Positions 1-64,000 of a DNA stretch of 64,000 bases are shown piece by piece. How positions within the stretch are numbered: the stretch's first letter is position 1; each line of letters starts with the position of its first letter. Source of the DNA: Sulfuricurvum sp. PD_MW2 (GTDB lineage Bacteria > Campylobacterota > Campylobacteria > Campylobacterales > Sulfurimonadaceae); assembly GCF_002633015.1 (NCBI RefSeq), contig NZ_NSIU01000011.1, forward strand, positions 5,184 through 69,183. Direction: 5' to 3'. The notes beneath the pieces are model-generated. The model was not told the DNA's origin, did no database searches, and worked only from the letters and a program-made list of their open reading frames with translations. The position numbers were made by a program, and so were the translations under genes.

Positions 1-2097
1 ATTATGGGACAAGATAACAAAATCATCCCCCTCAAAACGGAAAACCTTGGCATCTTTATAGTGTTCTTTGAGCTGATTGGCAACCCGTATAAGTATCTCA
101 TTACCCTTGTTCCACGACATTGTTTTATTGTATGTCGTAAAGTTATGAAGACGCAGAACTGTCAAAATCATTTTTGACGTAATTTGGTGCAGCATCAATT
201 CCAAATACGATTCATTATACAATCCGGTAAGATTGTCGTTAAAGAAATAAGAAAATCTCTGTCTTTCCAGATCACTTTGCGGCATTTGGGTTGTTTGCGA
301 AATCACTATATCGATCAAAGCATGATTTGCCGCTTCAACAATTGCAGGATGAAATTGCTTGCCGCTTTGTGCGTTCAGCTCTTTTATGGCATCTTGAACG
401 CTCAAACGCCCTTTATAAATACGATTTGTCGTCATCGCATCAAAAGCATCCGCAACAATCAAAATATGCGATTCGATAGGAATTGCATCTCCTATGAACC
501 CATAGGGGTACCCTCTTCCGTCGTAATGTTCATGATGAAATTTCATGATCTCGGCCAATTCAGCATACATTTTGACTTTGGAGAGCATTTTATACCCTGC
601 AGTGACATGATTTTTAATCAATTCGTACTCAAGAGCATTCAAGCGTCCCGGTTTAAGCAAAATCGTATCCGGAGTGGCAATTTTCCCAATATCGTGCAAA
701 ATAGCCGCTTTTTCGATTTTATGAATCAATGCTTCATCGATTTGCATGTACTTAGCCAATAAGCGTGAATATTTGGCAACGCGAAGCGTATGTCCCGCGG
801 TATAAGCATCCCGTTGCTCAATCATATCAACAAACGCAAGAATGGTCTCCTCGTAATTGGTAATCTGCTCTTTTTGGAGTCTTTCATTCATTTTGCGCTG
901 TTTATATGCACTAAGTGCCATTGCTATGTCGTGAACTACAGTATCTAGAATATTGATCTCTTCCCCATCAAATCCCTCTTCACGATCGGTCCAAAAAGCG
1001 AGGATATCAAAACCTTTCTGCTCTTCATGCTCAATCATCGGAAAAGCAATAGCAGCACTCAAATCATAATCTTCCTGACGGTGATGCTCTCGAAATGGCA
1101 ATACTACCGAACATGGTGTTTCCAAAGACCAATGACGATTAATGATTGTGTTATATATTGCAGTGTAATTACTGTTCTTTTCTAACTCTGCAAGCGAACA
1201 GTGTTCTTGGGTAAAAATTTCATAAATATCCCCAGAAATATAGCGCTGATGAAAAACTTCTCCATCATAATGTCCAAATAAAATAAGTTTGTAGTTCGGA
1301 TGATGTTTGAGAGTTTCTAAGCTTGTTTCAATGATGGAACCCAAAGAATAGGTACTGATCAACGACTCATTTAACTCGGTAATCGTTTCCAAAAGTCGTT
1401 TGAGGTAATGTTCTCGGCTATACAATACATGTACTTCGTGTGTTCGCTGAATTACTTTTTGTTCTAAAGAACTGTTCAATTCCTCAATATGTTCTTTGTT
1501 TTTAAAAATCTTATGTATAAAATAAAGGAGCAATCCAAGCCCCAATACATAACCACCTATCACCATGATATAAGATATACGAAACTGATTTTGAATCGTT
1601 TCCAAACTCGCTTGATAATGTTTCAGAGGAAGTGTGATTTCGATACCTCCACGCATTTCCCCAACAGTAAAATTCGTATGGCACTCCACACATCGAGGCT
1701 TGGTGTAGAGGACTCCGACAAAATCAAATCGCTTGTTATCCTCTGAAAAACGGTGATACAATGTCTCTTTAGGATGATCTTTCAAATACATTAAGGCATC
1801 TTTAGCAAACCCTTGCGCACGGTTATGTTCATTTTTCGGCTTTAAACTGTAAATATTAAAATGGTAATCGTCATTATCGACCCCCTCTTTAAACACTCCT
1901 CCGAATTTATTATGCCAAATCTGTAACTCTTTGATGGTTCTGTAATGCGCGGTAGCTTCTTGCACTAAAAGTTCTTGTGTCTGAGCAATTTGCACTTTTT
2001 TAGCATTTTTCAGAATTCCAAGTATCATGATCAGACCAATCATACTGATAAAAATGGTAAAAAATATGACTATTTTTCGCTCTTTCGTTTTAAACAT
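1..2097 (-). CDS. Membrane signalling protein: DUF3365-like c-type heme sensor, probable GAF region, HD-GYP and degenerate GGDEF (runs off the left edge)
   Basis: Not in the ORF track; translated by hand in segments. ATG at 2097 after GAGG, MFKTKERKIVIFFTIFISMIGLIM (TM), SLKPKNEHN, CVECH at 1678-1692, LHDIGK, HHEHYDGRGYPYG, NLTGLYN...RFEGDDF. All segments read are in one frame with no stop. Confidence 0.85.
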   Translation of the reverse strand, partial: MFKTKERKIVIFFTIFISMIGLIMILGILKNAKKVQIAQTQELLVQEATAHYRTIKELQIWHNKFGGVFKEGVDNDDYHFNIYSLKPKNEHNRAQGFAKDALMYLKDHPKETLYHRFSEDNKRFDFVGVLYTKPRCVECHTNFTVGEMRGGIEITLPLKHYQASLETIQNQFRISYIMVIGGYVLGLGLLLYFIHKIFKNKEHIEELNSSLEQKVIQRTHEVHVLYSREHYLKRLLETITELNESLISTYSLGSIIETSLETLKHHPNYKLILFGHYDGEVFHQRYISGDIYEIFTQEHCSLAELEKNSNYTAIYNTIINRHWSLETPCSVVLPFREHHRQEDYDLSAAIAFPMIEHEEQKGFDILAFWTDREEGFDGEEINILDTVVHDIAMALSAYKQRKMNERLQKEQITNYEETILAFVDMIEQRDAYTAGHTLRVAKYSRLLAKYMQIDEALIHKIEKAAILHDIGKIATPDTILLKPGRLNALEYELIKNHVTAGYKMLSKVKMYAELAEIMKFHHEHYDGRGYPYGFIGDAIPIESHILIVADAFDAMTTNRIYKGRLSVQDAIKELNAQSGKQFHPAIVEAANHALIDIVISQTTQMPQSDLERQRFSYFFNDNLTGLYNESYLELMLHQITSKMILTVLRLHNFTTYNKTMSWNKGNEILIRVANQLKEHYKDAKVFRFEGDDFVILSHN

Positions 2098-2116
2098 TTT
2101 CTACCTCTTTATACTT

Positions 2117-4384
2117 TTATTCCGCATGACAAATCCGATTTCTACCGCTATTTTTAGCTTCATAGAGGGCACTATCGATATATTTTATCGTCTCATGGAT
2201 ACCTTGATCTCTGAAAAGCTTCCCAATACCGATACTAATGGTGATCGACTGATCCAATCCGAAGGGATAATGTTCAACACTATAACGCAAATGTTCGGCA
2301 ACGCTATCAGCTTTTCCCATCGGTGTATGCGGAAGAATAATGATAAATTCTTCACCTCCCCATCGCCCGATTACATCAGTTTGACGTAAATTTTCTTGTA
2401 AAATTTGTGCTATCTGCCGTAAAACATGATCCCCGCTTTGATGGCCATATTGATCATTGATCGATTTAAAATAATCGACATCAATAAGTATCACACTGCA
2501 TTCATACGTTGGATACCGATCCACTTTACGCTGCTCTTCCAAAAGTTTTTCATCGGTTTTTTGGCGATTGTAGAGTCCTGTCAATTTATCGGTAATTGAA
2601 AGTTCCAAAAGTTTTATATTGTATCGTCTGAGGATAAAATAACGCCATGTAAACGCAACAATCCCCACCATAATTAGTGCAAAAACTTTCCAAACCAAGG
2701 TATTGTCTATCCATGCCACCTGCTCAATTGCAGAAACCCATTCATTATAGATTTTCTGCTTAGTAGCTTCATCCAGCTGTACGATAAGCTTTTGAAAGAT
2801 ATTGAATAAGTGCGGCTCATCATTGCGTACAGCCACTCTCAACTCATCTTTTTCTTCGAGGCGCGATGAGACTTTTAAACTTCCGGTATACCCTTTTTGT
2901 ATATACGAAGTCGTAACGACAAGGTTATCAATGTATCCATAGAGATGGTTGTTTTCAACTTGTTTCAAGCCATCGCTAATCGAATCGACTTCAACAATCG
3001 TAATATTTGGATAACGTTTTTTGAGCCGACTAATAATCTCATATCCTCTGACAACCCCTATCTTTTTCCCATGCAACTGATCAATACTCTCGATAAATGG
3101 TTTGTCCATTGAGGTGACCAAAACATAGGGTAACTCCAAATACGCTGTCGTAAAATCCATATATTTTAGGCGCTCAGGTGTTTTTGAAGCCATCGATAAA
3201 ATATCGCATGTTCTGTTTTTGGCCAGAATCAAAGAGTCATTCCATGATGATGTCGGAATCAGCTCAATCGGGGTTGCCAGTTTGCTTTCAAAGTTTTGCA
3301 TAATGTCCGAAGCGATACCGATATGTTTTCCATCACGGATCGCTTCGAGCGGATACCACTCAGGATCGACACACATCGTTATTTTTTTCTTAGCGGAGAG
3401 GAAATCTTTTTCGGCTTCGCTCAATTGAAATTTATTTTTTGAGCTTTCAATCACATCGCGAAATAAAAATTGCCCCAACTTTTGGTCTTCTCGTATTGCA
3501 CCTGTACGAAGTAATTGTTTATACAAACGGGTTGTTGTCTCACTATTTGTTTCACCGATGGCATAAAAATCGGTCATCATGAGTTTTTTGATAACCTTTG
3601 ACTCATACGCAAGTGCTTCATACGATTTTTTGACATGATATTTTTGAATCAGAATATCGATGATTTCTCCTGAATGCTCTTTTGCATATTTCCATCCAAG
3701 GTTTGTCGCTTCAATGAATTTTTGAGTACGTTCAGGATGCTTTATTGCCTCTTGTTGCGATGTAAAAAGATTTCCGGCATTCATGACAAAACCATACTCA
3801 ACCGGATCAATAATTTCATACGGAAATCGCATTTGATCGAGTAAATATAATTGATTCGAACGGTATGCGCTCATCGCATCGACTTTGCCGTTCACCAATG
3901 GATCAATACTGAATGTTTGATCTACAAAACGGGAATTTTGAGAAGAAATGTCAAAATGAGAGAGCAAGAGAGAAAGGGTACTGTGTTTAAGCTCGTTTTT
4001 TGTCCCCATAATGGTTTTCCCTACCAAATCAGCGGGGCTATCGATCCCTTTTCGGGTAACGAGTACTAAAGGAGAGTGCTGCAAATAGGTTGCCATCACC
4101 ACAATCGGTTTGATTTTTCCATTATCCACTACAATACTGCTGTTATAAACACCATAATTGGCTTTAGCGTTTAAAACTTCGGATACAACATCAGAGTTTT
4201 GTGTATATTCTCTTAATTCTACATCCAAACCTGCATTGCGGTAGAAGCCCTTTTCTTTAGCAGCTATATATCCAGCATATTCGAATTGATATTTCCAATC
4301 CAATTGAACGGAAACTTTTTCTAATGCAGCTGCGCCAAGAAAAGAGGTTATTAGGGTTAAAAACAAAAAAAACTTTAAAAACAT
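2117..4384 (-). CDS. Diguanylate cyclase with NMT1/THI5-like and family-3 periplasmic solute-binding domains
   Basis: Signal peptide, QLDWKYQFEYAGYIAAKEKGFY (THI5-like), CVDPEWYPLE (SBP3), one TM, DKLTGLYNR...DVDYFKSIND...RWGGEEF. Confidence 0.9.
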   Translation of the reverse strand: MFLKFFLFLTLITSFLGAAALEKVSVQLDWKYQFEYAGYIAAKEKGFYRNAGLDVELREYTQNSDVVSEVLNAKANYGVYNSSIVVDNGKIKPIVVMATYLQHSPLVLVTRKGIDSPADLVGKTIMGTKNELKHSTLSLLLSHFDISSQNSRFVDQTFSIDPLVNGKVDAMSAYRSNQLYLLDQMRFPYEIIDPVEYGFVMNAGNLFTSQQEAIKHPERTQKFIEATNLGWKYAKEHSGEIIDILIQKYHVKKSYEALAYESKVIKKLMMTDFYAIGETNSETTTRLYKQLLRTGAIREDQKLGQFLFRDVIESSKNKFQLSEAEKDFLSAKKKITMCVDPEWYPLEAIRDGKHIGIASDIMQNFESKLATPIELIPTSSWNDSLILAKNRTCDILSMASKTPERLKYMDFTTAYLELPYVLVTSMDKPFIESIDQLHGKKIGVVRGYEIISRLKKRYPNITIVEVDSISDGLKQVENNHLYGYIDNLVVTTSYIQKGYTGSLKVSSRLEEKDELRVAVRNDEPHLFNIFQKLIVQLDEATKQKIYNEWVSAIEQVAWIDNTLVWKVFALIMVGIVAFTWRYFILRRYNIKLLELSITDKLTGLYNRQKTDEKLLEEQRKVDRYPTYECSVILIDVDYFKSINDQYGHQSGDHVLRQIAQILQENLRQTDVIGRWGGEEFIIILPHTPMGKADSVAEHLRYSVEHYPFGLDQSITISIGIGKLFRDQGIHETIKYIDSALYEAKNSGRNRICHAE

Positions 4385-4461
4385 ACATCACTAACTTTAT
4401 AAGATTGTGATATATTCTACAGCGTATAAGATAAAATATTTCCTTATTTTAAAAAAAATAA

Positions 4462-5736
4462 TTAATGTTGTCGATTATTATTTTTACGATGCGATTCGGA
4501 TCGAGGTCGGCTGCTTTTCTGAACCGGTTTGTTTCCCCCGTTTCCTCCACTACGATTGGCTCCACCACGACCTCTTTGAATCGGTTCCGGTTTGATCGAC
4601 AGGTCCGGTTCATACCCTTCGATAATACGGCTATCGAGCTTTTTGTTGATCAATTTTTCAATCCCTTTTAGGTATTCGGCCTCATCAACACATACCAAAG
4701 AGAGAGCTTCTCCCTCACATCCGGCACGCCCAGTACGACCGATACGGTGTACGTAATCTTCAGCAATATTGGGAAGCTCAAAATTCACGACATGCGGCAA
4801 TGCGTCGATATCGATACCGCGCGCCGCAATATCGGTTGCGACCAAAACACGTACAGAACTTTTTTTAAAATCATCAAGCGCTTTCATTCGGGCACTTTGG
4901 CTTTTATTTCCGTGAATCGCTGCCGCTGTGATTCCGATTTTTTGAAAATACTCGCTCAGTTTATTCGCTCCATGTTTGGTGCGGGTAAAAACAAGAACCT
5001 GTTCCCACTTATTTTTGTTGATCAATTCACCCAACAAAGCACTTTTCCGCTTGCAATCAACCAAAATGACACTTTGTTTCACCAATTCACTGGAAGTATT
5101 TCGGCGTGCTACTTCAACTTCGGCAGGATTTCGAAGCAAGGTATTTGCGAGGGTTTTGATATCGTCCGAATAGGTAGCCGAAAACATCAAGTTTTGACGT
5201 ACTTTCGGCAAAATATTGATCACCCGACGAATATCGCGTATAAATCCCATATCAAGCATCCGATCGGCTTCATCCAAAACAAATATTTCAACACTGCTAA
5301 GATCAATCGTCCCCTGCCCCACATGGTCCAATAATCGTCCCGGAGTAGCAACCAAAATATCAACACCGGCTTTTAATGTCGTAATTTGAGGATTTATACC
5401 AACACCCCCGAAAATTACGGCACTTTTTAGAGGAAGATGTTTTCCGTAAATTTTTACACTCTCCCCCACTTGTGCCGCTAACTCACGCGTTGGAGTCAAA
5501 ATAAGCGCTCTGATTTTACGGTGTGTTTTTGCATTTTTTTTGTGACTCAAAATATGCAATAAAGGGAGAGTAAAACCGGCTGTTTTACCGGTTCCGGTTT
5601 GTGCACCGGCGAGCATGTCACGTCCTTCCAAAATAAAAGGGATCGCTTGGGCTTGAACCGGTGTTGGGCTTGTATAGCCTTGATCTTTGATTGCTTTTAG
5701 CAATAACTCATTGAGGTTTAAATCGGAAAATGTCAT
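4462..5736 (-). CDS. rhlE: DEAD-box RNA helicase (RhlE-like)
   Basis: [21 protein letters not shown] and HRIGRTGR motifs; basic Gly/Arg-rich tail. Confidence 0.9.
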
Positions 5737-5881
5737 AAAAGGAGATCCTTTGGTGGTTTAGCCCAACCAAAGTCTCAACTGTGGACGGTTTTAGGCAAGA
5801 GGAAACATAAAATAGAAAGTGCAGTTAAAGGCAAGTTCACGCTCACACCAACCGTAGGCATGAATCAATCTCACCATTGTA
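5737..5881 (-). promoter_or_regulatory. Putative -10 box and long structured 5' leader of the helicase
   Basis: TACAAT at 5876-5881; overlapping inverted repeats at 5748-5772 and 5738-5751 cover the AAAGGA SD. Confidence 0.4.
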
Positions 5882-5890
5882 GCGTACTAA

Positions 5891-7186
5891 CTAAAAATTT
5901 GATTGATGATAATTGATTACACAATTACGCCCGTTTTTCTTGGCACGGTATAACGCTTCATCAGAACGTTTCATAACCTCTTTGTAATCATCCTCTTGTA
6001 AATCAAACATTGCGATCCCGAAACTGCAGGTCTTTCGATCGACAATATGAAATGAATGAGCTTCGATGGTATCTCTTATTTTCTCTGCCACAATAGCGGC
6101 TTCCGCATCCGTTGTATGAGGACAAATGATTAAAAATTCTTCACCACCCCATCGTCCCAATATATCGGTTTCTCGAATATTAGCCGATAACGTCTTAGCA
6201 ATCTCGATCAAAACACTATCTCCGATGTCATGTCCAAAGGTATCGTTGACCTCTTTGAAATGGTCAATATCCAACATAATGACCGTAAACGTATATCCGT
6301 AACGTTTGGAGCGTTTTATCTCTGCTCTAAAACTATTTTCCATAAACATACGATTATGCAATTGCGTCAACTGATCCGTTACGGAGAGCTCTTCAACCCG
6401 TTTTTTATTCGTTATGTTATGGCTAATAGCCGTATACCCTGTGCGATTTCCAAAATCATCCACGATCGGATAGATCATCGTATCAAGCCAATAGTACAAC
6501 CCGTGTTTGCTTCTATTTTTTAGCTCTCCATGCCATGTATCGCCATGAGTGATGGTATCCCAGAGTTTTACGAACAAAGGAGGTTTCATATCGGGATGGC
6601 GAACGATACGGTGATTTTTCCCAATCAAATACTCTTTTTTATACCCTGAAATTTTGCAAAAGGCTTCTGAGACTTCGGTGATTTTTCCCTCTAAATCTGT
6701 ACTGGACATAATAATATTTTTATCGATCAATGCCATTTGATTTTCAACCGTTTTTGCGTACTGCTGACTTTTTTCGAGGGCACGATTCAGTGCATTTTTT
6801 AAATTATAGATTTGCAGCGTATTTTTAATACGGGCAATCAACTCCTCTTTTTGAAAAGGTTTCGTAACAAAATCGACCGCTCCGAGTCCAAATCCCTGAA
6901 CGATACTCTCATTATCATGTTTTGCCGTCAAAAATATAATCGGTATTTGGAGAGTTTCAGGAGCCTCTTTAAGCTGTTTGGCAACTTCAAAGCCATTCAT
7001 ACCAGGCATAACGATATCAAGTAAAATCAGATCAGGTTTGGGGTCCAATGAGACGATTTGCAAAACTTTTTCACCATTGGTAGCTACCAGAAGATCATAT
7101 TCCGGACTTAAAATCTCAGCAACGATAGAGATATTTAAACGCTCGTCATCGACGATTAATATTTTGGGTCTGCTATTGTATTTCAT
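5891..7186 (-). CDS. REC-PAS-GGDEF diguanylate cyclase response regulator
   Basis: ILIVDDE, LDIVMPGMNG, PAS (HRIVRHPDM...WHGELKN), RWGGEEF. Confidence 0.92.
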   Translation of the reverse strand: MKYNSRPKILIVDDERLNISIVAEILSPEYDLLVATNGEKVLQIVSLDPKPDLILLDIVMPGMNGFEVAKQLKEAPETLQIPIIFLTAKHDNESIVQGFGLGAVDFVTKPFQKEELIARIKNTLQIYNLKNALNRALEKSQQYAKTVENQMALIDKNIIMSSTDLEGKITEVSEAFCKISGYKKEYLIGKNHRIVRHPDMKPPLFVKLWDTITHGDTWHGELKNRSKHGLYYWLDTMIYPIVDDFGNRTGYTAISHNITNKKRVEELSVTDQLTQLHNRMFMENSFRAEIKRSKRYGYTFTVIMLDIDHFKEVNDTFGHDIGDSVLIEIAKTLSANIRETDILGRWGGEEFLIICPHTTDAEAAIVAEKIRDTIEAHSFHIVDRKTCSFGIAMFDLQEDDYKEVMKRSDEALYRAKKNGRNCVINYHQSNF

Positions 7187-10104
7187 GGTAAACCTATCAT
7201 ATTTTTTAGAAGTGGCAAGGCTTCATCGTATTCATACGCATACAAATACTCGATTGTCCGTTCGCGTACGTCATCATCCACACAATATTTCAACATTTTG
7301 TTGAGTAATTCTACTCTTGCGGGAGCTATTATTTTTGATTGAACCAAATCGTCGATAAGCTCTCTTATATACGTTTCTAACGCTTCTCTCGTATAGACTT
7401 CACTTTGAATTATTTCATCGTCTTCGCTGTAAAAATTCCGAATATTCTGAACCATTTCAACCGATGCTATAACGAGTTTATGGGTAATATCTTTGATCTG
7501 ATCCGGATCATTGGATACTTCAAGCGCACTTGCCAATGGATAAATTTCTTTCATCGAGAGATTACCGCTGATTCCTTTAAGCGTATGAACCAGATTTTTA
7601 AATGTTTCATCCCCAATTTTTAAAGAGTCTATTTTGGATTCTATATTTTCATATTCACTGCAAAAATAGAGCATATAGCGCTTTATCTTTTCGGTGTCAT
7701 TTCCGATACGGTCTATCAATTCTGCCATATCGATCCCCTCGATCTCACCTTCAAATTGACTCTTGGTAATTGGGTTTTCTACCGTTTTTGTTGGTAAACT
7801 ATCCGTTTTAGGAGAAATCCATTGCACCAGCGCTTTGAACAACTCATTTTTATTGATCGGTTTGCTCAAATGGGCATTCATACCCACTTCTGAGGTAAGT
7901 TCTCTGTCTTTTTGCATCACAGCGGCACTCAAGGCTATAATCGGAGTATCAATATTATTGGCAAGCTTTCGTATCACTCGTGTCGCTTCAAATCCATCCA
8001 ATAGAGGCATTTGTATATCCATCAAAATCAAACTGTAATCCTTTGATGAAGCATATTCAACAGCTTTTTGCCCATTCTCAGCGATCTCTACAACCATCCC
8101 CAATTCCTCTAATAACTCAACAACGACAAGCTGATTAATTTTATTATCTTCCGCCAATAAAATTCGGGAACCTTTGATAGCATTGAGCTTCTGAGGATCA
8201 ACCGCAATTTCTTCGCTTTGCATTGCAGGTGTAAATGATTTCATTTTTCCAAATTCAGTAGTAAAGAAAAATCGGCTCCCTCGGTTCGGCTCACTTTCAA
8301 CCCATATATCGCCGCCCATCATAGTGACCAACTGTTTGGATATCGCCAAACCTAACCCCGTTCCCCCAAATTGTCGTGTAATGGAGGTATCAGCTTGTGA
8401 AAATTCCTGAAATATTTTCATTTTGGCTTTTTCATTCATCCCTATGCCGGTATCTTCTATACAAAATTGCAAATAGACATTATTCTCATCTTCACTGGTC
8501 ATCATGACATGGATAAAAATTGATCCTGTTTCTGTAAATTTGATTGCATTCCCCACAAGATTTGTCAATATTTGGGTCAATCGCAACGCATCCCCGATCA
8601 TAATACTCTCTAATAAACTAACATCGAGCCGCAGTGTCAACCCTTTTTGTACGGCTTGAAATTCAAAAAGACTCATGATATTGTTCAAAACACTTTTGAC
8701 GTCAAAAGGTTTGTTTTCCAAAACAAATTTGCCGGCTTCAATTTTCGAATAATCCAAAATATCGTTGATCACATCAAGTAATGCATGGGAGGATATATTC
8801 GATTTTTCGAGAAAATCCCGCTGTTTCGCTTCTAACTCTGTTTTCAATACCAATTCAGTGAGACCGATAATCCCATTGAGCGGTGTTCGTATTTCATGAG
8901 ACATATTGGCCAAAAAGTCCGACTTGGCTTTTGCGGCGGCTTCTGCTTCCTCTTTTGCTTTTTCAAGGGCCAATTGATGCTCTTTTTGCTCGGTTATGTC
9001 GATCCCTATCGTAGTGACATACTGCATTTGCCCATTTTCATCGTTCACCAAGGCATTGGACCATTCAAACATCCTCTCAACACCCTCTTTGGAGATCCAG
9101 GCATTTTGAAAGCTTTCCGTGATATTTCCATCACGTGCATTGCTAATAATGCCCGTAACTTTGTCTTGCATATGCGGTTGCAAAAAACGTGACCAAAAAT
9201 AGGGTTCTGAAGCAATCTTTTCTTGGGTATAGCCGCAAAAACGCTCTCCATAGGGATTGATATTAATCATCACCCCATCACGATCAATGACGGCAATAAT
9301 CGCATTGGCACTTTCAATAAACGTCCGATTGATATTTTTTGCAAATCTCAATTTGTCTTCCAGTTCTTTGCGTTGCAAAATATCTTCTTGTAGCGTCTCA
9401 ACCATCTCATGTAACTTTGCATTACGCTCTTCGATCTTCTGCTGCATGAGCGCGAACGTATCGGAGAGTATCGAAATCTCATCACCGCGAATAATGTTAT
9501 CTTCAACCGTTGAATCATCCCCATTGGCAATCTGTTTTGCGTACTGCGTCAATTGATTCAGGGTATTGGTCAAGCGCTGACCGATAAAATACGCAAAAAA
9601 GGAACTAATCGTGATTTCAATCATGATCAACAAAAAAGTGAGTTTTCTATTATCCTCAACGATTTTTAAACTCTCTGTCAATTCAAATAAAATCTTTGCA
9701 TACCCGATCTCTTCACCTTTGATGACAATCGGAACATTTTTTAGTCTAAACGTCCTCTCATCTTTCATCACATCATGAGAAAAGATCGTAAAATCATCAA
9801 TATCCAATGTCGGATCTATACTGGCACGACTGACAAGACGTCCATCTTTGTCAAATACTTTGACTGCGGCAATATTTTTGAGCTGAACAAAACTTTTAGA
9901 TTGATCGTCCAAAGTCGCTAAATCAAATACGATAAGGGGAGTTTTTACCATCTCGGTGAACAGTGTCGTTCCGGTCTCGATTTTCTCTTCGATAAGAGAA
10001 TGGGATAATTTAGAAAGTGATGTAAAATTAAAAAAGACGATCAGTGAGATAAAAATAACTTCAATCGTTAAAAAAGAGAGAATAAAACGATAACGAAACG
10101 ACAA
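7183..10104 (-). CDS. Hybrid sensor histidine kinase (TM-HAMP-PAS-HisKA-HATPase-REC-Hpt)
   Basis: FLANMSHEIRTPL, NLVGNAIKFT, DTGIG, GGTGLGL, LAEDN...DIQMP, HTLKG. Confidence 0.92.
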   Translation of the reverse strand: MSFRYRFILSFLTIEVIFISLIVFFNFTSLSKLSHSLIEEKIETGTTLFTEMVKTPLIVFDLATLDDQSKSFVQLKNIAAVKVFDKDGRLVSRASIDPTLDIDDFTIFSHDVMKDERTFRLKNVPIVIKGEEIGYAKILFELTESLKIVEDNRKLTFLLIMIEITISSFFAYFIGQRLTNTLNQLTQYAKQIANGDDSTVEDNIIRGDEISILSDTFALMQQKIEERNAKLHEMVETLQEDILQRKELEDKLRFAKNINRTFIESANAIIAVIDRDGVMININPYGERFCGYTQEKIASEPYFWSRFLQPHMQDKVTGIISNARDGNITESFQNAWISKEGVERMFEWSNALVNDENGQMQYVTTIGIDITEQKEHQLALEKAKEEAEAAAKAKSDFLANMSHEIRTPLNGIIGLTELVLKTELEAKQRDFLEKSNISSHALLDVINDILDYSKIEAGKFVLENKPFDVKSVLNNIMSLFEFQAVQKGLTLRLDVSLLESIMIGDALRLTQILTNLVGNAIKFTETGSIFIHVMMTSEDENNVYLQFCIEDTGIGMNEKAKMKIFQEFSQADTSITRQFGGTGLGLAISKQLVTMMGGDIWVESEPNRGSRFFFTTEFGKMKSFTPAMQSEEIAVDPQKLNAIKGSRILLAEDNKINQLVVVELLEELGMVVEIAENGQKAVEYASSKDYSLILMDIQMPLLDGFEATRVIRKLANNIDTPIIALSAAVMQKDRELTSEVGMNAHLSKPINKNELFKALVQWISPKTDSLPTKTVENPITKSQFEGEIEGIDMAELIDRIGNDTEKIKRYMLYFCSEYENIESKIDSLKIGDETFKNLVHTLKGISGNLSMKEIYPLASALEVSNDPDQIKDITHKLVIASVEMVQNIRNFYSEDDEIIQSEVYTREALETYIRELIDDLVQSKIIAPARVELLNKMLKYCVDDDVRERTIEYLYAYEYDEALPLLKNMIGLP

Positions 10105-10113
10105 ACGGATTCC

Positions 10114-10923
10114 TTACTCTTTTATTGAAGGAAAAGCCGCTGCAATATCACGGACTCCATCATACTCGCTATCTTCGGTTGCTATAAGGTGCTTCATGCT
10201 CAAAGCTACCAGCAACGATTCCGGAGCAGCCAAAATCGCATTGGTCATTTTCTCTTTCAATGCTGATGAAAGTGCCGGATTGGCTGCAAAGGGATGACTT
10301 GGATACCCTTTGGTTTTATAAATGATCGAGAGAGCTTCTTTGGTTTCAATATCATCCAGACTTTTAAACGTTCGCTCGATGCCGCCGCCGACATCTCCGA
10401 CACCTCGAGCGACCCCTTTATAAACCGAATCATGTGAATTGACATAACGGTAATTTTTGTCTTTATTAATATCAATCCCGTATTTTTTTAGCAACTCATA
10501 TTTCGTCAGCAACGTCGCCGCAAAAGCATCAGGTGCAGGAAACAAAAATATTTTCCCTTTGAGCATAGAAGGGTCGGTAAGACCACTGTTTTTGGGGGTG
10601 ACTAAAATACCGACCGTATTTTTTTCATCACGAACGATTGCACTATACCCTTGACGCTTATGTGCTACAACATAATGGTAGGGATTCATATAAGCGAAAT
10701 CATACCCGCCGCTATAAAGCACTTTTTCAAATTCGGGAATAGAACGCTCAACTCTAAGGACGATTTTTTCACCCGTTGCTTTCTCAAGATACGAAATGAT
10801 CGGTTGCCAATCTTTGATCAACTCCATAGGAGATTGTTGAGGAACGATCCCGAAGGTCAAAACCTTTGCATTCAGTGATCCGATAAAAAAAATAGTAATA
10901 AATAAAATCATAAAAAAACGCAT
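10114..10923 (-). CDS. PhnD-like periplasmic solute-binding protein, probable sensor partner of the downstream kinase
   Basis: Signal peptide, TFGIVPQQS, DFAYMNPYHYV, NSHDSV...GDVGGG; no ABC permease or ATPase adjacent. Confidence 0.75.
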   Translation of the reverse strand: MRFFMILFITIFFIGSLNAKVLTFGIVPQQSPMELIKDWQPIISYLEKATGEKIVLRVERSIPEFEKVLYSGGYDFAYMNPYHYVVAHKRQGYSAIVRDEKNTVGILVTPKNSGLTDPSMLKGKIFLFPAPDAFAATLLTKYELLKKYGIDINKDKNYRYVNSHDSVYKGVARGVGDVGGGIERTFKSLDDIETKEALSIIYKTKGYPSHPFAANPALSSALKEKMTNAILAAPESLLVALSMKHLIATEDSEYDGVRDIAAAFPSIKE

Positions 10924-10953
10924 TATGTTTCCTTATAAATAACCTTAATAATC

Positions 10954-10981
10954 ATTATAGCACGACATATGCGTATGTCAA
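10954..10981 (-). promoter_or_regulatory. Near-consensus sigma70 promoter
   Basis: TTGACA-N16-TATAAT with TG extension (TGcTATAAT), about 30 nt upstream of the 10923 start. Confidence 0.7.
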
Positions 10982-11003
10982 CTAATAAAAATGAATTTGT
11001 GTT

Positions 11004-12479
11004 ATGATTTTCACTATGATACAGTTATCTCCCGAAGCACGGCTCACTATTATTCTCCCGAACACCAATAAAGCCCTCTCGGAGGTGATCAAAAATGCTA
11101 CCCCAGAGCAACTCGAAACGCTCAAAGAGGGAAAAGATATCAAATCGCTTCTCACCTCGGCATTTCAAGATAAAACGACCGCTTCCAAATCCGATCAAAC
11201 GTTGCTTGACCTGCTCAAAAATTCTTCTTCTTTTAAAAATATAGGAAATTTCAGCGATTCACTTCAATCGCTTCTCAAAGAGATGAAAACTTCTCCGGAG
11301 ATGGCTCCAAAAGTACCCGTTTTAGAGAATTTTTTGAAAAACATGATCTCTCTCGACCCTCAAAATCTCAAAAAGCAGATCGCTTCGAGCGGTGTGTTTA
11401 TGGAATCTAAATTTGCCACTGCACTCAACAAAGTACCCGATCTGATTCAAAATCTCGAAACGCTCAAATCACTCCTCACGAAAATACCGACGAATGATGC
11501 CAAAGCTCTGCAAAACACTATCACCTCGTTGCTCACAAGCTCCATACTGCCATCCGCAAGCACGAATCCGCAAAGCGCACTCCAACTCACCGAGGGGGTC
11601 AAAAAAATTACCGAAATCCTCCAATCATTGATCACAAAAACTGATTCTCTGTATTCTAAAGAAGTGGCAGCACTAGCCATAAAACTCGATCAATCTTCTA
11701 CTCTTTCGGAGATCAAAAACACGTTATCGGAACTGTATGGAACGCTTCTCTCAAGCAAAGCACCCGATGCGAATTCGCTTCTTGATTCGATCGAAAAACT
11801 GCTTAAAACGCTAACTTCTACATCAACAAATGAACTTTCTACTTTTAGCGATGAACTCAAAAGTGCGATTGAGAGCAACAGCACCAAAGAGATAATAACA
11901 ATCAAAACAAAATTAAGTGAATTCACAAATCCCAAAGAACTGCACACAGAGACTTTTATCAAAGAGGCAATGGAGAGTGATCTCAAATCCCATCTCCTCT
12001 CTTTGCACGAAGAGTTAAGTCAATCAACTGATCCAAGTGGACCCAAACTTCTGGAACAGGCTGATAAACTCCTCACTCAAATTGACTATCATCAACTTCT
12101 TTCCCATTTAAGTTCATCCAACTCGATCTATTTTCCGTTTGTATGGGATCAGCTAGAGGGAGGATCTTTAGCGTTCAAAAAGGGCAAAGAGAAAAAATTT
12201 TATTGTGAAATCAATCTCAAACTCAAAGAGTACGGAGAACTCGATCTCATGATGGGATTGTATGATGAAACACAATTGGAGATCCAAGCCCATACTGAGA
12301 AAAGTGCTCTAAAAGCTCTGATTCAAGACAACATTGCCAATCTTCGATCTTTGCTTATTCAAGCGGGACTAACTCCACGATCTATTCGTGTTTTTGAGAG
12401 AAGCGAAGCCCATACACCGCTTCAAGAAAGCTATCACCCATCGGAAGGCTCAGATATGGGATTTGAGGTAAAAGTATGA
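11004..12479 (+). CDS. FliK-like flagellar hook-length control family protein
   Basis: Low-complexity Ser/Thr/Leu-rich body; FliK_C-like end (FYCEINLKLKEYGELDLMMGL); overlaps a FlhB-like gene; alternative start 11016. Confidence 0.6.
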   Translation: MIFTMIQLSPEARLTIILPNTNKALSEVIKNATPEQLETLKEGKDIKSLLTSAFQDKTTASKSDQTLLDLLKNSSSFKNIGNFSDSLQSLLKEMKTSPEMAPKVPVLENFLKNMISLDPQNLKKQIASSGVFMESKFATALNKVPDLIQNLETLKSLLTKIPTNDAKALQNTITSLLTSSILPSASTNPQSALQLTEGVKKITEILQSLITKTDSLYSKEVAALAIKLDQSSTLSEIKNTLSELYGTLLSSKAPDANSLLDSIEKLLKTLTSTSTNELSTFSDELKSAIESNSTKEIITIKTKLSEFTNPKELHTETFIKEAMESDLKSHLLSLHEELSQSTDPSGPKLLEQADKLLTQIDYHQLLSHLSSSNSIYFPFVWDQLEGGSLAFKKGKEKKFYCEINLKLKEYGELDLMMGLYDETQLEIQAHTEKSALKALIQDNIANLRSLLIQAGLTPRSIRVFERSEAHTPLQESYHPSEGSDMGFEVKV

Positions 12480-12724
12480 AAAAAGCGGTCGCACTCGGAT
12501 TTGATATTGAAAAAGACCGTGCTCCGCGTGTTGTAGCCAAAGGAAAAGGTGCAAGTGCGGAAAATATCATCAAAATCGCCCAACTCCACAATCTCCCTAT
12601 CAAAGAAGATGAAGATCTGGTAGAGCTCCTCAGCAAAGTAGAGCTAGATCGGGAAGTGCCCGAAAAACTCTACGTTGCGGTCGCCGAAGTGTTTAGTTTC
12701 ATTTACAAAATTACGAAGAAATAA
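12476..12724 (+). CDS. Stand-alone FlhB C-terminal-like (EscU/YscU family) protein
   Basis: KKAVAL...APRVVAKGKG...EIPEKLYVAVAEVF-type pattern (EVPEKLYVAVAEVF here). Confidence 0.88.
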   Translation: MKKAVALGFDIEKDRAPRVVAKGKGASAENIIKIAQLHNLPIKEDEDLVELLSKVELDREVPEKLYVAVAEVFSFIYKITKK

Positions 12725-12728
12725 ATCT

Positions 12729-14120
12729 CTATTGTGAAAACTTGATCCCCATGTTGTAGGTTGAAAACGGTATCGCACGATCAGGCTCAATCATAAAATT
12801 ACACTCGCGTTTAATATTCGTCGCATCAAAGTTATAGATATCCGAAAACTCCATGATAACAATGCGATAGACATTTTCATACCCCATGTCCGAGGGGGCT
12901 AAAAATGATGGCCAACAGCAAAAGAGCTTTTGTTTGATCTTGTCTTTGAGTATCCCCTCTCCCATCGCCGTATCGAGGCTCACCGTCTCGATAATCGTTT
13001 TGACAAATGCTCTATCTTGCTCAAACGCTACTGTTCCGACATGCGATGTGACGATCTCTTTGGGTATTTTTCCCGTGACGGGAAACAACTCGGCATATCC
13101 ATCTTTCATCTGTTTCGCCGCATAGCCAACCCCTATTTTATGCGGATCGCACGGTAGAGGGATCATATCCTCTCCGGTGAACGGATTGCGCGCATCGTCG
13201 ATGATACGGGAACGTATCTCCGAGAGGGTAATACGAAAATCATCGGCTGCATCAATCCGTCCCGCTTCCTGAACGGGTTGAAAGACCACACCGCGTACAC
13301 ATCGATAGCGACGTGAAAAATCAATAATATCAGGGATTTCGTGATCGTTGACCCCTTTTTTGATGACACACACCAATGTTGTCGAAATACTATATTTTTC
13401 AAGCAACTCCAACGCTTTGAGACGGATGGAGCGCATATCTCTGGCCCGAATATCGCGAAGTGCTGCCTCTTGCAACGAATCAAACTGCAAATAGACTTCA
13501 AACCCGCCGCCGAGCGATTTGAGTTCTTTGACAAACGCTTCCTCTTCGGAAATACGAATACCATTGGTGTTGAGCATCAAATGGCGAACGGGAGATTTCT
13601 TGAGAGTACGTAAAATCTCCATAATCTGCGGATGAGTTGTCGGCTCTCCCCCCGTCACCTGTATCAAATCAGGCTGGCTCTCGACTCTCAGCAGTGTGGC
13701 GAGCATCTGCTCGATCTGCTCCATAGAACGATGATTTCCCGCCCCAGGATAAGAGGAGAAATAGCAGATATTGCATTTCATATTGCACTCATCGGTGATG
13801 TTGAAAAGAGCGAGACACGGATGATTCTGATGCTGAGGACACACACCGCAATCGAACGGACAGCCGCGTAGTACCTGAGTATTCGATGTTTCGGGAAGAT
13901 CGGGCGCTTTGAGGTAGCTATCACACGTTTTGAAATACTCATAGTCATCCGAGATTTTCACCATCGATTCACCGCATTTCGGACAAAATTTGCGTAAAAA
14001 CACCTCATTGTCTTTCGCAACGATATGGGTATCGATAAGTTTGGTCAAATTGCTGCATTGATGGCAAAAACTCTGCGTAGCATTGAGATATAAATCGTAG
14101 GTTTTAGAGTAGTGAGCCAT
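12729..14120 (-). CDS. Radical SAM protein, Tes/GDGT-MAS (MJ0619)-like family
   Basis: CHQC...CPKC, CPFDCGVCPQH, CNMKCNIC (CxxxCxxC), TGGEPT, MLNTNG, IPFSTYN; start placed at MAHYSK (14120) rather than the track's 14180. Confidence 0.85.
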   Translation of the reverse strand: MAHYSKTYDLYLNATQSFCHQCSNLTKLIDTHIVAKDNEVFLRKFCPKCGESMVKISDDYEYFKTCDSYLKAPDLPETSNTQVLRGCPFDCGVCPQHQNHPCLALFNITDECNMKCNICYFSSYPGAGNHRSMEQIEQMLATLLRVESQPDLIQVTGGEPTTHPQIMEILRTLKKSPVRHLMLNTNGIRISEEEAFVKELKSLGGGFEVYLQFDSLQEAALRDIRARDMRSIRLKALELLEKYSISTTLVCVIKKGVNDHEIPDIIDFSRRYRCVRGVVFQPVQEAGRIDAADDFRITLSEIRSRIIDDARNPFTGEDMIPLPCDPHKIGVGYAAKQMKDGYAELFPVTGKIPKEIVTSHVGTVAFEQDRAFVKTIIETVSLDTAMGEGILKDKIKQKLFCCWPSFLAPSDMGYENVYRIVIMEFSDIYNFDATNIKRECNFMIEPDRAIPFSTYNMGIKFSQ

Positions 14121-14124
14121 AAAA

Positions 14125-14757
14125 TCAATGCCCGCTTGTTGCAATGACAACAGGGATAAAAATAGCCATTCCAACGACAAACATCACGCCATCTGCCGCT
14201 ACTGCGATCGGTGTTCCCAAAATTTTTACCACTACCGGAGATCCCTCTTTTTTAACCTCATTTACGGTTATGTAAATCTCTTTTGAAAGCTGTTGAGCCT
14301 TCTCATTGACATAACGGTCTGAAAAATAGCGTTTGCCCTTGAGCGAGATAGGGATGGTATACACTTTTGTTTTTGGGTTCAACGATACATGATTATCATT
14401 AATCCACTCTTGCAGTTCTTGATCGATAGTTTTCGAATCAATTGTTACACTAAAGCGTGCATTGAGCGTATCATTTTCAGCTTGGAAACGGGCACCTTGC
14501 GATACGTTGAATGTTATAGAAGCGTTTTCTCTATGCTTTAAGAGATAACCGAATTGAGGATTGGCATCAAAAATGTAGTGATATTTTTTTCCTAAAAAAA
14601 TGGTCTCATCATTTTTTGCATTTAATAAAAAAGCATCAATCGTTTCACTATAAGGCGTATACGTTACCTTATCTTCCCACAACTGACTTGTCATGCACCC
14701 CATTGACATAAAACTCACCATCGCAATCACCAATGTGACCCAAAATGTTTTTTTCAT
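14125..14757 (-). CDS. Putative lipoprotein with hydrophobic C-terminal segment
   Basis: MKK, hydrophobic stretch, SMGC; C-terminal ILGTPIAVAADGVMFVVGMAIFIPVVI; ATG at 14757 overlaps the upstream stop (ATGA). Confidence 0.7.
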   Translation of the reverse strand: MKKTFWVTLVIAMVSFMSMGCMTSQLWEDKVTYTPYSETIDAFLLNAKNDETIFLGKKYHYIFDANPQFGYLLKHRENASITFNVSQGARFQAENDTLNARFSVTIDSKTIDQELQEWINDNHVSLNPKTKVYTIPISLKGKRYFSDRYVNEKAQQLSKEIYITVNEVKKEGSPVVVKILGTPIAVAADGVMFVVGMAIFIPVVIATSGH

Positions 14758-15446
14758 TCCCGTGTACTTTCTGATTTGAGATAGATAAGCGCATACATCA
14801 TCAGTATGAGGCACAGTATTTGAAACAAAGTAAGACCGAAGAGGACTTTTTCATACGGTTTTAAAAACTCCCATACAAAGCGCTGTAGAGAATAATACCC
14901 TATAAATTGATAAAAAATAGTGTGTTCGAATGTTTTTTTACGGTAATAAAACATCCATACGGAATAGAGAAAAAACAACCCCAGTGCGACACTCTCATAG
15001 AGCTGTACGGGGTGTCTAAAAATGCCGTCTCCAAAATCGTGTCCGAGAATACTCGACGTCTCTATCCCATATGTATAATCGTCAATCCCTGATAGATAAC
15101 ATCCGATGCGACCGATAGCGATCCCAATAGCCAATGAAGGTACAAAATAGGCTCCCGTTGAGCCTTTGATATTTGCAGCTTTTTTGAAGAGTTCTGCGGC
15201 AATCACTCCCCCGAATAGAGAACCTAAGACCGATTTTCCGATCACTAGTGCACCGGTGGAGAGATAGGCATTCCATGTCCCGAAAGTAAATCCACCGAAT
15301 ACAAATCCAAAAAGCAATGAGGTGTAATAGCCGTATCGAAGAGTCTCATTTTCGATGTGCTGTGACTCAGAACGAATCCATTTCCATGAGATTAACAGTG
15401 CAACTGCATACGAGAGAAGATCAAAAAAAAGATGAATTTTCATCAA
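14754..15446 (-). CDS. Divergent prolipoprotein diacylglyceryl transferase (Lgt) family protein
   Basis: Multi-TM; IGRIGCYLSG, YG..T, RHPVQLYE, RFVWEFLK; KSVLGSLFGG in place of the canonical FHGG. Confidence 0.82.
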   Translation of the reverse strand: MMKIHLFFDLLSYAVALLISWKWIRSESQHIENETLRYGYYTSLLFGFVFGGFTFGTWNAYLSTGALVIGKSVLGSLFGGVIAAELFKKAANIKGSTGAYFVPSLAIGIAIGRIGCYLSGIDDYTYGIETSSILGHDFGDGIFRHPVQLYESVALGLFFLYSVWMFYYRKKTFEHTIFYQFIGYYSLQRFVWEFLKPYEKVLFGLTLFQILCLILMMYALIYLKSESTRE

Positions 15447-15449
15447 AAA

Positions 15450-15737
15450 TTAATGAGTTGAAAAAGTGGTATTGGCACATTGCGCAAAAAGGATAAACGT
15501 CGAAAGCCATACGACAGCGTTGAGGATCATATAGGCTTTTAGCTTTTCATTTTTTTGCAATAATCCTTGTATTTTTCTGAGCGTATAGACGTATATTCCA
15601 CCGGAAATTGCCACAGGTATGAATAACAAAGAATCGCCCATCATCCCCATCAGGAGCATCCCTCCCCCTGTACCGAATAAAGCCAATGATCCGATAATAT
15701 AGGAGAGAACTAAAACCCCTTCTATTATTTTTTGCAT
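15450..15737 (-). CDS. Small membrane protein
   Basis: 95 aa, about three hydrophobic helices, 3 nt from the lgt-like start. Confidence 0.6.
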   Translation of the reverse strand: MQKIIEGVLVLSYIIGSLALFGTGGGMLLMGMMGDSLLFIPVAISGGIYVYTLRKIQGLLQKNEKLKAYMILNAVVWLSTFILFAQCANTTFSTH

Positions 15738-15757
15738 GGATCCCCCTTTGGAGAGTT

Positions 15758-16063
15758 TTATACGATTGGCGCCCGATCTATCAGAGAAAGCGGTTCGTTA
15801 ATATCAAATATTTTGGCATTGATCGGCGAAATACCAAAACTGTTCAAACGCTCCGTATGCATTTGCAAGTAGGCCATTGCTGATGCTTCATCCTCAAAAA
15901 GATAAATCCCTCCAGCTTCTTTGGTGGCAGCATTTTCAGTCCATATTTTCCAGATCAACCCTTTTTCTTGTGCAATGCTCTCCGCTAGCGGAGCAAATGC
16001 TTCACTCATCGCTTCACCAAAAGGACCGTCCATTATAAAATCGATTTGTAACAGTTTTTTCAT
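15758..16063 (-). CDS. ydhR: YdhR family putative monooxygenase (dimeric alpha/beta barrel)
   Basis: LLQIDF..GPFG, GLIWKIWTEN, EAGGIYLF, YLQMHTERL. Confidence 0.85.
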   Translation of the reverse strand: MKKLLQIDFIMDGPFGEAMSEAFAPLAESIAQEKGLIWKIWTENAATKEAGGIYLFEDEASAMAYLQMHTERLNSFGISPINAKIFDINEPLSLIDRAPIV

Positions 16064-16086
16064 TTTATTCCTTTATTATTCATCGT

Positions 16087-17463
16087 TTAATTATCACTGA
16101 ACCGACGACGAATATCAAAAAATTCATCAGCATTGTCAATCATGATATCGACCAATGAAGGGTCAAATTGTACCCCTTTTTGCTCATGGAAATACTCTAA
16201 TATTTGTTCCCTATTCCATGCTTTTTTATAGACACGTTCCGTTCCCAATGCATCAAATACATCGGCAATCGATGTAATGCGGCCGTAAATATGGATCTCT
16301 TCTCCCGCCAATGATCGTGGATACCCCGTTCCATCCCATTTTTCATGATGTTCATGCGCAACGATAGCAGCCGCTTGGATCAAAGGACGTTTTGAATTTT
16401 TCAAAATTTCCCATCCGATATGCGCATGATTTTTCATGATTTCATACTCTTCTTCAGTCAGTTTTCCGGCTTTATGCAAAATAGCATCCGGTATACCTAC
16501 TTTGCCCACATCGTGCAACGGTGCGATGCTCCATATCTCTTCTTGTTCTGTGGCACTCAACCCTTTATATTTAGCCAGCAACTTCGCATATTCGGCTACA
16601 CGGCGAACGTGCATTGCCGTCTCTTTGGAACGGCTTTCAACCGCAAAGCCCAAAATCAACAGCAATTCTTGTTGTGTCTCTTGTACCTCTTGCGTCAATG
16701 ATACAATCGGGGTAATGTCTTGTCGAATACTGATATATTCAATGACGTTTCCATGTGCATCATAAATTGGAGAGATAAAGGAGCTAACAACGTACATATC
16801 CCCATTTTTTTTACGATTTTTTACAATCCCATTCCACATTTTATGATGGGTGATCGTCCCCCAAAGATCTTTGAAAACATCGCTTTGTACATCAGGATGA
16901 CGTACAATATTATGAGGTTGCCCGATCAGCTCTTCGCGTGTATATCCGCTAATTTCACAGAATTTGTCATTTACATAGGTTATTTTTCCGAATAGATTTG
17001 TCTTGGAAACGATAGAACTGGCATCAACAATATCTTTATATTGCCGAAGAAGTTCTTTGTTTTCACTCAAATCCGCTTGAAGCGCTTTTTGACTCATTGC
17101 TAGTTTTAATTGCGTTTTGACGCGAGACTGAAGTTCCCGTCCTAAAAACGGTTTGGTAATATAATCGCTGGCACCGGCATCAAATGCTTCAATGATCGTG
17201 TTTTCATCCGTTTTTGCCGTTAGAAAAATAATCGGTATCTCATGGAGACGAGCGTCCGTTTTCATTTCTTGACACACTTCCAAACCGCTCATATCAGGCA
17301 TCATCATATCCAGAAGTACCAAACTCACATCATTGTCTCGCAACCTCTCCAGTGCTTGAATCCCACCTGTAGCATACAAGATATGGATATTCTCTAACTC
17401 TTTTAGGACATTAGAAGCAACCTGAATATTGCGGGGTTCATCATCGGCAATCAAAACTATCAT
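16087..17463 (-). CDS. REC-PAS-HD-GYP response regulator phosphodiesterase
   Basis: LIADDE, LDMMMP, PAS, HVRRV...LHDVGK...HHEKWDGTGYP; start at the ATGA overlap (17463). Confidence 0.92.
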   Translation of the reverse strand: MIVLIADDEPRNIQVASNVLKELENIHILYATGGIQALERLRDNDVSLVLLDMMMPDMSGLEVCQEMKTDARLHEIPIIFLTAKTDENTIIEAFDAGASDYITKPFLGRELQSRVKTQLKLAMSQKALQADLSENKELLRQYKDIVDASSIVSKTNLFGKITYVNDKFCEISGYTREELIGQPHNIVRHPDVQSDVFKDLWGTITHHKMWNGIVKNRKKNGDMYVVSSFISPIYDAHGNVIEYISIRQDITPIVSLTQEVQETQQELLLILGFAVESRSKETAMHVRRVAEYAKLLAKYKGLSATEQEEIWSIAPLHDVGKVGIPDAILHKAGKLTEEEYEIMKNHAHIGWEILKNSKRPLIQAAAIVAHEHHEKWDGTGYPRSLAGEEIHIYGRITSIADVFDALGTERVYKKAWNREQILEYFHEQKGVQFDPSLVDIMIDNADEFFDIRRRFSDN

Positions 17464-19625
17464 TTTGTTTTCCATAGATTCCTCCATGCTTCAATGAGTG
17501 TTGCAAAATTTCTTAACTGTGTCTCAACCTGATCGATTTCAAATCCCTCTGCTCCTATCCGCAATCGCTCACCCCACTCGATCAGCGGTGCGAATTGATA
17601 ATTTTTTCCATTATCTATTACTGCCACGGCGAACGATCCGATCGCCATCATATCCCCTTGTTTTAAAAGCTCTTGGGACTCGCTCAAAAGTTCATCGAAC
17701 AATTTTCCTAAAACCTCTACCGTTGCATCGTCGATGATTGTTTCGGTAGATATTTTCGGGGCAGGTGTTACTGAGCTAAAAGGCAAATGTTTTTTCAATG
17801 TTGCAATGAGGATAGAGCGGTTTAACGGTTTTTCTAACACACCGTTAAACTGTTGTTCAAGCTTATGCAAATCATGTTTCATAACCGAAGCAGTCACAGC
17901 AATGAGAGGAAGATCAGACATATTCAAATCGTTTCGGATAGCATGAAGTGCTTCGAAGCCATTCATAACAGGCATACGAATATCCATCAAAACCAAATCA
18001 ATTCCTCCTTTGGCAACTTCATCCACAGCAATTTTTCCATTCTCTGCTTCGATAAAGGTAAATGGGTATCCTTTGAGGGTTTCAATCATTAAGAAGCGGT
18101 TTTCTTTGATATCATCAACAACCAATATCGTGGCAGGTTCAAAAAGGGTATTCTCTTCTACCAACAGATCTTCAGAGACAAAAATAGGCTGACTGACCTC
18201 AATATTGTCGATCATCAGAGTAAATGTAGAGCCTTTTTCAGGGATACTCTCAACGCTCAATTCTCCACCCATTAAATGGGCTAATTTACGACATATTGCC
18301 AGACCCAGACCCGTTCCTCCGTATTGACGGGTATCTTGTCCCTCTTGTTGAATAAACGACTCAAAAATTTTAGCTTGATCTTTGAGCGGAATGCCTATCC
18401 CTGTATCTTTTACAATACACACAAGAGTGATATCCCCGCTATCATGAATAGATCCTTGTTCAATCTTTATGCTTACTTGCCCGTTTTGAGTGAATTTTAA
18501 TGCGTTTGAAATCAAATTAAATAAAATTTGACGGATGTGTATTTCATCTATTATCACATAATTCGGAACGTCTTTGGCTATTTCTGAAACCAAAACAATC
18601 CCTTTTTTGTTGGCTATTTGGGTAAACATCGATGTGATGTCTCGGATAAATACATCAAGAGATACAGGATGATATTCCAGTTTCATATGCCCTGCTTCAA
18701 TTTTTGAGAGATCCAAAATATCATTGATCAGCAGCAGCAAATTTTTTCCGCCATTTTTTATCGCTTCCAAATAGCCTCGATGTTTAGGATTCTCCACCTC
18801 ATTTTCCAAGAGATCCGAAAACCCGATTACGGCATTAAGCGGTGTACGGATTTCATGAGACATATTGGCCAAAAATTCCGATTTTAGCCGATTTGCCGAC
18901 TCTGCTTCAATTTTTGCATGTTCGAGTTGAGACGTCAATACTTTTTGTTCATCCAACGCACTAACTATCTGTGCGGTACGCTGTTGTACCATATCATCGA
19001 GACGTTCATTAATAGTGATCAATTCTTCATTGGAACTGCTCGTCTCTTTTTGCAAATTGATCATTGTCACAAATTGACGGCGGAGATTTCGTATGATGAA
19101 GTAGAGCACTATCGTCTCTGCCGCGACCATAACCCCATGCAAAATAACATACTCAATTCCACACCCATAACTAAAAATCATAATCGGATCACCAAAAAAT
19201 ATATAGTGAGAAAACTGAAGGTAGTTAAACAAAAAATGGTGTGCTACAACGGCGAATGCTGCTGTAAGCAAGGGAAGGATATCTTTATACACCGTCAATA
19301 TGGCCAAACCGATAAATACATGAAAATGCATCTCGATACGCCCGAGATGCTGCTGAATGTACAATGCACTGAAAATAACAATCGCCAATGCGGCAATCAT
19401 TCGAAAGTAAATGGTCCCCTTCAAATATCGATAGCCGATGAATACATTCAGCATGACTGCACTACCAATAAAAAGCCCCAGTCCAAACGTCCCGTAATAC
19501 AATGACGTAATGAAAATCCCTATCAGTGCATGTCCGATCAATATCCAAAGCATATAACGATCAGCGTTTAAAAAATCCTCATTTAATGCGGCATTCATAT
19601 CGTTTATTTTCGCAAGTTGTTTCAT
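17460..19625 (-). CDS. Hybrid histidine kinase with His-rich multi-TM sensor
   Basis: TM region with GHAL, IEMHFHVF, AHHF, LHG; FLANMSHEIRTPL; HATPase; REC DIRMP. Confidence 0.9.
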   Translation of the reverse strand: MKQLAKINDMNAALNEDFLNADRYMLWILIGHALIGIFITSLYYGTFGLGLFIGSAVMLNVFIGYRYLKGTIYFRMIAALAIVIFSALYIQQHLGRIEMHFHVFIGLAILTVYKDILPLLTAAFAVVAHHFLFNYLQFSHYIFFGDPIMIFSYGCGIEYVILHGVMVAAETIVLYFIIRNLRRQFVTMINLQKETSSSNEELITINERLDDMVQQRTAQIVSALDEQKVLTSQLEHAKIEAESANRLKSEFLANMSHEIRTPLNAVIGFSDLLENEVENPKHRGYLEAIKNGGKNLLLLINDILDLSKIEAGHMKLEYHPVSLDVFIRDITSMFTQIANKKGIVLVSEIAKDVPNYVIIDEIHIRQILFNLISNALKFTQNGQVSIKIEQGSIHDSGDITLVCIVKDTGIGIPLKDQAKIFESFIQQEGQDTRQYGGTGLGLAICRKLAHLMGGELSVESIPEKGSTFTLMIDNIEVSQPIFVSEDLLVEENTLFEPATILVVDDIKENRFLMIETLKGYPFTFIEAENGKIAVDEVAKGGIDLVLMDIRMPVMNGFEALHAIRNDLNMSDLPLIAVTASVMKHDLHKLEQQFNGVLEKPLNRSILIATLKKHLPFSSVTPAPKISTETIIDDATVEVLGKLFDELLSESQELLKQGDMMAIGSFAVAVIDNGKNYQFAPLIEWGERLRIGAEGFEIDQVETQLRNFATLIEAWRNLWKTK

Positions 19626-20182
19626 TACTGAACCTTTTGTAAATCAATCATAATTTGCTTGATAGGATAAGGGTGTGTGGCATAAATATTTTTTAAAACA
19701 TATCCCGAAGGTCTCTTTACGAACATAAACAAACTTGAGGTATGCCCCATTTCATTCTCTCTGCCCGTAATCGCGAGATTGTAGGCTCGAGAGAGCTCCT
19801 CAATCTGTTGTTGTGTTGCATAAACTCCCTGAAATTCCTCATTAAAAGCTTTTGCGAAGATATCAGGCCCATCGCTGGACTGGGTGGGATCCAAATTGAC
19901 AAAATACAATTTTAATCTTGGTTCAACATCCTTCAAATTTCGATATGCACTCGAAATTTCTTCCAATGATGGGGTACAAATTTTTGCACACCCGACGTAT
20001 CCGAAATAGACAAAAACGATATGAGAATTTTCATTTTGCAAAAAGAAAGGGGAAATCGTATTATTTTCAAACGCCGTTCCTCGGGAGTTTCCTGAGAAAA
20101 ACGTCCCTAAAAAAGGAAACACAAAGAGAAGTGAAAGCATAAAAGTAATCAAAGAAATACCAACGATCTGCTTTTTCACCAT
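19625..20182 (-). CDS. SCO1/SenC family copper chaperone/thiol oxidoreductase
   Basis: N-terminal TM, YFGYVGCAKIC (CxxxC), FVNLDP, GHTSSL; TAATG overlap with the kinase. Confidence 0.88.
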   Translation of the reverse strand: MVKKQIVGISLITFMLSLLFVFPFLGTFFSGNSRGTAFENNTISPFFLQNENSHIVFVYFGYVGCAKICTPSLEEISSAYRNLKDVEPRLKLYFVNLDPTQSSDGPDIFAKAFNEEFQGVYATQQQIEELSRAYNLAITGRENEMGHTSSLFMFVKRPSGYVLKNIYATHPYPIKQIMIDLQKVQ

Positions 20183-20309
20183 ACATTCCTCTTCAAATCA
20201 AAAAATTCACACATATTCAAATCTTTCTATTTTATACCATAAAACATATAGGGTTATGCTAAGATGATATTTCAGTCATTTTGACACTCCATTCACTCAG
20301 GGAAAAAGG

Positions 20310-21731
20310 ATGAAACGTATTTTACTCACCGGAGCTAATGGGTACATCGGTCGACGGCTCAAGCATGTTTTGATGCAACAAGAAGATATCGAGCTTCGTC
20401 TTATGGTTCGGAACATTGGAAGTTTATCTCCGCAAGCCATTGAAAATACTCATGTGGTCAGCGGTGATGTACTTCGTCCAGAGACACTTGATAATGCACT
20501 CAAAGATATCGATGTAGCCTATTATTTGATTCATGGCCTTACCCATGGAAATTTTCGAGAGCTCGATCGCCAAAGTGCACAGAATTTTGTCGATGCATGT
20601 GCACGTCAAAATGTCAAAACGATAATTTATTTGGGTGGGTTAGGAGATAAAAAAACCGGTAGCGAACATCTGCTCAGTCGGATTGAAACAGGTGAAATCC
20701 TCAGTTCCAATCCCAATGTCCAATGCATCTGGTTTAGAGCGGGAATTATTATCGGGTCAGGAAGTGCCAGTTTTGAAATCATCCGTAACTTGGTGCAAAA
20801 GCTGCCTATCATGATCACCCCAAAATGTGTCTCTACACCAGTTACTGTCATAGGGGTAGATGACATTATCACCTATCTCACTTCGGCTCTCCACATTACG
20901 AACCACTCAAATCTCATGATTGATTTAGGTGAAGAGACCATGAGTTACGGAGACCTGATACTTCGCGTTGCAAAAACAATGGGATTGAATCGGCATATCA
21001 TTCCGATCAATGTCCTAACTCCCCATTTTTCGTCTTATTGGCTCACACTCTTTACCCCTGTACCCTATAATGTTGCCCGTTCATTGATCGAAGGGCTTCA
21101 TAGCGAAGTAACCGTTACCAATAATCTACGTCATGAGTATTTCACGATTAAACCCAAATCATTGGAAGAGACTGTCAAACGCTCTATCAGCGAAATTGAA
21201 TCCAACCAGGTTCTCAGCAGGTGGAGCGACAGCGGCTCTGGAGCCTGGGAAATCGATCATACTCACGATATTGCCGATGCACTTTTTATCGATCGGAGGA
21301 TGATTGATTTAAAAGATATCCCTCCTCAAAATGTTTATCGAAGCTTTTGTTCTATCGGAGGAGATAACGGCTGGTTTGGATACGACTGGCTTTGGAATAT
21401 ACGGGGATTTATCGATAAATTGTTCAAAGGAGCAGGGATCAACCGCGGACGGAGAGATCCTTCGAATCTTCGGATCGGAGATAGCGTTGATTTCTGGAAA
21501 GTAGTCGATTTAGTCGAAAATGAGCGGCTTTTACTGTTCGCACAAATGAAATTACCGGGGAAAGCGTGGCTAGAGTTTAAAATCCACGAAGGAAAATTGA
21601 TCCAAAGTGCCTATTTCTATCCTTATGGGATTATGGGACGTCTTTACTGGTACAGTCTCGTCCCTTTGCATTATCTCATTTTTACGAAGATGGCAAATGC
21701 CATCCTCAAACGCTCAATGCCGCTAGAATAA
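20310..21731 (+). CDS. Atypical SDR NAD(P)-binding protein with DUF2867 (YbjT-like)
   Basis: LLTGANGYIG, YYLIH, GSGSASFE, GDSVDFWKVV, MKLPGKAWLEF. Confidence 0.88.
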   Translation: MKRILLTGANGYIGRRLKHVLMQQEDIELRLMVRNIGSLSPQAIENTHVVSGDVLRPETLDNALKDIDVAYYLIHGLTHGNFRELDRQSAQNFVDACARQNVKTIIYLGGLGDKKTGSEHLLSRIETGEILSSNPNVQCIWFRAGIIIGSGSASFEIIRNLVQKLPIMITPKCVSTPVTVIGVDDIITYLTSALHITNHSNLMIDLGEETMSYGDLILRVAKTMGLNRHIIPINVLTPHFSSYWLTLFTPVPYNVARSLIEGLHSEVTVTNNLRHEYFTIKPKSLEETVKRSISEIESNQVLSRWSDSGSGAWEIDHTHDIADALFIDRRMIDLKDIPPQNVYRSFCSIGGDNGWFGYDWLWNIRGFIDKLFKGAGINRGRRDPSNLRIGDSVDFWKVVDLVENERLLLFAQMKLPGKAWLEFKIHEGKLIQSAYFYPYGIMGRLYWYSLVPLHYLIFTKMANAILKRSMPLE

Positions 21732-21735
21732 AGAC

Positions 21736-23382
21736 TTAGGCGTGAAAACGCCCAAGATTTTGATTCAATCCCTCTGCAATGTTGTAGAGATTTTCTGCGG
21801 TAGCAGCGATATCTTTCACTCCTCGTGCATTCTCTCGGGCAAGATTGTTCATAGCTGCTATACGCTGGGATATCTCTTCAACCTCTTTTGTATTGCTATC
21901 AGCATCTTGAACCAATTTTTTAATCGCTTCACTCGTATGCTGAACCACATCAGCAGTATGCGCGATTTTATCTCCGACAAGCTTGGATTTTTCTCCCAAC
22001 GATTCGATACTCTTCGCATTACGTTCCATTTGTTCTGAAGCTTCTTCGATCGATGATACGATAACCGAAATGGTAGCGTCGGTTTGGGTCAAACTCCCCT
22101 GTGTACGTTCGGCAAGTTTTCGAACCTCATCCGCAACAACGGCAAACCCTCTTCCATGTTCACCCGCGCGCGCTGCTTCGATAGCGGCGTTTAGTGCCAA
22201 GAGATTGGTTTGATCGGCTATTTCACCGATAACAGAGAGTACTTCACGTATTTGTCGGGCATTATTGGTCAATTCACGAATTCTTACGGCAAATTCTGCT
22301 TCTACCTCTACACTGTGATGAATCATATCGATCATGGTGTTCAACTCATTCTGAGATAGTTTTAATGTTTGGGTTGCAGAAACAACCTCTTTGCAGGTTG
22401 CTTCATTTTCTATTTTCGAAAGACTCAAATCGCGTATGATCTGTTCTGTTGTATGATGGATAGCATCCATTTGCACCGATTCATCTTCCATTCGACGACC
22501 GATTGCTAGGGAAGTTTTTGAGAGTTCCGTCGCAACGGATGTATTTTCATCCGAAGAACGCTTCGCATGTTGTACCATCGTTTGAATTACACTGATAAAT
22601 GCATTGATGGAGTTTGCCGTACGGGCAGGTTCATCCGATCCCAAAACTTTCAATCGCTTGGTCAGATCACCATTCCCACTTGCAAGTTCTTCAGCGACAC
22701 TTTGCATCATAGCGAGTTTATTAGCGATCGAACGTTCAATGAAAAATAATAACCCGGCAACAAATATCACCAAAATGACGATGCCGATAATTTTCATTAT
22801 CACCATATCCATAAATTCACTGTCAACATCATCGATATACACACCCGTTCCGACAATCCATCCCCATGCAGGAAAAGATCGTACAAACGTCAATTTTGGA
22901 AGCGGTGTTTCCGTATTAGGTTTTGGCCACATATAGGAGACGAATCCCTCTTTTTGCTCTTTGGCTACCTTGGCGAATTCGACAAATAAAAACTTCCCAT
23001 TCGGATCTTTAACACTGGTGAGATCGGTATTGTCCAATGCCGGTTTGATCGGATGCATCACTCCGCGTACCTGATCGTCCAAAATAAAAAAATACTCTTT
23101 CTCTTTGTATCGAAGCGTTTTGATATGTTCTTTAGCCGCTTCCTGAGCGCTTTCCAGACTCATACGCCCCTCTTTGACCTCATTTTCATAATGAGACAAC
23201 AAAGATGTTACCGTATCTATTTGCGATGTCAACATGGTCTTTTTTGAATCCATCAATCCATGTTTTGCAGAAATAAGAGACTCAATAGCTATAACAATAA
23301 GAGACAGGGAAACCAAAACGGAAACCAATGCCAATTTTGCTTTTATCGTCAATCGATCCATATCATCACCTCTTTGTTCCAT
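21736..23382 (-). CDS. Methyl-accepting chemotaxis protein with sCache_2 sensor
   Basis: Two [59 protein letters not shown]; alternative start 23361. Confidence 0.93.
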
Positions 23383-23394
23383 TTAAAATAGAAC

Positions 23395-23428
23395 ATTATA
23401 ATCACAAAATGTTGCAAGAGTATAGCAA
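23395..23428 (-). promoter_or_regulatory. TGCAAC direct-repeat promoter, site 1
   Basis: ttgctat-actc-ttgcaac, 10 nt, TATAAT; points at the sCache MCP. Confidence 0.65.
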
Positions 23429-23465
23429 CAATGGTTAAAATAAATAAAAATTCGTCATTGCGTCG

Positions 23466-23912
23466 TTATTTTAATGCTTCCAAAATGACATGATCTTCCA
23501 AATCGATCTCATCGTTTTCCAAAATCGGATCTAACGCATGCATCCCATACGGATAAGAAGATCTTGGATCACCTGTAATCAAAGGATGCCACGATGGCAA
23601 CGGCTCACCTCGATAACGGAGGCGATAAGCACACGTTTGCGGAAGCCATTCAAACTCTTTTACCCTCTCCAATGTGAGTTTCATACACCCTTCAACCTTC
23701 TGGTGACGATTGGCATAATCACTGCATAAACGACCTTCAATGTTATAACAGCGACATGCAACACGAGTAAGATAGATTTCATCATCCTCTTCGTCCTGCA
23801 GTCGATGCAAACAACATAATCCGCATCCATCACATAATAATTCCCATTCCTGAGTTGTTAATTCTTCGAGTTTTTTTGTTTCCCAAAACGGGGCAGTAGT
23901 AGTATTTTCCAT
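23466..23912 (-). CDS. ycgN: YcgN/UPF0260 cysteine-cluster protein
   Basis: WELLCDGCGLCC, TRVAC, CSDYANR, WLPQTCAYR, WHPL. Confidence 0.88.
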   Translation of the reverse strand: MENTTTAPFWETKKLEELTTQEWELLCDGCGLCCLHRLQDEEDDEIYLTRVACRCYNIEGRLCSDYANRHQKVEGCMKLTLERVKEFEWLPQTCAYRLRYRGEPLPSWHPLITGDPRSSYPYGMHALDPILENDEIDLEDHVILEALK

Positions 23913-23997
23913 AACCGAAAAATAGCATATTTAGGGTTAAAACCGAGTATTTAGCCTATTATTTGGGTATGATGAGGATACTAAAAAAGGATATCGC

Positions 23998-24456
23998 ATG
24001 ACAACTGAACAACCATTGGATGAACTTCTGCGCGAATGTGCAAACTCGGTAGGAGGAAAAAACTTTTTCCTCACCCTCGCCGAAACGATCCGATCTACCC
24101 GCGAGGGGATTCTCGTCGGTGAGAAAAAACAGATTAACTACTCCAGCGGAACAATGACATGGAACAAAACGCTTCATGCCGACAACTGGAGATTATTGAT
24201 CGAATCAGCCAAAGTGCGCACTAAAGACGGCAATATTTTGCTCCCGGTAGAAGACAAACGACACAAAAACATCCTCAACATGATCCGAACCCTTAAACCG
24301 CTAACCTTTACCGTAAAACCAAACAACAGCGAGGATGGAGAGGGATTTAGTTTTGCCGCGCTTGAAGTGATCGATGAGAAAACAACACGGGTTTCTCCGC
24401 TGTTCAAAGCGATGTTTACGATGCCGATCGAGGTATTAAAAAAGAATATGGGATAA
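23998..24456 (+). CDS. Hypothetical protein
   Basis: 152 aa ORF after an AAGGA SD; no family recognised. Confidence 0.7.
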   Translation: MTTEQPLDELLRECANSVGGKNFFLTLAETIRSTREGILVGEKKQINYSSGTMTWNKTLHADNWRLLIESAKVRTKDGNILLPVEDKRHKNILNMIRTLKPLTFTVKPNNSEDGEGFSFAALEVIDEKTTRVSPLFKAMFTMPIEVLKKNMG

Positions 24457-24486
24457 AAAAAGGGATTGTTTTTAAGACGAAAGAGG

Positions 24487-24563
<77 letters not shown>

Positions 24564-24608
24564 ATCACAAGTCGAATTTTATCACTCATACCCTTAAAAG
24601 TTCATTTA

Positions 24609-25067
24609 TTAGTGTAGTGGAACATACGCATACCCCTCGTTTTGCCACTTGACCAATCCGACCATTGCCGATTTAATCGGTGTGACAAAAGGGTATAAAT
24701 CTTGACTCAATATCCCCCTTTTATGCATCCCCGACATACACACTTCCAAATGAATTCGATATTTTTTTACCATCTCTTCGAGACGTTGTTGAATCACTTC
24801 TTGATGTTTGACGAGTGATTCATCGAGTCCGTACGATGTATTATTCAAATTTTGAACAAAAAACTTGTATGCATCGCCATGTATCACAACAGCTACATCA
24901 ACCATGTCTCCTTGGGAACTGAAATAATCAATCGTTCCGGGAAGACCGTTCAAAAATGCTTTATCGAAAGATTCAAAATCACCGGTTTTTAAATCTATCA
25001 TCATTTTTTTCGTCTCTGCAAAAGAGAAACTCACCATACATAAAAACAAAACAATTAAAATACGCAT
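24609..25067 (-). CDS. Exported DsrE/DsrF-like family protein
   Basis: Signal peptide, VAVVIHGDA, LEVCMSGM, QNEGYAYV. Confidence 0.75.
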   Translation of the reverse strand: MRILIVLFLCMVSFSFAETKKMMIDLKTGDFESFDKAFLNGLPGTIDYFSSQGDMVDVAVVIHGDAYKFFVQNLNNTSYGLDESLVKHQEVIQQRLEEMVKKYRIHLEVCMSGMHKRGILSQDLYPFVTPIKSAMVGLVKWQNEGYAYVPLH

Positions 25068-25195
25068 CTACAATTTATCCTTATCTGAATATCTACCTAT
25101 CTATTTTATCGTGACGCATTATTGTAAAAATAGTGTAAATTATTCGTCACTTACCAAGCTTTATCTGTATAATTCGGAAATTATTTGAAACTATT

Positions 25196-25792
25196 TTGAT
25201 ACACATCGGATACCCTTTTATGAGAACTCAACGCTTACCCTTCGGCAAACAAAATCCTGATAAGAAAAATGCCGTTTTTTTAGCCATCTATGTGGATGCA
25301 ATTTCCCCATGGCGCTACTTTAAAGATGATATGCAGCACATCAAATGCCCTGCTTTAATAATGATTGATAGATGGGATGGACGCATGGGATTTCCGGGAG
25401 GAACAGTCAATGACGGGGAAAATCTCACAGAAGCACTGATACGGGAGATCAAAGAAGAAATAGGTATCACGATCAAACCTGAAAAAGTCCATCCGATCGT
25501 AACACACGAGACTCGTATTGTTACTCACCTCTATGGATTAAAGGTCTTAGAAGTCGAATTTTTGCACATCTATTACCATATACTCAACAACTTCTCCCGC
25601 TCAATCCTTTTGCACGCGTATGAAGAAGGGGACGATTCTCATTTTATGTCGGAGATTACAGGGATCAAAATCGTCCCACTGTTACAGCACGACAACAAAG
25701 GGATCAACCGTTTTCTCGAAAACTCTTTTGCCGGTTCATCACGAGATGATTTAGACGTATTGCTCAAAGAAGTTTTTAACCTCAAAGTTTAA
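25196..25792 (+). CDS. NUDIX hydrolase, NUDT16-like
   Basis: Full Nudix box GTVNDGENLTEALIREIKEEIG preceded by RWDGRMGFPG; C-terminal FLENSFAGSSR; start uncertain (TTG 25196 or ATG 25219). Confidence 0.88.
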   Translation: MIHIGYPFMRTQRLPFGKQNPDKKNAVFLAIYVDAISPWRYFKDDMQHIKCPALIMIDRWDGRMGFPGGTVNDGENLTEALIREIKEEIGITIKPEKVHPIVTHETRIVTHLYGLKVLEVEFLHIYYHILNNFSRSILLHAYEEGDDSHFMSEITGIKIVPLLQHDNKGINRFLENSFAGSSRDDLDVLLKEVFNLKV

Positions 25793-26502
25793 TGGATTCG
25801 TTTACCGACAATATCACCAAAAAACAATACATCTTCTAAAATGGCTCTCTCAGATAGGCCATCTCTGCCGAGATTAATCAACAGTTCTCCTTGAGCACTG
25901 GAGAAAATACGGTCATTCAAAACAACTTTCAAAAATTCCCCATCATCCGTCTCAAGCTTTTGTTTCATCTCGGAAAGAGCCTCGCTTTGGGGAAATGAGA
26001 CATTGATCCGACCATCTTTGCGGTTTCCGCCAATAACATAAAAATCCCGATCATGCCGCTCTTTGAGATAGTGTTTAAAATTAAAAAAGAGTGTTAGAAT
26101 GTCTTCGGAAGCGTAAAAATCATTTTTGACTTTATCCCATTCATCGCTTTGAATATTTTCACACCATACCGTTTTATTGGGATGGTCAAACGTATAAATT
26201 TTGGTCGTTTTTTTCGAATCGGTACGACGGATTTTGATGTATTTTTGAGGAAGCAATATCCCATTAACGATCCGTCCATGACTCTCATACGTTTCAACGC
26301 GATTATTCGTCAATACTTTTGCGATACCTGTCGTTCTCGCTTCGATACGGATCGAATAGGTATCGTCATCACGGGTTTCAAAACGGGCATCTGCCACCCC
26401 GAGGGCTTGAAAAATTCCATACGATACTTCATACGTTGCAGTCACTACTTTGGCATACGAGATCTGAATCAGTACTATCACCAAAAAAACGATCTTTTTC
26501 AT
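25789..26502 (-). CDS. DUF3108-like exported protein
   Basis: Signal peptide, YEVSYG..G.A, YESHG..P.KY, DILTLFF. Confidence 0.65.
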   Translation of the reverse strand: MKKIVFLVIVLIQISYAKVVTATYEVSYGIFQALGVADARFETRDDDTYSIRIEARTTGIAKVLTNNRVETYESHGRIVNGILLPQKYIKIRRTDSKKTTKIYTFDHPNKTVWCENIQSDEWDKVKNDFYASEDILTLFFNFKHYLKERHDRDFYVIGGNRKDGRINVSFPQSEALSEMKQKLETDDGEFLKVVLNDRIFSSAQGELLINLGRDGLSERAILEDVLFFGDIVGKRIH

Positions 26503-26554
26503 TCTCTCATCCTTTGGTGATAGAATAGTCTCTTATTGTGAATCTTTTGCGAAA

Positions 26555-26956
26555 TTACAACTTCAGCAATAATGAGCCCGCCCCTTTGGAGACTATCCCC
26601 AAAGGTACTTTGATCCCCTCTTGCATATGATCAGCAAAGATTCGATTGAGCCATACGCGATTGGTCTGTACTTTTTGGAGAATCAAATATTCCTCTTTAT
26701 CTTCTGTAAGGGTAGTGTATGAACCGATATCCACATTCAAAGGCTGTTTTTCCCCTTCCGGAAACAAATTGAAGCGGAGCGTTTTTTTGCTTGTATCGAC
26801 GATCACATTCTCCACTTTTCCGTATCCACGAGTATTGAAATACATCGAAACGGCAGATGTAAGAATTTTGGAGCGAATCGAATCGATTGTAGAAAGATCG
26901 GCAGAGTACAAAGGAGCCAAGCCTAAAAAGAGTATTACTATCAAACGTGTCAGCAT
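26555..26956 (-). CDS. Hypothetical exported protein
   Basis: Signal peptide; TATAAT upstream; no family recognised. Confidence 0.65.
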   Translation of the reverse strand: MLTRLIVILFLGLAPLYSADLSTIDSIRSKILTSAVSMYFNTRGYGKVENVIVDTSKKTLRFNLFPEGEKQPLNVDIGSYTTLTEDKEEYLILQKVQTNRVWLNRIFADHMQEGIKVPLGIVSKGAGSLLLKL

Positions 26957-27070
26957 AATTACCTCGTTATATAAAAGTGCAATTATAGCTCCAAGGGGTT
27001 AAAAGAGTACTTCCCATCATTACTTTTTAAAGGTACACTGTCACTTATTTTTACTCTACAGGATAGATAA

Positions 27071-27829
27071 ATGACTCAAATTCTTGTTTTTGCCGTTGTG
27101 GCACTCCTTTTTTACTGGCTCTCCCGAAGCTTTTCTCAAAATCAGCATACCTATACCCGCAACCAGTTTGCCGGATTCAAACTCACCAAAGAGAACCTCG
27201 CGTACAGTGAGTTGGGCCTCTTTGTCGCTTTGAGTGCAAAAATCGCCAAAGCCGACGGTCGGGTTGATGAACTCGAAGCCGAGCTTATCGGAAATATGTT
27301 CAATGACATCAGTGCCCTCTTCCCAGATCCCGAAGCGACCAAAAAACTTCTCAAAGAGATTTTTGATGAAGAAAAAAATGCGCCTCACAATATCGATCCC
27401 GTAGCACAGGCTTTGTATCAAGCGCTCCAAAACGATGCGCATAAGCGTCAAAAGATGATGGAGTTTTTAGTCCATCTCACCTACATCGACGGAACTCTCA
27501 GCCATGCGGAAGAAGAGATGCTGCGTGTTATAGCCAATCATATGCAATTTCATGCAGATGAACTTGCCGCAATGTTGGAGCGCTTTGGATCGTACCATCG
27601 CAACAGTGTCAAAGAGAGTTCGATTGATCAGGCCTATTCCATGTTGAATCTCACCTCCAGTGCGACCAATGATGAGATCAAAAAAGCATACCGTGCACTG
27701 GTACGGGAATACCATCCCGATATCATTAAGTCACAAGGTGCATCCGATGAGTATCTTAAAGAGGCAACTGAAAAAGTCCAAGAGATCAATGCAGCCTATG
27801 AAATGATCAAAAAAACACGCGGGATGTAA
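27071..27829 (+). CDS. djlA: DjlA co-chaperone (TM, TerB-like, J domain)
   Basis: AKIAKADGRVDELE; J domain IKKAYRALVREYHPD...INAAYEMI. Confidence 0.88.
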   Translation: MTQILVFAVVALLFYWLSRSFSQNQHTYTRNQFAGFKLTKENLAYSELGLFVALSAKIAKADGRVDELEAELIGNMFNDISALFPDPEATKKLLKEIFDEEKNAPHNIDPVAQALYQALQNDAHKRQKMMEFLVHLTYIDGTLSHAEEEMLRVIANHMQFHADELAAMLERFGSYHRNSVKESSIDQAYSMLNLTSSATNDEIKKAYRALVREYHPDIIKSQGASDEYLKEATEKVQEINAAYEMIKKTRGM

Positions 27830-27840
27830 AAGGAGAGACT

Positions 27841-28251
27841 ATGGATAAAAAACGTCTGTTAAATGGTGCGTTTTGGATTATCTTTATTGGATTATTGGGG
27901 GTATTTGCCTATACGAAAGGGTGGATTTTAACCAATTTTGAATCCATATCCTCGACACAAGCGTATAATTTACTACAATCAAATGAAAACGTAGCCATAC
28001 TGGACGTCCGTACTCCGCAGGAGTATTCAGAAGGGCATATTGAAGGTGCAATTTTAGCCCCCGTACAAACATTACAAAATGATCTTGCTCAAATTGCCAA
28101 AGTGAAAAATCAAAAAATTATTGTTTATTGCCATAGCGGCAATCGCAGCGTTGCCGCCTCTCGAATACTGGTGCAAAACGGTTTTACACCGTTCAATCTC
28201 AAAGGGGGTATTACCGACTGGAAAGCGAACGGGTTTGCTACGGTTCAATAA
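27841..28251 (+). CDS. Membrane-anchored rhodanese-domain protein
   Basis: LDVRTPQEY..GHIEGA, YCHSGNRS, LKGGITDW. Confidence 0.9.
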   Translation: MDKKRLLNGAFWIIFIGLLGVFAYTKGWILTNFESISSTQAYNLLQSNENVAILDVRTPQEYSEGHIEGAILAPVQTLQNDLAQIAKVKNQKIIVYCHSGNRSVAASRILVQNGFTPFNLKGGITDWKANGFATVQ

Positions 28252-28254
28252 TCT

Positions 28255-29493
28255 TTACTGAACGTAAAGGTTATTCCCCCCTGCAGCTTTTGCCTGCGCC
28301 AATGCACTGTCCGCTTCATCGATTGTATCGTTTAGGGTATCTTCGGGATGAAATACGGCTCCGATTGAAATACTCAAAAGAATCTCTTCTTCAGCGAGAT
28401 GAAGAGGGACAAAAGCAACTTTTTGCCGTATCAGATCTAAAAGTTCCATTGCACTATCACGCGTATGGTTTTTCAAAACAAGACAAAATTCATCTCCCTC
28501 AAAACGGGCTAAAATATCCTGATAATCAATGCTCGATCGGATAATGTCCGCTATCTGTATGACGATTTTATCCCCTGTTTCCTCTCCATGAAGGGCGTAG
28601 AGATGCCGATAATTATCAATACTAATCATTGCCGTTACAAACTCTTCCTCTTCAGAAAAACAAGATTCCATCATCGTATAAAAGTGGCGGCGATTATAAA
28701 GTCCCGTCAAAAAATCACGTTTGCTGTAGTGGGTAATCATATCAATGTTTTCTAATGCTTCAATCGCATTATTGAGCCGGCAGGAAAATTCCTCTTTGCT
28801 AAAAGGTTTATTGATAAAATCGTTCGCTCCGTGTTTAAGCAACATGGCTGATACGTCCGAATCCTCGGTTGAGGAGAGTACAAAAACACAAAGCTGATCT
28901 TTTGTGTATTTTTTACGTACTGCTTTTGTAAGTTCCAATCCGTCCATTACCGGCATATTATAATCGGTAATAATCATTTTGATATCCGGATTTTCTTCCA
29001 AAATGAGCATAGCTTCTTCTCCGTGAGCCAATGCGTACACTTGGAAAAAGAGGTTCTCTACCATCTTTTTCATCTGATTTCGGAAAATCGACGAATCATC
29101 GACAACCATCACTTTATGGGCACGGTTTTTGAGGAGCCTTCTGATCGTATCGATCACATAATCGATATCATCGATCCCCCCTTTGTGAACATAATCGATA
29201 ATATCTTTTTTCAGTATCGCTTTTCGAAACTCTTTGTCCACGCTCCCGGTCAAAACGATGGAAGGGATACGTTTTTTGAGCATGGCATCCACAATTTCAC
29301 CATTGGGTGCATCAGGGAGATTGAGATCGATAATGGCAAGAGTATACGTATACTTGTGGCTAAAAAGTTCTGCTTCCGCAAGAGAATAAGCCATATCGAC
29401 TTCTAATCCAAGTTCATTTTTTACTTTTAACATTACCAGTTTTGATAAGGTTTTGTTGTCATCAACTAATAAAACTCTTTCTTCTTTGACCAT
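28255..29493 (-). CDS. REC-REC-GGDEF response regulator (CbrR-like) with degenerate active site
   Basis: Two receiver domains, DFLTGLYNRR, RFEGDEF. Confidence 0.85.
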   Translation of the reverse strand: MVKEERVLLVDDNKTLSKLVMLKVKNELGLEVDMAYSLAEAELFSHKYTYTLAIIDLNLPDAPNGEIVDAMLKKRIPSIVLTGSVDKEFRKAILKKDIIDYVHKGGIDDIDYVIDTIRRLLKNRAHKVMVVDDSSIFRNQMKKMVENLFFQVYALAHGEEAMLILEENPDIKMIITDYNMPVMDGLELTKAVRKKYTKDQLCVFVLSSTEDSDVSAMLLKHGANDFINKPFSKEEFSCRLNNAIEALENIDMITHYSKRDFLTGLYNRRHFYTMMESCFSEEEEFVTAMISIDNYRHLYALHGEETGDKIVIQIADIIRSSIDYQDILARFEGDEFCLVLKNHTRDSAMELLDLIRQKVAFVPLHLAEEEILLSISIGAVFHPEDTLNDTIDEADSALAQAKAAGGNNLYVQ

Positions 29494-29649
29494 GGTCCAT
29501 TTCTTTGTATGTTAGTTCAATGTAATATAAACGGCATTCTAACATAGTAACGCTGTTGTCACTGAATATTCGGTTTTCTCTCTTTCGATTTGAACGCTTT
29601 ATCATAAAAATATTATATTTGTCTCACAAAAATATGGGATTTTGTTATT

Positions 29650-29683
29650 TTGCAACACACTTGCGACACAAAAGGGAAATAAT
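29650..29683 (+). promoter_or_regulatory. TGCAAC direct-repeat promoter, site 2
   Basis: ttgcaac-acac-ttgcgac, 10 nt, AATAAT. Confidence 0.65.
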
Positions 29684-29719
29684 TAGTATACGTAACAGTA
29701 TTAGAGAAGGAGGTTTTTC

Positions 29720-31843
29720 GTGGCATTATCCTACTCATCATTGCATGCACTCAGAAGCATTGTGGCATCAACGATCAACGACTCAGATATTATCGTCATC
29801 GACTCAACACCTACCCTTTATCGCTACTCTGTTCAAGGTCACTATCAAAAACATGCCAATATGAAAGGGATACAATCGTATCCAAACCGTTATGGGAGTT
29901 CCGTCTCTATCACTAACAATGCCCAATTCGGGTTGGTGTGTGATGCAGCCAATGAACGGGTCCTCGTTTTATCACTGGAACCCGTCAAACTACTCTCTAT
30001 GATTACAATGATCAAACCCGATGTTGTCCTCTTTAGCGATGATAACCATTACTTTGCGATTGGGAGCAATACGGGGCGATTAAAAGTATATGAACTGCTT
30101 GCATGCAAAGAGCTCTGCGAAATTCACCTACCTGATGGGATAGTCTGTGCCGCTTTTTCAAAAGACGGGAAAAAATTAGCGATTTCTACGATGGATAAAA
30201 AAGTTCATATTCTCTCACTTGCTACCAAAAAAATTACAAACGTTTTCAAAGTAGAAGATATCGTCGAATCGCTCACCTTCTCATCCGACAACAATAAAAT
30301 CGTCGGATTCACCCGTCTGGGATCAACATTTGTTTTTAATATTTTGCACAAGCAGCAATTTTTGGGCGATTCATCCTTGGAGTGGCCTACCCATATAGCA
30401 TCCGGTTTTAACGATCATGTCATTTTGCTAGGGACACGAAGCAATCAACTGTTGATCTACAATAATTCCGATGGGGCAAAACTCGGACGCGTTAGTTTGG
30501 ATTACTGGGGAATAACCTCTATCTGTGCTTCATCTGAAAAAGTTTTTGTCGGTTTTTCCGATGGAAACGGTGTCATCATAGATTTGCACGATCCGATCGA
30601 AGAGGCATCACAAGCCATAGAAAGCAACAATATCAGTAAACTCATTTTGCTTGCAGCCGAAAATCCGTTAATCTTTGTCAATAATGAACTCTGTAAAAAA
30701 ATCGAAAAACTTTATGAAACAGTTTTTCATTTTCACCCTACCAACCCACAAGAGCGTAAGGGATACGAAACCATTGTAGCGTTGATGATTGCGGATAGCG
30801 CTATTCGACGAGAATTGATGCAAACCCTTTATGCTTCCGAAGAGATCGCCCCTTTTATGGAAAATATCTCGACCGGAAACTCGCAGCAAGCCTGCTCAAC
30901 CGCTTTTGATGCACCTCTGCTGCGTCAGCTTAGAGAGTTTCATGAAGTACGCACCAATTGTCTCAAAGAGCTGATGCTCGAGATAAAAGTTTTGGACAAC
31001 GATCCTGAAAAATTTAAAGAATATATCGAATCTGTCCCATCGAGCTGCTCGGCGTGTGTACACAGTATCATCCCAAGTCCGGACATTCTCGAAGAAAACT
31101 ACAAGAAACTTGTTTCCAGTGCTTCGGCAAATAACTACTCCGCATTGCTCGAAATCACGGAACAATTCGGTGCTCTTCGACAAACAAAAGTCTACCGCAG
31201 ACTCATGAATTACGGGGAAGCGCTCATCGATAAAACACTGATGATGATAGCCTCAGGCAAAATGAATGAAGCCGATATTTATGCTACGAAATTATCCCGG
31301 ATCAAACCATTTGCCCTTACGGGCAATGATTTCAAAAATCAGATCAAATCGTTCGATGCATTTTCTAATGCGGCAAAATCCAATGATCTGATCAAACTCT
31401 TTGCTTTGGCATCGGAATATCCGGCCCTGCGAACAACGGAAATTTTCAGAGTACAACTTGAAAACTACAAAAAAAACATCTTGATCCCTGCAAGTCCTCT
31501 TATCAAAAAAGGGGAAGTTTCCAAAGTTTTAACACTGCTATCGCCTTATGCATCCATCGAGTATTTTGAAGAAAAAAACTTTATTCTTTTGAAAAAAGCT
31601 CTCATCCACGAAATCGGTTTATATGCCCCTTTTGGTGAAGAACAAGCCCTTTTGGATCGCTATCACAACTGCTATGGATGGGATGCGGAGTATGCACAGG
31701 TCTGTCTGAGTCTAAAAATCGCTCCAAATCTCAGTAAAAAACTCGACGAAGTATCGCAAGAATGCAAAAAACTAACTACATTTTTAACAGGAGAAAGAAA
31801 TTTGAGAATTGTCCCCAATCAGGAGAGTGTGAATGAGGAATGA
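29720..31843 (+). CDS. WD40-like beta-propeller protein with helical C-terminal region
   Basis: GTG after AGGAGG; repeats such as FSDDNHYFAIGSNTGRLKVY, FSKDGKKLAIS, FSSDNNKIVG. Confidence 0.75.
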   Translation: MALSYSSLHALRSIVASTINDSDIIVIDSTPTLYRYSVQGHYQKHANMKGIQSYPNRYGSSVSITNNAQFGLVCDAANERVLVLSLEPVKLLSMITMIKPDVVLFSDDNHYFAIGSNTGRLKVYELLACKELCEIHLPDGIVCAAFSKDGKKLAISTMDKKVHILSLATKKITNVFKVEDIVESLTFSSDNNKIVGFTRLGSTFVFNILHKQQFLGDSSLEWPTHIASGFNDHVILLGTRSNQLLIYNNSDGAKLGRVSLDYWGITSICASSEKVFVGFSDGNGVIIDLHDPIEEASQAIESNNISKLILLAAENPLIFVNNELCKKIEKLYETVFHFHPTNPQERKGYETIVALMIADSAIRRELMQTLYASEEIAPFMENISTGNSQQACSTAFDAPLLRQLREFHEVRTNCLKELMLEIKVLDNDPEKFKEYIESVPSSCSACVHSIIPSPDILEENYKKLVSSASANNYSALLEITEQFGALRQTKVYRRLMNYGEALIDKTLMMIASGKMNEADIYATKLSRIKPFALTGNDFKNQIKSFDAFSNAAKSNDLIKLFALASEYPALRTTEIFRVQLENYKKNILIPASPLIKKGEVSKVLTLLSPYASIEYFEEKNFILLKKALIHEIGLYAPFGEEQALLDRYHNCYGWDAEYAQVCLSLKIAPNLSKKLDEVSQECKKLTTFLTGERNLRIVPNQESVNEE

Positions 31844-32852
31844 TCCATTCAACACCCAAAATAACGCAAAACTTTTAAAAGAGATCGCTTTTGACATGAA
31901 AGTTTTGTTTGTCGAAGATGAAATTGAAATCCAAGAACAACTAAAACATTTTTTGTCCCGTTTTTTTAGTCGAGTTGACACGGCTGATAACGGGGTAGAA
32001 GCACTGGAACTCTATAATCTTCATACCTACGATCTTGTCATTACCGACCTGACGATGCCGTTTATGGATGGAATAGAACTCTCGGCAAATATTCGCAGTA
32101 TCAAAGATAAACAGCACATCATCGTCGTCTCCGCACACTCTGAGAGTGAAAAGCTTATTGAACTCATCAATATCGGTGTTGATGGGTTTATCCTCAAACC
32201 GATAGATATTCAAAATAGCCTCAAAATGTTGCTAAAATCATGTCAAGCCATATACGATCATAAAATGCTTCACTATTTTAATACTTTGTTGGAACAAACC
32301 AATAATGAATTGCGACAGAGTAACATAGAACTAGAGTGTACGCTAAATCAGCTCGGACGACTGCGAGATGAATATAACCTGCCGAAAGAAGAGGATTATG
32401 TTCCATTTTCAAGTGATTCGTTCACTGATGTGCCTTTAGAGGATTTTTATGCTCAAAACGATCCCGAAGAATTAGAAAGGCTCAATGAAGATTTAGAACA
32501 GATCGAAGATGATTTCAATCTCCTTTTAGTCAGTTTAGATCGAAATACAACCACCAATACGCTCATGCTGTTCAACCAACTGCTGCGCTCATACGCAAAC
32601 CAAATTCATCTCATTCCTCAATGTCATACGCTGGGATACGCACTCATACAGATATCACGACGTATTGATACGGTTGAGATAGAAGAAATTGAGTCTATAT
32701 CGCCTATAATTCCTATGATCACCTCATTATTCGATCATTTAGAGCAGTGGAGACGCGGTATATTTGTTTATCAAAATGTAGATAGCATCCATTTTATGGA
32801 TGAGTATCTCTTGAAAAAAATTGATGAAATCGAAAGATTACTAGCGAATTAA
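31833..32852 (+). CDS. Response regulator with uncharacterised C-terminal domain
   Basis: LFVEDE, ITDLTMPFMDG, FILKP. Confidence 0.85.
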   Translation: MRNDPFNTQNNAKLLKEIAFDMKVLFVEDEIEIQEQLKHFLSRFFSRVDTADNGVEALELYNLHTYDLVITDLTMPFMDGIELSANIRSIKDKQHIIVVSAHSESEKLIELINIGVDGFILKPIDIQNSLKMLLKSCQAIYDHKMLHYFNTLLEQTNNELRQSNIELECTLNQLGRLRDEYNLPKEEDYVPFSSDSFTDVPLEDFYAQNDPEELERLNEDLEQIEDDFNLLLVSLDRNTTTNTLMLFNQLLRSYANQIHLIPQCHTLGYALIQISRRIDTVEIEEIESISPIIPMITSLFDHLEQWRRGIFVYQNVDSIHFMDEYLLKKIDEIERLLAN

Positions 32853-32853
32853 A

Positions 32854-33411
32854 ATGAAACACAAAGAGCAATTATTAACTCTCATTATTGAAGATGCTGT
32901 AAAAAAAGGGGCTCCAATCATCAGATGGGAGTACTCGGCAAACGGCAGAGTGGTGATTTTTCGACATAATCGTATTCCTCAATATTGCATTAATCTCTTT
33001 CAAGCTGCTGATATGCTGATCCATCAATACAATTTGACCAAAGAATACAGTTTTATTTACGCGAAACACGGGATAAATACATCTCAAAAATCATGCGAAC
33101 TTCCTCAAATTTCAAACAGTGGTGACATGGATTATGAAAGCAAATGTATAGAGATGTGTAACGATCTGCTTTTCAGTTCATCTCAACAGTTTAATGTTGA
33201 TACCCAAAATAAAATCTACAGTATCATTCACAAAGCATATGATGGTAATGAGATCAGTAAAGATGGTTTTTTACGTCTTCGAAGCAAACTCTCCGCATTT
33301 TATAGAGACAAAAACTCTTATGCTCAAACGGCCGAAGAGAGAAATAAATTACGCCCGATTATCCGATTTTTTGAAAATATGCGATACGAAGATTTTTTAG
33401 AACTATTTTAA
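32854..33411 (+). CDS. Hypothetical protein
   Basis: 185 aa, 1 nt after the upstream stop; AT-rich; no family recognised. Confidence 0.6.
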   Translation: MKHKEQLLTLIIEDAVKKGAPIIRWEYSANGRVVIFRHNRIPQYCINLFQAADMLIHQYNLTKEYSFIYAKHGINTSQKSCELPQISNSGDMDYESKCIEMCNDLLFSSSQQFNVDTQNKIYSIIHKAYDGNEISKDGFLRLRSKLSAFYRDKNSYAQTAEERNKLRPIIRFFENMRYEDFLELF

Positions 33412-33425
33412 ACAATCTTGTGAGA

Positions 33426-33459
33426 TTGCAACATACTTGCCACACTAACACCCTACACT
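33426..33459 (+). promoter_or_regulatory. TGCAAC direct-repeat promoter, site 3
   Basis: ttgcaac-atac-ttgccac, 10 nt, TACACT. Confidence 0.72.
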
Positions 33460-33491
33460 TTCACATAATTAATTCTTCGTGAAGGAAATAA

Positions 33492-34109
33492 ATGATCCAA
33501 AAAATCGCACTCGCATCTCTTTTTTGTGCCGTTTCAGTCGCTGCAGCACCGATCCAAACCATAAATTTTGACGGAAATCTCAAAATTCCTACCAAAGTTT
33601 TACAAAAAAACGTTCAAAGCCATATCGGTAAGAATGGTGATCAAGATCAGATCAAAGCGATCCTAGAAGAGACGGAAGCATACTATCGTAACCATAACTA
33701 TACGCTCGCATTTGCACAAGCTGAACCGATGGACGAAAAAAATGGGGTAGTCACCGTAAAAATTGGAAAATATGCCGATTTCAATGAGTTTTCTATCGGA
33801 GAAATGAAACGCCGTGCAATTCAAGAAGGTGCTATCAATCAAATTTTCTTTGAAGGAAATGAGAAAATTTCAACTTATCGTCTGATGAAACTGGTTCAAC
33901 CATCCCTTGGCAAAAAAAATACTACTGCCAATCTGGATGAAATCACACTTAATGTCCAAAAATATTATCGAGAACATAACTATGAGTTGGCCTATGCAGA
34001 AGTAAAAAATGTGAATGAGAAAGGGATTGTGACGATTGAAATCAAAAAATATCCTAATTTCAAAGCTCTTTACGCTCGCGAAAACAAAAAACAACCCACT
34101 GCACTCTAA
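33492..34109 (+). CDS. Periplasmic protein with two POTRA-like domains and no beta-barrel
   Basis: Signal peptide; duplicated I.F.GN.KI.T...YYR.HNY.LA.A...G.VT..I.KY. Confidence 0.75.
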   Translation: MIQKIALASLFCAVSVAAAPIQTINFDGNLKIPTKVLQKNVQSHIGKNGDQDQIKAILEETEAYYRNHNYTLAFAQAEPMDEKNGVVTVKIGKYADFNEFSIGEMKRRAIQEGAINQIFFEGNEKISTYRLMKLVQPSLGKKNTTANLDEITLNVQKYYREHNYELAYAEVKNVNEKGIVTIEIKKYPNFKALYARENKKQPTAL

Positions 34110-34112
34110 ATC

Positions 34113-34138
34113 AATAACCTGTTCATGAACAGGTTATT
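34113..34138. terminator. Bidirectional terminator hairpin
   Basis: Perfect 26-bp palindrome AATAACCTGTTCATGAACAGGTTATT between convergent genes. Confidence 0.7.
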
Positions 34139-34157
34139 TCAAATCACACTATTTTTT

Positions 34158-35225
34158 CTATCGTTTTGATCGATGATTGATAAACTGCTGAATCGTTGCA
34201 GGGATATTATTGAGATCTACAATCTCCTGAACTGCTCCGCATTCGACCGCTTTTGCCGGCATGCCGTATACGACACAACGTTTTTGGCTCTGCGCAATCG
34301 TATACGCACCGGCGTCAAACATCTCTTTCATCCCGATCGATCCATCATCTCCCATACCGGTGAGCATCACACCCATTGCATTGGCTCCTGCGGTATTGTG
34401 CACACTCCGAAACAAAATATCAACACTAGGTTTATGACGACTGATTCGCGGTCCATCAAGCAATTTTATATAATATTTTCCTTGACGGTTATCCAAAAGC
34501 ATATGACGATTCCCCGGTGCAATATAAACCGAAGATTCTTCGACCACTTGACCATCTTGAGCTTCATAGACATTCAGCGGACTGATACGATTCAACCGCT
34601 CCGCAAAACTCCCTGAGAATCCAAAAGGAATATGCAAGGTAATCAATATAGGAGGCAAAGGGGGAACAAGTGTGGAAAAAATTTCCATCAAGGTCTCTAC
34701 ACCTCCGGTTGAAGCGCCGATCGCGATTACTTTCGGTCCGGGTATCAACACTTTTTTAACCGGTAAAAGCTCATTCGGATGATTTTTTACCGTTTCGATT
34801 TCAATCACATTTTTTCGATTCGGTTTTCGTTTGGCCTGATACCGATCAATCAAAAAGGTCAGACGCAGAAGCGTATCTTCAACCCGTTTGAAGAACAGTT
34901 CATCACTCTCCCCTATCCCTTTTTTCGCGATAAAACCGACAGCGCCATCATCAAATACATCCTGATGTCGAGAAGCATCCGTAGAGATAACAACCGCCGG
35001 CATCGGATGAAGCCGCATTAGATTACGTAAAAACGACACCCCATCCATTTTTGGCATATTGATATCGATGGTGACCAAATCAGGCTCATGCTGTTTGATC
35101 AGATCACGCGCTTCAAATGCATCAGAAGCGGTCGCAACCACTTTAAAATCCTCCAAACGCGAAATCGTATCGGAGAGGATACGCTGCATCAACGGAGAAT
35201 CATCTATTACTATCACTGTATACAT
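34158..35225 (-). CDS. cheB: Chemotaxis methylesterase (REC plus CheB)
   Basis: IGASTGG, LHIP, HKPSVD, TGMGDDG, VYGMP. Confidence 0.95.
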   Translation of the reverse strand: MYTVIVIDDSPLMQRILSDTISRLEDFKVVATASDAFEARDLIKQHEPDLVTIDINMPKMDGVSFLRNLMRLHPMPAVVISTDASRHQDVFDDGAVGFIAKKGIGESDELFFKRVEDTLLRLTFLIDRYQAKRKPNRKNVIEIETVKNHPNELLPVKKVLIPGPKVIAIGASTGGVETLMEIFSTLVPPLPPILITLHIPFGFSGSFAERLNRISPLNVYEAQDGQVVEESSVYIAPGNRHMLLDNRQGKYYIKLLDGPRISRHKPSVDILFRSVHNTAGANAMGVMLTGMGDDGSIGMKEMFDAGAYTIAQSQKRCVVYGMPAKAVECGAVQEIVDLNNIPATIQQFINHRSKR

Positions 35226-35236
35226 AACTTCAGCCT

Positions 35237-35863
35237 CTAAAATAATGTAACGCCACTATCATCAGCAGGCAATTTTTCTGTTTTTTCGACTTTTTTGGCC
35301 AATGCACGATCGCTTTGTGCGAGGCGCTCTTCCATAGAACGATTGGCAACCGTTTTTGCAATCGTTTTGAATCCGTTGTCCAGCATCACAACCCGGCCGT
35401 TTATCCCGAGGACGTTTTCAGCCGTAATACGGATCCCTTCTGAGCGGCAAAAACTTCGTGCAAAAAGGACATTTCTCTCACCGATATTATCGCTAAGATC
35501 GTGTAGGATATTGGCCCCTCCAGCGATTTTTGCCGTGATATTCTCTTTACGGCACCCTAATTTGTACATTTCATTGAGCATCGTTTCCATGGCATAAAGA
35601 CCAAAACGGCACGATTGCCCCTGTGCACAAGAGGTAGGGAGTAGAAAATGGTTCATCCCTTTGATCCGAGATACGCTGTCATAGAGCATTACGGCAACAC
35701 ATGAACCCAACAACGTTGTAATCGGCATATCGTCTTCATCATACGTAATGGCAAATTCACCACCGATAATTCCGAGTGTAGGTCGGTTTTGAATATATTT
35801 GACCGCGTCAGGACGTGACAATGTCACGACCTTCGAGTCAACCGTTCCTTTGATTATTTTCAT
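35237..35863 (-). CDS. cheD: Chemoreceptor glutamine deamidase
   Basis: TTLLGSCVAV, MNHFLLP, AKIAGGA, IGERNV. Confidence 0.93.
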   Translation of the reverse strand: MKIIKGTVDSKVVTLSRPDAVKYIQNRPTLGIIGGEFAITYDEDDMPITTLLGSCVAVMLYDSVSRIKGMNHFLLPTSCAQGQSCRFGLYAMETMLNEMYKLGCRKENITAKIAGGANILHDLSDNIGERNVLFARSFCRSEGIRITAENVLGINGRVVMLDNGFKTIAKTVANRSMEERLAQSDRALAKKVEKTEKLPADDSGVTLF

Positions 35864-36696
35864 GGTAATTCTTTTACTTTTACAAAAATATTTTGGCCAT
35901 AGCGTTCAACATACGGACTAAGTTCAAGCGGACTTTCCGAATGTCCTAAATAGAGTGTACCGCCCATTCTGAGGGTACGAAAAAGCTTCTTTAAAATTGC
36001 ATTTTGATCTGCTTGACTAAAATAGATAAGAACATTTCGACAAAACACAACGTCAAACCCTTCATTTTTAAACGGATAGCTCTCCGCCATCAGATTGTGC
36101 TGATTGAAGCGCACTCTTCGAGAAAGTGTCTCTTTTACTTTGATCAAATAATCTCCATCTCGACTCGGATGGGGACGGCGCTTGAAATAATTTGCCGGTT
36201 TGATCCAATCGGGAAAATCCTCAGCATTTTTATTCCACTCATAGACACCGTTTGAGGCGTGTTTTAGAACATCCAGATCAATATCCGTTGCTAAGAGCGA
36301 ATAGTTTAGCATCGGACGGCTATATTCCTCTTTGGCCTGTTCCATCGTCATCAAAATCGAATACGGTTCTTCTCCTGTTGATGAAGCCGAGCAATAAATT
36401 TTAAATTCACCGCCTTTTTCAATCGCCTCATGAAATACACGGTTTTTCAAATCGTCAAAATGAAACTCTTCACGGAAAAAATTGGTTTTATTCGTTGTAA
36501 ATGAGCTGATAAACGTCTCAATATGTCTTCCATGTTCAATCGCTGAAAGCACCGCATCAATATCATCATGTCCGACATCGCGTTTGAGTTTATCCAAACG
36601 GTTTGCAATCATGACGTCTTTGTTAGCCCCCAGCGTAATCCCGCTGTGTTTATAGGCTAGTGTTCGAGCCCGTTCAAGCTGTTGCGCTGTGTACAT
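35860..36696 (-). CDS. cheR: Chemotaxis methyltransferase
   Basis: TTNKTNFFRE, ASSTGEEPYS, ATDID, FCRNVLIYF, LGHSE; start placed at MYTAQQ (36696). Confidence 0.93.
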   Translation of the reverse strand: MYTAQQLERARTLAYKHSGITLGANKDVMIANRLDKLKRDVGHDDIDAVLSAIEHGRHIETFISSFTTNKTNFFREEFHFDDLKNRVFHEAIEKGGEFKIYCSASSTGEEPYSILMTMEQAKEEYSRPMLNYSLLATDIDLDVLKHASNGVYEWNKNAEDFPDWIKPANYFKRRPHPSRDGDYLIKVKETLSRRVRFNQHNLMAESYPFKNEGFDVVFCRNVLIYFSQADQNAILKKLFRTLRMGGTLYLGHSESPLELSPYVERYGQNIFVKVKELP

Positions 36697-37174
36697 GAGA
36701 AGACCCAGAACTTTGACGTGAAAGACGCTGCATTTCGTCTTTGTCCAAAATACGGTCAATATCAAGAATAACGATCATTTTATCCTCTTTCTTGAATAAC
36801 CCTTTGAGATATTCGGGAGCGATAGAGGTCCCCATATCCGGCGCTGGATAGAGACGATCAAGTTCAACATTTTCCATATCTGAGACTTCATCCACGACTA
36901 AACCGATCATTCGCATATCTTGCGTTTTTACCGCGATAACAATCGTACGATTGGTATAAATCGGATCATCATTCGTATTAAAACGGACGCGCAGATCGAT
37001 AATAGGAGCAACTTCACCACGCAAGTTGATGACTCCTTTGACCCAGCGGCTAGCATCCGGAATCGGAGTTACAACAGGATAAGTCAGAATCTCTCTTACC
37101 TTGCTGATCTGAATACCGTAGGTTTCATCGCCGAGTTTAAACGTAAGCATTTGGTTACTTTCCATAACTGACAT
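36674..37174 (-). CDS. cheW: Chemotaxis coupling protein
   Basis: LTFKLGDETYG, GVINLRGEVAPIIDLR, GLVVDEV. Confidence 0.95.
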   Translation of the reverse strand: MSVMESNQMLTFKLGDETYGIQISKVREILTYPVVTPIPDASRWVKGVINLRGEVAPIIDLRVRFNTNDDPIYTNRTIVIAVKTQDMRMIGLVVDEVSDMENVELDRLYPAPDMGTSIAPEYLKGLFKKEDKMIVILDIDRILDKDEMQRLSRQSSGSSHVHSATA

Positions 37175-37183
37175 AAGGTGCTC

Positions 37184-39259
37184 CTAATAATTTTTATCTA
37201 AGATGTTCATTGTATCGATAATCAACCCGATGGTTCCATCCCCTCGGACAGTCGCTCCGCCAATTCCCTGTGCATTACGGAAATTTTTATCGAGCGGTTT
37301 GATAACGAATTGCTGCTGATTCATAAACTCATCTACAAACACAGCAATTTTTTGCGCTGCTGATCGAACCACGATCAATAACCCATCTGAGAGTTTTTCA
37401 TGTTCAGGCTCAACATTGAAAATAGAATGAAGTCGGACAATAGGGATAAACTCATTGCGCAACATCAACATTTCGGACTCTTTATCACCGATATGTTTAA
37501 TCATATCTTCACTCGGGTTAAGCGATTCGATGATCGCTGAGAGAGGAAGAATGAATTGCTCTTTCCCTACTCGGATATTGAGCCCATCCAAAATAGCCAA
37601 CGTCAATGGCAACGCGATTGTAAACGTCGTACCATATCCCTCTTCCGTATCTACTTTGATGACACCGCCAAGCTTTTTGATATTGGACATAACAACATCC
37701 ATCCCAACTCCGCGACCGGAAATATCGGTAACCGCTTCAGCCGTAGACAATCCCGGAGCAAAAATCAGCATTGCTTTCTCTTCGGTTGTCATCGACGCAG
37801 CTTGCGACTCATCGATAACACCGTTCTCAATCGCTTTTGCCGTTACTTTCGCAACATTGATCCCGCCGCCGTCATCTTGGATTTTGATAATCATCTGACC
37901 GTTTGCCTGCTCAGCGATCATCATCAGCGTTCCCGATTCCGGTTTTCCGATCGCACGACGACGTTCCGGAGATTCAATCCCATGATCAAGGCCGTTACGA
38001 ACAATGTGCATCAACGGATCGGTCAATCCCTCAATCATCGCCTTATCAATCTCAACCGTCTCTCCCGAATAACGGAAATCGATTTTTTTGTTAAGTTTCT
38101 TAGCCGTGTCGCGGATAACTTTTGGAAATTTCGAGAAAACGGTTTCCATCGGAACCATTCGGACGCTCATAACCGATTCTTGCAACTCACGGATATGACG
38201 ATCGATCAAATCCAAGCGCTCAGAGAGATCCGCTTTGATCTTTTGATCTTCCATCATAGATGTATACTGCGTCAACATAGAGTGAGCGATGACGAGTTCA
38301 CCGATGTTGTTCATCAATCCATCGATTTTTGATAGATCGACACGAATCGAGTTAGAACTGCTATCGGCTTTAAACTTTTTCGATTCTGTGGTCGAAGAAG
38401 CTTTTACTTCACTCTTCACATCTTCTTTAGCTACAACCGGTGCAACTTTTTCTACTACCGGTGTTGCAATCGGTTTTGGTAATTCAGGCTCATCAAAAAA
38501 TCCGAAATCGTCATCATCTGCGACAGATGCAACCGGTGCTGCAACCGCTGCAATCGGCTCATCATCAAAGAATCCGAACTCATCATCCGCAGAAGTGCTT
38601 GATACAGGTGTTGCTGCGACAATCGGTGCGTCATCGAAGAAACCAAATACCTCTTCGAATGAAGGAACATCATGGGTTAGAGAAGTTTCTTCTTCGTCAA
38701 ACATTCCGAATTGTTCCTCTTCCATAAAACCGAAGCCATCTGATTCTGCTGTTATACCGCCGATCGGTCCAAAACAGTTTTCATCATCACTCGGCAGCAA
38801 CAATCCGAACTCATCTGCTGGACCTTCGACTTCAACCATTAGTTCAAGCTCTTCTACTTCTTCACTAAATGCATTGATTTTCGCCAACAAATTTTCTTTG
38901 GTTTGTTGAAAATAATCGGCGCTTAATTCTTCACTTAGCTCAAGATCCAAGATCTCTTTGAGCGCATCAATCCCTTCAATCAGGATTTCGGCCATACTCT
39001 CTTCAAAAGTGAGCTCTCCATTACGGAGACGATCCATAAAAAACTCCAATTCATGCGCAAGCGCGGCGAACTGAGAAAGCTCTACCGAAGCGGAGTTACC
39101 TTTGAGTGTATGGACGGAACGAAACAGCGAATTGACCATTTCATTATCCATATCACCCGATTCTTCAGCCTCGAGCAATAACGTATCAATGGTTTCAAAA
39201 AGCTCTTCAGCCTCTTCCAGAAACATTTGACGATATTTATTGATATCAAAAACTGCCAT
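37184..39259 (-). CDS. cheA: Chemotaxis histidine kinase (no C-terminal receiver, no recognisable P2)
   Basis: FRSVHTLKG, SIRVD, HIVRNGLDHGIE, GRGVGMDVV, LPLTLAI. Confidence 0.95.
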   Translation of the reverse strand: MAVFDINKYRQMFLEEAEELFETIDTLLLEAEESGDMDNEMVNSLFRSVHTLKGNSASVELSQFAALAHELEFFMDRLRNGELTFEESMAEILIEGIDALKEILDLELSEELSADYFQQTKENLLAKINAFSEEVEELELMVEVEGPADEFGLLLPSDDENCFGPIGGITAESDGFGFMEEEQFGMFDEEETSLTHDVPSFEEVFGFFDDAPIVAATPVSSTSADDEFGFFDDEPIAAVAAPVASVADDDDFGFFDEPELPKPIATPVVEKVAPVVAKEDVKSEVKASSTTESKKFKADSSSNSIRVDLSKIDGLMNNIGELVIAHSMLTQYTSMMEDQKIKADLSERLDLIDRHIRELQESVMSVRMVPMETVFSKFPKVIRDTAKKLNKKIDFRYSGETVEIDKAMIEGLTDPLMHIVRNGLDHGIESPERRRAIGKPESGTLMMIAEQANGQMIIKIQDDGGGINVAKVTAKAIENGVIDESQAASMTTEEKAMLIFAPGLSTAEAVTDISGRGVGMDVVMSNIKKLGGVIKVDTEEGYGTTFTIALPLTLAILDGLNIRVGKEQFILPLSAIIESLNPSEDMIKHIGDKESEMLMLRNEFIPIVRLHSIFNVEPEHEKLSDGLLIVVRSAAQKIAVFVDEFMNQQQFVIKPLDKNFRNAQGIGGATVRGDGTIGLIIDTMNILDKNY
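38489..38815 (-). repeat. Six degenerate acidic FGFFD-type repeats in the CheA P1-P3 linker
   Basis: DEFGLL, DGFGFMEE, QFGMFDE, VFGFFDD, EFGFFDD, DFGFFDE separated by Ala/Pro/Val/Ser spacers. Confidence 0.8.
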
Positions 39260-39267
39260 AAATATCC

Positions 39268-39636
39268 TTATCGGCTTAGGACGATTCCCACCGCCTTAAG
39301 AAGCTGCTCCGGTACGAATGGTTTAACAATCCAACCGGTTGCTCCAACTGCTTTACCTTTTGCTTTCATCTCATCATTTTTCTCTGTAGTTAGAGTCAAA
39401 ATAGGAGTTTTAGCGTATGTTGGCAATTTGCGAAGCTCTGTAATAAGTTCAAAACCGTTCATGTTCGGCATATTGATATCGGTAACAACCAAATCAAATA
39501 CTGCAGATTTTGCTTTTACAAGTCCATCAGAACCGTCTACCGCTTCAACAACATCCGGATAACCACCTTCGTTTAAAGCGTATTTAACCATATCACGCAA
39601 CATATTTGAATCGTCTACAATTAGAATTTTTGCCAT
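39268..39636 (-). CDS. cheY: Chemotaxis response regulator
   Basis: Single receiver: ILIVDDS, TDINMPNMNG, WIVKPF; directly upstream of cheA. Confidence 0.93.
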   Translation of the reverse strand: MAKILIVDDSNMLRDMVKYALNEGGYPDVVEAVDGSDGLVKAKSAVFDLVVTDINMPNMNGFELITELRKLPTYAKTPILTLTTEKNDEMKAKGKAVGATGWIVKPFVPEQLLKAVGIVLSR

Positions 39637-39655
39637 TTTTTTTCTCCGTTAAATA

Positions 39656-40513
39656 TTAAAATAGTGTAAAGTCGTCGATATCCGCTTGCTCAGGTTTGCA
39701 CCCTTGCATTGCATTATCTTCGCCCATAGCATAGTCACGTTGCTCTTGAATCGTATAGAAAGGAACCAATCGAGCTTTGTACTCTGCTTCTTGCGCCAAT
39801 GGAACGTCGTATCCGTTCTCATTCATAGATGCGATATCACTGTCCATGATCGCACCGATACCATCGATCATTTGAGTGATACGGTCTTCACATTGAAGTA
39901 CCATGATAAATCCGAACATCGCTTTGATCACTTCGTCTGTACGTGTCAAAATCGAACTGGTCATATTCCATGATTCTTCAAGCTCGTCAAACACTTCAGG
40001 AACAACTCTCTCTTTAAAAAGAGTCAATTGCTCAAGCGCTACTGCCGCATCTTTGTGAATTGCACGCATCTCTTCGACACGCTCTTCAAAAATCGTTTCG
40101 ATCTCTTTGGTACTTTCGCGCATGCTTTGTTTGATCCACCCCAAATTGGCATGATGAACCGCCGTATCAACACTGAATCGATACATCAAATCTTTCAATA
40201 CACGCGTTCGATTACGTTGATCAATATGGCTTTGATATGCATCAAGCATTTCAGGCAAGCGTTCCAAACGCTTACGATTAATCCAAGCACTAAAAGTGTT
40301 TGGAACAAGATGGCGCTCATGTTCAGGATCATTTAGCGCAACGATAAAAAAAGTATCTTGCGGATTTACGAGTGCTCCGGCATACTCAACATGCTCGAGG
40401 CCACAGATGATCACATCACATCCGTTCTCTTCAGCACTGATCAGGGTAAAACCTGAATTTTCCAATGATGGAAAACCGGGTTCGTCTTCTAACAAATTCC
40501 AGAGGGTTCTCAT
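39656..40513 (-). CDS. Divergent CheZ-like protein
   Basis: Coiled coil, LQCEDRITQMI (DxxxQ), acidic tail DIDDFTLF; first gene of the che operon. Confidence 0.55.
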   Translation of the reverse strand: MRTLWNLLEDEPGFPSLENSGFTLISAEENGCDVIICGLEHVEYAGALVNPQDTFFIVALNDPEHERHLVPNTFSAWINRKRLERLPEMLDAYQSHIDQRNRTRVLKDLMYRFSVDTAVHHANLGWIKQSMRESTKEIETIFEERVEEMRAIHKDAAVALEQLTLFKERVVPEVFDELEESWNMTSSILTRTDEVIKAMFGFIMVLQCEDRITQMIDGIGAIMDSDIASMNENGYDVPLAQEAEYKARLVPFYTIQEQRDYAMGEDNAMQGCKPEQADIDDFTLF

Positions 40514-40540
40514 TCATATTCCTTTTAAAATTCGAGTATA

Positions 40541-40574
40541 AGTATCGCCTAATAGTGTTGCAAGTTTGTGGCAA
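40541..40574 (-). promoter_or_regulatory. TGCAAC direct-repeat promoter, site 4 (che operon)
   Basis: ttgccac-aaac-ttgcaac, 10 nt, GATACT (TATACT 6 nt further on). Confidence 0.68.
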
Positions 40575-40623
40575 TTTATGAGTTTTTTTGCAATTTACGA
40601 TAAAGTGAGAGTATTATTAGATT

Positions 40624-40643
40624 GAGCCGCTGTAAAGCGGCTC
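40624..40643. terminator. Hairpin just after the large MCP stop
   Basis: GAGCCGCT-gtaa-AGCGGCTC; no clear U-tract on the minus strand. Confidence 0.45.
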
Positions 40644-40655
40644 TTTAGAAGAAAA

Positions 40656-42983
40656 TTAGAAGCTTTCCCAAATGTCATCTTCGCTTTTAGCGGTTGGGAC
40701 GAATGTAGATGCTTTTGGAGCAGAAAACGATGGTTTTTTGACCGGAGGTGTAACTGCTCTTCTTGCAGGCTTAGCCTGTTGAACTGAAGCGACATTTCTC
40801 TCATCTCCAATACATGCTGCCACACGAACGCGGTTAAGCGATGCGAATACTTTGGTCGTATCCTGCTCAATCTCTTTAGCGATACGCTCAAGCTCTTCCG
40901 GACGCGCTCCGCCTTTTTCACGATTGATAAACTCTTGTACTTTTTGGTGTACATGCGCATGGTGAGTGAGAAGATCATTCCACTCCGGCCCTTTTGCATA
41001 GCTCTCGTTACTGTGAGACTGAATCCACTTACCGAGGTCACATTGCGTTTCATTGGTAACCGTCCAAGCACTGACGTTATCTTTGAGTTTTCCGAAGTTG
41101 TTGTTTTTGAAGTTGACATGGTCAAATTTGAGCTTATTGGTCTCAAACATCATATCGATTTTACAGACACGTCCTTCAGACTCTTGTCGATATTTTGTTT
41201 TCGCCGCAGTATCGCTCAACGATTGTGCCATACCGAGAATATCTGAACTGAGGTTACTGACTTCATTCGCCAAAGAGGCATTTTGCTGTGTCATTTGATC
41301 GAGTTGTGCAACAGCAGAGTTGATTTGGTTGATCCCTGCCATCTGTTCACGGCTTCCATTGGCAACGTCTTGAACCAAATGGGTAGTTTGAGTAATTTTT
41401 TGGTTAATTACGTCAAACCCTTTCATCATGTTTTGGCTGACACTCAAACCGTCTCGTGATTTGTTATTGGCAAGCTCTGCCAACTCTTTGATCTGTGATG
41501 CAGCGTCCGCAGAGCGATTTGCCAAGTTACGAACCTCTTGAGCAACAACCGCAAACCCTTTACCCGCTTCTCCGGCAGTCGCCGCTTCAACAGCTGCGTT
41601 GAGTGAGAGGATATTGGTTTGGAATGCGATATTTTCGATGATATTCACCGCTTCATTGATCGCTTGAGTTGCTTTGCTGATTTCATTCATCGATGCCACA
41701 GTCGTATCAGCAAGTGTTTTACCCTCACTTGCCGCTTGCTCTGCTTCACGTGCAAGCGTTGCCATTTCAGATGCTTTTTGGCTGTTAGCCGAAATATTGC
41801 TGGTTAACTCTTCGATCGCAGCAGCCGTCTCTTCGAGACTTGAAGCTTGTGTATTGCTCGAGCTTGACAAATCGTTACTTGCATTCGTGAGTGTTGATGC
41901 TCCATGATTCAACGCAATACCGTTTTTAGAAAGAAGTGCCATAAAGTCTCCGACACTCTCACTCAACCCTTGCAAACTTGTCATCATACCACCCAGTTCA
42001 CCGGAGTATCGACCACTTTCAAACTCGACAGCGAAATTACTCGTTCCAAGTGCAGACATTACACGGGAAATCTCCGTTGTCGCTTTTTCCATCTCAGCAA
42101 GAGCCGTGTTCACTCCGTTAATAGCTTGCTGAACACCTTGACTTCCTGCTTGTGTAGTGATACGGCACGATACAAAACCAACCGCCATCATTTTTGAAAT
42201 ACGTGCGATATCTTCAATCGCTACTTTATCTTGTTGAGCCACAGTATCAAGTTTATTCATATAATTATTGAATAGTTTAGATACCTCAGTAATCTCATCA
42301 TTTCCTTTTGTCTCCAAACGATGTTCCGTATCGCTTGAGTTATTAATGACTTCAAAACCTTTACGGAGTGCTTCGATTGAAGTTAATACTGCTGATGCAA
42401 TAACTTGCGCTAGTGTAACAACCAGTACTGTCATAATAATTATCAATACGATCAACGATGTATTCAAACTACTCTCTGCATCTACTTTCAATTTTGAAGA
42501 CACCTCATTGATCTTTACAATCTTTTCTTCAATTTTTGTACCGATTGCAGCCATTGAAGAAATGTTGGCTTTCAGCTCAGGAGATTCTACTATTCCATTT
42601 GCTTGTTCATACATTTTTTGTTTTGAAACTTTTTCAAAACCTTCCATGTAGTGTTTAATAAGCTCTTTAGAATCTGTAATCCGTTGACGATTCTCTTCAA
42701 CTTCCAGTAATGTATTGAGTTCACTCAAACTTTTATCAAGAGCACTAAAATCATCACGAACTTTTTGTGATTTTTCATCTTTAGGATCACGTAAGAATTG
42801 ATACACAGAAATACGTGCTTTCAATAGATTTTCAACGGCAACCTGACTTTTGCTGCTAATTGCATTTTTTTCATCAACCGTATTTGAAAAAGAGATATAT
42901 ACGGCGGATGCGATAATGATTAGAAAAATTGTGATAATTGGAAATAATCGCAACCTTTCTTTGATCGTAAGTTTTGATAACAT
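40656..42983 (-). CDS. Transmembrane MCP with CZB domain and C-terminal pentapeptide
   Basis: Two TM with helical sensor, [21 protein letters not shown] (DHVNFK, CDLGKWI, HAHVH), ends EDDIWESF. Confidence 0.93.
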
Positions 42984-43027
42984 TGTAAGACTCCTTTTGT
43001 AGTTACATGAACAGCTTTAATGACGAA

Positions 43028-43061
43028 AGGATATGTTTTTTGCGTTGCATTTGTGTTGCAG
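43028..43061 (-). promoter_or_regulatory. TGCAAC direct-repeat promoter, site 5
   Basis: ctgcaac-acaa-atgcaac, 10 nt, TATCCT. Confidence 0.68.
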
Positions 43062-43122
43062 AATAAAAAATAGTTATGATTTACTGAACATACGTTCAAT
43101 AAACCATAGTAGATAGGGTAGA

Positions 43123-44376
43123 TTAGTGGCGAAGAATTTCGCTTTTACCGACAAATTGTTTTGTTTCGATTTCACGATAAATTTCATCCGAAAGTTCTTG
43201 AATCTCACGTGATGTTTCAGAAACATTCGCAGCGATTTTCGCATTCTCTTGGGTCATTTGATCGAGTTGGGTAACAGCGGTATTAATCTGACCGATACCT
43301 TGCATCTGTTCGCGGGAGGCATTACTCACATCTTGAACGAGCATGGTTGTTTGCTCGATCTTTTCAGCGATCACTTCAAACCCGCGTGTGAGTTCGTTTG
43401 CAATTGACATCCCTTCATTCGACTTGCTAGCCGCTTGTTCTGCAAGAGCTTTAATCTCTTTAGCTGCATCAGCTGAACGGTTTGCAAGGTTACGTACCTC
43501 TTGGGCAACAACGGCAAATCCTTTTCCTGCTTCTCCCGCAGTTGCCGCTTCAACGGCAGCATTGAGAGAGAGGATGTTGGTTTGGAACGCAATATTCTCA
43601 ATAATCGCAACCGCATTGTTGATCGACTGCGTAGCTTCTTGGATCTCTGTCATCGCAGAAGAAGTACGATTTGCCAATCGTGCTCCCTGTTTCGCACTCT
43701 CATCCGTTTGAGACGCCATACGTGCCATATCGTTTGCTTTTTGAGCGTTTTGTTGAACGTTGCTTGTCATCTCTTCCATAGCTGCTGCTGTCTCTTCGAG
43801 ATTTGCCGCTTGCTCATTACTCGCATTGGAGAGCTGATCCATCGCAAGACGCAACGAAGAAGCTTCGTTTTGAAGATTAAGCCCGTTTTGAAGAGATGTA
43901 GAGAGCATATGGGTAATTTCTGTTGCCAATTTATTGACACCATCAATCAATGATGCCATCTCGCCATGAAGATTCCCACGATCGATACGCCCAGTAAAAT
44001 CGTTTGCCGAATATGCGCTGAGAATTTTGACAATTTCATCAAAACGTTGAGAAAGCAAAAGACTGAATGCACTGAAAGAAGATGCGATAACGCTTACTTC
44101 ACTCCCATATCCCTCTATACTCGTAGGTTTAAATACCCCTGATTTCATTTGGTCAAGCGCCAAGATCAGCTCACCCATCGCCAACATATCTTTTTGCTTT
44201 GCTTCGGTCATTGCGCTTAAACGCTGATTGATCAAAAGTGCAATTTTGTCCATTTTGGAATCATTAAACGTTGATTTAGCGTAACGATAACGATTTCGTC
44301 TCCCTTCAGCAATATCGAAAAGATCATTGATCATCGCTTCGAGTAGATGTAAGTCTGTAGATTTGATACCGAACAT
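43123..44376 (-). CDS. Soluble methyl-accepting chemotaxis protein
   Basis: No TM stretch; HAMP-like region; [31 protein letters not shown]. Confidence 0.92.
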
Positions 44377-44385
44377 AAATGGTCC

Positions 44386-44787
44386 TTAGAGTGTTTTGTA
44401 TAACGCGATAGCGCTTTCGATTTCATCGGCTGTCGGTTTTCGGCGACAAGAGATGTAGTGTCGGCGACCTTCACGCATGATCGGATAAACGGTAGCGTAT
44501 ACCCAGTAGTATTGGTTTCCGCTGCTGGTTTTGTTTTTAACAAAACCGGTCCATGTTTTTCCGGTTTTTACCGTATCCCAAAGATCTTTAAACGCGGCAC
44601 GCGGCATATCAGGATGACGAACGATGTTATGCGGTTTTCCGATCAACTCTTCGACTCGATAATCGGCGATGCTACAGAAATCATCATTCGCGAAAACGAT
44701 AATCCCTTTTTCATCGGTTTCTGAGACCAAAAAAGCTTTATCGCTTAAAATACGCTCAGCTCCATTTGTAGTGAAAATATTCGACAT
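44386..44787 (-). CDS. Stand-alone Aer-type PAS protein (CetB-like)
   Basis: VSETDEKGII, GKPHNIVRHPDMP, WTGFVKN, YYWVYATV. Confidence 0.9.
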   Translation of the reverse strand: MSNIFTTNGAERILSDKAFLVSETDEKGIIVFANDDFCSIADYRVEELIGKPHNIVRHPDMPRAAFKDLWDTVKTGKTWTGFVKNKTSSGNQYYWVYATVYPIMREGRRHYISCRRKPTADEIESAIALYKTL

Positions 44788-44818
44788 GATGTGTCCTACT
44801 CATAAAAATATACTTAGA

Positions 44819-44852
44819 ATAATAGAGAAACAGTGTTGCATATGTGTTGCAT
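44819..44852 (-). promoter_or_regulatory. TGCAAC direct-repeat promoter, site 6
   Basis: atgcaac-acat-atgcaac, 10 nt, TATTAT. Confidence 0.72.
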
Positions 44853-44872
44853 TTGAGAGAAAAGAAGTTTTA

Positions 44873-44891
44873 GAGCTAGAGTATCTAGCTC
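44873..44891. terminator. Hairpin downstream of the split MCP
   Basis: GAGCTAGA-gta-TCTAGCTC, followed by a T7 run on the plus strand. Confidence 0.45.
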
Positions 44892-44903
44892 CTTTTTTTA
44901 GTA

Positions 44904-46173
44904 TTAACGTGCAGATGCGAGAATTTGGTCTTTTCCGATAAATTCTTTTGCCGATATTTCGTTATACATCGTATCCGAAAGTTCTTGCACGAACCCCGAG
45001 AGAGAAGCAACATTCGTCGCTGTTTTAGCATTTTGCTGCGTGATTTGGTCAAGCTGATGAATCGCATCATTGATTTGGTTGATACCCGACATTTGCTCAT
45101 GACTGGCGCCAGAAACATCTCGTACCAATTCATCGGTCAATGCGATTTTCTCCGCAATCGTCGCAAAACTCTCCATCATCTTTTCAGCCGTTCCAACGCC
45201 GCCGAGAGATTTTTCACGTGCCGTTTGGGCAACGTTTTGTATCTGTCTTGCTGCATCCGCAGAACGGTTTGCCAAATTTCGTACCTCTTGAGCAACTACC
45301 GCAAACCCTCGCCCAGCTTCCCCTGCCGTTGCCGCTTCAACTGCAGCATTGAGGCTGAGAATATTGGTCTGAAATGCAATATTATTGATAATATCGACGG
45401 CTTGATTGATCGCTTCGGTTGCCGCTTGAATCTCACTCATCGCGATAAAACTCTGTTGTGCAATCTGATTTCCGTATTCTGAAGCTTCTTTGGCTTCTTT
45501 TGCTACCTGCAGCATGCTGTTTGCTTTAGAAGCGTTTGAAGCGACATTGGAGGTTAGCTCTTCGATCGCAGCTGCCGTTTGTTCCAGACTTGCAGCCTGT
45601 TCGTTTGCACTGGAGCTAAGTTCATCGGAATATTGTGACAATTCAATCGTATCACGCTGTAATGCAAGAGCATTGGTGAGTTGGTGACGATATTGTTCGG
45701 CAATAATTTCTTGGAGTTCATTGATTATGTTCATTGAGAGCACGGATATCATGATGCCATCCGTCTGCTTTAAACGGAATACGCAAATCATTATGACTGA
45801 TACGGCTAAACCCGTTCTCGATTTCGCTAAAAAGTTCTTTGAGCCGTGTCATAAGTCCATTATAAAAATTCGTCGTTTCTTTGAGAACTCCGCTCCCGTT
45901 TTGAGTACAGTTTGCCATACTGACATTACTCAACTCTCCCGTTTTCGCACGAAAAACCGACATCGCCAACATACCCGCTTGGATATAGTTTGCATCGCGG
46001 ACATTTTTATATTCTCCCGCAAACTGATTCAAATCATGCAGCAGATCATTCACCCGCGCACTTCGTGCATCGGGCGAAATAGCCGTTTCGTTGACTTTTT
46101 CCAAAACAAAATTGCGGCACTCTTGAATCGCCTGTTTTAAAACGAGATAATCGGATTTACTGATATCAAACAT
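44904..46173 (-). pseudogene. Soluble MCP split by an apparent one-base insertion near 45725
   Basis: ORFs 45718-46173 and 44904-45791 join into a full paralogue of 43123-44376 if one A of cataatc is removed; real lesion or sequence error. Confidence 0.8.
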
Positions 46174-46181
46174 TATTTTCC

Positions 46182-46562
46182 TTAGTGCATTGTTTTGTAA
46201 AGTGCATCGTATTTTTTAATTTCTGCACGTGTGGGTTTACGTCGCAACGATAGATATCGTGTTTCGCCGTTTTCAAACGTAATCGGAGATACCGTCGCAT
46301 ACACCCAATAAAACGCACCGCTTTTGGCTCGGTTTTTTACAAATCCGTTCCATGTATTTCCCACCTTGATCGTATCCCAAAGATCTTTGAACGCCACACG
46401 CGGCATATCGGCATGGCGTAAAATATTGTGCGGTTTACCCAATAACTCATCCCAACTGTAACCGCTATAGCGGATAAAATCATCATTTGCGAAGGTGATG
46501 ATCCCGCGAGAATCGGTTTCTGAAATAATCAAAGAGGATTCATCCATTTCGATTTCATGCAT
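46182..46562 (-). CDS. Stand-alone Aer-type PAS protein (CetB-like)
   Basis: [39 protein letters not shown]. Confidence 0.9.
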   Translation of the reverse strand: MHEIEMDESSLIISETDSRGIITFANDDFIRYSGYSWDELLGKPHNILRHADMPRVAFKDLWDTIKVGNTWNGFVKNRAKSGAFYWVYATVSPITFENGETRYLSLRRKPTRAEIKKYDALYKTMH

Positions 46563-46630
46563 TTTGTATACTTCCTTAATCCAAAGATGTACTTTTTAAA
46601 AAAAGTTATATGTAATTTTTAGCAGGGAGC

Positions 46631-46664
46631 ATCCTAACGCTTTTGTGTTGCAAATACGTTGCAA
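46631..46664 (-). promoter_or_regulatory. TGCAAC direct-repeat promoter, site 7
   Basis: ttgcaac-gtat-ttgcaac, 10 nt, TAGGAT. Confidence 0.72.
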
Positions 46665-46733
46665 AAAGAGAACAAATTGTGATATTAATATGATATATGT
46701 CGCTTAAAAATTTAAATTGTGAAAAATCGAAAT

Positions 46734-46767
46734 TTGCAACACAGTTGAAACACTGCACCGCTAAAAT
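46734..46767 (+). promoter_or_regulatory. TGCAAC direct-repeat promoter, site 8 (divergent from site 7)
   Basis: ttgcaac-acag-ttgaaac, 10 nt, TAAAAT. Confidence 0.7.
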
Positions 46768-46811
46768 TCTCTCACTATAAAAAAATTATTTTAACTATAA
46801 GGTGTAGTCAT

Positions 46812-48254
46812 ATGAAAACGGTATTGCTAGTAGATAAAAACACGGAAAGTCGCTCTTATCTTCGAACCATGATCGAAGAGTATGTTCATGACAAACACAA
46901 AAAAATCGCTATTCATGAAACGCAAAGCGGTAGTGAAGCCGTGATGCTTTGCGAAGAGGAACAATTTGATTTGGTTTTTATAGATACCGAAGTCTCCGAA
47001 ATGGATAGCGCAAGAACAACAGAACTGATCCGTGAAAAAAATCCAAAAGCAGTCATTATCGTAACATCCGACTCAGAAAATTCGGAACTTCGAAGCCGTC
47101 TTTTACAGTGTGGTGCAGAGGATTACATCAGAAAATCGATTGACAGCGATCTTTTTTACTCCCGATTGGATAACTATATCGACCTTATCAAATCACGACG
47201 TTTACATCTCTCCATCCATGAGGGGCATAATCTCTATAACCATGAAACCTATGGAAGAACCATCTCCTATTTTATTAAAGAACATGATGTATTAGCCGAA
47301 TTTTGGGAGTATTATCTCCTTGAAACCCAAGAGACACGAACGTTGACCGATGCATGCCGACGCTGTAACGTGGGAAAAAGCATTCTCAATATTCATCAAG
47401 CTTCCACGCGCCTTTCTGATACCGTACGTGCTATATATGATATTGCGCTTCTTGCATTGAACCTCAACCTAACACCACACATATGGATCGAAGAATCAGA
47501 TAGAAACATCTACTTTACGATTGAGGGGCTAAGTCTTGTAAACCCTGATTTGATTTTGGCTATTTTGAATAAAATTCCAGAATTTGATGCCTATAAATTC
47601 GACCACTACAAAGTCACCGTTTTCGCACCTCGTGAGAAAAAAGAGGTATGCAAAAATGAACCGACATACAATGAGAACATCATTCACACCCCAATTCAAA
47701 CTCCAGAGATTATTCATGTCTCAACAACCGAGTCTCCAGTAGAAGAAACGATAGTAGTCTCCTCAACAACCGATTTTACCCCTGTTGAGAGTATCGTTGA
47801 ATTGCAAACATTTAACTACATGGATGAAGAAGATTTAGACGATATCAAAGATAATCTTTCGCGTTTGAACACACTATTGCTCATCGTTGGAAGCGGAGAC
47901 ATCCGCCCCGATGAAGTCGATGAAATAGCATTTTATCTTGAACGCATCGGGAAATCCGCATCTATCTATTCTGAGAGCTACGATATTGCCAGAGCACTCA
48001 ATATGTTCTCGTATGCGATCACAGGAAACCGACAAACCTTTATCGATAAATCATCTCTCTTGGGAACGTTTTGTAAAACATTCGGGTTAGATCTAACCAA
48101 CTGGCTCCAAGCAATCTTTTATGAGGGTGCACCGAGTGTCAATTTTATGGACGATACCATCATCAGTAATGCGCAAATGCTCAGTGAAATGTTGACTGCA
48201 ACCGATGAACCTGCACAAGACTCGATGGACATGGACGATATTTTCGATTTCTGA
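46812..48254 (+). CDS. Response regulator-like protein with uncharacterised C-terminal domain
   Basis: Atypical receiver (LLVDKN, FIDTEV, YIRKS); ends DMDDIFDF. Confidence 0.8.
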   Translation: MKTVLLVDKNTESRSYLRTMIEEYVHDKHKKIAIHETQSGSEAVMLCEEEQFDLVFIDTEVSEMDSARTTELIREKNPKAVIIVTSDSENSELRSRLLQCGAEDYIRKSIDSDLFYSRLDNYIDLIKSRRLHLSIHEGHNLYNHETYGRTISYFIKEHDVLAEFWEYYLLETQETRTLTDACRRCNVGKSILNIHQASTRLSDTVRAIYDIALLALNLNLTPHIWIEESDRNIYFTIEGLSLVNPDLILAILNKIPEFDAYKFDHYKVTVFAPREKKEVCKNEPTYNENIIHTPIQTPEIIHVSTTESPVEETIVVSSTTDFTPVESIVELQTFNYMDEEDLDDIKDNLSRLNTLLLIVGSGDIRPDEVDEIAFYLERIGKSASIYSESYDIARALNMFSYAITGNRQTFIDKSSLLGTFCKTFGLDLTNWLQAIFYEGAPSVNFMDDTIISNAQMLSEMLTATDEPAQDSMDMDDIFDF

Positions 48255-48257
48255 CAT

Positions 48258-48291
48258 TTGCAACATACTTGCCACATTAAAAGATTATAGT
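48258..48291 (+). promoter_or_regulatory. TGCAAC direct-repeat promoter, site 9; probable leaderless transcript
   Basis: ttgcaac-atac-ttgccac, 10 nt, TATAGT; ATG at 48299 is 7 nt past the -10 with no SD. Confidence 0.72.
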
Positions 48292-48298
48292 GTTGTTT

Positions 48299-49481
48299 AT
48301 GGAAACGAAATTTGATCATATCAGCGCATACAAATGTCTAAATGCTATAGGAAATTCCTTAGATTTACATACCATGCTCATAGAAGTGATTAGTACGTTC
48401 GTGCACTATTCCGATGCCCTTGGAGGGCACTACTACGAGAGTTCCTCACACACACCCATCGTCTCCGTTGGAGAAATGATCACAATCACCGATATTCCCC
48501 CTATACAAGATGGACCGTATCGTATTCACACCTACGATCAAAAAAACGTTCTTCAACTTCCTACGCATCAGGGTCATTTTCTCTTTCTTTATGAAAATCA
48601 CGAGTTAGAAGAGACCGCATTCCTGCTGTCAAGTTTCGGACTAAAACTCTCCAATGCAATCGAAGCGTGTAAAAATGTTGAAAAACTTCGCAATACAAAA
48701 TCAGAGTTTAACCCATCAAGTCGATGTTGAAAAACATAAAAATGAGCGGGCGGAACGTCTTATGATCGAGCAATCCCGACTCGCTATCATGGGTGAAATG
48801 ATCGGAATGATCGCCCATCAATGGCGTCAGCCCATCACCGTCATAGGGATGTTAACCAATAACGCCCTTTTGGATATCGAATTGGGTGAACTCAAAATGG
48901 ATCAACTGGTTGAGGATTTGGAATCTATCGATAAACAGGTCCATTTTCTCTCCCGAACGATCGATGATTTTCGTAATTTTTTCCGTCCCAATAAACTTCC
49001 TCAGAGTATCACACTCGGTGAAATCGAAAACGAGCTTATGACGATCGTTGGAAAAAGTTTTGAAAACAACCGGATATCCCTCATTTTCGAAGGGGATAAA
49101 AACACCCATCTCGTTACCTATAAAAATGAACTTTTGCAAGTTTTTTTAAATATTTTGAACAATTCAAAAGATGCTTTTTTAGAAAACAGAACTATCAGCC
49201 CCACCGTCTGTATCTATTTGAACGAAGCAGAAGATAAATTGCACTTTTTAATCACCGATAACGGCGGCGGGATCAATGCAGACGTTTTGACCCATATTTT
49301 TGAACCGTATTTCAGTACAAAAAGTGAAAAAAACGGGACAGGATTGGGTCTGTATATGTCAGCCATGATCGTAGAAAAACATTTACACGGTTCGATTGGT
49401 GTCTGCAGTGAAAACAGCACCTCGACATTCACGATTATCGTACCCAAAACAATCGATGAAAAGGGACATGATGTCTACTAA
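48299..49481 (+). pseudogene. Histidine kinase split by an apparent one-base insertion near 48693
   Basis: The sensor ORF ending at 48730 and the kinase ORF 48654-49481 (AHQWRQP, NNSKDA, DNGGG, GTGLGL) join with a +1 shift around cgcaataca. Confidence 0.78.
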
Positions 49482-51195
49482 TGCCAGAACTTTAACCCCA
49501 TCATTCAACGAGCTTAGCACTCTAGGAAAAAACATTACCGTCCTCTATGTCGAAGACAATGAAATGATTCGAGAAGAGTTCACCCTCTTTTTAAAACGTT
49601 TTTTTCCAAATGTCGATACGGCAACTGATGGTGAAGAAGGGCTTAAAGCTGCATTGAAACAGCACTATGATCTTATTATCAGTGATATTCAAATGCCTCG
49701 CCTCAATGGTCTTGAAATGATTGAAGAGATCAAAAAATACATTCCGAATCAAGCCGCTTTACTCATTTCCGCACACCAAGAGGTCTCGATGCTTCATCGA
49801 AGCGTAGAGCTTGGAATTGACGGTTATCTTTTTAAACCGATTCAACCTCAACAAACCATCAAACTCCTCCATAAGGTCGTATCTCACATTCAACACGAGA
49901 AAGAGAATACCCAATACAAACTCCATCTTGAAGAGTTAGTCAAAAGCAAAAACAACGAACTGCTTCAGATGTATACCATCGATCGTATTACAGGGCTTTT
50001 CACGATCGGTCAATTCGAAAACGATATTAGCGCTGACTCAAACAATTCGCTTGTATTATTCAAAATCAACGATTTTAAAAGTTTGAACGATTTTTACGGC
50101 TATGAAATCGGGAATTCCATTCTTGTACAATGTGCCGATTTTTTGAAAGATATGACCTCCAGTCTTCCAAACCCAAAACTTTATCGCATCAGCGGAACCC
50201 ATTTCGCCATGTTGGTTCCAATGGACAGTTATGATCTTGAGCGTTTCGCACGCTTGTGTATCCATATGTTTGAAGAGCGTGAAATACAAGTCGATAACGA
50301 ACATATGTATTTGGATATGACGATCGGGATCGTTGATCACAAAGACGGAATCTCTCTCTCCAATGCGGACAAAGCTCTTCGAGAGGCGCAGCGTTCAGGA
50401 AAAGTGATCGTTTATACGCACGATGAAGACAAAGTTCTTCTCCATTCTGCGAAATTAAAATGCAAAGAAGATATCAAGCGTGGCTTAAAAGAGGGACGAT
50501 TTTGCCCTTATTATCAACCTATTATCGATAACTCAACCCGTAAGATTATCAAGTACGAAGCACTTGCCCGTTTGATCCTTCCTGATGGCGAAGTGGTCTC
50601 CCCGGCAGTATTTTTGCCGATCGCAAAAGATACCAAAACGTATCATAAAATCAGCCAGATGATTATCGATAAAGCGATGAAAGATTTTGAGGATTCAGAG
50701 TGTACCATCAGTATCAACCTCTCGATCGAAGATATCAAACATCTTCCAACCCGCCATTTTATTTTTAAAAGGATCGAATCCTTTCCTCAGCCCGAGCGGC
50801 TCGTCTTTGAACTTTTAGAATCTGAGGGGATCGATTCCTACGATGAGTTGGGCGATTTTTTTGCCCGTCTCAAATCCTATGGATGCAAAATCGCTATTGA
50901 TGATTTTGGCTCCGGATATTCGAATTTCGAGCACTTAGCCAAACTCAACATCGACTATATCAAAATCGACGGTTCACTGATTGTTGATATCGATAATGCC
51001 TTTTTATCGCAAACGATTGTCGAAATGGTCACCGCATTTGCAGAAAAAATCAACGTCAAAACAGTGGCCGAATTCGTCGGAAACAAATCGATAGAATCGA
51101 TGATTGTCTCCATGGGGGTACACGAATCGCAAGGATATCTCTTTGGAGCGGCAGTTCCCTACAACCCATCGATGCGTTTTATCCAATCTCTCTAA
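49471..51195 (+). CDS. REC, degenerate GGDEF and EAL phosphodiesterase
   Basis: DIQMP receiver; SGTHF at the GGDEF site; YEALARL, ELLESE, IAIDDFGSGYSNF, KIDGS. Confidence 0.9.
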   Translation: MSTNARTLTPSFNELSTLGKNITVLYVEDNEMIREEFTLFLKRFFPNVDTATDGEEGLKAALKQHYDLIISDIQMPRLNGLEMIEEIKKYIPNQAALLISAHQEVSMLHRSVELGIDGYLFKPIQPQQTIKLLHKVVSHIQHEKENTQYKLHLEELVKSKNNELLQMYTIDRITGLFTIGQFENDISADSNNSLVLFKINDFKSLNDFYGYEIGNSILVQCADFLKDMTSSLPNPKLYRISGTHFAMLVPMDSYDLERFARLCIHMFEEREIQVDNEHMYLDMTIGIVDHKDGISLSNADKALREAQRSGKVIVYTHDEDKVLLHSAKLKCKEDIKRGLKEGRFCPYYQPIIDNSTRKIIKYEALARLILPDGEVVSPAVFLPIAKDTKTYHKISQMIIDKAMKDFEDSECTISINLSIEDIKHLPTRHFIFKRIESFPQPERLVFELLESEGIDSYDELGDFFARLKSYGCKIAIDDFGSGYSNFEHLAKLNIDYIKIDGSLIVDIDNAFLSQTIVEMVTAFAEKINVKTVAEFVGNKSIESMIVSMGVHESQGYLFGAAVPYNPSMRFIQSL

Positions 51196-51198
51196 GAG

Positions 51199-52425
51199 TT
51201 GAGTTATAATAGCCTCACCTCAAACAAAGAGATGAGCATGACGAACATAATAATCGCATTAAAAGAGCTTGCAGCCGCAAAAAATCTCCTTATTGTTGAA
51301 GATGATGAGCATGTCGTAGAGAGCCTAGAGCGTCTTCTCTCTCATTTTTTTAATACCATTTACTCAGCATCGACTCTCCAAAACGCACTCGATTCGTGTA
51401 AACAACTCAGCGAACGTCCTGAACCTTTTATCATTATCAGCGATATTCATTTGGGAAATGAGAGCGGTATCGATCTGATCCGTCAAATCAAGCAAGAAAA
51501 TCCAAACCAAAAAGTCATTGCGATCTCAGGAACCGAAGATAGAGAAATCTTTATCGAATCTATCCGTTATGGAGTTGATCGCTTTATTATAAAACCGATC
51601 GATCAAAATGATCTTTTTAATGCACTCACCACATTATTAACCCGAATCAATTACGACTGTGAGCTTGAAGCTTCTCGACAATTACTCGAAGATTCAAAAG
51701 AGTATGCCCTCAAACTTCTCGAAGAACAAGATCAGTTTTTAAAAAATGCCATTCATGAGATTCATACCCCGCTTTCTGTTATTATCACCAATATTGACCT
51801 CCTGCGGATGGATGGAATCGACAATGAATATCTGAGTGCCATCGAAGCGGGATCGAGAATTATCCAAAACAGCTACGAAGATATGACCTATCTGATGAAA
51901 CGAGACCGTGTCCCGGATTACCATACCTCGATTGATCTGGTTGAGTTCATCCGAGAGCGGGTACGCTATTTCACCTGTATTGCCGAAGTAAATGAGCTCT
52001 CCTTGTCTATTCGAACCGGACAGCCCAATTTTCCGCTGATACAGTTCAATGAGCTCAAGTTATCGCGTTTGGTGGACAATACCCTTTCCAATGCGATTAA
52101 ATACTCATACCGTCCGAGCGAAATCAATGTAACGGTGGGGATTCGAAAAGACAATTTATTTTTCGAAGTACGAAACCATGGACCGATCATCCAAGATAAA
52201 AAGAAAATTTTTCAGCGCTTCCACCGTGAGTCGGAGCATAAAGGGGGGTATGGGCTAGGACTGAGCATCGTTGCCCAAATTTGTGAAGAGGAAAATATCG
52301 ATATCGAACTCACGTCTACAGCTGTAAGAGGGACCGCATTTCGCTATATTTTCAAAAATGCGACGCTCTTGCAACACAATTCTTCTACAATCACACTATT
52401 AAAACAAAATGGAGCGATCGGGTGA
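51199..52425 (+). CDS. Cytoplasmic REC-histidine kinase
   Basis: N-terminal receiver, AIHEIHTPL, NTLSNAIKYS, GYGLGL; alternative starts 51232 and 51238. Confidence 0.88.
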   Translation: MSYNSLTSNKEMSMTNIIIALKELAAAKNLLIVEDDEHVVESLERLLSHFFNTIYSASTLQNALDSCKQLSERPEPFIIISDIHLGNESGIDLIRQIKQENPNQKVIAISGTEDREIFIESIRYGVDRFIIKPIDQNDLFNALTTLLTRINYDCELEASRQLLEDSKEYALKLLEEQDQFLKNAIHEIHTPLSVIITNIDLLRMDGIDNEYLSAIEAGSRIIQNSYEDMTYLMKRDRVPDYHTSIDLVEFIRERVRYFTCIAEVNELSLSIRTGQPNFPLIQFNELKLSRLVDNTLSNAIKYSYRPSEINVTVGIRKDNLFFEVRNHGPIIQDKKKIFQRFHRESEHKGGYGLGLSIVAQICEEENIDIELTSTAVRGTAFRYIFKNATLLQHNSSTITLLKQNGAIG

Positions 52426-53102
52426 AAATTCTCCTTCTCGAAGATGAATTTATGTTGGCACGTTCAATAAGAACCTATCTTCTTGCTCGTGGTCATTTTG
52501 TGGATCATTACGATAACGGTCAAGAAGTTTTGGAACTGATCGATACGCAAAAATACGATTTTTATATCCTCGATATCAATACCCCTCTCGTGGGTGGATT
52601 GGAATGCCTAAAAGTCATTTCAGCCAAATATCCAGATACACCCAAAATCATCATCAGCGCGTATCACGACGTCGATTATATTTCGGATGCTTTCTCATTC
52701 GGATGCAGCGATTATTTGAAAAAACCCTTTAATCTCAAAGAGCTTGATATCCGTATAGCACACCTTACCAGTCAGATCCAACAAACGGCAAAACCGCAGT
52801 ATGAGCCGATCATTCGATTGAGCGAACACTACACGTTTGATAAAGAGAGCAATTTTTTATTTTATGATGGTAAAATTCAGAAATTTACCAAACGCGAACT
52901 TTCTTTGATCACGATGTTTGTGAGTAATCTCGGACAAATCATGACAGATGAGAGCATACGCTCTTTTGTATGGGACGGCGAAGAGGCAGAACCTTCAACC
53001 ATCCGTTCACTCGTCAATCGTGTCAGAAGCAAACTTAAAGAAGAGCTGATTGAGAATATTCGAGGATTTGGCTACACAATGAAAAGGATGGAGCGTGTCT
53101 AA
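52422..53102 (+). CDS. OmpR-family DNA-binding response regulator
   Basis: LLLEDE, LDINTP, YLKKPF, FTKRE, TIRSLVNRVRSKL, IRGFGY. Confidence 0.93.
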   Translation: MKILLLEDEFMLARSIRTYLLARGHFVDHYDNGQEVLELIDTQKYDFYILDINTPLVGGLECLKVISAKYPDTPKIIISAYHDVDYISDAFSFGCSDYLKKPFNLKELDIRIAHLTSQIQQTAKPQYEPIIRLSEHYTFDKESNFLFYDGKIQKFTKRELSLITMFVSNLGQIMTDESIRSFVWDGEEAEPSTIRSLVNRVRSKLKEELIENIRGFGYTMKRMERV

Positions 53103-54747
53103 CGACATTCTCAAACTCAAAGAAGGTTCAGAAACTCGTAGCGTACTAATTGTGGATGATGATCCCGAACTCTCCGAATCACTTTCCCGCATACTACAAG
53201 TCTTTTTCAAAGAGTGTATTATTGCTTCCGATGGGGAAGAAGCCTATAGCCTTTATTGCTCAAGACAAGAGCAAGGAGGCTCCTTTACACTTGTTATCAG
53301 TGATTTAGAACTCCCGAAAATGGGCGGTCTTCGTCTGATAAAACAGATCCGCTCACTCAACGAACGTCAAGCTATTTTAATCTTATCTGCACACGACGAA
53401 GCCGAATATATGGCAGAAGCGATCCGATTGGACGTTGAGGGATATCTCATAAAGCCTCTCTCGATGCCGAAACTCTTTGAAAGTTTAGAGAAAATTTTTA
53501 CTCAACCTCAACGCGATACGTCTCTCATATTTTTTGAAAACGACCCTATTACGGGCTGGAAATCGTTTCAAGAACTTGCCGATCGGATACAAACTCTTGA
53601 GTCTCCTCCCTTTACGTTACTGCGGATCAAAGTCAACCATCTAAGTAATATTTTCAAATTTGTCGGTGATACTTTCGCTAACGAATATCTCGAAGAACTC
53701 TCCACATTGCTGCAAAGTATTTCACATGAGGGAAAAGAGCATTTTTACCGCATCGGAACCGATGAATTTTCTCTCGTTTTGGAAGGGCATCAGATTGATC
53801 TAGCGACCACAATCGCATCCAACATGGTTTCGGTCGCACGCTATTTTCATACATCTGAAAAAGGGATCGTTTTAAATTCAAGTCTCTCCATCGGAATCAC
53901 CTACGGCAAAGAAAATATATTATTTCACTCAAAACTAGCCCTCGATACGGTTGCAGATCATATCGGAGGTGGATACAACGTCTACGTGTCCAACGATCAA
54001 AACGTCTCGAACCACAAGAAAAGCCAAGAGATTTTGCGGATGATTTTCAATGCGCTTCATGAAGAGAGCATTGTTCCCTTCTTCGCATTGATGCGTACCC
54101 CCGGTTCTCGAGAAGTATTCGGCTATGAAAGCGTTGTCAAAATTCGAAACAATGACCATCTCTACGGCTCTGATACATTTCGTTCCATTGCCCTAGATAT
54201 GGGGCAAATGGGGATGATCACCCGCTCTGTCATACGTCGTACGTTCGAGTTGAAGAAACTTCTCGATCCCATCCGACCGATCTTTTTGACCCTCAGTGAA
54301 ACAGAATTGAGTGATGAATCACTTTTGTCGTATATTCTATTTTGGGCCGAGCGTAATGAAATCACTCCATCAAACATCTGCTTTCATATTGTCGATGCAC
54401 TGAAAATCCTCCAAAACGACCATCTCTTAGCATGTGTCAAAACCATTCAGCAAAGCGGCTTTAAAATTATGATCAGTCAATTCGGCGTCGGTGATTTCAA
54501 CATCATGACACTCTTGTCTCTGCGCCCTGATTATCTGAAATTCAGTCCAGAACTGATTAAAAAAGCCGATAATCCTGATATACATTTCATTCTCTCAAAA
54601 CTCACAGAGAGTATGCATCATCTAGAGATTCAATGTATTGCTCAAGGTGTAGATGATGAAAAAACACTAGAGTACATCAATGGCCTTGATATAGACGCTT
54701 TTTGCGGATCTCTAGCCGGTAATATTTTTGAGGTGACCAATGGATAA
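53095..54747 (+). CDS. REC with degenerate GGDEF and degenerate EAL
   Basis: Receiver (SDLELP), GTDEF, ESV in place of EAL, SQFGVGDF in place of DDFGTG. Confidence 0.8.
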   Translation: MSNDILKLKEGSETRSVLIVDDDPELSESLSRILQVFFKECIIASDGEEAYSLYCSRQEQGGSFTLVISDLELPKMGGLRLIKQIRSLNERQAILILSAHDEAEYMAEAIRLDVEGYLIKPLSMPKLFESLEKIFTQPQRDTSLIFFENDPITGWKSFQELADRIQTLESPPFTLLRIKVNHLSNIFKFVGDTFANEYLEELSTLLQSISHEGKEHFYRIGTDEFSLVLEGHQIDLATTIASNMVSVARYFHTSEKGIVLNSSLSIGITYGKENILFHSKLALDTVADHIGGGYNVYVSNDQNVSNHKKSQEILRMIFNALHEESIVPFFALMRTPGSREVFGYESVVKIRNNDHLYGSDTFRSIALDMGQMGMITRSVIRRTFELKKLLDPIRPIFLTLSETELSDESLLSYILFWAERNEITPSNICFHIVDALKILQNDHLLACVKTIQQSGFKIMISQFGVGDFNIMTLLSLRPDYLKFSPELIKKADNPDIHFILSKLTESMHHLEIQCIAQGVDDEKTLEYINGLDIDAFCGSLAGNIFEVTNG

Positions 54748-55858
54748 TGCTTTACCCTCCCTACTCTATCTTTATGATGAAACACCCTCTTTTGCACCGA
54801 CGGATGAACTAAAACGTTTATTCTCACTAACAACGCTTTTGTACGGCTCAAAGCCGGATCTTCCTACCGCATATATCGGTATTATCTTAGAGACAAAAAA
54901 ATTTGATCTCTCTCATATCGATTATTTAGAATCCCTCTTTCAGATCAATAAAGCAGTACTGATTCTCATAGCATCTGAAATAGATGAAGCATGCTATCGC
55001 AGAATATCGTTACAAACCCAGTGCGTACACTATTCCCCTTCATCTGAAAATCTAGACGCGATACTATGCACAGAAATCATTCCTATGCTTCAAGAATATA
55101 TGAATACGCTTCACTACAATGAAGCCTTAAAACTTCGTTCACATCGTTCCGGAATGGTTGATACCCTCAACGTTGTCGCCCATCAATGGCGCCAACCCAT
55201 CAATCTTATCAGTATGGAAGCGATCAATCTCTCCATCCAATCAACGCTTGAAGAGTGCGTCCCCTCCGCATCGATCCAAAAAAGTACGACTATGATTTCT
55301 GAACAATCCCAACGGATGGCAGAGATTTTAAAAAATGTCTTGAATATGGGAAAAACCCATCGGGGAAAAGAACCGTTTTCAATCAATGAAATGTTGGAGA
55401 GGGTAGAGCTCTTTTTCACCGATCTATTGCAGCGTGAACGGATCTACTATCAGACGCTCAAACTTGAAAATGATCAGTTTTTATACGGTTACTCAAGCGA
55501 TTTAGAAGAGGTCCTAGTCAACCTGATTGCCAATGCGAAAGATGCATTCAAAAGCATTGCGACCGAATATACAAAAACGATTTCCATAGAGGTCTCATCC
55601 AACGACACCGCATTCATTTTTCATATCAAAGATAACGCGGGGGGTGTCCCGGAAGCGATACGGGAGAAGATATTTGAGCCCCATTTCTCTACCAAGGGAA
55701 AAGGAGAAGGATTTGGTATCGGTCTGCATATCGCACGGCTCATTATCACTCAAGAGTTCAAAGGGACATTAGAGCTCTCCGTATCGGATAATCAAACGAC
55801 GTTTATTATCTCAATTCCCCGCACTGATACCAGCCAATTGAAATTTATTTACTCTTAA
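54740..55858 (+). CDS. Histidine kinase
   Basis: AHQWRQP, NLIANAKDA, DNAGG, GFGIGL. Confidence 0.88.
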   Translation: MDNALPSLLYLYDETPSFAPTDELKRLFSLTTLLYGSKPDLPTAYIGIILETKKFDLSHIDYLESLFQINKAVLILIASEIDEACYRRISLQTQCVHYSPSSENLDAILCTEIIPMLQEYMNTLHYNEALKLRSHRSGMVDTLNVVAHQWRQPINLISMEAINLSIQSTLEECVPSASIQKSTTMISEQSQRMAEILKNVLNMGKTHRGKEPFSINEMLERVELFFTDLLQRERIYYQTLKLENDQFLYGYSSDLEEVLVNLIANAKDAFKSIATEYTKTISIEVSSNDTAFIFHIKDNAGGVPEAIREKIFEPHFSTKGKGEGFGIGLHIARLIITQEFKGTLELSVSDNQTTFIISIPRTDTSQLKFIYS

Positions 55859-57999
55859 ATACTTAGAGGAAGGGCAATCTCAAAGCAGACACCCTCCTCA
55901 TGGTTATACGCTCTCAAATTCCCTTTTAGATGTTTTTCAACAATAATTTTCGATACGTACAACCCTAATCCGGTTCCATTCACATCTTGTTTCGTTGAAA
56001 AATAGGGATCAAAAATCTTATCTATAACATCATCTGATATCCCTCCGGCATTGTCACAAATACTCAAAAAGATATTTTCAGACTCTTGCCGGAATCGAAT
56101 CGTAATTTTTTGATTATGGTGGGGATGGATTTCAAAGGCATCTTTTGCATTTTTCATAATGTTCACAATAACCTGTACCAATTCACGTGCATGTGTCATC
56201 ACTACGATATCAGATACATCGGGTTTTTCTATTGTGATATTGGCATAGTCAATCGATTTTCCAATAACCAATACGGCGTCATTGACGATAGTTGATAGAT
56301 TGGCCTCGGCCAATGCATTATCGGGTTTAAAAAAGTTTCTAAAATCATCTATCGTTTTTGAAAGTTCCTGTGTCAAATCAATGGTATTGAGCAGAGCATC
56401 TCTGAGTCTCTCTTCGTTGAGCGTATTAAACTCGACATCCATGTAAAGATTATTGGCCATTACCGCAATCGCATTAACCGGTTGTCTCCATTGATGCGCA
56501 ATCATACTGATCATTTCACCCATGGCAGCCAAACGGGATTGATGGATCATCATTTTTTGTGTTTCGAGATTACTTGCGACTCCCTCTTCGATTCTCGTAT
56601 TCATCGACGCATACAAACTTTTGAGCTCGTCCCCCATACGGGTAAAGTTATCGATCAATATATCGATTTCATGAATATTGCTCGAGTGAAATTTTGCGAT
56701 TTCGAGGTTGTTTTTTAACTCATCGGTCGCTTTGACCAAGTTTTCGATCGGATCTAAAATGATCTTGGAGAAGTTTTTGGATCGACGCATAATCAACATA
56801 AAAAATACAATATAGAATAGAGCCATAAGACCCAAGATCGCATAACCGATATTGTCCGTACGGTGTTTTAATGCCATTGTTTTAGCTAAGAGTGAATTTT
56901 TATCGACAAGGATGATCAATCTCCATCCTGTTTGATCGATTGTATTTTGCGTCACTAAAAAGCTCTCTGAATCGCCGTTGAACTCATCCACCGCCCGATG
57001 ATTTTTGAACATATCCCCTAATAGCTGAGTGATTGGATGTTTTTGTTCTTTGAGCAGGTTAAAATCTTTCGGTTTACTGATCGTTTTTTCTACCGGTTTA
57101 TCGTAGGTTCCCGATACCTCTTTTATCCCGATGATCGGTTCAAGCCCTTTGTTCATCGCAATGATATTGCCGTGTTGATCCACAAGCATTGCGTACGAAG
57201 TATAGGGCAACTTGATCGAAAGAATATTGGTCAAAATCTTTTCGAGGGTAATATCGATTCCTACGACCCCTTCTAGAAAATCATTGCGATAGACAGGGGC
57301 GATTGCACTGATCATCCATCCCTGCCCTGCCGGATCAAGATATGCATCGGTCCAAACGACGGAGCGTTTTGGGTTGTGTTTTTGATCGGCGAGATAATAA
57401 AAATTGTACGTTGGGATATTGATATCATGCGGATATTGCCCTAAGGCATCGTCCATAAACGGACATAAACGGTTCATCGAATCGTAACTGTTGAAATAAA
57501 CCTGAACAACATTATCATTTGTCGATAACGTAGCATTGTAAAACGGATCGAGTTTTTCTGTGGCTACCGCTTTTTGGATTCTCGCGGGCTCATTTTTCGA
57601 TACGCTCGAATAAAAAAGGGTACAGGAGTCCTCTTTCTTTTTTAGGTTGTATAAAACCCCATCGGAGGTATGCAGATAACTTTTATCGGCAGCATTCATG
57701 CTGTTGGATTCTTTTTCGGAAAAAAACTGCTGATGCCGCGATTGAAAAAGTTTCGTAATATCGCCGACCGAGCGGAATTCAAGATCTATACTCTTGGCTG
57801 ATCTTTCCGCTATCCCGGCGATATTGACTTTATTCTCTTCAAGCAAAGCATTTTGGGTAGCGGATGTCACAAAGTGATTGCTCCAAAAATAGGCGACAAG
57901 CAACGTTAGTTCTATGATTAAAAGAGGATAGATGATCGATTTTAAATACTCGTTTCGGATAATCGAAGAGAGTTTCTTAGATTTGATACCCTTTAGCAT
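55855..57999 (-). CDS. dCache-HAMP sensor histidine kinase
   Basis: Two TM, WTDAYLDPAGQGWMISAIAPVY, AHQWRQP, GTGLGL. Confidence 0.9.
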   Translation of the reverse strand: MLKGIKSKKLSSIIRNEYLKSIIYPLLIIELTLLVAYFWSNHFVTSATQNALLEENKVNIAGIAERSAKSIDLEFRSVGDITKLFQSRHQQFFSEKESNSMNAADKSYLHTSDGVLYNLKKKEDSCTLFYSSVSKNEPARIQKAVATEKLDPFYNATLSTNDNVVQVYFNSYDSMNRLCPFMDDALGQYPHDINIPTYNFYYLADQKHNPKRSVVWTDAYLDPAGQGWMISAIAPVYRNDFLEGVVGIDITLEKILTNILSIKLPYTSYAMLVDQHGNIIAMNKGLEPIIGIKEVSGTYDKPVEKTISKPKDFNLLKEQKHPITQLLGDMFKNHRAVDEFNGDSESFLVTQNTIDQTGWRLIILVDKNSLLAKTMALKHRTDNIGYAILGLMALFYIVFFMLIMRRSKNFSKIILDPIENLVKATDELKNNLEIAKFHSSNIHEIDILIDNFTRMGDELKSLYASMNTRIEEGVASNLETQKMMIHQSRLAAMGEMISMIAHQWRQPVNAIAVMANNLYMDVEFNTLNEERLRDALLNTIDLTQELSKTIDDFRNFFKPDNALAEANLSTIVNDAVLVIGKSIDYANITIEKPDVSDIVVMTHARELVQVIVNIMKNAKDAFEIHPHHNQKITIRFRQESENIFLSICDNAGGISDDVIDKIFDPYFSTKQDVNGTGLGLYVSKIIVEKHLKGNLRAYNHEEGVCFEIALPLSI

Positions 58000-58005
58000 C
58001 TACAC

Positions 58006-59229
58006 TCACACATTTTCCGAAACGATTGCCCATCGGTAACAGCTCTCAAGATTCTGCCGTACAATTTCGACGATAGAACCGTCCAGTTTTAGATCATCTC
58101 TCATCGAATCCAAAACCCCTAATGCCGCTTCAGCACTCATCCCCATTCGATAGGGGCGATCTTGAACCAATGCCTGAAAGATATCGGCTATCGCCAAGAT
58201 TCTGGCCTCTGTCGGGATCTGATCACCATGCAAATGATAAGGGTAGCCTTTGGCATCCAATGTCTCATGATGCATCGAAGCGATTTGCGCTATTTCATGA
58301 AATCCTTTGATCTTTCGAAGAATCATATTGGAATCAAACCCGTGGCGATTCATTTGAGAGCGTTCCTCTTCGTTCAACGGACCCGCTTTGTGCAAAATAG
58401 CATCCGCAACTCGGAGTTTTCCCAAATCATGGAAGAATGCCGCTAATTCGATTCTCTCTTGCTGACGTTCACTCAGCCCGTACAATCCAGACAAATGACG
58501 CGCCAATGCCGCAACGCCATAGGTATGTTTCGACGTAAAAGGACTTTTTGCATCAACAACATCCGCAAACATCATCGCAACGCTTTTTAGATCATCAAAC
58601 AGTACGTCTGAGGGTTCAGTCAGATTGATCCACTCATCATAATACCCTTCCAGCGACTCAATCTCCAAATAATACCAAAACGAATCCGCCAACGATACCT
58701 CTACAAATGCATCCACCAATTCAGGAGCAAACATCTCACCGGCATATTTTTGAATCGTTGCACGTACATTGGCTTTTTCTTGCAATGTTGTGGAACCCAG
58801 CTGAACACGCAGCGCATCAACACGGTCGGTCAAATAGATAAGATTAGCCTCTTCTTTGGTTTCAAGAGGGAGCGATGAAGATAATTCATCCCAATGGGTA
58901 TGATGGTATAAAATGACATCGGTATAATCGGTATAAAACGGGACTTTTTTCAGAAGGGAAGCACCTCTAATGCAATGGGTTTGCGAGTTATCCCAATCGA
59001 GTTCGCTCACCAAATGATGATGGACATCGGTCGATGATACACCGCAATCATGAAGCATGCCGATCAAAAGGATTCTATCGATCCGCTCGGATGACCACCC
59101 TAAGCGTTTTGCGACTTCGGCAGACATATACCCTACCCGCTTTCCGTGCATGGTATCATCTATTCCGACATAATCAAGCGCTTCGGATAAAGCATACGTT
59201 ACCTCTCTAAAATTCAGAACGTATTTCAT
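58006..59229 (-). CDS. Tandem HD / HD-GYP phosphohydrolase
   Basis: LHDCG...HHTHWD and FHDLGK...HHETLDAKGYP. Confidence 0.9.
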   Translation of the reverse strand: MKYVLNFREVTYALSEALDYVGIDDTMHGKRVGYMSAEVAKRLGWSSERIDRILLIGMLHDCGVSSTDVHHHLVSELDWDNSQTHCIRGASLLKKVPFYTDYTDVILYHHTHWDELSSSLPLETKEEANLIYLTDRVDALRVQLGSTTLQEKANVRATIQKYAGEMFAPELVDAFVEVSLADSFWYYLEIESLEGYYDEWINLTEPSDVLFDDLKSVAMMFADVVDAKSPFTSKHTYGVAALARHLSGLYGLSERQQERIELAAFFHDLGKLRVADAILHKAGPLNEEERSQMNRHGFDSNMILRKIKGFHEIAQIASMHHETLDAKGYPYHLHGDQIPTEARILAIADIFQALVQDRPYRMGMSAEAALGVLDSMRDDLKLDGSIVEIVRQNLESCYRWAIVSENV

Positions 59230-59272
59230 CCCCTACCCTTATGATCGATTTTTTGATTATTCACATACAACA

Positions 59273-60709
59273 TTAATGTGTAGTATTTGCCGCTTCATTC
59301 AACATCGTATCAAGCTGCTTGAATAACTCATCCGATGATTTTTCCATTCGGCTGAATTTTTCAATAATCAACTCTCGATTATCTCCGAGTCTCGACATAT
59401 CCGCGATCACATCACGAATCTCACCGACGATATCATGGACATCTTTGTGCGGTTTGAGCAACCCTTTGTACGAACTGTATTGTCCAAAATGGCTTTGCCC
59501 CTCATTGCCCTCATACCATTTGCCCAAACGGCAATTATGGTGATCGACATGGTTTCCATGTACGTGGCGGGTAAATATCGCATTATAGGTACCGTTTTTG
59601 AAGAGCATATGGTCGATTTTTGCCAAAATAACAAATGCGGTGGATTCGATGTCGCGAACGACTGACGCTGTTTGAAGGGCATCGTTGTTGAATACATGAA
59701 TCGTCTCATCAAATTTTTGGATCAACGCACTTGAACGAAGGGCAATTTCATTGATCGATTCCGATCCCGCTTGAATCGAGTTGGTCTCTTGCTGCAACGT
59801 TTGAATCGCGATTGAAATCTCTCCCGTTGCACTTTGGGTTTTTTCCGCCAATTTTCGAACTTCATCGGCAACAACGGCAAATCCGCGTCCGTGTTCTCCG
59901 GCACGCGCCGCTTCGATCGCTGCGTTCAACGCCAAAAGGTTGGTTTGATCAGCAATGTCTTTGATCAAATTGACAACCGAGTTAATGTCATTCGCACGGG
60001 AACTAAGCGCATTAATCGCACCGTTTGAATCGACGACCAGTTCGCTCAATGCCGAAAGATTTTGACTGACTTCTCCGATTTCATGTACCGTTTCAGATGA
60101 GTGTGCCGCAGTATTCTGTGAAATAGATGAAATATTCGATAGATTTTGGATCGTTGTCACCAAATCTTTTTGAATAACGTCCAATCCTCCCGTAGAGCGG
60201 CTGATCTCAGCGAGTTTGCTATCCAACTCGGAGAGTTTCAGTGCTTCGTGGCTCGCTCTCATTTTGTAAACGTTTTGGTTGATATACTCCGCAGAGCGTT
60301 TGAAGGTCCCTTTTAATCCCATATCTTGAACCGTTCGGTAATAGCGGTCTTGACTCAACGCTTCGATAACGGCGTACGTATCACGCATGTATACTTCGAG
60401 CTGATCGATCATGTTGTTCGTATTCCAACACAATGCACGAAGTTCACCGTGTTCATCGATATTGGTGATGCGCGATTCCATATGTCCGTGTTCAAGCTCT
60501 TTCATCGTTTCGGCTACGTTATGAATCGTCGCTTGTACTTTTCGGATATTGACGGATATTGCCCACGCAATCGCAAAATTGACCAAATTCAAAACACGGA
60601 TCCAGTCAAATCCGATCGTAATGACCTCGATCACGAGAGCCACCATAAATACAATAATTGAAATAATATTTAAATACTGGAGTTTAGAGAGAGAGGATAA
60701 ATTCTTCAT
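59273..60709 (-). CDS. CetA/Aer-like membrane-anchored MCP with C-terminal CZB domain
   Basis: Two TM with a very short loop, [24 protein letters not shown]...CRLGKWY...HKDVH. Confidence 0.92.
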
Positions 60710-61178
60710 AAGAGACCTTTCGTTGATTTAAAAATTTTCCAAGCGCTTCTTCCCCGGCTCTGATCCCACCGCGTCGCTCCGCTTCCAACAACGAACGATA
60801 GATCGGTTTAATCTGATCCAATGCGCTATGGGTCGGTTTGCGTCGAACGGAGTGGTAGGCGATCAATTGATTTTGATCGTTCATACTTGGTGTAACGTGC
60901 GCCATAACCCAATAATAATTCTCTTGCTTTGTCTTATTGAGGACATATGCAAATACTTCTTCTTTGTTTTTGATTTTGTCCCATAAAAACTTGAAGACAC
61001 TGGCTGGCATATCTGGATGACGAAGAATATTATGCGGTTTTCCCAATAACTCAGATTCCGTATAGCCCGACATGGAAATAAATACTTCGTTACCGTAAAT
61101 AATTTTTCCGGCTAAATCGGTCTTTGAGACGATAAACTCTTTTTCATCAAACGTCAGCTCCATTCCTGCCATATGCAC
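60684..61178 (-). CDS. Stand-alone Aer-type PAS protein (CetB-like)
   Basis: [32 protein letters not shown]. Confidence 0.9.
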
Positions 61179-61202
61179 TCACCTTATATATCATTTGTTG
61201 AA

Positions 61203-61236
61203 ATTATGAATGGTTAGTGTTGCATTTGTGTGGCAA
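61203..61236 (-). promoter_or_regulatory. TGCAAC direct-repeat promoter, site 10
   Basis: ttgccac-acaa-atgcaac, 10 nt, CATAAT. Confidence 0.72.
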
Positions 61237-61249
61237 TTTTCGTCTCTTC

Positions 61250-62020
61250 TTACTCCTTATCCAAACCATAGAGTGTTTTGCACTGTTCCATCCCACCCTC
61301 GACATTTTCAAACCATTCTAAAAAGCGAGCGGCATTTTCACCGTGAAACAGTGATCCATGCTGCGGAGCGATCGTCATGACATCCACACGGCGTACACAC
61401 TCTACCCAGGCACGACAAAAGAGATTCGATGCCATATAACGGTGATGAAACCCTTCTAAAAACGGCCGATGCTCTTCAAAATCATCCACTTTTTTGTTGA
61501 GATTTTGGGGAGAGGCGATAGCAGCTCCGATGTCACCGGAAAAGAGGATCTTTGAGCGGCTGTCATAGAGAGAAAAATTTCCCGGAGAATGCAAAAAGTG
61601 CGCAGGAATAAATCGCAGATAATCGTTTCCAAACGAGATTTGAGCCCCGTGATCTTCCAACCCTACAATCCGATTCATATCCATCAATCCGTAGTGTCCC
61701 ATAAAGCGAACCCACAGATTGGAAATAACCAATTTTGCCGATGTCGCAACACTCCACTGCGCAATCGCTCCGGCAACGTCAGGATCTTGGTGCGAGAAAA
61801 AAATGTATTTGATTTTATCAGGATTGATATGGCGTGAGATCGCTTCATAGAGTTCGCTAAAAATCGACTCGCTCCCCGGATCGATCAATACGGCACTATC
61901 ATTTTGGATAATCAAAAATTGATTGACCGACAACGAGTGTTCGGCATGTTCCTCATCTTCAAGACTAAACATAATACACTTATGGTGGGTATCATCAAAC
62001 AAGAGTGTTTCAGTGTTCAT
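61250..62020 (-). CDS. ODP-like oxygen-binding di-iron protein (metallo-beta-lactamase fold)
   Basis: VNQFLI, LIDPG, SHQDPD, PAHFLHSPGN, FSGDIG, APQHG; start at MNTETL (62020). Confidence 0.85.
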   Translation of the reverse strand: MNTETLLFDDTHHKCIMFSLEDEEHAEHSLSVNQFLIIQNDSAVLIDPGSESIFSELYEAISRHINPDKIKYIFFSHQDPDVAGAIAQWSVATSAKLVISNLWVRFMGHYGLMDMNRIVGLEDHGAQISFGNDYLRFIPAHFLHSPGNFSLYDSRSKILFSGDIGAAIASPQNLNKKVDDFEEHRPFLEGFHHRYMASNLFCRAWVECVRRVDVMTIAPQHGSLFHGENAARFLEWFENVEGGMEQCKTLYGLDKE

Positions 62021-63527
62021 ACTGTATTCCTTTAAATTCACGAATTAAAATCATTTGCCGCTTGGCAATGTAATCGATCATATTTTTTTTCGCCTCCCCT
62101 CGAAGATCATAGATAAACACGACTTCGAATCGGTGATTCACCTCATCGATACGCAGTACCTCTGCCGTTGTATTGATAATGATCGGACGAAGCGCCGTTG
62201 TGATCACAATATCCAAGATAACCGAATGTTTCACCGAAAAACCGGCCGGCAACGATAGCACCTGCACCCGAATCCCTGCCATCGATACATCCATAATCTC
62301 CATATCGATATCAAATTTTCGATCTTCGTAGAGCATTGTCAATTGTATATTTTTATCGGGAGTGACACGTATCGACTCCCTGCGTGTAGGAGAGGTCTCT
62401 ACCAAACGGTAATGGTTGAAGATAATACTTTGGGAGTCAAAATCGATCTGTCGGATCCCCTCTGCCAAAATTGCCATCGGAAAGAGCTCTGATGTGAGAT
62501 AAAAGAGGTTTTCGTATTGGATCGCTTTGAGCTGAACATAGGGACTTTTCATACTGACCGATCGTCCATCCACACTCACTACCAAACCGTCATTGACAAT
62601 ACTGAGCCCCTTATAGAGATTATGGACTTTGATTTTAGCGCCGCTTCGCATCGCCATCTCGAGTAACGCTTTGACCGTTTTTTCATCTTTGAGCAATGAT
62701 TCGCGTTCCGTCGCATCGGAATCATAGATTTTTAACAATCCCAATTCGGTCACATCATTCAACGATAGGACCGAATACCCCTCTTTTTCAGGGATTTTTT
62801 GAAATGTTAGAATGAAATGGTGAGATGTCTCTTCATTATCGGCGATTTTAACATTGAAAAGATGCCCCGGATGTGCCGAAATATGTTCAAACCATCGCAT
62901 CGTGTCATGATCGTAGACAAAACTCTTATGTTCTAGGAGAATTTCACCAAACGACTGAAACCGCTTACGGAGTGCTTCTATATTCTTCACACCGAAAAAA
63001 TCGAGCGTCGGCTGATTGGCGATAACAACGTTGCGTTCATGGAGCAAAAACACCAGATTATTCTGATAGTTGAAGACGGCATGGAGATTGGCGTTAAATA
63101 TTTTACGATGGAATGATTCTATCAACACTTCAGAACAGCGGGTAAATGTTGCAATCAGTTCATCAATTTTGAGCGGTTTGATGAGATAATCAAAGACTCT
63201 GATTTTTATCGATTGATGGAGCAATGAGGGTTCATCATGTGCGGAGGTGATGATAATAATGACCTCAGGATCGATCTCATGAATCAGTTCAGACATCCTT
63301 AGCCCATCGATCTTTGGCATACCGATATCCGTAATAATCACCTGAGGTCGATATTTTTCAAACATCTGCAACCCCTGAGATCCATCATATGCAGACATGA
63401 CCGTACCAAAAAACTTTTTACAAAGCGTTGTCGCCTGCGCATTTAACGCCACATTATCATCGACATACAAGAGGGTATAGGTGTGAAGTGCCAAGCGAAG
63501 CTGTTTTAACACATTCGGATCAGCCAT
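62010..63527 (-). CDS. Response regulator with C-terminal PilZ-like domain
   Basis: Receiver (TDIGMP), RRESIR and DVSMAG PilZ-type motifs; ATG at 63527 (the track starts at TTG 63590). Confidence 0.8.
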   Translation of the reverse strand: MADPNVLKQLRLALHTYTLLYVDDNVALNAQATTLCKKFFGTVMSAYDGSQGLQMFEKYRPQVIITDIGMPKIDGLRMSELIHEIDPEVIIIITSAHDEPSLLHQSIKIRVFDYLIKPLKIDELIATFTRCSEVLIESFHRKIFNANLHAVFNYQNNLVFLLHERNVVIANQPTLDFFGVKNIEALRKRFQSFGEILLEHKSFVYDHDTMRWFEHISAHPGHLFNVKIADNEETSHHFILTFQKIPEKEGYSVLSLNDVTELGLLKIYDSDATERESLLKDEKTVKALLEMAMRSGAKIKVHNLYKGLSIVNDGLVVSVDGRSVSMKSPYVQLKAIQYENLFYLTSELFPMAILAEGIRQIDFDSQSIIFNHYRLVETSPTRRESIRVTPDKNIQLTMLYEDRKFDIDMEIMDVSMAGIRVQVLSLPAGFSVKHSVILDIVITTALRPIIINTTAEVLRIDEVNHRFEVVFIYDLRGEAKKNMIDYIAKRQMILIREFKGIQYEH

Positions 63528-63534
63528 ACTTTTT

Positions 63535-63542
63535 CCCCCCCC
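63535..63542 (-). repeat. G8 homopolymer just upstream of the REC-PilZ ATG
   Basis: C8 on the plus strand at 63535-63542. Confidence 0.8.
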
Positions 63543-63664
63543 TCTAATTTTGTGAAGCAGAGTAACGAAACTAATCTTAAATTTGGTCAAAAAATTCTCA
63601 TTGAACTCCTTGTTTTTTTAAGTATACTAACTGAATTAAAACCTATAAAAAAGGGGGATAACAC

Positions 63665-63793
63665 ATGGATACTTTTTCACTGTTATTCGGTGGAGTCTGT
63701 CTCTTGATCTTATTTGCATTATTTGTGACCCGAAAATCCGAAGAAGTTAGACACGACGAAGAAAAAAACGGAAAATGTGAGGATATGATCTAG
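63665..63793 (+). CDS. Small 42-aa single-TM protein
   Basis: SD AAGGGGGA; MDTFSLLFGGVCLLILFALFVTRKSEEVRHDEEKNGKCEDMI; below the ORF-track cutoff. Confidence 0.5.
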   Translation: MDTFSLLFGGVCLLILFALFVTRKSEEVRHDEEKNGKCEDMI

Positions 63794-63799
63794 CACGCT

Positions 63800-64000
63800 A
63801 TGAATGTACAGCCAGACAATGATGAGCTTTTAACGTTATTGAAATCTGCTTTAACCAATGCCTACGCACTGGGACGTTATGACGAAGCAGAAAAATTTCT
63901 CCGCATGATCCTCACAATCCAGCCGGACTCTATCGATGCCTATAACGATTTGGGGATTATTCTCAAAGTGTTAGCACGCCCCGATGAAGCGATCGAGGTC
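63800..64000 (+). CDS. TPR-repeat protein (runs off the right edge)
   Basis: Manual translation: AYALGRYDEAEKFLRMILTIQPDSIDAYNDLGIILKVLARPDEAIE. Confidence 0.8.
   Translation, partial: MNVQPDNDELLTLLKSALTNAYALGRYDEAEKFLRMILTIQPDSIDAYNDLGIILKVLARPDEAIEV

Follow-up and report, generated by a model that had tools for sequence, protein, structure and literature searches.

A Tes-like radical SAM enzyme linked to an Lgt paralog and small cysteine membrane proteins in Sulfuricurvum and other bacteria

What would a bacterium do with a relative of the archaeal tetraether synthase that is encoded together with a paralog of Lgt? The question is raised by a 64,000-nucleotide stretch of the Sulfuricurvum sp. 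PD_MW2 genome (hereafter, the window), in which four minus-strand open reading frames occupy positions 12729 to 15737. From upstream to downstream, they encode a small membrane protein of 95 residues (15450 to 15737, with a GGGGGA ribosome-binding site), an Lgt paralog of 230 residues when counted from a TTG start (14754 to 15446), a putative YidX_N-family lipoprotein of 210 residues (14125 to 14757), and a radical SAM enzyme of 463 residues identified as Tes/GDGT-MAS-like by family and structure searches (12729 to 14120). The first junction reads TAA-TTT-TTG(ATG), so that the gap is 3 nt if the gene starts at the TTG and 6 nt if it starts at an alternative ATG at 15443, the start used by homologs. 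The stop of the Lgt-like gene and the start of the lipoprotein gene overlap as ATGA (-4), and TGA-TTTT-ATG leaves 4 nt before the radical SAM gene. All four genes and their spacing are as described in a first-pass annotation of this DNA, which had also compared the enzyme to Tes/GDGT-MAS.

The comparison extends to the whole protein. By Pfam, the enzyme combines PF23545 (Zn_ribbon_HMPTM) with PF04055, and its best match in the PDB is GDGT-MAS (7TOL; E = 5e-53). An AF2 model (pLDDT 78.8, pTM 0.84) aligned with 7TOL over its whole length in Foldseek (TMq 0.78, E = 1.4e-33, ∼500 columns). Thus, it has the four-part architecture of Methanocaldococcus jannaschii MJ0619 (7TOL, 7TOM; NCBIfam NF045702): a rubredoxin-like domain, an N-terminal auxiliary cluster domain, a radical SAM core, and a C-terminal domain. 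Identity to Tes is 27 to 28%, and an N-terminal CxxC...Cxx(C/H) metal site, a CxxxCxxC...H auxiliary motif, and CX3CX2C are common to both. The next fold found by Foldseek is MoaA, which matches the radical SAM core only (TM 0.36 to 0.38); further structural neighbors include SkfB, SuiB, and anSME. On the NCBIfam MoaA model, the enzyme scores 70.5 bits versus a cutoff of 284. The first-pass annotation had named grouping with MoaA/PqqE-type families as one outcome that would speak against its reading; the enzyme groups with Tes/GDGT-MAS instead.

Kinship with Tes does not, however, amount to orthology. On the Tes model NF045702, the enzyme scores 231.8 bits (213.5 in the genome scan) versus a curated equivalog cutoff of 450 bits, which was passed in only 3 of 14 control genomes. 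Its top NCBIfam model is TrsS (NF045646), at 267.3 bits versus a cutoff of 490; true TrsS proteins score 545 to 675 bits, with 675 reached in other Campylobacterota. In a FastTree tree of 162 sequences, all Lgt-linked enzymes formed a single clade (96 rows, support 99) that includes the Sulfuricurvum enzyme. MJ0619 belongs to another clade, which is sister to TrsS and has representatives scoring 480 to 638 bits on the Tes model. The neighbors of true TrsS genes are methyltransferase, C_GCAxxG_C_C-like, PaaK-like, and XdhC-like genes, with no Lgt. The proposed relationship to Tes therefore stands at the level of the superfamily but not at that of the ortholog, given the separate clade, the score below cutoff, and an altered C-terminal site.

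The metal-site motifs listed in the first-pass annotation are all present: the zinc-ribbon/rubredoxin-like site C19HQC22...C46PKC49, the N-terminal auxiliary cluster site C87, C91, C94, and H97 within GCPFDCGVCPQH (residues 86 to 97), and the radical SAM cluster motif C112NMKC116NIC119 (positions 13764 to 13787, minus strand; C112x3C116x2C119). We compared cysteines in 75 Lgt-linked, 6 Tes, and 9 TrsS sequences. The ligands of the auxiliary and radical SAM clusters are invariant in every group (75/75, 6/6, and 9/9), and the auxiliary ligands in MJ0619 are C73, C77, C80, and a His. At the three Cys positions common to Tes and TrsS, in contrast, the Sulfuricurvum enzyme has K328, E439, and S453, and Cys occurs in only 8/75, 0/75, and 0/75 Lgt-linked sequences; C324, C401, C402, and C440 are conserved in this clade in their place. 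The full clade set is C102, C274, C324 (PLPC), C401-C402 (LFCCWP), and C440 (KRECN). TrsS shares the N-terminal half and C102 with the Sulfuricurvum enzyme but keeps the Tes-type C-terminal positions. We assume that these three cysteines ligate the C-terminal cluster, the one that forms a C-S intermediate in Tes (PMC9433317, PMC13459092). Judged by its conserved cysteines, the C-terminal cluster site of the Lgt-linked clade is rewired relative to that of Tes.

Is the pairing with Lgt a feature of this locus alone? Among 80 related radical SAM loci, which cover Bacillota, Bacteroidota, Proteobacteria, Planctomycetota, Acidobacteriota, and others, 72 have an Lgt-like ORF on the same strand, in most cases directly beside the radical SAM gene; of the eight loci without one, four are truncated by a contig end. 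Within the Flavobacteriaceae, both genes are present in the identical 24 of 151 genomes, on the same contig and strand (chance, ∼2e-28), which amounts to 16% of this family. The module is patchily distributed even inside one genus. One protein, P0142, is a natural fusion of LGT, Zn-ribbon, and radical SAM domains. The C terminus of Lgt is cytoplasmic (PMC4728403), so that in the fusion the radical SAM domain is cytoplasmic too. Adjacency, co-occurrence, and fusion together exclude an incidental neighbor, bearing out the claim of a conserved linkage to lgt-like genes.

The Lgt-like protein is a membrane protein with seven predicted helices, homologous to Escherichia coli Lgt (b2828; 5AZB/5AZC) but shorter (230 versus 291 residues), with a reduced periplasmic head. 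It scores 73.9 bits on PF01790 (LGT; cutoff, 24.9) over profile positions 17 to 237 of 240, and 36.2 bits on TIGR00544 versus an equivalog cutoff of 118.9. Profile alignment to E. coli Lgt by hhalign gave a probability of 98% (E = 1.8e-13, 219 columns). The AF2 model (pLDDT 92.4) has seven long helices; Foldseek returned no PDB match with an E value of <0.4 and no Lgt among the 50 matches listed. In the genome scan, a canonical lgt was found on another contig (219 bits on PF01790, compared with 72 bits for the window copy), and the Lgt-like protein is thus a true paralog. In all genomes checked, the Lgt-like gene supplements a canonical lgt rather than replacing it.

A census of 76 Lgt-like family members, in E. 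coli numbering, separates what is kept from what is changed. R143, H196, Y201, and R239 are present in 76/76, Y235 in 75/76, and E202 in 73/76, with Asp in the other three; R143, H196, E202, Y235, and R239 are R113, H145, E151, Y185, and R189 in the Sulfuricurvum protein. The latter also keeps RHPVQLYE and G112-R113-I-G-C116, in which the G142-R143 of E. coli is preserved and N146 is replaced by Cys. Retention of R143, H196-P197, Y201, E202, Y235, R239, and E243 suggests that the lipid-binding and catalytic cavity of Lgt is probably intact. In contrast, H103 of the HGGL motif is replaced by Leu74 here, and members have His at this position in 0/76 cases and a hydrophobic residue in all; N146 is replaced by Cys116 here and by Cys in 75/76, and the residue matching Cys116 is Ala in the Gracilibacteria copy; the Y26 position is His5 here and His in 68/76; and R246 is replaced by Lys. 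E. coli Lgt cannot function without H103 (PMC4728403), and the absence of this residue from all 76 proteins suggests that classical thiol diacylglyceryl transfer may not be the reaction. A spare housekeeping copy of Lgt is excluded by the loss of H103 and by the Cys at position 146.

The third component is the small membrane protein. The 95-residue protein has about three hydrophobic helices and a K/R-rich loop (∼residues 53 to 67) before the last helix, which ends ...FILFAQ-C87-ANTTFSTH (Cys87 codon, 15477 to 15479). Homologs with 81 to 96% identity exist, and a homolog with 25% identity in cassette G074 ends ...LSLGCVSAIS, with its Cys aligned. Of 69 loci, 55 have a small hydrophobic ORF with a Cys directly beside the two genes, often as tandem duplicates. 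These proteins are almost wholly hydrophobic; their conserved core is the Cys alone, followed by a tail of 2 to 12 residues. As at a lipobox, a K/R-rich cytoplasmic segment and then a helix come before the Cys. The Cys lies in motifs such as SLGICG, NAACFG, and LxGGC; the motif around it, FAQ-C in the Sulfuricurvum protein, is not a canonical lipobox. The 95-residue protein is therefore a candidate dedicated acceptor, the local form of a conserved small Cys protein, and the lipidation of a private substrate that had been suggested for this locus would fit the conserved cysteines of the neighboring proteins.

E. coli YidX is an uncharacterized predicted lipoprotein, and the 210-residue protein resembles its family in having a ...GC motif in an N-terminal signal, a core of the KYHYIFDA type, and a helix at the C terminus. 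A signal-like helix leads to FMSMG-C21 (Cys codon, 14695 to 14697), and KYHYIFDA and, near the C terminus, TPIAVAADGV precede a transmembrane helix. Precomputed matches of its homologs to PF27265 (YidX_N) are weak or faint; six homologs all have the G20-C21 dipeptide that follows the signal helix. In loci L008, L012, and L112 (two tandem copies in L112), the gene is flanked by the Lgt-like gene and the radical SAM gene; it is absent from G074/L114 and from the Gracilibacteria locus. This putative lipoprotein is an add-on found only in Sulfuricurvum-like Campylobacterota relatives and a possible second substrate. Stand-alone relatives occur in Cupriavidus and have Leu at lipobox position -3 (LSGC and LGGC), whereas most embedded copies have Ser or Thr there (SMGC, TTGC, and SLGC), and one L112 copy reads LTGC. 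The first-pass annotation had made the lipoprotein a partner of the two enzymes; the gene is real, but the partner found across phyla is the small Cys membrane protein.

We conclude that Sulfuricurvum-like Campylobacterota have, in this operon, their version of a widespread, uncharacterized bacterial membrane module. Its conserved parts are an Lgt paralog, a radical SAM enzyme related to Tes, and at least one small membrane protein with a lipobox-like Cys where a predicted in-to-out helix reaches the periplasm. The window carries all three features, i.e., the adjacent same-strand gene pair, the clade Cys set, and the small Cys membrane protein. A literature search found no published description of an Lgt-like/Tes-like module.

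The likeliest function, which we infer with evenly balanced confidence, is a dedicated S-lipidation of Cys proteins followed by radical remodeling of the attached lipid. The Lgt-like enzyme, with its phosphatidylglycerol/diacylglyceryl pocket kept and its acceptor side changed, would attach a glyceryl lipid to Cys87 of the small protein and possibly also to Cys21 of the cotranslated YidX-like lipoprotein. The cytoplasmic radical SAM enzyme would dock on the Lgt-like protein, to whose C terminus it is fused in one relative. A 5'-deoxyadenosyl radical and the rebuilt C-terminal Fe-S site would then activate an unactivated carbon of a lipid tail, and a new C-C or C-S bond would produce a cross-linked, macrocyclic, or membrane-spanning anchor. 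A difficulty is that the acceptor Cys is predicted to be periplasmic and the radical SAM enzyme cytoplasmic; the two steps would have to meet via the lipid tails alone. In a more specific form, which we consider rather less likely, the module would make a protein-lipid conjugate of a kind new to bacteria: the Lgt paralog would S-link the small Cys protein, and here the YidX-family lipoprotein as well, to a glyceryl lipid, and the Tes-like enzyme would join the acyl tails either among themselves or with a lipid in the other leaflet, giving a macrocyclic or membrane-spanning anchor. Alternatively, the His/Cys pair gained in the Lgt-like cavity may have converted the protein into a different transferase altogether. 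TrsS relatives occur in non-lipid contexts, so the fold alone is no proof of a lipid substrate.

The same pair of enzymes could also act on free lipids, remodeling bulk phospholipids, for example by joining them tail to tail into diabolic-acid-like, macrocyclic, or membrane-spanning products, as Tes and Mss do, with the Lgt-like protein only binding phosphatidylglycerol and presenting it to the radical SAM enzyme and the small Cys proteins serving as an anchor, regulator, or thiol relay. The whole GDGT-MAS fold agrees with this possibility, as do the pocket residues that are kept while acceptor-side H103 is lost. Many carriers of the module, such as Flavobacteriia and Bacillota, belong to groups that are rich in iso-branched fatty acids. 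Iso-branched ends have been argued to resemble phytanyl ends (PMC8941075), and bacterial Tes homologs have been proposed as brGDGT enzymes (PMC8941075, PMC11868695). Coupling of bacterial acyl tails has also been proposed for Mss, a radical SAM enzyme of Thermotoga/Thermoanaerobacter (Sahonero-Canavesi et al. 2022, PMC13159169); compared by description, Mss resembles the Sulfuricurvum enzyme in this suspected chemistry, and the accounts consulted report no Lgt partner for it. We nevertheless regard a free-lipid pathway as rather unlikely. The three Tes/TrsS C-terminal cysteines are lost across the whole clade, a single Cys of the small protein is conserved across phyla, presence in only 16% of the Flavobacteriaceae and patchiness even inside one genus would be odd for a bulk-membrane trait, and Tes itself needs no Lgt partner. 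If the small Cys protein were instead a precursor, the radical SAM enzyme would cross-link it at or near the Cys, for example by a thioether, which auxiliary-cluster radical SAM enzymes commonly make, and the Lgt-like enzyme would add lipid, so that the product would resemble a lipopeptide or RiPP or be a membrane protein with a covalent tether. Tandem small genes are reminiscent of RiPP precursors, SkfB, SuiB, and anSME are among the structural neighbors, and, as the TrsS relatives show, the superfamily is not restricted to lipids; however, the small proteins are almost wholly hydrophobic, with no conserved core but the Cys and with short tails, the Cys is predicted on the periplasmic side, away from the cytoplasmic enzyme, and no gene for a protease or exporter recurs in the cassette at the loci inspected. 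Peptide chemistry is thus distinctly improbable.

Two further readings treat the neighboring genes as incidental. MJ0619 was first annotated as a pterin methylase, the N-terminal Pfam domain is named after HMPTM, and weak MoaA matches exist; the enzyme could accordingly belong to a cofactor pathway (MoaA/PqqE-like or a pterin methylase) and lie beside a spare housekeeping Lgt. This is extremely improbable, since the MoaA score is far below its cutoff and the match is confined to the radical SAM core, the Lgt-like protein is no spare copy, and the linkage statistics argue against chance. A bona fide Tes/Mss ortholog that makes tetraether-like lipids, with the Lgt-like and lipoprotein genes incidental, would account for GDGT-MAS as the top PDB match, and the enzyme would fall within the loose BLAST limits by which bacterial Tes homologs have been counted (E < 1e-50, identity of >20%; PMC8941075). 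It is very improbable all the same: the gap to the equivalog cutoff (232 versus 450 bits), the separate clade, and the C-terminal cysteines that are not kept argue against orthology, and the adjacency, co-occurrence, and fusion exclude incidental neighbors. S-lipidation followed by radical remodeling remains our preferred account.

Bacterial lipoprotein biogenesis is generally attributed to three enzymes, Lgt, LspA, and Lnt. That a rewired second Lgt is tied to a lipid-tail radical enzyme in many phyla points to a possible fourth route, a new pathway of protein lipidation or lipid cross-linking. Lgt is also pursued as an antibiotic target, and paralogs with changed acceptor sites are relevant to drug discovery directed at it. 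Bacterial Tes homologs are counted as candidate producers of branched tetraethers, which are palaeoclimate proxies (PMC8941075, PMC11868695). The Sulfuricurvum enzyme would pass the loose Tes criterion, yet its clade, which spans many phyla, has a rebuilt C-terminal site and an obligate Lgt-like partner and may therefore be a systematic false positive in such counts. Cultured carriers of the module are found in Neobacillus, Paenibacillus, Olleya, Maribacter, and Hymenobacter.

The linkage between an Lgt-like gene and a gene for a radical SAM enzyme resembling archaeal tetraether synthase (Tes, or GDGT-MAS; MJ0619 of M. jannaschii) is the strongest result of our analysis. In the window, ORF calls and directly read junctions confirmed the four-gene layout that the first-pass annotation had placed at 12729-15737, with every gene on the minus strand: a 95-aa hydrophobic membrane protein (15737-15450), an Lgt-like protein (15446-14754), a 210-aa YidX-like protein with a signal-like N terminus (14757-14125), and a 463-aa radical SAM enzyme (14120-12729). 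A GGGGGA ribosome-binding site serves the 95-aa gene, whose junction with the Lgt-like gene reads TAA-TTT-TTG, a gap of 3 nt, or of 6 nt to the ATG used in homologues. The Lgt-like and YidX-like genes share an ATGA overlap, and the last junction is TGA-TTTT-ATG, a gap of 4 nt. A promoter and terminator scan of the operon region returned sites no commoner than in shuffled sequence.

In all contexts that we inspected directly, the LGT gene lies upstream of the radical SAM gene. When a single genome was scanned for each species, 80 loci came up in Bacillota, Bacteroidota, Alpha-, Beta-, and Gammaproteobacteria, Planctomycetota, Acidobacteriota, Gemmatimonadota, and further groups, at 39-51% identity except for one at 78%. 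With an HMM trained on five Lgt-like seeds, 72 of these loci showed an Lgt-like ORF on the same strand, mostly ending where the radical SAM gene begins; of the remaining eight, four are truncated by the contig end. Both genes occur in the identical 24 of 151 Flavobacteriaceae genomes, an overlap with a chance probability of ∼2e-28, and in these carriers the pair is on the same contig and strand, mostly abutting. In addition, a 733-aa metagenomic protein, P0142, fuses LGT, Zn-ribbon, and radical SAM domains. These observations bear out the conserved linkage to lgt-like genes on which the original annotation depended. P0142 is the sole fusion left standing, as a 716-aa ORF in another locus (L027) turned out to be a high-GC open-frame artefact with no LGT domain in frame according to Pfam. 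Olleya, Neobacillus, and Phenylobacterium each have one Lgt-like match (203-346 bits) together with canonical lgt (29-58 bits). The literature that we searched for Lgt joined with radical SAM or tetraether synthase does not describe such a module, and lipoproteins go unmentioned in a 2026 review of lipid-modifying radical SAM enzymes.

The radical SAM enzyme of the window carries every motif initially named, C19HQC22, C46PKC49, GCPFDCGVCPQH (86-97), and C112NMKC116NIC119, within Pfam Zn_ribbon_HMPTM and Radical_SAM domains. Its closest solved relative is M. jannaschii GDGT-MAS (PDB 7TOL; E 5e-53), and its AlphaFold2 model (pLDDT 78.8, pTM 0.84) matches 7TOL over the full length in Foldseek (TM 0.78, E 1e-33). 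MoaA and SkfB come next, at a TM of 0.36 in alignments limited to the radical SAM core. NCBIfam scores are 267 bits for TrsS, a radical SAM (seleno)protein family, 232 for Tes, and 70 for MoaA, against cut-offs of 490, 450, and 284 bits, respectively. On a tree of 162 sequences, inferred with FastTree only, all enzymes with an Lgt-like neighbor form one 96-row clade with support of 99, which includes both the window enzyme and P0142. MJ0619 falls outside this Lgt-linked clade, in a clade sister to TrsS. The placement agrees with the curated cut-offs: representatives of the MJ0619 clade score 480-638 bits on the Tes model and TrsS-clade members score 545-675 bits on the TrsS model. All ten scanned representatives, at least three of which (P0140-P0142) belong to the Lgt-linked clade, are below both the Tes and TrsS cut-offs; the Tes cut-off was reached in only 3 of 14 control genomes. 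TrsS was reportedly defined by Haft and Tolstoy in 2025, and our statements about it rest on the NCBIfam model and the gene context read here. Judged by tree and scores in this comparison with Tes and TrsS, the Lgt-linked radical SAM enzyme is best classified not as Tes but as a separate family.

A census of cysteines in 75 Lgt-linked, 6 Tes, and 9 TrsS sequences suggests where this family departs from its relatives. All three groups share the cysteines of the radical SAM cluster as well as the zinc-ribbon and N-terminal auxiliary cluster sites. Three cysteines kept in both Tes and TrsS align to window positions 328, 439, and 453, which are Cys in 8/75, 0/75, and 0/75 Lgt-linked sequences; we take these three to be probable ligands of the C-terminal cluster. 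In Tes, it is on this cluster that the coupling reaction has its carbon-sulfur intermediate (PMC9433317, PMC13459092). The Lgt-linked clade has its own set instead, comprising C324 (75/75), C401, C402, and C440 (74/75 each), and C274 (71/75). The C-terminal cluster site thus looks rebuilt, suggesting that the chemistry of Lgt-linked enzymes is related to that of Tes yet different.

The Lgt-like protein matches PF01790 at 73.9 bits and none of the Lgt equivalog models of NCBIfam; the canonical lgt of this genome, on another contig, scores 219 bits versus 72 for the window copy. Its AF2 model, at a pLDDT of 92.4, comprises seven long helices, but Foldseek found no significant match to it in the PDB, with no Lgt structure among the matches listed, and phmmer found no match among PDB sequences. 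We therefore judged homology from profile alignment, in which 24 Lgt-like proteins aligned with E. coli Lgt at 98% probability over 219 columns. Among 76 family members (E. coli numbering), G142, R143, G145, H196, P197, Y201, and R239 are kept in all, Y235 in 75, and E202 in 73, the other three having Asp. R143, E202, Y235, and R239 form the second phosphatidylglycerol/diacylglyceryl site of Lgt (PMC4728403). His is found at the H103 position in 0/76 members, a residue at which no substitution complements in E. coli Lgt (PMC4728403). Other changes are N146 to Cys (75/76), Y26 to His (68/76), and R246 to Lys (75/76). With the lipid-site residues kept and these four positions changed, the enzyme looks to have a conserved lipid side and a redesigned acceptor side. 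The Gracilibacteria protein has Ala at the position that is Cys in 75/76 relatives.

Candidate acceptors are encoded by neighbors of the pair. In 55 of 69 loci, the pair is adjoined by a small ORF whose product is very hydrophobic and has a Cys within a hydrophobic stretch, and 62 such proteins from 46 loci, a set built on our own ORF calls, cluster together. The Cys ends either the last helix (SLGICG, GFGxC, NAACFG) or the first (LxGGC, GLC); in both layouts a K/R-rich stretch precedes the helix and the Cys follows it. By the positive-inside rule, the Cys would sit where an in-to-out helix reaches the periplasm, just as a lipobox Cys does. The 95-aa protein fits the first layout, with a K/R loop at ∼53-67, a helix, and Cys87. 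It has homologues at 81-96% identity and a 25%-identical one in the cassette of another Campylobacteria genome, G074, and the Cys closes the last helix in both (FAQ-C87-ANTTFSTH in the window, LSLG-C-VSAIS in G074). The 210-aa protein, assigned to YidX_N by precomputed Pfam matches on homologues, has an invariant G20-C21 after the signal helix and a C-terminal helix. Only the window and three related loci, L008, L012, and L112, have its gene between those for the Lgt-like protein and the radical SAM enzyme; it is duplicated in L112, and in L008 its product is the only Cys-bearing candidate. G074 (locus L114) lacks it, as do the Gracilibacteria, which have small LCGG/TCGG proteins in its place, so that it is an add-on specific to Sulfuricurvum-like relatives. 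Within the module, the lipoprotein named in the first-pass annotation is confined to this group; it is possibly a second substrate.

We give an even chance to a two-step reading in which the Lgt-like enzyme would lipidate the dedicated Cys protein(s) and the Tes-like enzyme, kept on the cytoplasmic side of the membrane, would then remodel the lipid tails by radical chemistry. The cytoplasmic placement is proposed because the P0142 fusion fits the cytoplasmic C terminus of Lgt. This reading faces real difficulties, namely, the loss of H103 and the opposite sides of the membrane on which Cys and radical SAM enzyme would lie. A possible, if somewhat doubtful, alternative is as follows: the product is a free lipid and the Lgt-like protein, with its conserved lipid site, merely presents the lipid. 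It is improbable that the radical chemistry acts on the small protein itself.

The proposed likeness to Tes/GDGT-MAS holds for the full-length fold match to 7TOL and fails at the level of the family, given the sub-threshold Tes score and the separate clade; that the enzyme is a true Tes orthologue is very hard to credit. Bacterial Tes homologues have not been experimentally tested, according to a 2025 survey (PMC11868695). We attach least credence to a cofactor-type enzyme: a grouping with MoaA/PqqE was not seen, the TrsS and Tes scores being far above the MoaA score and the 7TOL match far above that to the MoaA fold.

Close relatives of the radical SAM enzyme, at 65-95% identity, occur in Sulfuricurvum-like Campylobacterota and in Gracilibacteria, where the gene is readable only with TGA as Gly and the product is 69-70% identical to the window enzyme. 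This points to transfer of the cassette between Campylobacterota and a candidate-phyla-radiation lineage, early enough for recoding. In the Gracilibacteria contig PDRA01000033.1 (3003-6043), LGT is followed by two small xCGG membrane proteins and then the radical SAM enzyme. Among 301 Campylobacteria genomes, only that of the window and G074 have an orthologue, it is absent from two congeneric genomes, and the genes flanking the G074 cassette are unlike those of the window. In a same-genus genome, G284 (locus L111), homologues of the genes at 21.7-26.5 kb in the window come immediately after fliK/flhB-like genes; thus, window 12.7-21.7 kb (about 9 kb) is a variable block, which contains the cassette along with ydhR, a REC-PAS-HD-GYP regulator, a hybrid kinase, and SCO. 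A clean empty site was sought in same-genus genomes and not found; in G230, ydhR and fliK/flhB are on different contigs. The cassette is accessory and mobile.

Several neighbors of the cassette deserve mention. A YdhR-family putative monooxygenase gene (PF08803, 145 bits; 15758-16063, minus strand) ends 20 nt upstream of the 95-aa gene, with which it may be co-transcribed; it does not adjoin the cassette in G074, L008, L012, or L112. On the other side, a FliK-like gene (PF02120) overlaps by 4 nt a gene for an 82-aa stand-alone FlhB C-terminal-domain protein (TIGR00789, 111 bits); the pair (11004-12724, plus strand) is convergent with the radical SAM gene, with 4 nt between stop codons. In L112 (Sulfuricurvum sp. 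JAQTUH010000007.1, 1-3601), DsbD and a 637-aa Thioredox_DsbH (PF03190) protein precede the cassette, the latter's stop overlapping the Lgt-like start by 4 nt, which hints at a link to thiol redox; a SCO protein is encoded further upstream in the window. Two unrelated loci, L012 (441-626) and L017 (3140-3355), encode a small Cys-rich CPXCG protein (PF14255) alongside the cassette; one locus belongs to an epsilonproteobacterial MAG, the other to a Gemmatimonadaceae MAG. The protein may be a chance neighbor or a metal/electron partner.

A further Campylobacterota family (G190, locus L101, 3411-8259; G131, locus L102) has a different superfamily member, a true TrsS (675 bits versus the cut-off of 490). 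Its gene belongs to a conserved block, free of Lgt, that also encodes a methyltransferase, a C_GCAxxG_C_C-like protein, a PaaK-like ligase, and an XdhC-like protein. Therefore, the Tes superfamily occurs in at least two unrelated contexts within Campylobacteria. Further Tes/TrsS relatives (P0227, P0246, P0273, and P0284) are fused to a SAM methyltransferase, DUF5714, or a MobA-like NTP transferase with or without an HD domain, domain architectures that show a scaffold with many uncharacterised uses.

Follow-up and report, generated by a model that had tools for sequence, protein, structure and literature searches.

Within the 64,000-nucleotide stretch of Sulfuricurvum sp. PD_MW2 DNA analysed here (the window), a SCO-like gene, a hybrid sensor histidine kinase gene and a REC-PAS-HD-GYP response regulator gene follow one another as overlapping reading frames (Table 1). 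This arrangement had been proposed in a preliminary description of the sequence, and all three frames were found on the minus strand where it had placed them. Direct reading of the sequence also bore out the TAATG junction of the first two genes, in which the ATG of the kinase and the stop codon of the SCO gene share one base, and the ATGA junction of kinase and regulator is likewise present, formed by an ATG at 17463 and a TGA at 17462-17460. That ATG is one of three candidate starts of the regulator (17487, 17475 and 17463), and because the best ribosome-binding site, GGAGGA with a 5-nt spacer, belongs to the start at 17475, the true overlap may, from the sequence, be 16 nt rather than 4. 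The SCO gene has its ribosome-binding site, GAGGAA, 4 nt before its ATG, and the region upstream is common to this gene and a divergent SDR/DUF2867 gene. A consensus promoter scan of that region gave sites no more numerous than in shuffled sequences, so that a SCO promoter is placed there by gene layout only.

Table 1. Features of the SCO-sensor locus, with positions counted from the first letter of the window.
Feature	Position	Strand	Basis or remark
REC-PAS-HD-GYP response regulator	16087..17487	-	Pfam domains; translation motifs
HD-GYP c-di-GMP phosphodiesterase domain	16153..16641	-	PF13487, 105 bits
PAS domain of regulator	16711..17013	-	PF08447 and PF13426
REC domain of regulator	17119..17457	-	PF00072, 99 bits
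Hybrid sensor histidine kinase, 721 aa	17460..19625	-	HisKA + HATPase_c + REC
Receiver domain of kinase, residues 500-610	17796..18128	-	PF00072, 67 bits
HATPase_c catalytic domain, residues 360-473	18207..18548	-	PF02518, 102 bits
HisKA phospho-acceptor domain, residues 248-312, H-box SHEIRTPLN	18690..18884	-	PF00512, 75 bits
Six-TM His-cluster sensor domain, residues 1-190, predicted N-in/C-in	19056..19625	-	AF2; charge distribution
H163 near outer end of TM6	19137..19139	-	kept in 147/148 representatives
H129-H130 pair in TM5	19236..19241	-	H130 147/148, H129 135/148
Core motif I90-QQHLGRIEMHFHVFIGLAILTVYKD-115, end of TM3 + TM4	19281..19358	-	contains E98, M99, H100, H102
SCO1/SenC-like protein, sensor-linked 'short type', 185 aa	19625..20182	-	PF02630, PDB Sco1 matches, AF2
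H147, third canonical SCO copper ligand	19742..19744	-	codon CAT read
SCO CxxxC motif, C65-A-K-I-C69	19976..19990	-	codons read
SCO N-terminal membrane anchor, residues 2-29	20096..20179	-	AF2 helix 2-29
Intergenic region upstream of SCO gene, presumed promoter region	20183..20309	-	gene layout

The SCO-like protein matches PF02630 (SCO1-SenC) with 50 bits against a curated cut-off of 22.8, and PDB Sco1 sequences match it with E-values from 2.5e-8 to 5e-5. Its AF2 model (pLDDT 89.5) retrieved only Sco structures at Foldseek ranks 1-21, with TM-scores of 0.5-0.65, by which the predicted thioredoxin-like Sco fold is confirmed. The metal-binding residues that the preliminary description had recognized, CAKIC and a GH motif, were read directly as C65/C69 and H147. 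Among 68 sensor-linked SCOs both Cys are kept in 99%, as is H147, and all three residues are invariant in an alignment of 29 diverse SCO partners, every one of which (29/29) has a hydrophobic N-terminus. The same fold with CxxxC and His is found in the canonical Sco proteins (human SCO1, BsSco of B. subtilis, Sco1 of T. thermophilus and Sco of S. lividans), which are also membrane-anchored and extracytoplasmic. Nevertheless, the sensor-linked SCOs form a divergent subfamily: their PF02630 scores are 25-58 bits, where canonical copies reach 105-158 bits, and their matches extend over model positions ~20-132 only.

The N-terminal part of the kinase matched no Pfam family (hmmscan, E<=10). Its AF2 model (pLDDT 80.9) consists of six helices and found no fold match in the PDB, including cytochrome b and hemerythrin structures; the charge distribution indicates an N-in/C-in topology. 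This sensor domain is carried by 1,685 clusters at 50% identity, always at the N-terminus, with MCP, kinase, GGDEF/EAL, SpoIIE or HD-GYP as the fused output, GGDEF-EAL being the commonest among close relatives. On sequence grounds, these membrane receptors make up a large family without a database name, and it is common in sulfur-oxidising bacteria of oxic-anoxic interfaces. The several His residues to which attention had been drawn in the transmembrane region are all present, namely H32 (GHAL), H93 (QQH), H100 and H102 (MHFH), H129 and H130 (AHH), H139 and H163 (LHG), but H32 and H139 lie outside the conserved positions. Across 148 representatives, H100 and G95 are kept in all 148, E98 in 146 and H102 in 138; taken together, H100, H130, H163, E98 and Q137 are nearly invariant and H102 and H129 exceed 90%. 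Predicted topology and conservation put the conserved E, M, HxH, HH and H set on the periplasmic side, and it is from the modelled topology only that the His residues appear to converge on one point. TM6 is predicted to continue as a single helix (AF2 helix 157-199) into the cytoplasmic signalling helix.

On the output side, a Pfam search of the last 130 residues of the kinase assigned no family to the ~110 residues that follow the receiver domain, and no Hpt domain was detected either there or in the whole protein. The regulator retains intact HD-GYP motifs (PLHDVGK and HHEKWDGTGYP), and its best NCBIfam match is a NosR-family response regulator c-di-GMP phosphodiesterase (170 bits, under the 400-bit cut-off). 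The link to c-di-GMP suggested earlier extends to other loci, as a REC-PAS-HD-GYP or HD-GYP gene adjoins 11 of 14 hybrid-kinase loci examined and the commonest fused output among close relatives belongs to c-di-GMP metabolism as well.

The preliminary description had made its reading depend on conserved linkage of SCO and sensor, and the linkage is conserved: at 63 of 76 testable loci the gene immediately upstream, in the same orientation, is SCO-like, and six of seven distant sensor representatives (31-33% identity) are also paired. Elsewhere among the 76, SCO is divergent at three loci and downstream at one; seven of the 13 loci that have no upstream same-strand SCO have none in the fetched DNA. 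Given that genomes contain only 1-5 SCO homologues, this arrangement is far beyond chance. Since pairing is found with GGDEF-EAL (42/44), kinase (13/20) and MCP (7/9) outputs alike, the linkage tracks the TM domain, whichever output is attached, and it spans Campylobacterota, sulfur-oxidising Gammaproteobacteria, Aliifodinibius and a Spirochaetia MAG. In 20 other genomes, about 23 of 30 sensor copies have their own adjacent SCO, and where every copy is paired the SCO:sensor ratio is 1:1, 2:2 or 3:3. Identity matrices of SCO and TM domain correlate with r = 0.89, a value reached in none of 999 permutations. In one lineage that lost SCO, a sensor that appears intact (G023) belongs to a genome without any SCO hit, and another (G051) is truncated. 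Judged from these sequence comparisons, the SCO-like protein is a near-obligate gene partner of the six-TM sensor domain, a pairing that is unreported within the literature searched. Both genes are small and sometimes each is the sole SCO and sole sensor copy of its genome; their expression should be easy.

SCO proteins being familiar from oxidase assembly, the distribution of respiratory oxidases bears on how this pairing is to be read. As noted earlier, oxidase genes are absent from the window, and the only two COX1 hits of the genome are on other contigs. Adjacency could be devoid of functional meaning, with SCO serving cbb3 assembly and the kinase a chance neighbour, in keeping with the facts that the window's SCO is the only SCO homologue of a genome that also has ccoN. 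In the genus, however, short-type SCO occurs only in sensor-bearing genomes, adjacent to the sensor in 14 of 16, and its copy number follows that of the sensor; it is absent from all 21 sensor-less genomes, 20 of which still have ccoN. The cbb3 oxidase gene ccoN is present in nearly all genomes of the genus, sensor or not, and a separate long-type SCO paralogue is the one that adjoins A-type COX1. When short-type SCO was assessed as a member of the oxidase-assembly group, it showed no association with heme-copper oxidases. Chance adjacency is contradicted by this phyletic pattern as well as by linkage conserved across phyla, and we consider it hardly credible; from the same pattern, the window's SCO is, as far as gene content can tell, not serving a respiratory oxidase.

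Known systems offer several points of comparison. To our knowledge, MHYT has no dedicated SCO partner. [quoted passage not shown] The sensor nevertheless gave no MHYT hit in hmmscan at E<=10, the PF03707 model found nothing in 10 sensor-bearing genomes, and a single M-H motif (M99-H100) stands against the three repeats of MHYT; MHYT identity was rejected on this basis. Ethylene receptors of the ETR1 type also hold a membrane-embedded Cu(I) site in a histidine-kinase-type input domain and need a copper delivery pathway. They have three TM helices with Cys/His ligands, and for their copper they depend on a P-type ATPase and cytosolic chaperones instead of SCO. The likeness is one of a putative membrane copper site in a kinase-type input, with no homology detected (hmmscan, E<=10).

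The Rhodobacter PrrB/RegB - PrrC/SenC - PrrA/RegA system likewise encodes a SCO homologue alongside a multi-TM sensor kinase and a regulator, and this homologue was proposed to feed a signal to the kinase. The quinone-site motif of PrrB is GGxxNPF; no NPF motif occurs in kinase residues 1-200, and no RegB-type family is among the best 25 of 136 NCBIfam matches of the kinase. With an unrelated TM domain and this motif absent, a RegB/PrrB-type redox kinase was rejected. The two systems differ further in that PrrC has an additional role in the assembly of cbb3 and aa3, while short-type SCO is uncoupled from oxidases, and in that Prr/Reg output is transcription whereas output here is c-di-GMP or taxis. 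SenC and PrrC are themselves Sco-like chaperones (PMC7558416), and Sco of Streptomyces (S. lividans) metallates a non-oxidase cuproenzyme, GlxA (PMC4736821).

The preliminary description had suggested that a metal or heme site in the sensor is loaded by SCO or gated by it through redox chemistry, and comparative genomics agrees with it on each testable point. We propose that the SCO-like protein and the six-TM domain of the kinase would together make up a two-protein sensor. SCO would be anchored in the inner membrane with its thioredoxin-fold copper-binding domain (C65, C69 and H147) in the periplasm, from where it would deliver copper to the outer-leaflet third of the sensor helix bundle, and it may stay docked there. 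The putative copper site would comprise E98, M99, H100 and H102 at the TM3/TM4 junction, H129 and H130 in TM5, Q137, and H163 in TM6. Binding of O2, NO, CO or sulfide at the copper centre, or a redox change there, would shift TM6, and as this helix is continuous with the coiled coil to HisKA, autophosphorylation would be altered. Phosphoryl groups would then pass to the REC-PAS-HD-GYP regulator, directly or via an Hpt protein, and set c-di-GMP hydrolysis. What the analysis establishes is the conserved gene pairing and its independence from oxidases, the conservation of ligand-type residues in both proteins, and the predicted topology and fold; we infer copper as the metal, the direction of its transfer, the nature of the signal and the route of phosphotransfer. 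The copper requirement of MHYT domains and the metallation of GlxA by Streptomyces Sco serve as precedents. We give an even chance to the reading in which a periplasm-facing copper site of the sensor is metallated by SCO, or keeps SCO bound, and ligand or redox changes at that site drive the kinase and the HD-GYP regulator, and the six-TM domain with its SCO is probably a new copper-dependent gas or redox sensor controlling c-di-GMP breakdown.

Strict 1:1 pairing and translational coupling would be no less compatible with a stably associated co-sensor subunit than with a chaperone that acts transiently. SCO itself might be the sensor in a PrrC-like relay, in which the redox or copper status of the periplasm is reported by the copper occupancy of the periplasmic SCO domain or by the redox state of its Cys; the signal would reach the six-TM domain by stable contact, and the His cluster would hold a structural or other cofactor. 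Paralogue pairing and the overlapping stop and start codons suggest a stoichiometric complex, the two proteins co-diverge, and the precedent of prrC, a sco homologue in the prrBCA locus of Rhodobacter sphaeroides, counts here because its product was proposed to pass the signal of cbb3 on to the kinase PrrB. Left unexplained is why the residues most strongly conserved in the sensor are of metal-ligand type and lie at the periplasmic face, and the SCO type here, unlike PrrC, is uncorrelated with any oxidase; we regard such a relay as rather unlikely.

From its residues, the cluster of five His and a Glu might just as well accommodate iron, zinc or heme. The domain might bind heme (bis-His) or di-iron, with SCO acting as a thiol-disulfide reductase of a periplasmic Cys or of the cofactor site: H100, H102, H129, H130 and H163 together with E98 and E170 would supply as many ligands as a hemerythrin-like di-iron O2 carrier has, and four of the sensor His could alternatively form two bis-His pairs. 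Sco proteins do have a thioredoxin fold, and McEwan and colleagues are said to have proposed in 2002 a thiol-disulfide oxidoreductase activity for PrrC (work cited in PMC7558416). C155 is, however, kept in only 89 of 148 representatives, a Cys on the periplasmic side is lacking altogether from eight of 62 SCO-linked sensors, and the fold search described above gave no cytochrome b or hemerythrin match to the sensor model. The His ligand of Sco proteins, moreover, is required for metal binding and dispensable for thiol exchange, and it is kept in 99% of copies here. We find this combination improbable.

A sensor of copper homeostasis, which would measure periplasmic copper supply via SCO and adjust behaviour, is very improbable in our view. 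SCO does bind copper, and bacteria are reported to show chemotaxis away from copper (PMC10579534). Even so, genes for copper efflux or uptake are not a recurrent feature of the cassette's surroundings, and its outputs are taxis and c-di-GMP rather than DNA-binding regulators. Copper sensors of the CusS/CopS type, by comparison, have periplasmic domains and adjoin efflux genes.

Returning to the proposal of a SCO-metallated copper site, it can be speculated, with slightly less than even confidence, that the sensors constitute a phylum-spanning receptor class in which SCO builds, and perhaps joins, a CuB-like or binuclear copper centre at the outer membrane face of the bilayer that senses O2, NO or sulfide. 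The pathways served by such a class would be chemotaxis, two-component signalling and c-di-GMP. We know of no signalling receptor among Sco clients; if the class is real, its members would be the first shown to be one, and it would explain SCO genes in bacteria that have no oxidase-related need for them. Should the metal be copper, this would follow MHYT as only the second type of bacterial membrane copper gas sensor, and be the first whose metallochaperone is identified. Why many bacteria have SCO proteins but no oxidases to assemble is a standing question (PMC7558416), to which the dedicated pairing of SCO with a sensor family that feeds chemotaxis, phosphorelays and c-di-GMP offers one concrete and testable answer.

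The stretch between 16087 and 20182 of the window is occupied by three minus-strand ORFs, here called the cassette, which encode a SCO-like protein, a hybrid kinase and a response regulator. The SCO protein has a hydrophobic N-terminus and, read from its sequence, the motif C65-AKI-C69 and a histidine at H147; its AF2 model (pLDDT 89.5) returned Sco proteins throughout the top 21 PDB fold matches. The kinase ATG and the SCO stop codon overlap by one base (TAATG), and the regulator gene overlaps the kinase gene in turn. The ATGA overlap placed at this second junction by the preliminary description is present at 17463, but a regulator start at ATG 17475 is at least as likely because GGAGGA stands 5 nt before it. 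The gene overlaps argue for probable co-transcription of the cassette; the number of sites from a scan for consensus promoters and terminators did not exceed that in shuffled sequence. The hybrid kinase showed no Hpt domain, and the roughly 110 residues C-terminal to its receiver, whose sole histidine (H625) lies just past the receiver domain, cannot, judging from their sequence, be a working Hpt domain.

Features of the cassette and its flank in the window
Feature	Position	Strand	Description
SCO gene	19625-20182	minus	185 aa; PF02630 SCO1/SenC, 50 bits against a cut-off of 22.8
Hybrid kinase gene	17460-19625	minus	721 aa; HisKA, HATPase_c and REC after a 190-residue membrane region
Kinase residues ~611-721	17463-17795	minus	After the receiver domain; ~110 residues, no family match
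Response regulator gene	16087-17487	minus	REC-PAS-HD-GYP; HD and HHEKWDGTGYP motifs intact
ydhR gene	15758-16063	same as HD-GYP gene	YdhR-family putative monooxygenase; PF08803, 145 bits
Radical SAM gene cluster	12729-15446	minus	Radical SAM protein with HMPTM zinc ribbon, then 229-aa membrane-anchored protein and Lgt-like protein
Hook-length gene pair	11004-12724		FliK-like hook-length protein (PF02120), then 82-aa FlhB C-terminal-domain protein; 4-nt overlap

The membrane region of the kinase (residues 1-190) has no family in NCBIfam or in Pfam, the latter searched to E<=10. A HMMER scan of 1.84 billion representatives placed the domain in 1,685 clusters at E<=1e-3, 486 of which also pass E<=1e-10, N-terminal in every case and in host proteins of 140-1,400 aa; in all 150 best representatives it starts at or before residue ~47, and none of these 150 is a natural SCO-sensor fusion. 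Among 84 diverse members surveyed, the outputs were MCP (38), HisKA/HATPase (22), GGDEF (6), EAL (4), SpoIIE (4) and HD-GYP (1), and the region can be read as an unnamed, widespread sensor module. The AF2 model is a six-helix bundle (pLDDT 80.9) for which the PDB offered no fold relative, the top Foldseek match having E~1 and a TM-score of ~0.3. Conservation was counted over 148 representatives at <=50% identity: G95 and H100 are present in all 148, H130, H163 and Q137 in 147, E98 in 146, Y113 in 144, H102 in 138, H129 in 135, M99 in 115, E170 in 114 and C155 in 89 (60%). The charge distribution predicts six spans with both termini inside, so each of the conserved residues would be either in a periplasmic loop or in the outer-leaflet third of the bilayer, which would set a putative metal site at the outer face. 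TM6, which bears H163 and E170, continues in the AF2 model as an unbroken helix (157-199) into a cytoplasmic coiled coil toward HisKA.

The SCO gene is a near-obligate partner of this sensor domain. Scanning 185,579 species genomes by pattern yielded 246 domain-encoding loci, of which the best 80 were fetched; this motif-based choice is biased to close relatives, a bias partly offset by seven distant look-ups. A SCO-like gene ends just upstream of the sensor on the same strand in 63 of the 76 loci with enough upstream DNA, and among the same 76 it is divergent in three more and 3 kb downstream in one. With just 1-5 SCO homologues per genome, chance adjacency would be expected at about one locus per thousand. 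The pairing is independent of output type, an upstream SCO accompanying 42/44 GGDEF-EAL proteins, 13/20 kinases and 7/9 MCPs, and it occurs in Campylobacterota, Thiomargarita, Parabeggiatoa, bivalve symbionts, Aliifodinibius and a Spirochaetia MAG. Of seven representatives that share just 31-33% identity with the window's domain, six also have SCO directly upstream (one of these genes runs off the contig end, with CxxxC and His visible). Over 62 pairs, the pairwise identities among SCOs correlate with those among sensor domains (r = 0.89; 0/999 permutations as high), and paralogous pairs in the same genome are only ~30-37% identical; duplication of the whole cassette is therefore ancient. Full-text literature searches found no description of the SCO-sensor pairing. 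In 37 related loci (L059:4120-5343 and 36 others) an ORF of ~400 aa, absent from the window, immediately precedes the SCO gene in the same orientation; its periplasmic-binding-like product (PF04392 ABC_sub_bind, 37 bits) suggests that the sensor also exists in a three-protein form.

The cassette SCO is a dedicated paralogue and not an oxidase factor. The PF02630 model gives sensor-linked SCOs 25-58 bits, over model positions ~20-132, compared with 105-158 bits for canonical copies of the same genomes. In 20 other genomes ~23 of 30 sensor copies have their own adjacent SCO, with a SCO:sensor ratio of 1:1, 2:2 or 3:3 wherever every copy is paired, and in several Campylobacterota the sensor-adjacent SCOs are the sole SCO homologues. 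The window's own 2.26-Mb genome, whose closest named homologues are Sulfuricurvum, has a single SCO homologue (the cassette copy) and a single membrane-domain copy; its COX1-family genes are on other contigs. Among culturable organisms, Sulfuricurvum kujiense DSM 16994 and an Aliarcobacter strain have homologues. Among 37 genomes of the genus the sensor is found in 16, with a short-type (sensor-linked) SCO beside it in 14, and this type is present in none of the 21 sensor-less genomes; a ccoN-type gene occurs in nearly all 37, SCO present or not. A role of the sensor-linked SCO as a cbb3 assembly factor was rejected on this phyletic profile. The two exceptions, G023 and G051, are closely related and have the GGDEF-EAL version of the sensor with the upstream SCO lost: the G051 sensor (G051:C46:45-482, L086) is truncated to 144 aa, and that of G023 (G023:C33, L085) is intact, with Gly at the C155 position and no detectable SCO pseudogene remnant upstream. 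A third kind of SCO, the long type (ORFs of 265-300 aa, ~30-50 bits), adjoins A-type COX1 in seven genomes (G039, G040, G043, G048, G050, G058 and G064); in some congeners and relatives the COX1 gene (475-520 bits) is <1 kb away. The SCOs linked to oxidases thus form a lineage distinct from those linked to the sensor. The adjacency of the long type to COX1 also indicates that some members of a mostly cbb3-using group have gained an aa3-type oxidase together with a SCO of its own.

The closest precedent for a SCO gene beside a kinase is Rhodobacter PrrBCA, in which the two are located together. It differs in that its TM domain is unrelated to the sensor domain and its SCO serves oxidases too. 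SenC/PrrC are Sco chaperones (PMC7558416), and Sco clients can be non-oxidase, as Streptomyces Sco supplies GlxA (PMC4736821).

The flanking genes (ydhR and those for a 95-aa membrane protein, Lgt-like, radical SAM, SDR/DUF2867 and Cache-MCP proteins) were rejected as members of the unit; none is conserved beside the cassette across 80 loci, apart from MCP matches, which are generic signalling-domain similarity. The ydhR gene, which starts 23 nt past the HD-GYP gene and adjoins the cassette in 0/80 related loci, may be co-transcribed with it in the window. The radical SAM protein has sub-cut-off similarity to TrsS (267 bits) and to Tes, the tetraether lipid synthase of archaea (231 bits), and its gene is followed by those for a 229-aa membrane-anchored protein without a family and the Lgt-like protein (PF01790); this group looks like a lipid- or lipoprotein-modification cluster, odd for Campylobacterota. 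The 82-aa FlhB C-terminal-domain protein is stand-alone and covers PF01312 positions 262-335.

Both cysteines and the histidine are kept in 99% of 68 sensor-linked SCO copies, and across 29 diverse copies only the columns of G61, C65, C69, F113 and H147 show no variation. The Sco histidine is a metal ligand and thiol exchange does not need it, so its retention favors a role in the handling of metal. A thiol relay from SCO to a sensor cysteine was rejected as a general mechanism: C155 is variable, and a periplasm-side cysteine is absent in 8 of 62 paired sensors. The conserved Glu, Met, HxH, HH and His of the sensor are predicted to lie at the same membrane face as the SCO domain. HxH and HH pairs are found in CuB, multicopper oxidases and Cu,Zn-SOD, and by analogy the sensor's set appears to be of the ligand kind typical of copper centers. 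Given the retained histidine, the lack of a general thiol relay and this ligand set, we rank first a putative copper center in the sensor that SCO would load or share. The closest functional analogue is MHYT, likewise a six-helix membrane domain with the same kinds of output, which has Met/His/Tyr at its outer face and requires copper for CO/O2 sensing (PMC11347149); membership of the sensor domain in MHYT was rejected, as it gave no Pfam match to E<=10.

Ligand binding or a redox change at the putative copper center would move TM6 and thereby switch the kinase. A REC-PAS-HD-GYP or HD-GYP gene adjoins the kinase in 11 of 14 hybrid-kinase loci examined, and the predicted output of the cassette in the window is c-di-GMP hydrolysis. 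The carriers are sulfur oxidizers of oxic-anoxic interfaces, and this habitat, together with the dominance of MCP outputs, suggests that the signal may be O2, NO or sulfide.

Follow-up and report, generated by a model that had tools for sequence, protein, structure and literature searches.

The NUDT16-like locus and its distribution in the Campylobacterota

Within the window, the whole 64,000-nucleotide stretch of Sulfuricurvum sp. PD_MW2 DNA analyzed here, an open reading frame runs from 25196 to 25792 on the forward strand, exactly as the first-pass annotation had placed it. It encodes 198 amino acids when read from a TTG, the ORF listing having taken the first start codon. The start codon is likely the ATG at 25220, because orthologues are 190 to 196 amino acids long and align from residue 1; the coding sequence of this NUDT16-like Nudix hydrolase would then span 25220 to 25792 on the forward strand, with 190 amino acids and a TAA stop. 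The candidate 8-codon N-terminal extension from the upstream TTG (25196 to 25219, forward strand) is not reached by the orthologues and is probably not translated. A sigma-70-like promoter, TCGTCA-18-TATAAT, is predicted at 25144 to 25173 on the forward strand (10 of 12 matches in a consensus scan), 47 nt upstream of the ATG at 25220.

The genes on either side of the NUDT16-like gene run convergently or divergently to it. Its neighbors include a DsrE-like gene (24609 to 25067) and a DUF3108 gene (25789 to 26502), both on the reverse strand, the latter overlapping its stop by 4 bp; genes for an MCP, a CxxCxxCC protein, a TerB-DnaJ protein, a rhodanese, and a GGDEF protein also lie nearby in the window. 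A tRNA-Gly gene is found about 650 bp upstream. A prophage or island origin of this copy was rejected, since the neighbors have no informative PHROG matches and the GC content of the gene (41.2%) equals that of the window (40.8%). A PADLOC search of the protein returned one match, PDC-S07, at 38 bits over residues 55 to 98, which is a match at the level of the Nudix box and not a full-length one. Assignment to the anti-phage defense Nudix proteins was also rejected, because that match is confined to the box and the neighbors are housekeeping genes without informative PHROG matches. It had been proposed that the protein might reverse phage- or toxin-derived ADP-ribosylation; neither the PADLOC match nor the PHROG scan of the neighbors provides a link to defense or toxins, and this proposal found no backing at the locus.

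Close relatives with 70 to 96% identity occur in Sulfuricurvum, Sulfurimonas, Sulfurospirillum, Arcobacter, and unclassified Campylobacterales, and the PD_MW2 genome itself (2.26 Mb, 76 contigs) carries one copy. Of 121 genomes of the same taxonomic family, 38 scored above the cutoff of the family model. A phylum-wide sample of 301 genomes gave 8 above it, all from one order (5 of 57 genera); at the same stringency none of 14 control genomes did so. RdgB/Ham1, by comparison, is present in PD_MW2 and in 115 of the 121 genomes of the family, and the idea that the NUDT16-like gene replaces RdgB was dropped for that reason. The gene is patchy and dispensable, an accessory rather than a core sanitizer, since so few genomes carry it while RdgB is near-universal. 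Where it is present it is under strong purifying selection, with a pairwise dN/dS against orthologues of about 0.05 at saturated synonymous sites.

A contig scan yielded 122 loci, and the best 80 of these, all from Campylobacterota, were compared. The synteny of the window is retained only in part of Sulfuricurvum. At the other loci the gene lies among genes, most of them on the opposite strand, for an ABC transporter, GltX, an aldo-keto reductase, a SurA-like protein, DUF808, and PolA. An operon partner was sought and rejected, as none is conserved across the 80 loci and no functional link emerged. Neither a Sir2, NADAR, or macro neighbor nor a conserved RNA-metabolism neighbor was found at these 80 loci. 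When the site was set against that of a congener without the gene, the region proved to be rearranged and no clean boundary was found. The NUDT16-like gene is a long-resident, selected, monocistronic, chromosomal accessory gene.

Membership in the NUDT16 family and the nucleotide pocket

The first-pass annotation had likened the protein to metazoan NUDT16 over a region extending well beyond the Nudix box, and profile, sequence, and fold searches all bear this out. The top profile was the NUDT16-specific Pfam model PF22327, "Nudt16-like," which matched residues 45 to 180 with 68.5 bits (E = 8.5e-19; gathering cutoff, 27 bits), above the 42 bits that the generic NUDIX model PF00293 gave for the same protein. 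Among the NCBIfam models, no bacterial Nudix family reached its cutoff, and all matches covered the box only: MutT (TIGR00586) scored 31.9 bits against a cutoff of 97.9, YtkD (TIGR02705) 29.7 against 154, NudI (NF012016) 28.8 against 95, NudC (NF001299) 15.8 against 158, and RppH (NF001936 and related models) 17 to 26.3 against 116 to 259 (26.3 against 118 for the best). When the protein was compared with all PDB sequences by phmmer, the best match was human NUDT16 (E = 4.8e-10; query residues 45 to 183 against human residues 44 to 176), and Xenopus X29 was found at an E value of 4.7e-8. The first unrelated Nudix protein appeared at 1e-4 and covered only the box, and TIRR was matched weakly (E = 0.011).

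An AlphaFold2 model built from 58 diverse homologues (mean pLDDT, 95.3; pTM, 0.90) has the NUDT16-type fold, a Nudix core with an added N-terminal strand and C-terminal helix. In a Foldseek search of the PDB with this model, ranks 1 to 39 were all NUDT16, X29, or TIRR/Syndesmos (E = 2e-12 to 2e-9; TM, 0.64 to 0.80), and the next fold was a CoA pyrophosphatase (E = 5e-7; TM, 0.42 to 0.46). These data establish the Sulfuricurvum protein as a member of the NUDT16 family, with a similarity that is far above chance and reaches past the Nudix box.

Two ways of explaining this likeness away were considered, and together we regard them as extremely improbable. The protein might be an ordinary bacterial Nudix hydrolase of the MutT, RppH, or NudI type that resembles NUDT16 in the box only, as the weak NCBIfam matches to MutT, YtkD, NudI, and RppH would suggest; yet these scores all lie below one third of their cutoffs, and NUDT16 comes first by a wide gap in the PF22327 search, the PDB sequence search, and the fold search. 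The PF22327, NCBIfam, PDB phmmer, and Foldseek results rule this generic reading out. Alternatively, the gene might be a eukaryotic contaminant or a very recent acquisition from an animal, against which stand more than 160 orthologues on long Campylobacterota contigs and chromosomes, the host-like GC content, and an identity to human NUDT16 of only about 31%.

The motifs on which the likeness had been based, RWDGRMGFPGG, RIVTHLY, EITGIKIVPL, and GINRFLENSFAGSSR, are all present in the translation, and the human strings set against them match the HMMER alignment to the NUDT16 chains. To map residues, human NUDT16 was aligned with 134 family representatives, its residues 44 to 176 being taken from the HMMER alignment. 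The N-terminal part of the aligned human sequence is what we take to be the human N-terminus. It agrees with published numbering (PMC4485890) and with the names of mutants in the PDB.

By this mapping, the family signature RWDGRMGFPGG (25370 to 25402, forward strand) places Arg51 and Asp53 at human Arg50 and Asp52, which bind phosphate, and Phe58 at human Phe57 of the GFP loop, whose main-chain NH contacts the purine O6 (PMC4485890). Outside the box, Glu145 (25652 to 25654, forward strand) aligns with human Glu136, a metal ligand (PMC4485890, PMC6459841). Phe20 (25277 to 25279, forward strand) takes the position of human His24, which pi-stacks on the purine base (PMC4485890, PMC6459841, PMC8535469). 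The protein contains FLENSFAGS, its form of the family helix motif FLENSFxGS, and within the C-terminal helix motif FLENSFAGSSRDDL (25712 to 25753, forward strand) Ser173 matches human Ser166, part of the base/ribose water network, while Asp177 replaces human Gln170, which hydrogen bonds to the base N1.

The Nudix box had been described as intact. Read from the sequence, it is so, running G61-X5-E67-X7-R75-E76-X2-E79-E80-X-G82-I83 (25400 to 25468, forward strand), but it has the canonical form GX5EX7REX2EEXGU and not the variant proper to NUDT16: the box of NUDT16 and X29, GX5DX8REX2EEXG, is one residue longer (PMC5389931). With a canonical intact box and these conserved residues, the Sulfuricurvum enzyme looks fully catalytic, unlike TIRR.

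Conservation follows the same residues. In the Campylobacterota clade (163 sequences), F20, R51, W52, D53, G54, G57, F58, P59, G60, and G61 are invariant, as are E67, R75, E76, E79, E80, and E145; position 173 is serine or alanine, and position 177 is always acidic (aspartate in 124, glutamate in 39). The animal base-contact pair of His24 and Gln170, said to be strongly conserved among homologues of NUDT16, is thus represented by Phe20 and Asp177. Among the 134 family representatives, the stacking position holds phenylalanine in 122, and the position of human Gln170 holds glutamate in 99, glutamine in 21, and aspartate in 5, making it acidic in 104. Both exchanges are conservative in their chemistry, His24 to Phe preserving an aromatic ring and Gln170 to Asp or Glu preserving a hydrogen bond acceptor. 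The predicted pocket is that of NUDT16, kept with two systematic substitutions.

The wider family and its origin

NUDT16 has been studied as an animal enzyme in RNA decapping, IDP sanitation, and the removal of ADP-ribosylation, and it serves as a tool for mapping the ADP-ribosylome. Published work matches the earlier description of the family as mainly known from animals. The orthologues found by Taylor and Peculis range from human to Cnidaria and no further (PMC2566886), Srouji et al. counted the clade of snoRNA-decapping enzymes with those that occur in a single domain of life (PMC5389931), and a 2025 survey treated PF22327 as an animal family likely limited to that kingdom (PMC12210691). 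Our literature search found no published study of NUDT16-family proteins from bacteria or phages. UniRef and JGI nevertheless name Campylobacterota proteins "U8 snoRNA-decapping enzyme" automatically, so the homology is already recorded in databases, and the Sulfuricurvum gene is a new, uncharacterized member of a known family.

A scan of 1.84 billion cluster representatives recovered 541 clusters at an E value of 1e-3 or below and 92 at 1e-10 or below, most of them 160 to 240 amino acids long with the signature R-W-D-G-x-x-G-F-P-G-G. Among clusters whose origin could be established were animals (Actinostola and Strigamia), the amoebozoan Pelomyxa schiedti, and bacteria (Paenibacillus pabuli and Vibrio megaplasmids). 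Other members lie on long contigs with phage-like arrays of thymidine kinase, SIR2, dCMP deaminase, nucleotidyltransferases, and short codirectional ORFs. Phages are well represented. PHROG 9999 matches the Sulfuricurvum protein over its full length (85.6 bits, residues 3 to 183), and tblastn found full-length homologues in 74 phage records, which are mostly jumbo phages (121Q-like, RaK2/K64-1, GAP32, CBB, and XbC2) and also include Aeromonas phages of about 100 kb. Every phage protein that was checked passes PF22327. The top structural matches in BFVD are likewise phage proteins, one of which bears the name "U8 snoRNA-decapping enzyme" in UniProt. In IMG/VR the exact signature occurs on five contigs, four of them 234 to 395 kb long, and the nearest relatives outside the Campylobacterota are on jumbo-phage viral contigs of 236 to 395 kb.

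A tree of 68 sequences was inferred with IQ-TREE (LG+G4; UFBoot/SH-aLRT), for which bootstrap convergence was incomplete. The eukaryotic sequences (human, Actinostola, Strigamia, P0200, and Pelomyxa) form a clade with support of 100/97, and its successive sisters are P0153 (99/83) and P0177 (95/90), whose gene contexts are compact and prokaryote-looking, with PspC, an SLH-domain protein, and an RNA ligase. The Campylobacterota clade (100/100) is separate and groups at 94/93 with sequences from jumbo-phage contigs, namely P0132, P0142, P0130, and P0128, the last of which agrees at every aligned column with a protein on a 236-kb IMG/VR contig. As placed in this tree, the Sulfuricurvum protein is not an orthologue of animal NUDT16, because it falls outside the eukaryotic clade and within a separate, well-supported one. 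With nesting read from midpoint rooting and the starred sister relations, and with weak deep branches, animal NUDT16 is most simply read as a small side branch within a family that belongs chiefly to prokaryotes and phages, and the Campylobacterales gene as having a recent common ancestor with genes of jumbo phages. The first-pass annotation had suggested an interdomain or phage-mediated transfer. A history of that kind is supported, the family being abundant in jumbo phages and several bacterial lineages, whereas a recent transfer from an animal to a bacterium is, on the phylogenetic placement, excluded as the origin.

That the family is mainly bacterial and phage borne, with hundreds of clusters at 50% identity in bacteria and jumbo phages, against the published animal-only view, is of moderate interest. 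Its bacterial and phage members offer a tractable system for the ancestral substrate of the NUDT16 fold, and the automatic name "U8 snoRNA-decapping enzyme" is misleading when attached to them.

Proposed function and comparison with known systems

Our preferred reading, held tentatively and with rather less than even confidence, is that the gene encodes a stand-alone NUDT16-family housekeeping pyrophosphohydrolase that clears deaminated or noncanonical purine nucleotides and complements RdgB. Phe20 would stack on a purine nucleoside buried as in NUDT16, the main-chain NH of Phe58 would serve as the donor to the C6 carbonyl, and Asp177 would accept the hydrogen bond from purine N1-H; the diphosphate would then be cleaved and a nucleoside monophosphate released. 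Such a pocket should favor 6-oxopurines, which would make the clearing of deaminated and noncanonical purine nucleotides the most likely job of the enzyme. Its substrates would be IDP and dIDP, ITP, XDP, and perhaps GDP-type compounds. RdgB/Ham1 handles the triphosphates, and the NUDT16-like enzyme would complement it; such a use is plausible in nitrate-reducing sulfur oxidizers facing nitrosative deamination. The acidic residue at position 177 could shift the preference to guanine through a bidentate N1/N2 contact or, if protonated, tolerate adenine.

This proposal is consistent with the mapping of pocket residues to human R50, D52, F57, E136, and S166 and with data from the human enzyme. Nudix enzymes with a GFP motif are predicted to need the purine C6 carbonyl, as NUDT16 does (PMC4485890), and human NUDT16 binds IDP with a Kd of 42 nM compared with about 1.8 mM for ADP-ribose (PMC8535469), which indicates that 6-oxopurine diphosphates are the tight ligands of the family. 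The PD_MW2 genome has four Nudix genes, encoding RppH (252 bits), an ADP-sugar pyrophosphatase of the YffH/AdpP family, a small NadM-Nudix-like protein, and the NUDT16-like protein; none of them is a MutT equivalog, so the NUDT16-like protein is the only Nudix enzyme left for pool sanitation, and none is a NudC equivalog. One relative, P0159, is a fusion of Ham1/ITPase with a Nudt16-like domain whose gene directly follows that for adenylosuccinate synthetase and lies near the SAICAR synthase gene, an IMP-centered context. Against this role, the gene is dispensable, the Ham1 fusion is a single representative from a different subclade, the Sulfuricurvum gene has no conserved neighbor pointing to any substrate, and elsewhere in the family the homologues are found beside genes of NAD/ADP-ribose metabolism or RNA repair.

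The RNA repair contexts bear on a second explanation, which we consider unlikely: that the protein is a second bacterial decapper of RNA 5' ends, taking off NAD, FAD, dephospho-CoA, NpnN, or GppG-like caps and leaving 5'-monophosphate RNA for decay. P0177 is encoded beside an RNA ligase and a kinase/HD protein, P0128 lies near a nucleotidyltransferase of the PolyA_pol family, and in CBB and XbC2 the protein carries a fused cyclic-phosphate-processing receiver domain (cREC_REC). Human NUDT16 decaps m7G, NAD, FAD, and dpCoA RNA (PMC7337524, PMC2566886), its affinity for GppG equals that for IDP (PMC8535469), and the lack of a NudC equivalog among the four Nudix genes would leave room for such an activity. 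The same genome, however, already has a canonical RppH, the 80 Campylobacterota loci lack a conserved RNA-metabolism neighbor, and human NUDT16 has a higher affinity for free nucleotides than for caps (PMC8535469).

An equally doubtful alternative is the hydrolysis of ADP-ribose, O-acyl-ADP-ribose, or ADP-ribosyl conjugates of protein, DNA, or RNA, in NAD turnover or the reversal of ADP-ribosylation. It draws on three jumbo-phage groups (E9.1/121Q-like, RaK2, and CBB/XbC2) in which the homologue immediately follows a Sir2 gene, in cassettes that also hold a nicotinamide/nicotinate phosphoribosyltransferase and PhoH; this conserved Sir2-NUDT16-like pair in jumbo-phage NAD modules deserves emphasis in its own right. 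P0133 has SIR2 3 kb upstream, and the Vibrio megaplasmid homologue adjoins a NADAR gene. When human NUDT16 binds ADP-ribose, it buries the adenine and leaves the distal ribose exposed, so that conjugates can be processed (PMC6459841). These contexts, however, come from relatives only 24 to 31% identical, and the RaK2/121Q/CBB jumbo-phage clade has glycine or alanine in place of the GFP phenylalanine and may therefore differ in specificity. The Campylobacterota loci have no Sir2, NADAR, or macro neighbor, the only PADLOC match is at the level of the Nudix box, and the genome already encodes the YffH/AdpP-family pyrophosphatase and the NadM-Nudix-like protein. The human enzyme is also weak on ADP-ribose, with a Kd of about 1.8 mM and a Km of 837 μM (PMC8535469, PMC6459841).

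Cap removal, nucleotide sanitation, and ADP-ribosylation reversal were the three functions offered at the outset. Each is echoed by gene contexts elsewhere in the family, but none by the neighbors of the Sulfuricurvum gene, which are uninformative, and computation cannot separate them. A broader proposal, and a long shot in our estimate, would join several of these observations: NUDT16 and TIRR would derive from a jumbo-phage/bacterial family whose Phe/acidic form is a guanine/hypoxanthine-specific NDP-X hydrolase acting in cells on nucleotide-capped RNA 5' ends of the GppG, NpnN, or NAD type, a third bacterial decapper beside RppH and NudC that phages co-opt with Sir2/Nampt modules. In Sulfuricurvum itself, the gene is probably an accessory nucleotide house-cleaning gene, a useful and unsurprising role.

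Set beside known systems, the enzyme proposed here would share its pathway, inosine/xanthosine nucleotide sanitation, with RdgB/Ham1/ITPA, which has an unrelated fold and belongs to an unrelated family. RppH and NudC are also members of the Nudix superfamily, but they parallel the Sulfuricurvum enzyme only if it acts in decapping. The phage proteins of PHROG 9999 (RaK2 nudE_1 and those of 121Q-like phages, GAP32, CBB, XbC2, and Aeromonas LAh) match it over their full length and pass PF22327; at 24 to 34% identity, their genes lie in Sir2/Nampt cassettes, some fused to cREC_REC, whereas the Sulfuricurvum gene is chromosomal and monocistronic. TIRR/Syndesmos (NUDT16L1) has the same fold (Foldseek E of about 1e-10; TM of about 0.7), but it is a 53BP1 and RNA binder that lacks the catalytic Nudix glutamates, all of which the Sulfuricurvum protein keeps.

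NUDT16/X29 is the U8 snoRNA-decapping enzyme, a (d)IDP/ITP diphosphatase, and a hydrolase of ADP-ribose conjugates. The Sulfuricurvum host is not known to have m7G caps, snoRNAs, or PARPs, and therefore the substrate that gave the animal enzyme its name cannot apply. The Sulfuricurvum protein differs from human NUDT16 in its identity of about 31%, its canonical box, its phenylalanine for His24 and aspartate for Gln170, and its place in a separate clade. It shares with human NUDT16 and X29 a PF22327 score above the gathering cutoff, a TM of 0.72 to 0.80, a similar length (190 versus 195 amino acids), the RxDG-x2-GFPGG loop, the equivalents of Glu136 and Ser166, the FLENSFxGS helix, and an aromatic stacker.

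Nudix complement and surroundings of the NUDT16-like gene

Only four Nudix genes are present in the whole 2.26-Mb Sulfuricurvum genome (G000), located at C23:69700-70113, C3:17925-18287, and C45:44712-45086 and in the window on contig C54. These genes encode RppH, a NadM-Nudix-like protein of 145 amino acids, a YffH/AdpP-family protein, and the NUDT16-like protein. Neither a MutT nor a NudC equivalog turned up in the 2.26 Mb.

The NUDT16-like gene faces a convergent DUF3108 gene (window 25789-26502, minus strand), which shares 4 bp (25789-25792) with the stop-codon region of the Nudix gene. Window positions 24900 to 26000 yielded no site resembling an intrinsic terminator. Just upstream of the DsrE-like gene, a 152-amino-acid open reading frame (23998-24456, plus strand) adjoins tRNA-Gly(TCC) (24487-24563, minus strand); it has no Pfam or PHROG match, and its conservation across several Sulfuricurvum genomes is 85-93%. 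On the other side, a plus-strand gene (27071-27829) encodes a 252-amino-acid protein with a membrane segment at its N terminus, a TerB domain, and a DnaJ J-domain at its C terminus; a rhodanese gene comes after it (27841-28251).

Phage and megaplasmid loci

Three jumbo-phage groups, namely, Escherichia coli E9.1/121Q-like phages, Klebsiella RaK2, and Pectobacterium CBB/Xanthomonas XbC2, share a cassette in the order Nampt or NAPRT, Sir2, NUDT16-like gene, two small open reading frames, and PhoH (L094 4252-5552, L098 3261-4552, L095 4186-5894, and L099 3188-4894). Within it, the NUDT16-like gene abuts or overlaps Sir2. The clade formed by the cassette proteins has Gly or Ala in place of the GFP phenylalanine, and the CBB and XbC2 Nudix proteins carry a C-terminal cyclic-phosphate-processing receiver domain (PF20274).

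A NUDT16-like gene also occurs on megaplasmids of ~0.9 Mb in Vibrio parahaemolyticus and V. vulnificus, where it is convergent with a NADAR-family gene (L096 5959-7353); a Phd/YefM antitoxin gene comes next, near parAB.

Multidomain relatives

In P0159, a 391-amino-acid protein from a bacterial MAG, a Ham1/ITPase domain is joined to the Nudt16-like domain (L100 6001-7176; also L101). Its gene lies directly 3' of an adenylosuccinate synthetase gene, with SAICAR synthase genes nearby. Among other family representatives, P0156 (470 amino acids) combines the Nudt16-like domain with ankyrin repeats, and two very long proteins match the Nudix-box region many times over, with 13 separate matches in P0139 (1,657 amino acids) and 19 in P0144 (2,715 amino acids). 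P0139 has the look of a translated repeat and is possibly an artifact.

Relatives of the eukaryotic clade

The bacterial protein P0177 is one of the lineages sister to the eukaryotic clade. Its surroundings (L114 1-5501) encode a 753-amino-acid protein that is RNA-ligase-like, as well as a Zeta-toxin/AAA kinase plus HD protein, and resemble an RNA-repair neighborhood. An amoebozoan sequence, P0234 from Pelomyxa schiedti (KAH3766765.1), clusters with the animal NUDT16 clade (UFBoot/SH-aLRT support, 100/97). This placement may reflect an additional transfer or contamination. Alternatively, since P0234 groups with the animal proteins, the eukaryotic NUDT16 branch may extend beyond animals.

Follow-up and report, generated by a model that had tools for sequence, protein, structure and literature searches.

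The pho box, the site of PhoB in Escherichia coli, is 18 bp long and consists of two 7-bp direct repeats 4 bp apart. It lies 10 bp before the -10 element and replaces the -35. In Sulfurospirillum, the OmpR-family system PceP/PceS activates its own operon, and the direct repeats to which PceP binds mostly overlap the -35 of promoters in the surrounding accessory region (PMC7755780). The direct-repeat site of SulR/SulS in Sulfurimonas hydrogeniphila was identified by comparative genomics and then footprinted (PMC12936845). This study concerns a six-gene signalling operon of Sulfuricurvum sp. PD_MW2 whose OmpR-type regulator is a candidate binder of a similar box. The operon lies in a window of 64,000 nucleotides, the whole stretch of DNA that was analysed.

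Six genes run in the same direction and are joined by overlaps of 4-8 nt or short gaps. As classified with Pfam, they encode a histidine kinase (HK), a REC-GGDEF-EAL protein with a degenerate GGDEF domain, a REC-HK, an OmpR-type response regulator, a second REC-GGDEF-EAL protein in which both GGDEF and EAL are degenerate, and another HK. A gene on the opposite strand (55855-57999) converges on gene 6 in the ORF map. The features are as follows.

48258..48277 (+): operon-head box P1, TTGCAAC-ATAC-TTGCCAC-AT, two 7-bp direct repeats with a period of 11 bp
48286..48291 (+): -10 hexamer of P1, TATAGT, 10 bp past the second 7-mer
48299..48730 (+): gene 1, N-terminal part, unnamed sensor region ending at the stop 48728-48730 after a frameshift
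48654..49481 (+): gene 1, C-terminal part, HisKA and HATPase_c kinase core in the +1 frame (Pfam)
49396..51195 (+), as listed: gene 2, REC, degenerate GGDEF (SGTHF), EAL
51199..52425 (+): gene 3, REC-HisKA-HATPase_c kinase (Pfam), with box P2 in its last ~22 codons
52358..52377 (+): internal box P2, ATGCGAC-GCTC-TTGCAAC-AC, 64 nt before the regulator start codon
52386..52391 (+): -10 hexamer of P2, TACAAT
52422..53102 (+): gene 4, OmpR/PhoB-family response regulator, REC and Trans_reg_C (Pfam), candidate box binder
53095..54747 (+): gene 5, REC, degenerate GGDEF (GTDEF), degenerate EAL (ESV, SQFG, AQGV)
54740..55858 (+): gene 6, unnamed N-terminal region of ~140 aa, then HisKA-HATPase_c (Pfam), last in the run

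A sequence-only reading of this DNA had placed a repeat and -10 (48258-48291) at the head of a co-directional gene run, which was confirmed by an exact pattern match and by Pfam. It had also called the first gene a kinase. HisKA and HATPase domains are indeed present (48299-49481), but the gene is not intact in the assembly, where a +1 frameshift near 48692-48698 splits it into two overlapping ORFs (48290-48730 and 48654-49481). It is a single ORF of 378-397 aa in genomes G007, G014 and G034. Its N-terminal sensor region matched no Pfam family. Gene 2 had been described as REC-EAL; both domains were found, and the degenerate GGDEF had been overlooked (E-values of 6.4e-59 for EAL, PF00563, 2.7e-25 for REC and 2.5e-14 for GGDEF). 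The gene probably starts at ATG 49456 or 49468. Its EAL phosphodiesterase motifs are intact (YEALAR, SINLS, ELLESE, DDFGSGYS, IKIDG, AEF and SQGY), as judged by inspection of the translation, with no solved enzyme aligned. The same inspection of gene 5 gave YESVVK, LTLS, SQFGVG, LKFSP and AQGV instead. The EAL fold of gene 5 was nonetheless recognized (PF00563 at 2.4e-32), and the protein is probably enzymatically inactive. An EAL domain whose catalytic motifs are intact, plus a degenerate one, is the c-di-GMP complement that had been claimed for the operon; the functional meaning of the regulator's link to c-di-GMP breakdown is something that we infer. Gene 3 and gene 4 are adjacent in all orthologous loci and for a 52%-identical homologue in G043, and the gene 3 REC-kinase is the probable cognate kinase of the regulator 52422-53102.

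The regulator has a complete receiver (PF00072 at 8.6e-22, residues 3-111) with an acidic pocket of E7, D8 and E9 together with D51 (YILDINTP), S79 and K101 (YLKKPF), all of them kept in an alignment of 18 orthologues. The winged helix (PF00486, Trans_reg_C, residues 154-219) scored 46.5 bits against a cut-off of 26.2. The protein aligns full length to DrrD (1kgs, residues 2-220), and its recognition helix, STIRSLVNRVR, is invariant across its clade. None of the named equivalogs, including PhoB, OmpR, KdpE, PmrA, CopR, CreB and TorR, reached its NCBIfam cut-off; the best score was 98.9 bits against 279 (cztR_silR_copR), and all 78 matches fell far below their cut-offs. Gene 4 is classified as an uncharacterised regulator of an orphan OmpR/PhoB subfamily. 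The Pfam scan of window ORFs (1-2097, 12729-20182 and 34158-39636 were outside it) gave no further DNA-binding domain; within that scope gene 4 stands, as first described, as the only recognized DNA-binding regulator.

The box is an 18-bp direct repeat, WTGCNAC-N4-WTGCNAC, 10 bp before a -10. The window holds 17 pattern matches at ≤2 mismatches vs 4.8 +/- 2.4 in shuffles, and a position weight matrix (PWM) found 29 sites scoring at least 18 bits genome-wide. TAnnnT begins exactly 8 nt after the 20-mer in 21/28 assessable sites, against a background frequency of 1.7%. The consensus promoter is TTGCAACAnAnTTGCAACAC-N8-TAtaAT, in which the -10 starts 10 bp past the second repeat in 21/28 sites. 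No -35 was called at box promoters in the sigma-70 scan. The layout is that of a pho box, with two 7-bp direct repeats, a 4-bp spacer, 10 bp to the -10 and no -35. OmpR/PhoB regulators typically recognize direct repeats in tandem with a spacing of about one helical turn, the form that the 11-bp period gives this box. There are about 25 box promoters in the genome, 11 of them within the window, and the genes behind them are nearly all accessory sensory genes: chemoreceptors, PAS proteins and an auxiliary che operon, along with receiver proteins, kinases, and GGDEF, EAL and HD-GYP proteins. The theme is retained in the sister genus, with NIT sensors, MCP-CZB receptors and REC-GGDEF-EAL proteins.

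At the operon head, TTGCAACATACTTGCCAC (48258-48275) matches the pattern with 0 mismatches in the window motif search, and the P1 box scores 27.8 bits. No -35 hexamer lies at usable spacing, and the sigma-70 consensus scan, which requires a -35, makes no call at P1. An orthologous box and an identical TATAGT precede gene 1 in G007, G014 and G034. ATG 48299 follows TATAGT by seven nt, and inspection of the sequence ahead of it revealed no GGAG-like Shine-Dalgarno sequence. Because an in-frame TAA occupies 48278-48280, the start of gene 1 is confined to 48290-48299. The spacing of TATAGT, 6-7 nt and ATG is kept in four genomes (G000, G007, G014 and G034), and tblastn homology to the single-ORF orthologues begins exactly at ATG 48299. 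Leaders are longer in G012, G030 and G005. The gene 1 transcript is probably leaderless, with transcription predicted to start at the ATG, as had been suggested; the conserved spacing and the point at which homology begins support this.

The earlier inventory of sites was incomplete, since it missed the P2 box within the REC-HK gene, which is better conserved than P1. P2 matches the pattern with 1 mismatch and scores 26.1 bits. A GGAG at about 52410-52413 serves the GTG start of the regulator at 52422. A box is found 58-64 nt before the regulator start in 16/18 orthologue copies from two genera, and all 16 box-bearing copies retain TACAAT or TAAAAT. The 4-bp spacer and the 20-30 nt past the -10 vary freely across copies, although they are coding. 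In G012 and G325 the regulator has no box directly upstream of its own gene. This footprint suggests that P2 is an activator-dependent promoter kept within the coding sequence of the kinase gene.

Co-occurrence of box and regulator was examined in 67 related genomes, 37 from the genus and the rest a wider family sample. Regulator orthologues (64-91% identical) occur in 17 family genomes, the present one included, and 17/17 have TGCAAC-type boxes. Within the genus, exactly 10 genomes have orthologues at ≥71% identity, with 3-16 strict box-plus-(-10) matches each. In the other 27, best hits are ≤44% and there are 0-2 strict matches; apart from a single match in G002, these are of the TGCTAC type. 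The wider family adds seven orthologue-bearing genomes (64-77% identity), 7/7 with TGCAAC-type boxes, and 23 genomes without an orthologue, 0/23 with such boxes. Pooled, the comparison is 17/17 vs 1/50 (Fisher p = 5e-15, uncorrected for shared ancestry). The pattern is patchy and not that of one clade: the nearest relatives by GyrB identity (98, 96 and 94%) lack both regulator and box, while the most distant genus members (GyrB 87%) have both. The co-occurrence anticipated by the sequence-only reading is near-perfect in two genera. Motif-bearing genomes that lack the orthologue had been named as evidence against it; the TGCAAC-type box is absent from 49/50 regulator-less family genomes, but G002 has one, and G107, G248 and G289 from other families have 2-3 such boxes and no orthologue at E ≤ 1e-55. 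Part of the co-occurrence reflects linkage, since the operon of the regulator is accessory, as are many of the genes behind boxes, and all of these may move as a set.

We consider it likely that gene 4 binds the box and activates about 25 sensory promoters, including its own P1 and P2. Genome comparison strongly supports the proposal of binding and autoregulation through the co-occurrence, the uniqueness of gene 4 among its paralogues, the footprint at its own gene (16/18), the pho-box geometry and the exclusion of rival REC proteins. From the observed motif, geometry, distribution, co-occurrence and footprints we infer binding, the points where transcription starts, and an effect that is activating and not repressing. 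Gene 4 would be phosphorylated, probably by the gene 3 REC-kinase directly upstream, and would then bind the 18-bp box as a head-to-tail dimer. With the box 10 bp before TAnnAT, in place of a -35, binding would most likely recruit RNA polymerase (class II activation). Since the box has pho-box geometry, the regulator most likely works as an activator, with positive autoregulation. It would control its production from two promoters: P1 at the operon head, and P2 in the 3' end of the kinase gene, a dedicated promoter through which gene 4 and the two genes that follow would receive positive feedback.

It is unlikely, though worth weighing, that gene 4 binds the box as a repressor or anti-activator. 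The promoters would then be constitutive, occupancy of -41 to -22 would block polymerase, and autoregulation would be negative. Promoters without a -35 are common in Campylobacterota, many housekeeping promoters included, so a site at -41 to -22 could repress. The box covers the place where region 4 of the polymerase would sit, and no box promoter has a -35 in the sigma-70 scan. There is also the precedent of PceP: its sites overlap the -35, and repression had to be argued against in that study (PMC7755780). The 10-bp spacing to the -10, however, is rigid in 21/28 sites, as class II activators such as PhoB need, whereas variable placement would be acceptable for a repressor. The separately kept promoter of the regulator likewise fits positive feedback, as in many two-component systems.

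Much less probable is that a different DNA-binding protein, of unrecognized fold or a non-OmpR family, reads the box and that gene 4 is merely one of its targets. Genes that are gained and lost as a unit look alike in a co-occurrence comparison, and any protein of matching phyletic pattern whose DNA-binding fold is unrecognized would fit equally well; window ORFs without a Pfam match include 23998-24456, 26555-26956, 32854-33411 and 39656-40513. Nevertheless, the signature of an OmpR/PhoB winged-helix dimer is a set of direct repeats of 11-bp period placed 10 bp from the -10, and no block other than the six-gene operon is retained in every box-bearing genome examined. The rival candidates compared were the OmpR-type paralogues, two REC proteins and a CheZ-like gene. 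Among the 22 OmpR-type regulators in the genome, only gene 4 and a KdpE-like paralogue are missing from G009, which is box-free, yet found in G005 and G012, which have the box. The KdpE-like gene adjoins Kup and a KdpD-like kinase, and none of the other 21 paralogues matches the presence/absence pattern as a plausible binder. Many box-bearing genomes lack the two REC proteins, which are island-encoded and have output domains of unknown type, and the CheZ-like gene is present in only 1/13 genomes tested.

That the repeat is read by an alternative sigma factor, or is an opposite-strand sigma-54 site, is barely credible: the reverse complement of TTGCCAC variants (GTGGCAAGTATGTTGCAA at 48258) resembles TGGCAC-N5-TTGCA, but position 16 is A in 21/28 sites, which removes the GG of the -24 element, opposite-strand sites would direct transcription away from the neighbouring genes, the spacing of 16-18 bp to the -10 is seen for neither repeat, and no sigma-factor domain was seen among the scanned window proteins.

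The closest paralogue of gene 4 (G000 contig C75:32468-33130; 43% identical) appears to belong to a sister system. About 90 nt on lies a ATGCTACGTTCATGCTACG box (ATGCTAC-GTTC-ATGCTAC, then a -10) of the same geometry, found in 9 genomes. Its half-site, TGCTAC, has T rather than A at position 5, and the recognition helix is ATIRAEVSRLK rather than the STIRSLVNRVR of the gene 4 clade. Unlike gene 4, this paralogue is present in nearly all genus members and has one site per genome, heading genes for a porin-like protein, a small membrane protein and a large permease, the last two read without a family search as putative yjcH and actP. The two regulator-motif pairs together could reveal which recognition-helix residues read half-site position 5.

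The chemoreceptor and c-di-GMP protein repertoires of environmental Campylobacterota such as Sulfuricurvum and Sulfurimonas are very large and variable. To our knowledge, next to nothing has been established about what controls their expression. Activation by gene 4, our preferred reading, makes this locus a testable regulator-motif pair for about 25 sensory promoters per genome, and it also offers a conserved candidate leaderless mRNA in Campylobacterota. More tentatively, and with the balance somewhat against it, the box, the regulator and its three-kinase operon may together act as a portable layer of control over sensory equipment. When accessory chemoreceptors, c-di-GMP enzymes or an extra che operon enter a Sulfuricurvum or Sulfurimonas genome, they would then be expressed only with a box of their own and the regulator in the host. 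One phosphorelay would switch the whole strain-specific sensory repertoire on or off, and an intragenic feedback promoter and a leaderless first gene would determine how much regulator is made.

The proposed mechanism is textbook OmpR/PhoB, and therefore the value of the locus lies in its regulon, not in a new principle; gene 4 would be a further regulator of this type, whose mechanism is already known. With PhoB it shares a receiver and winged helix, the class II promoter layout, a box in its own operon and, if the reading is right, positive autoregulation. The half-site differs (CTGTCAT there, WTGCNAC here), and gene 4 scored 62 bits against the 296 cut-off of the PhoB equivalog. PhoB controls phosphate genes, whereas the regulon here is sensory; the probable partner here is a cytoplasmic REC-kinase, one of three kinases in the operon, and one of two putative autoregulatory promoters lies inside the upstream gene. 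PceP is likewise a Campylobacterota OmpR-family regulator encoded in an accessory gene region, but its box is CTATW-N17-CTATW, its regulon is organohalide respiration and its sites have EMSA and dRNA-seq support (PMC7755780), while gene 4 is known from sequence comparison. SulR is an OmpR-family two-component regulator from the same family of bacteria; it recognizes TTACA repeats and controls the sox genes that adjoin its own gene (PMC12936845), in contrast to the WTGCNAC repeats at about 25 dispersed promoters described here.

The candidate binder of the box, the 18-bp direct repeat WTGCNAC-N4-WTGCNAC, is a response regulator encoded by the fourth gene of a six-gene signalling operon. The window comes from contig C54 (5184-69183) of a 2.26 Mb genome in 76 contigs. 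The sequence-only reading had described a box-headed, co-directional run of kinase, REC-EAL and regulator genes. This was confirmed by sequence and Pfam with two corrections: gene 1 is split, and an additional box (P2) lies inside the operon. Domains in the following list were assigned using Pfam.

48258-48275, box P1 at the operon head, TTGCAAC-ATAC-TTGCCAC, followed by TATAGT (48286-48291) and ATG (48299)
Gene 1, HisKA and HATPase_c kinase core
Gene 2, REC-GGDEF-EAL
Gene 3, REC-HisKA-HATPase_c
52358-52377, box P2, ATGCGAC-GCTC-TTGCAAC-AC, followed by TACAAT (52386-52391) and by GGAG before GTG 52422
Gene 4, 52422-53102, + strand, the regulator, REC and Trans_reg_C
Gene 5, REC-GGDEF-EAL
Gene 6, HisKA-HATPase_c

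In the ORF map the junctions within the operon are overlaps of 4-8 nt or short, and the gene after the operon is convergent on the opposite strand. The operon is syntenic across the box-bearing genomes. Inspection of the translations showed that GGDEF is degenerate in both copies (SGTHF and GTDEF). All catalytic motifs are intact in the first EAL domain (gene 2) and are lost in the second (gene 5), where they read ESV, SQFG and AQGV. The regulator is a bona fide member of the OmpR/PhoB family without a match to any named equivalog. Apart from it, none of the scanned window ORFs yielded a DNA-binding Pfam domain, in agreement with the earlier remark that it is the sole DNA-binding regulator recognised in the window.

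Homology of gene 1 to its orthologues shifts from frame 0 to +1 at ∼48692-48698, and frame 0 stops at 48728-48730. In G007, G014 and G034 the orthologue is one uninterrupted ORF of 378–397 aa, and the +1 frameshift is found only in this assembly. It could mean that gene 1 is a pseudogene or a split gene, or could be an error of the assembly. The closest regulator orthologue (91% identity; L015:8749-11150, G024:C65) lies in an operon that lacks the first kinase gene, and the nearest upstream box there resembles the window's box ahead of the POTRA gene (site 33426). The operon head has thus been rearranged between close relatives. Another genome, G030, has two copies of the regulator operon (L020, G030:C70, and L021, G030:C41), each with its own internal box. 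Both of its regulators are 76% identical to the window regulator, and it has the highest box count (16).

The box pattern with up to two mismatches has 17 matches in the window versus 4.8 ± 2.4 in shuffled sequence. A weight matrix built from 11 window sites scored 29 sites genome-wide at 18 bits or more, a total that includes the 11 training sites; 11 of the 29 are on the window's contig and two are probably false positives. TAnnnT, with a background frequency of 1.7%, begins exactly 8 nt past the 20-mer in 21/28 assessable sites, which places the -10 element 10 bp past the second 7-mer. The E. coli pho box consists of two 7-bp repeats with a 4-bp spacer, 10 bp from the -10, and the box promoters share this geometry. 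On the most economical reading, the regulator would be a class II activator similar to PhoB that feeds back positively through two promoters. Neither repeat lies 16–18 bp from the -10, and a sigma-70 consensus scan called none of the box promoters. A missing -35 is common in promoters of this phylum, so that the regulator may repress, rather than activate, at the box; however, the rigid spacing between box and -10 favours activation. Two other readings of the repeat were rejected, a -35 element by the spacings of 22 and 11 bp to the -10, and a sigma-54 site on the reverse complement by its wrong orientation and the lack of GG in most sites. Two boxes, 46647-46664 (-) and 46734-46751 (+), stand back to back within one 250-bp intergenic region, with a PAS-MCP unit leftwards and a 480-aa receiver protein rightwards. 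A comparable divergent pair is found in G014 (L017:11744/11761).

Box P2 was missing from the earlier list of sites and falls within the final ∼22 codons of the gene for the REC-kinase. A box with TACAAT or TAAAAT starts 58–64 nt upstream of the regulator start in 16/18 orthologue copies. It is missing in G012, where the kinase gene ends earlier, and in G325. Neither the half-sites nor the -10 vary among copies. The 4-bp spacer is variable (GCTC, ACTC, ACGT, AGAA, ATTA and others), as are the 20–30 nt past the -10, and the kinase encoded upstream differs in its tail as a result. It is therefore the DNA, not the protein, that is constrained. A 52%-identical homologue in G043, which has its REC-kinase partner, retains upstream of its start the proximal half-site only (L011:2152-2220, minus strand, G043:C16), AATGCAACAA, then 8 nt and TAAAAT, which may be a diverged or an ancestral form of the autoregulatory site. 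Because adjacency is kept even in this genome, the REC-kinase encoded just upstream (gene 3) would be the likely partner of the regulator. The operon's other kinases and its receiver-EAL proteins would supply the phosphorelay or drain it.

At P1, gene 1 has no Shine-Dalgarno sequence, and an in-frame TAA at 48278-48280 limits the start of translation to 48290, 48293 or 48299. The operon head reads box, 8 nt, TATAGT, 6–7 nt and ATG in the window's own genome (G000) and in G007, G014 and G034, and in these four genomes tblastn homology of gene 1 starts exactly at that ATG. The neighbouring promoter in G014 is divergent, so no leader arises there by read-through from upstream. We consider it quite probable, from this arrangement, that the gene 1 mRNA is leaderless from ATG 48299. 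G012, G030 and G005 have a longer leader or an intervening gene, and the close spacing of box and ATG is thus clade-specific.

The distribution of box and regulator was compared using a strict pattern, the box plus TAnnnT, scanned over 61 relatives with the window's own genome counted. A reversed control pattern produced 0–1 matches. Ten genomes of the genus, including the window's own, have 3–16 strict matches. The remaining 27 have 0–2, all of the TGCTAC type except one TGCAAC-type match in G002, and no TGCAAC-type box was found in 24 other genera. Regulator orthologues (71–100% identity) occur in exactly the ten genomes with 3–16 matches; the next best matches are at most 44% identical within the genus and at most 52% outside it. 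When 401 genomes of the order were scanned and a targeted protein search followed, seven further genomes with an orthologue came to light; four belong to sister genus g26, two to the genus itself and one to g29. TGCAAC-type boxes are present in 7/7 of these and in 0/23 in-family genomes without the orthologue. The co-occurrence of motif and regulator proposed as a check on the sequence-only reading was borne out, with boxes in 17/17 genomes with an orthologue versus 1/50 without (Fisher p = 5e-15, a value that ignores phylogeny). The nearest relatives by GyrB identity (G032, 98%; G009, 96%; G017, 94%) have neither regulator nor box and the most distant genus members (G012 and G005, 87%) have both, so the pattern is not that of a single clade. 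Three genomes from other families of the order (G107, G248 and G289) have 2–3 TGCAAC-type boxes each with a correctly spaced -10, and no regulator orthologue at E <= 1e-55. The same half-site may be read there by a more distant regulator.

The genome encodes 22 full-length OmpR-type regulators, which were compared with the complete sets of box-free G009 and of distant box-bearing G005 and G012. Twelve have an orthologue in G009, and eight have none in G005 or G012. The phyletic pattern fits 2/22, the window regulator (42, 72 and 71% in G009, G005 and G012) and one other (48, 76 and 59%). This other one (C23:25648-26367) is KdpE-like and fits in part, but it adjoins Kup and a KdpD-like kinase and was rejected. 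A paralogue 2.5 kb downstream of a box (C23:224941-225609) was also rejected, since its best matches in G005 and G012 are 39–42% identical and are the window regulator's own orthologues. Two REC proteins with unnamed C-terminal domains were eliminated, one of 339 aa (31833-32852) that lacks a full-length orthologue in both G012 and G014 and one of 480 aa (46812-48254) missing from 8/16 box-bearing genomes.

The closest paralogue of the regulator (C75:32468-33130, 43% identity) occurs in nearly every genome of the genus. A sister box, ATGCTACGTTCATGCTACG, lies ∼90 nt past its stop codon with the -10 at the same distance as in the window boxes, and this adjacency is found in nine genomes of the genus. 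In the window's own genome the sister box (C75:33201-33234, outside the window) reads TTGCTACGTTCATGCTACG followed by CATAAT. Three genes stand behind it, one porin-like, one for a 104-aa membrane protein and one for a 590-aa permease, and from their sequences alone we take the last two to be yjcH and actP. The recognition helix STIRSLVNRVR is invariant in the window regulator's clade, where overall identity falls to 64%, and that of the paralogue clade is ATIRAEVSRLK. From adjacency we infer that the TGCTAC box is read by the paralogue. Because protein and box are both related to those of the window and the geometry is identical, the view that this subfamily reads WTGCNAC repeats gains support; paralogue and sister box seem to make up a second such pair in the subfamily, one that is widely conserved.

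Genes behind the boxes (domains in the window from Pfam).
Window: four chemoreceptor units, a PAS gene ahead of three
Window: unit at 61219, which also contains an HD-GYP gene
Window: putative auxiliary che operon, first gene alone scanned, no Pfam match
Window: beta-propeller protein and receiver protein
Window: 480-aa receiver protein
Window: POTRA fragment, ORF 33492-34109
Window: the six-gene operon itself; the regulator
Elsewhere in the genome: 4HB chemoreceptors
Elsewhere: chemoreceptor without a recognised sensor domain
Elsewhere: Cache-domain sensor, interrupted by a contig end
Elsewhere: PAS gene and CZB chemoreceptor
Elsewhere: PAS-kinase and receiver protein
Elsewhere: REC-kinase and receiver protein
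Elsewhere: hybrid PAS-kinase-REC-Hpt protein
Elsewhere: GGDEF protein
Elsewhere: DUF4118-PAS protein
Elsewhere: TonB-dependent receptor; beta-barrel protein

Signal-transduction genes are served by ∼19/24 assessable promoters. In the sister genus the genes with a box ahead of them are those for NIT sensors, for three MCP-CZB receptors and for the REC-GGDEF-EAL orthologue, which indicates that the regulon theme is conserved. Two POTRA domains of the ShlB type, without a beta-barrel, are encoded by the box-driven ORF 33492-34109 (205 aa), which looks like a two-partner-secretion transporter fragment or a stand-alone POTRA protein. The CheZ-like first gene of the putative che operon (39656-40513) was found in 1/13 Sulfuricurvum genomes tested and is missing even from most of the regulator-bearing ones. 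In the sole genome with this gene (L126, G007:C92:1-345) the upstream box is kept almost base for base. Since the gene is accessory, comparing che promoters with and without the regulator is uninformative. The term master regulator, used in the earlier reading, is fair in the sense of ∼25 promoters, but the regulon is largely accessory and strain-variable, as the che gene illustrates. For these genera as such, a published survey records an additional che cluster of class F7 (PMC9321776).

Several independent comparative tests, all computational, support the prediction that the regulator binds the repeat and autoregulates. No description of the motif, or of a chemoreceptor-gene regulator in Sulfuricurvum or Sulfurimonas, was found in the literature. 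The prediction would give a branch that is uncharacterised, within a well-known family, a new regulon and a new motif, and is directly testable. Within the phylum, PceP of Sulfurospirillum, which autoregulates and has sites that overlap the -35 (PMC7755780), and SulR of Sulfurimonas (PMC12936845) come closest as precedents. Their boxes, CTATW-N17-CTATW for PceP and TTACA repeats for SulR, differ from the WTGCNAC repeat described here.
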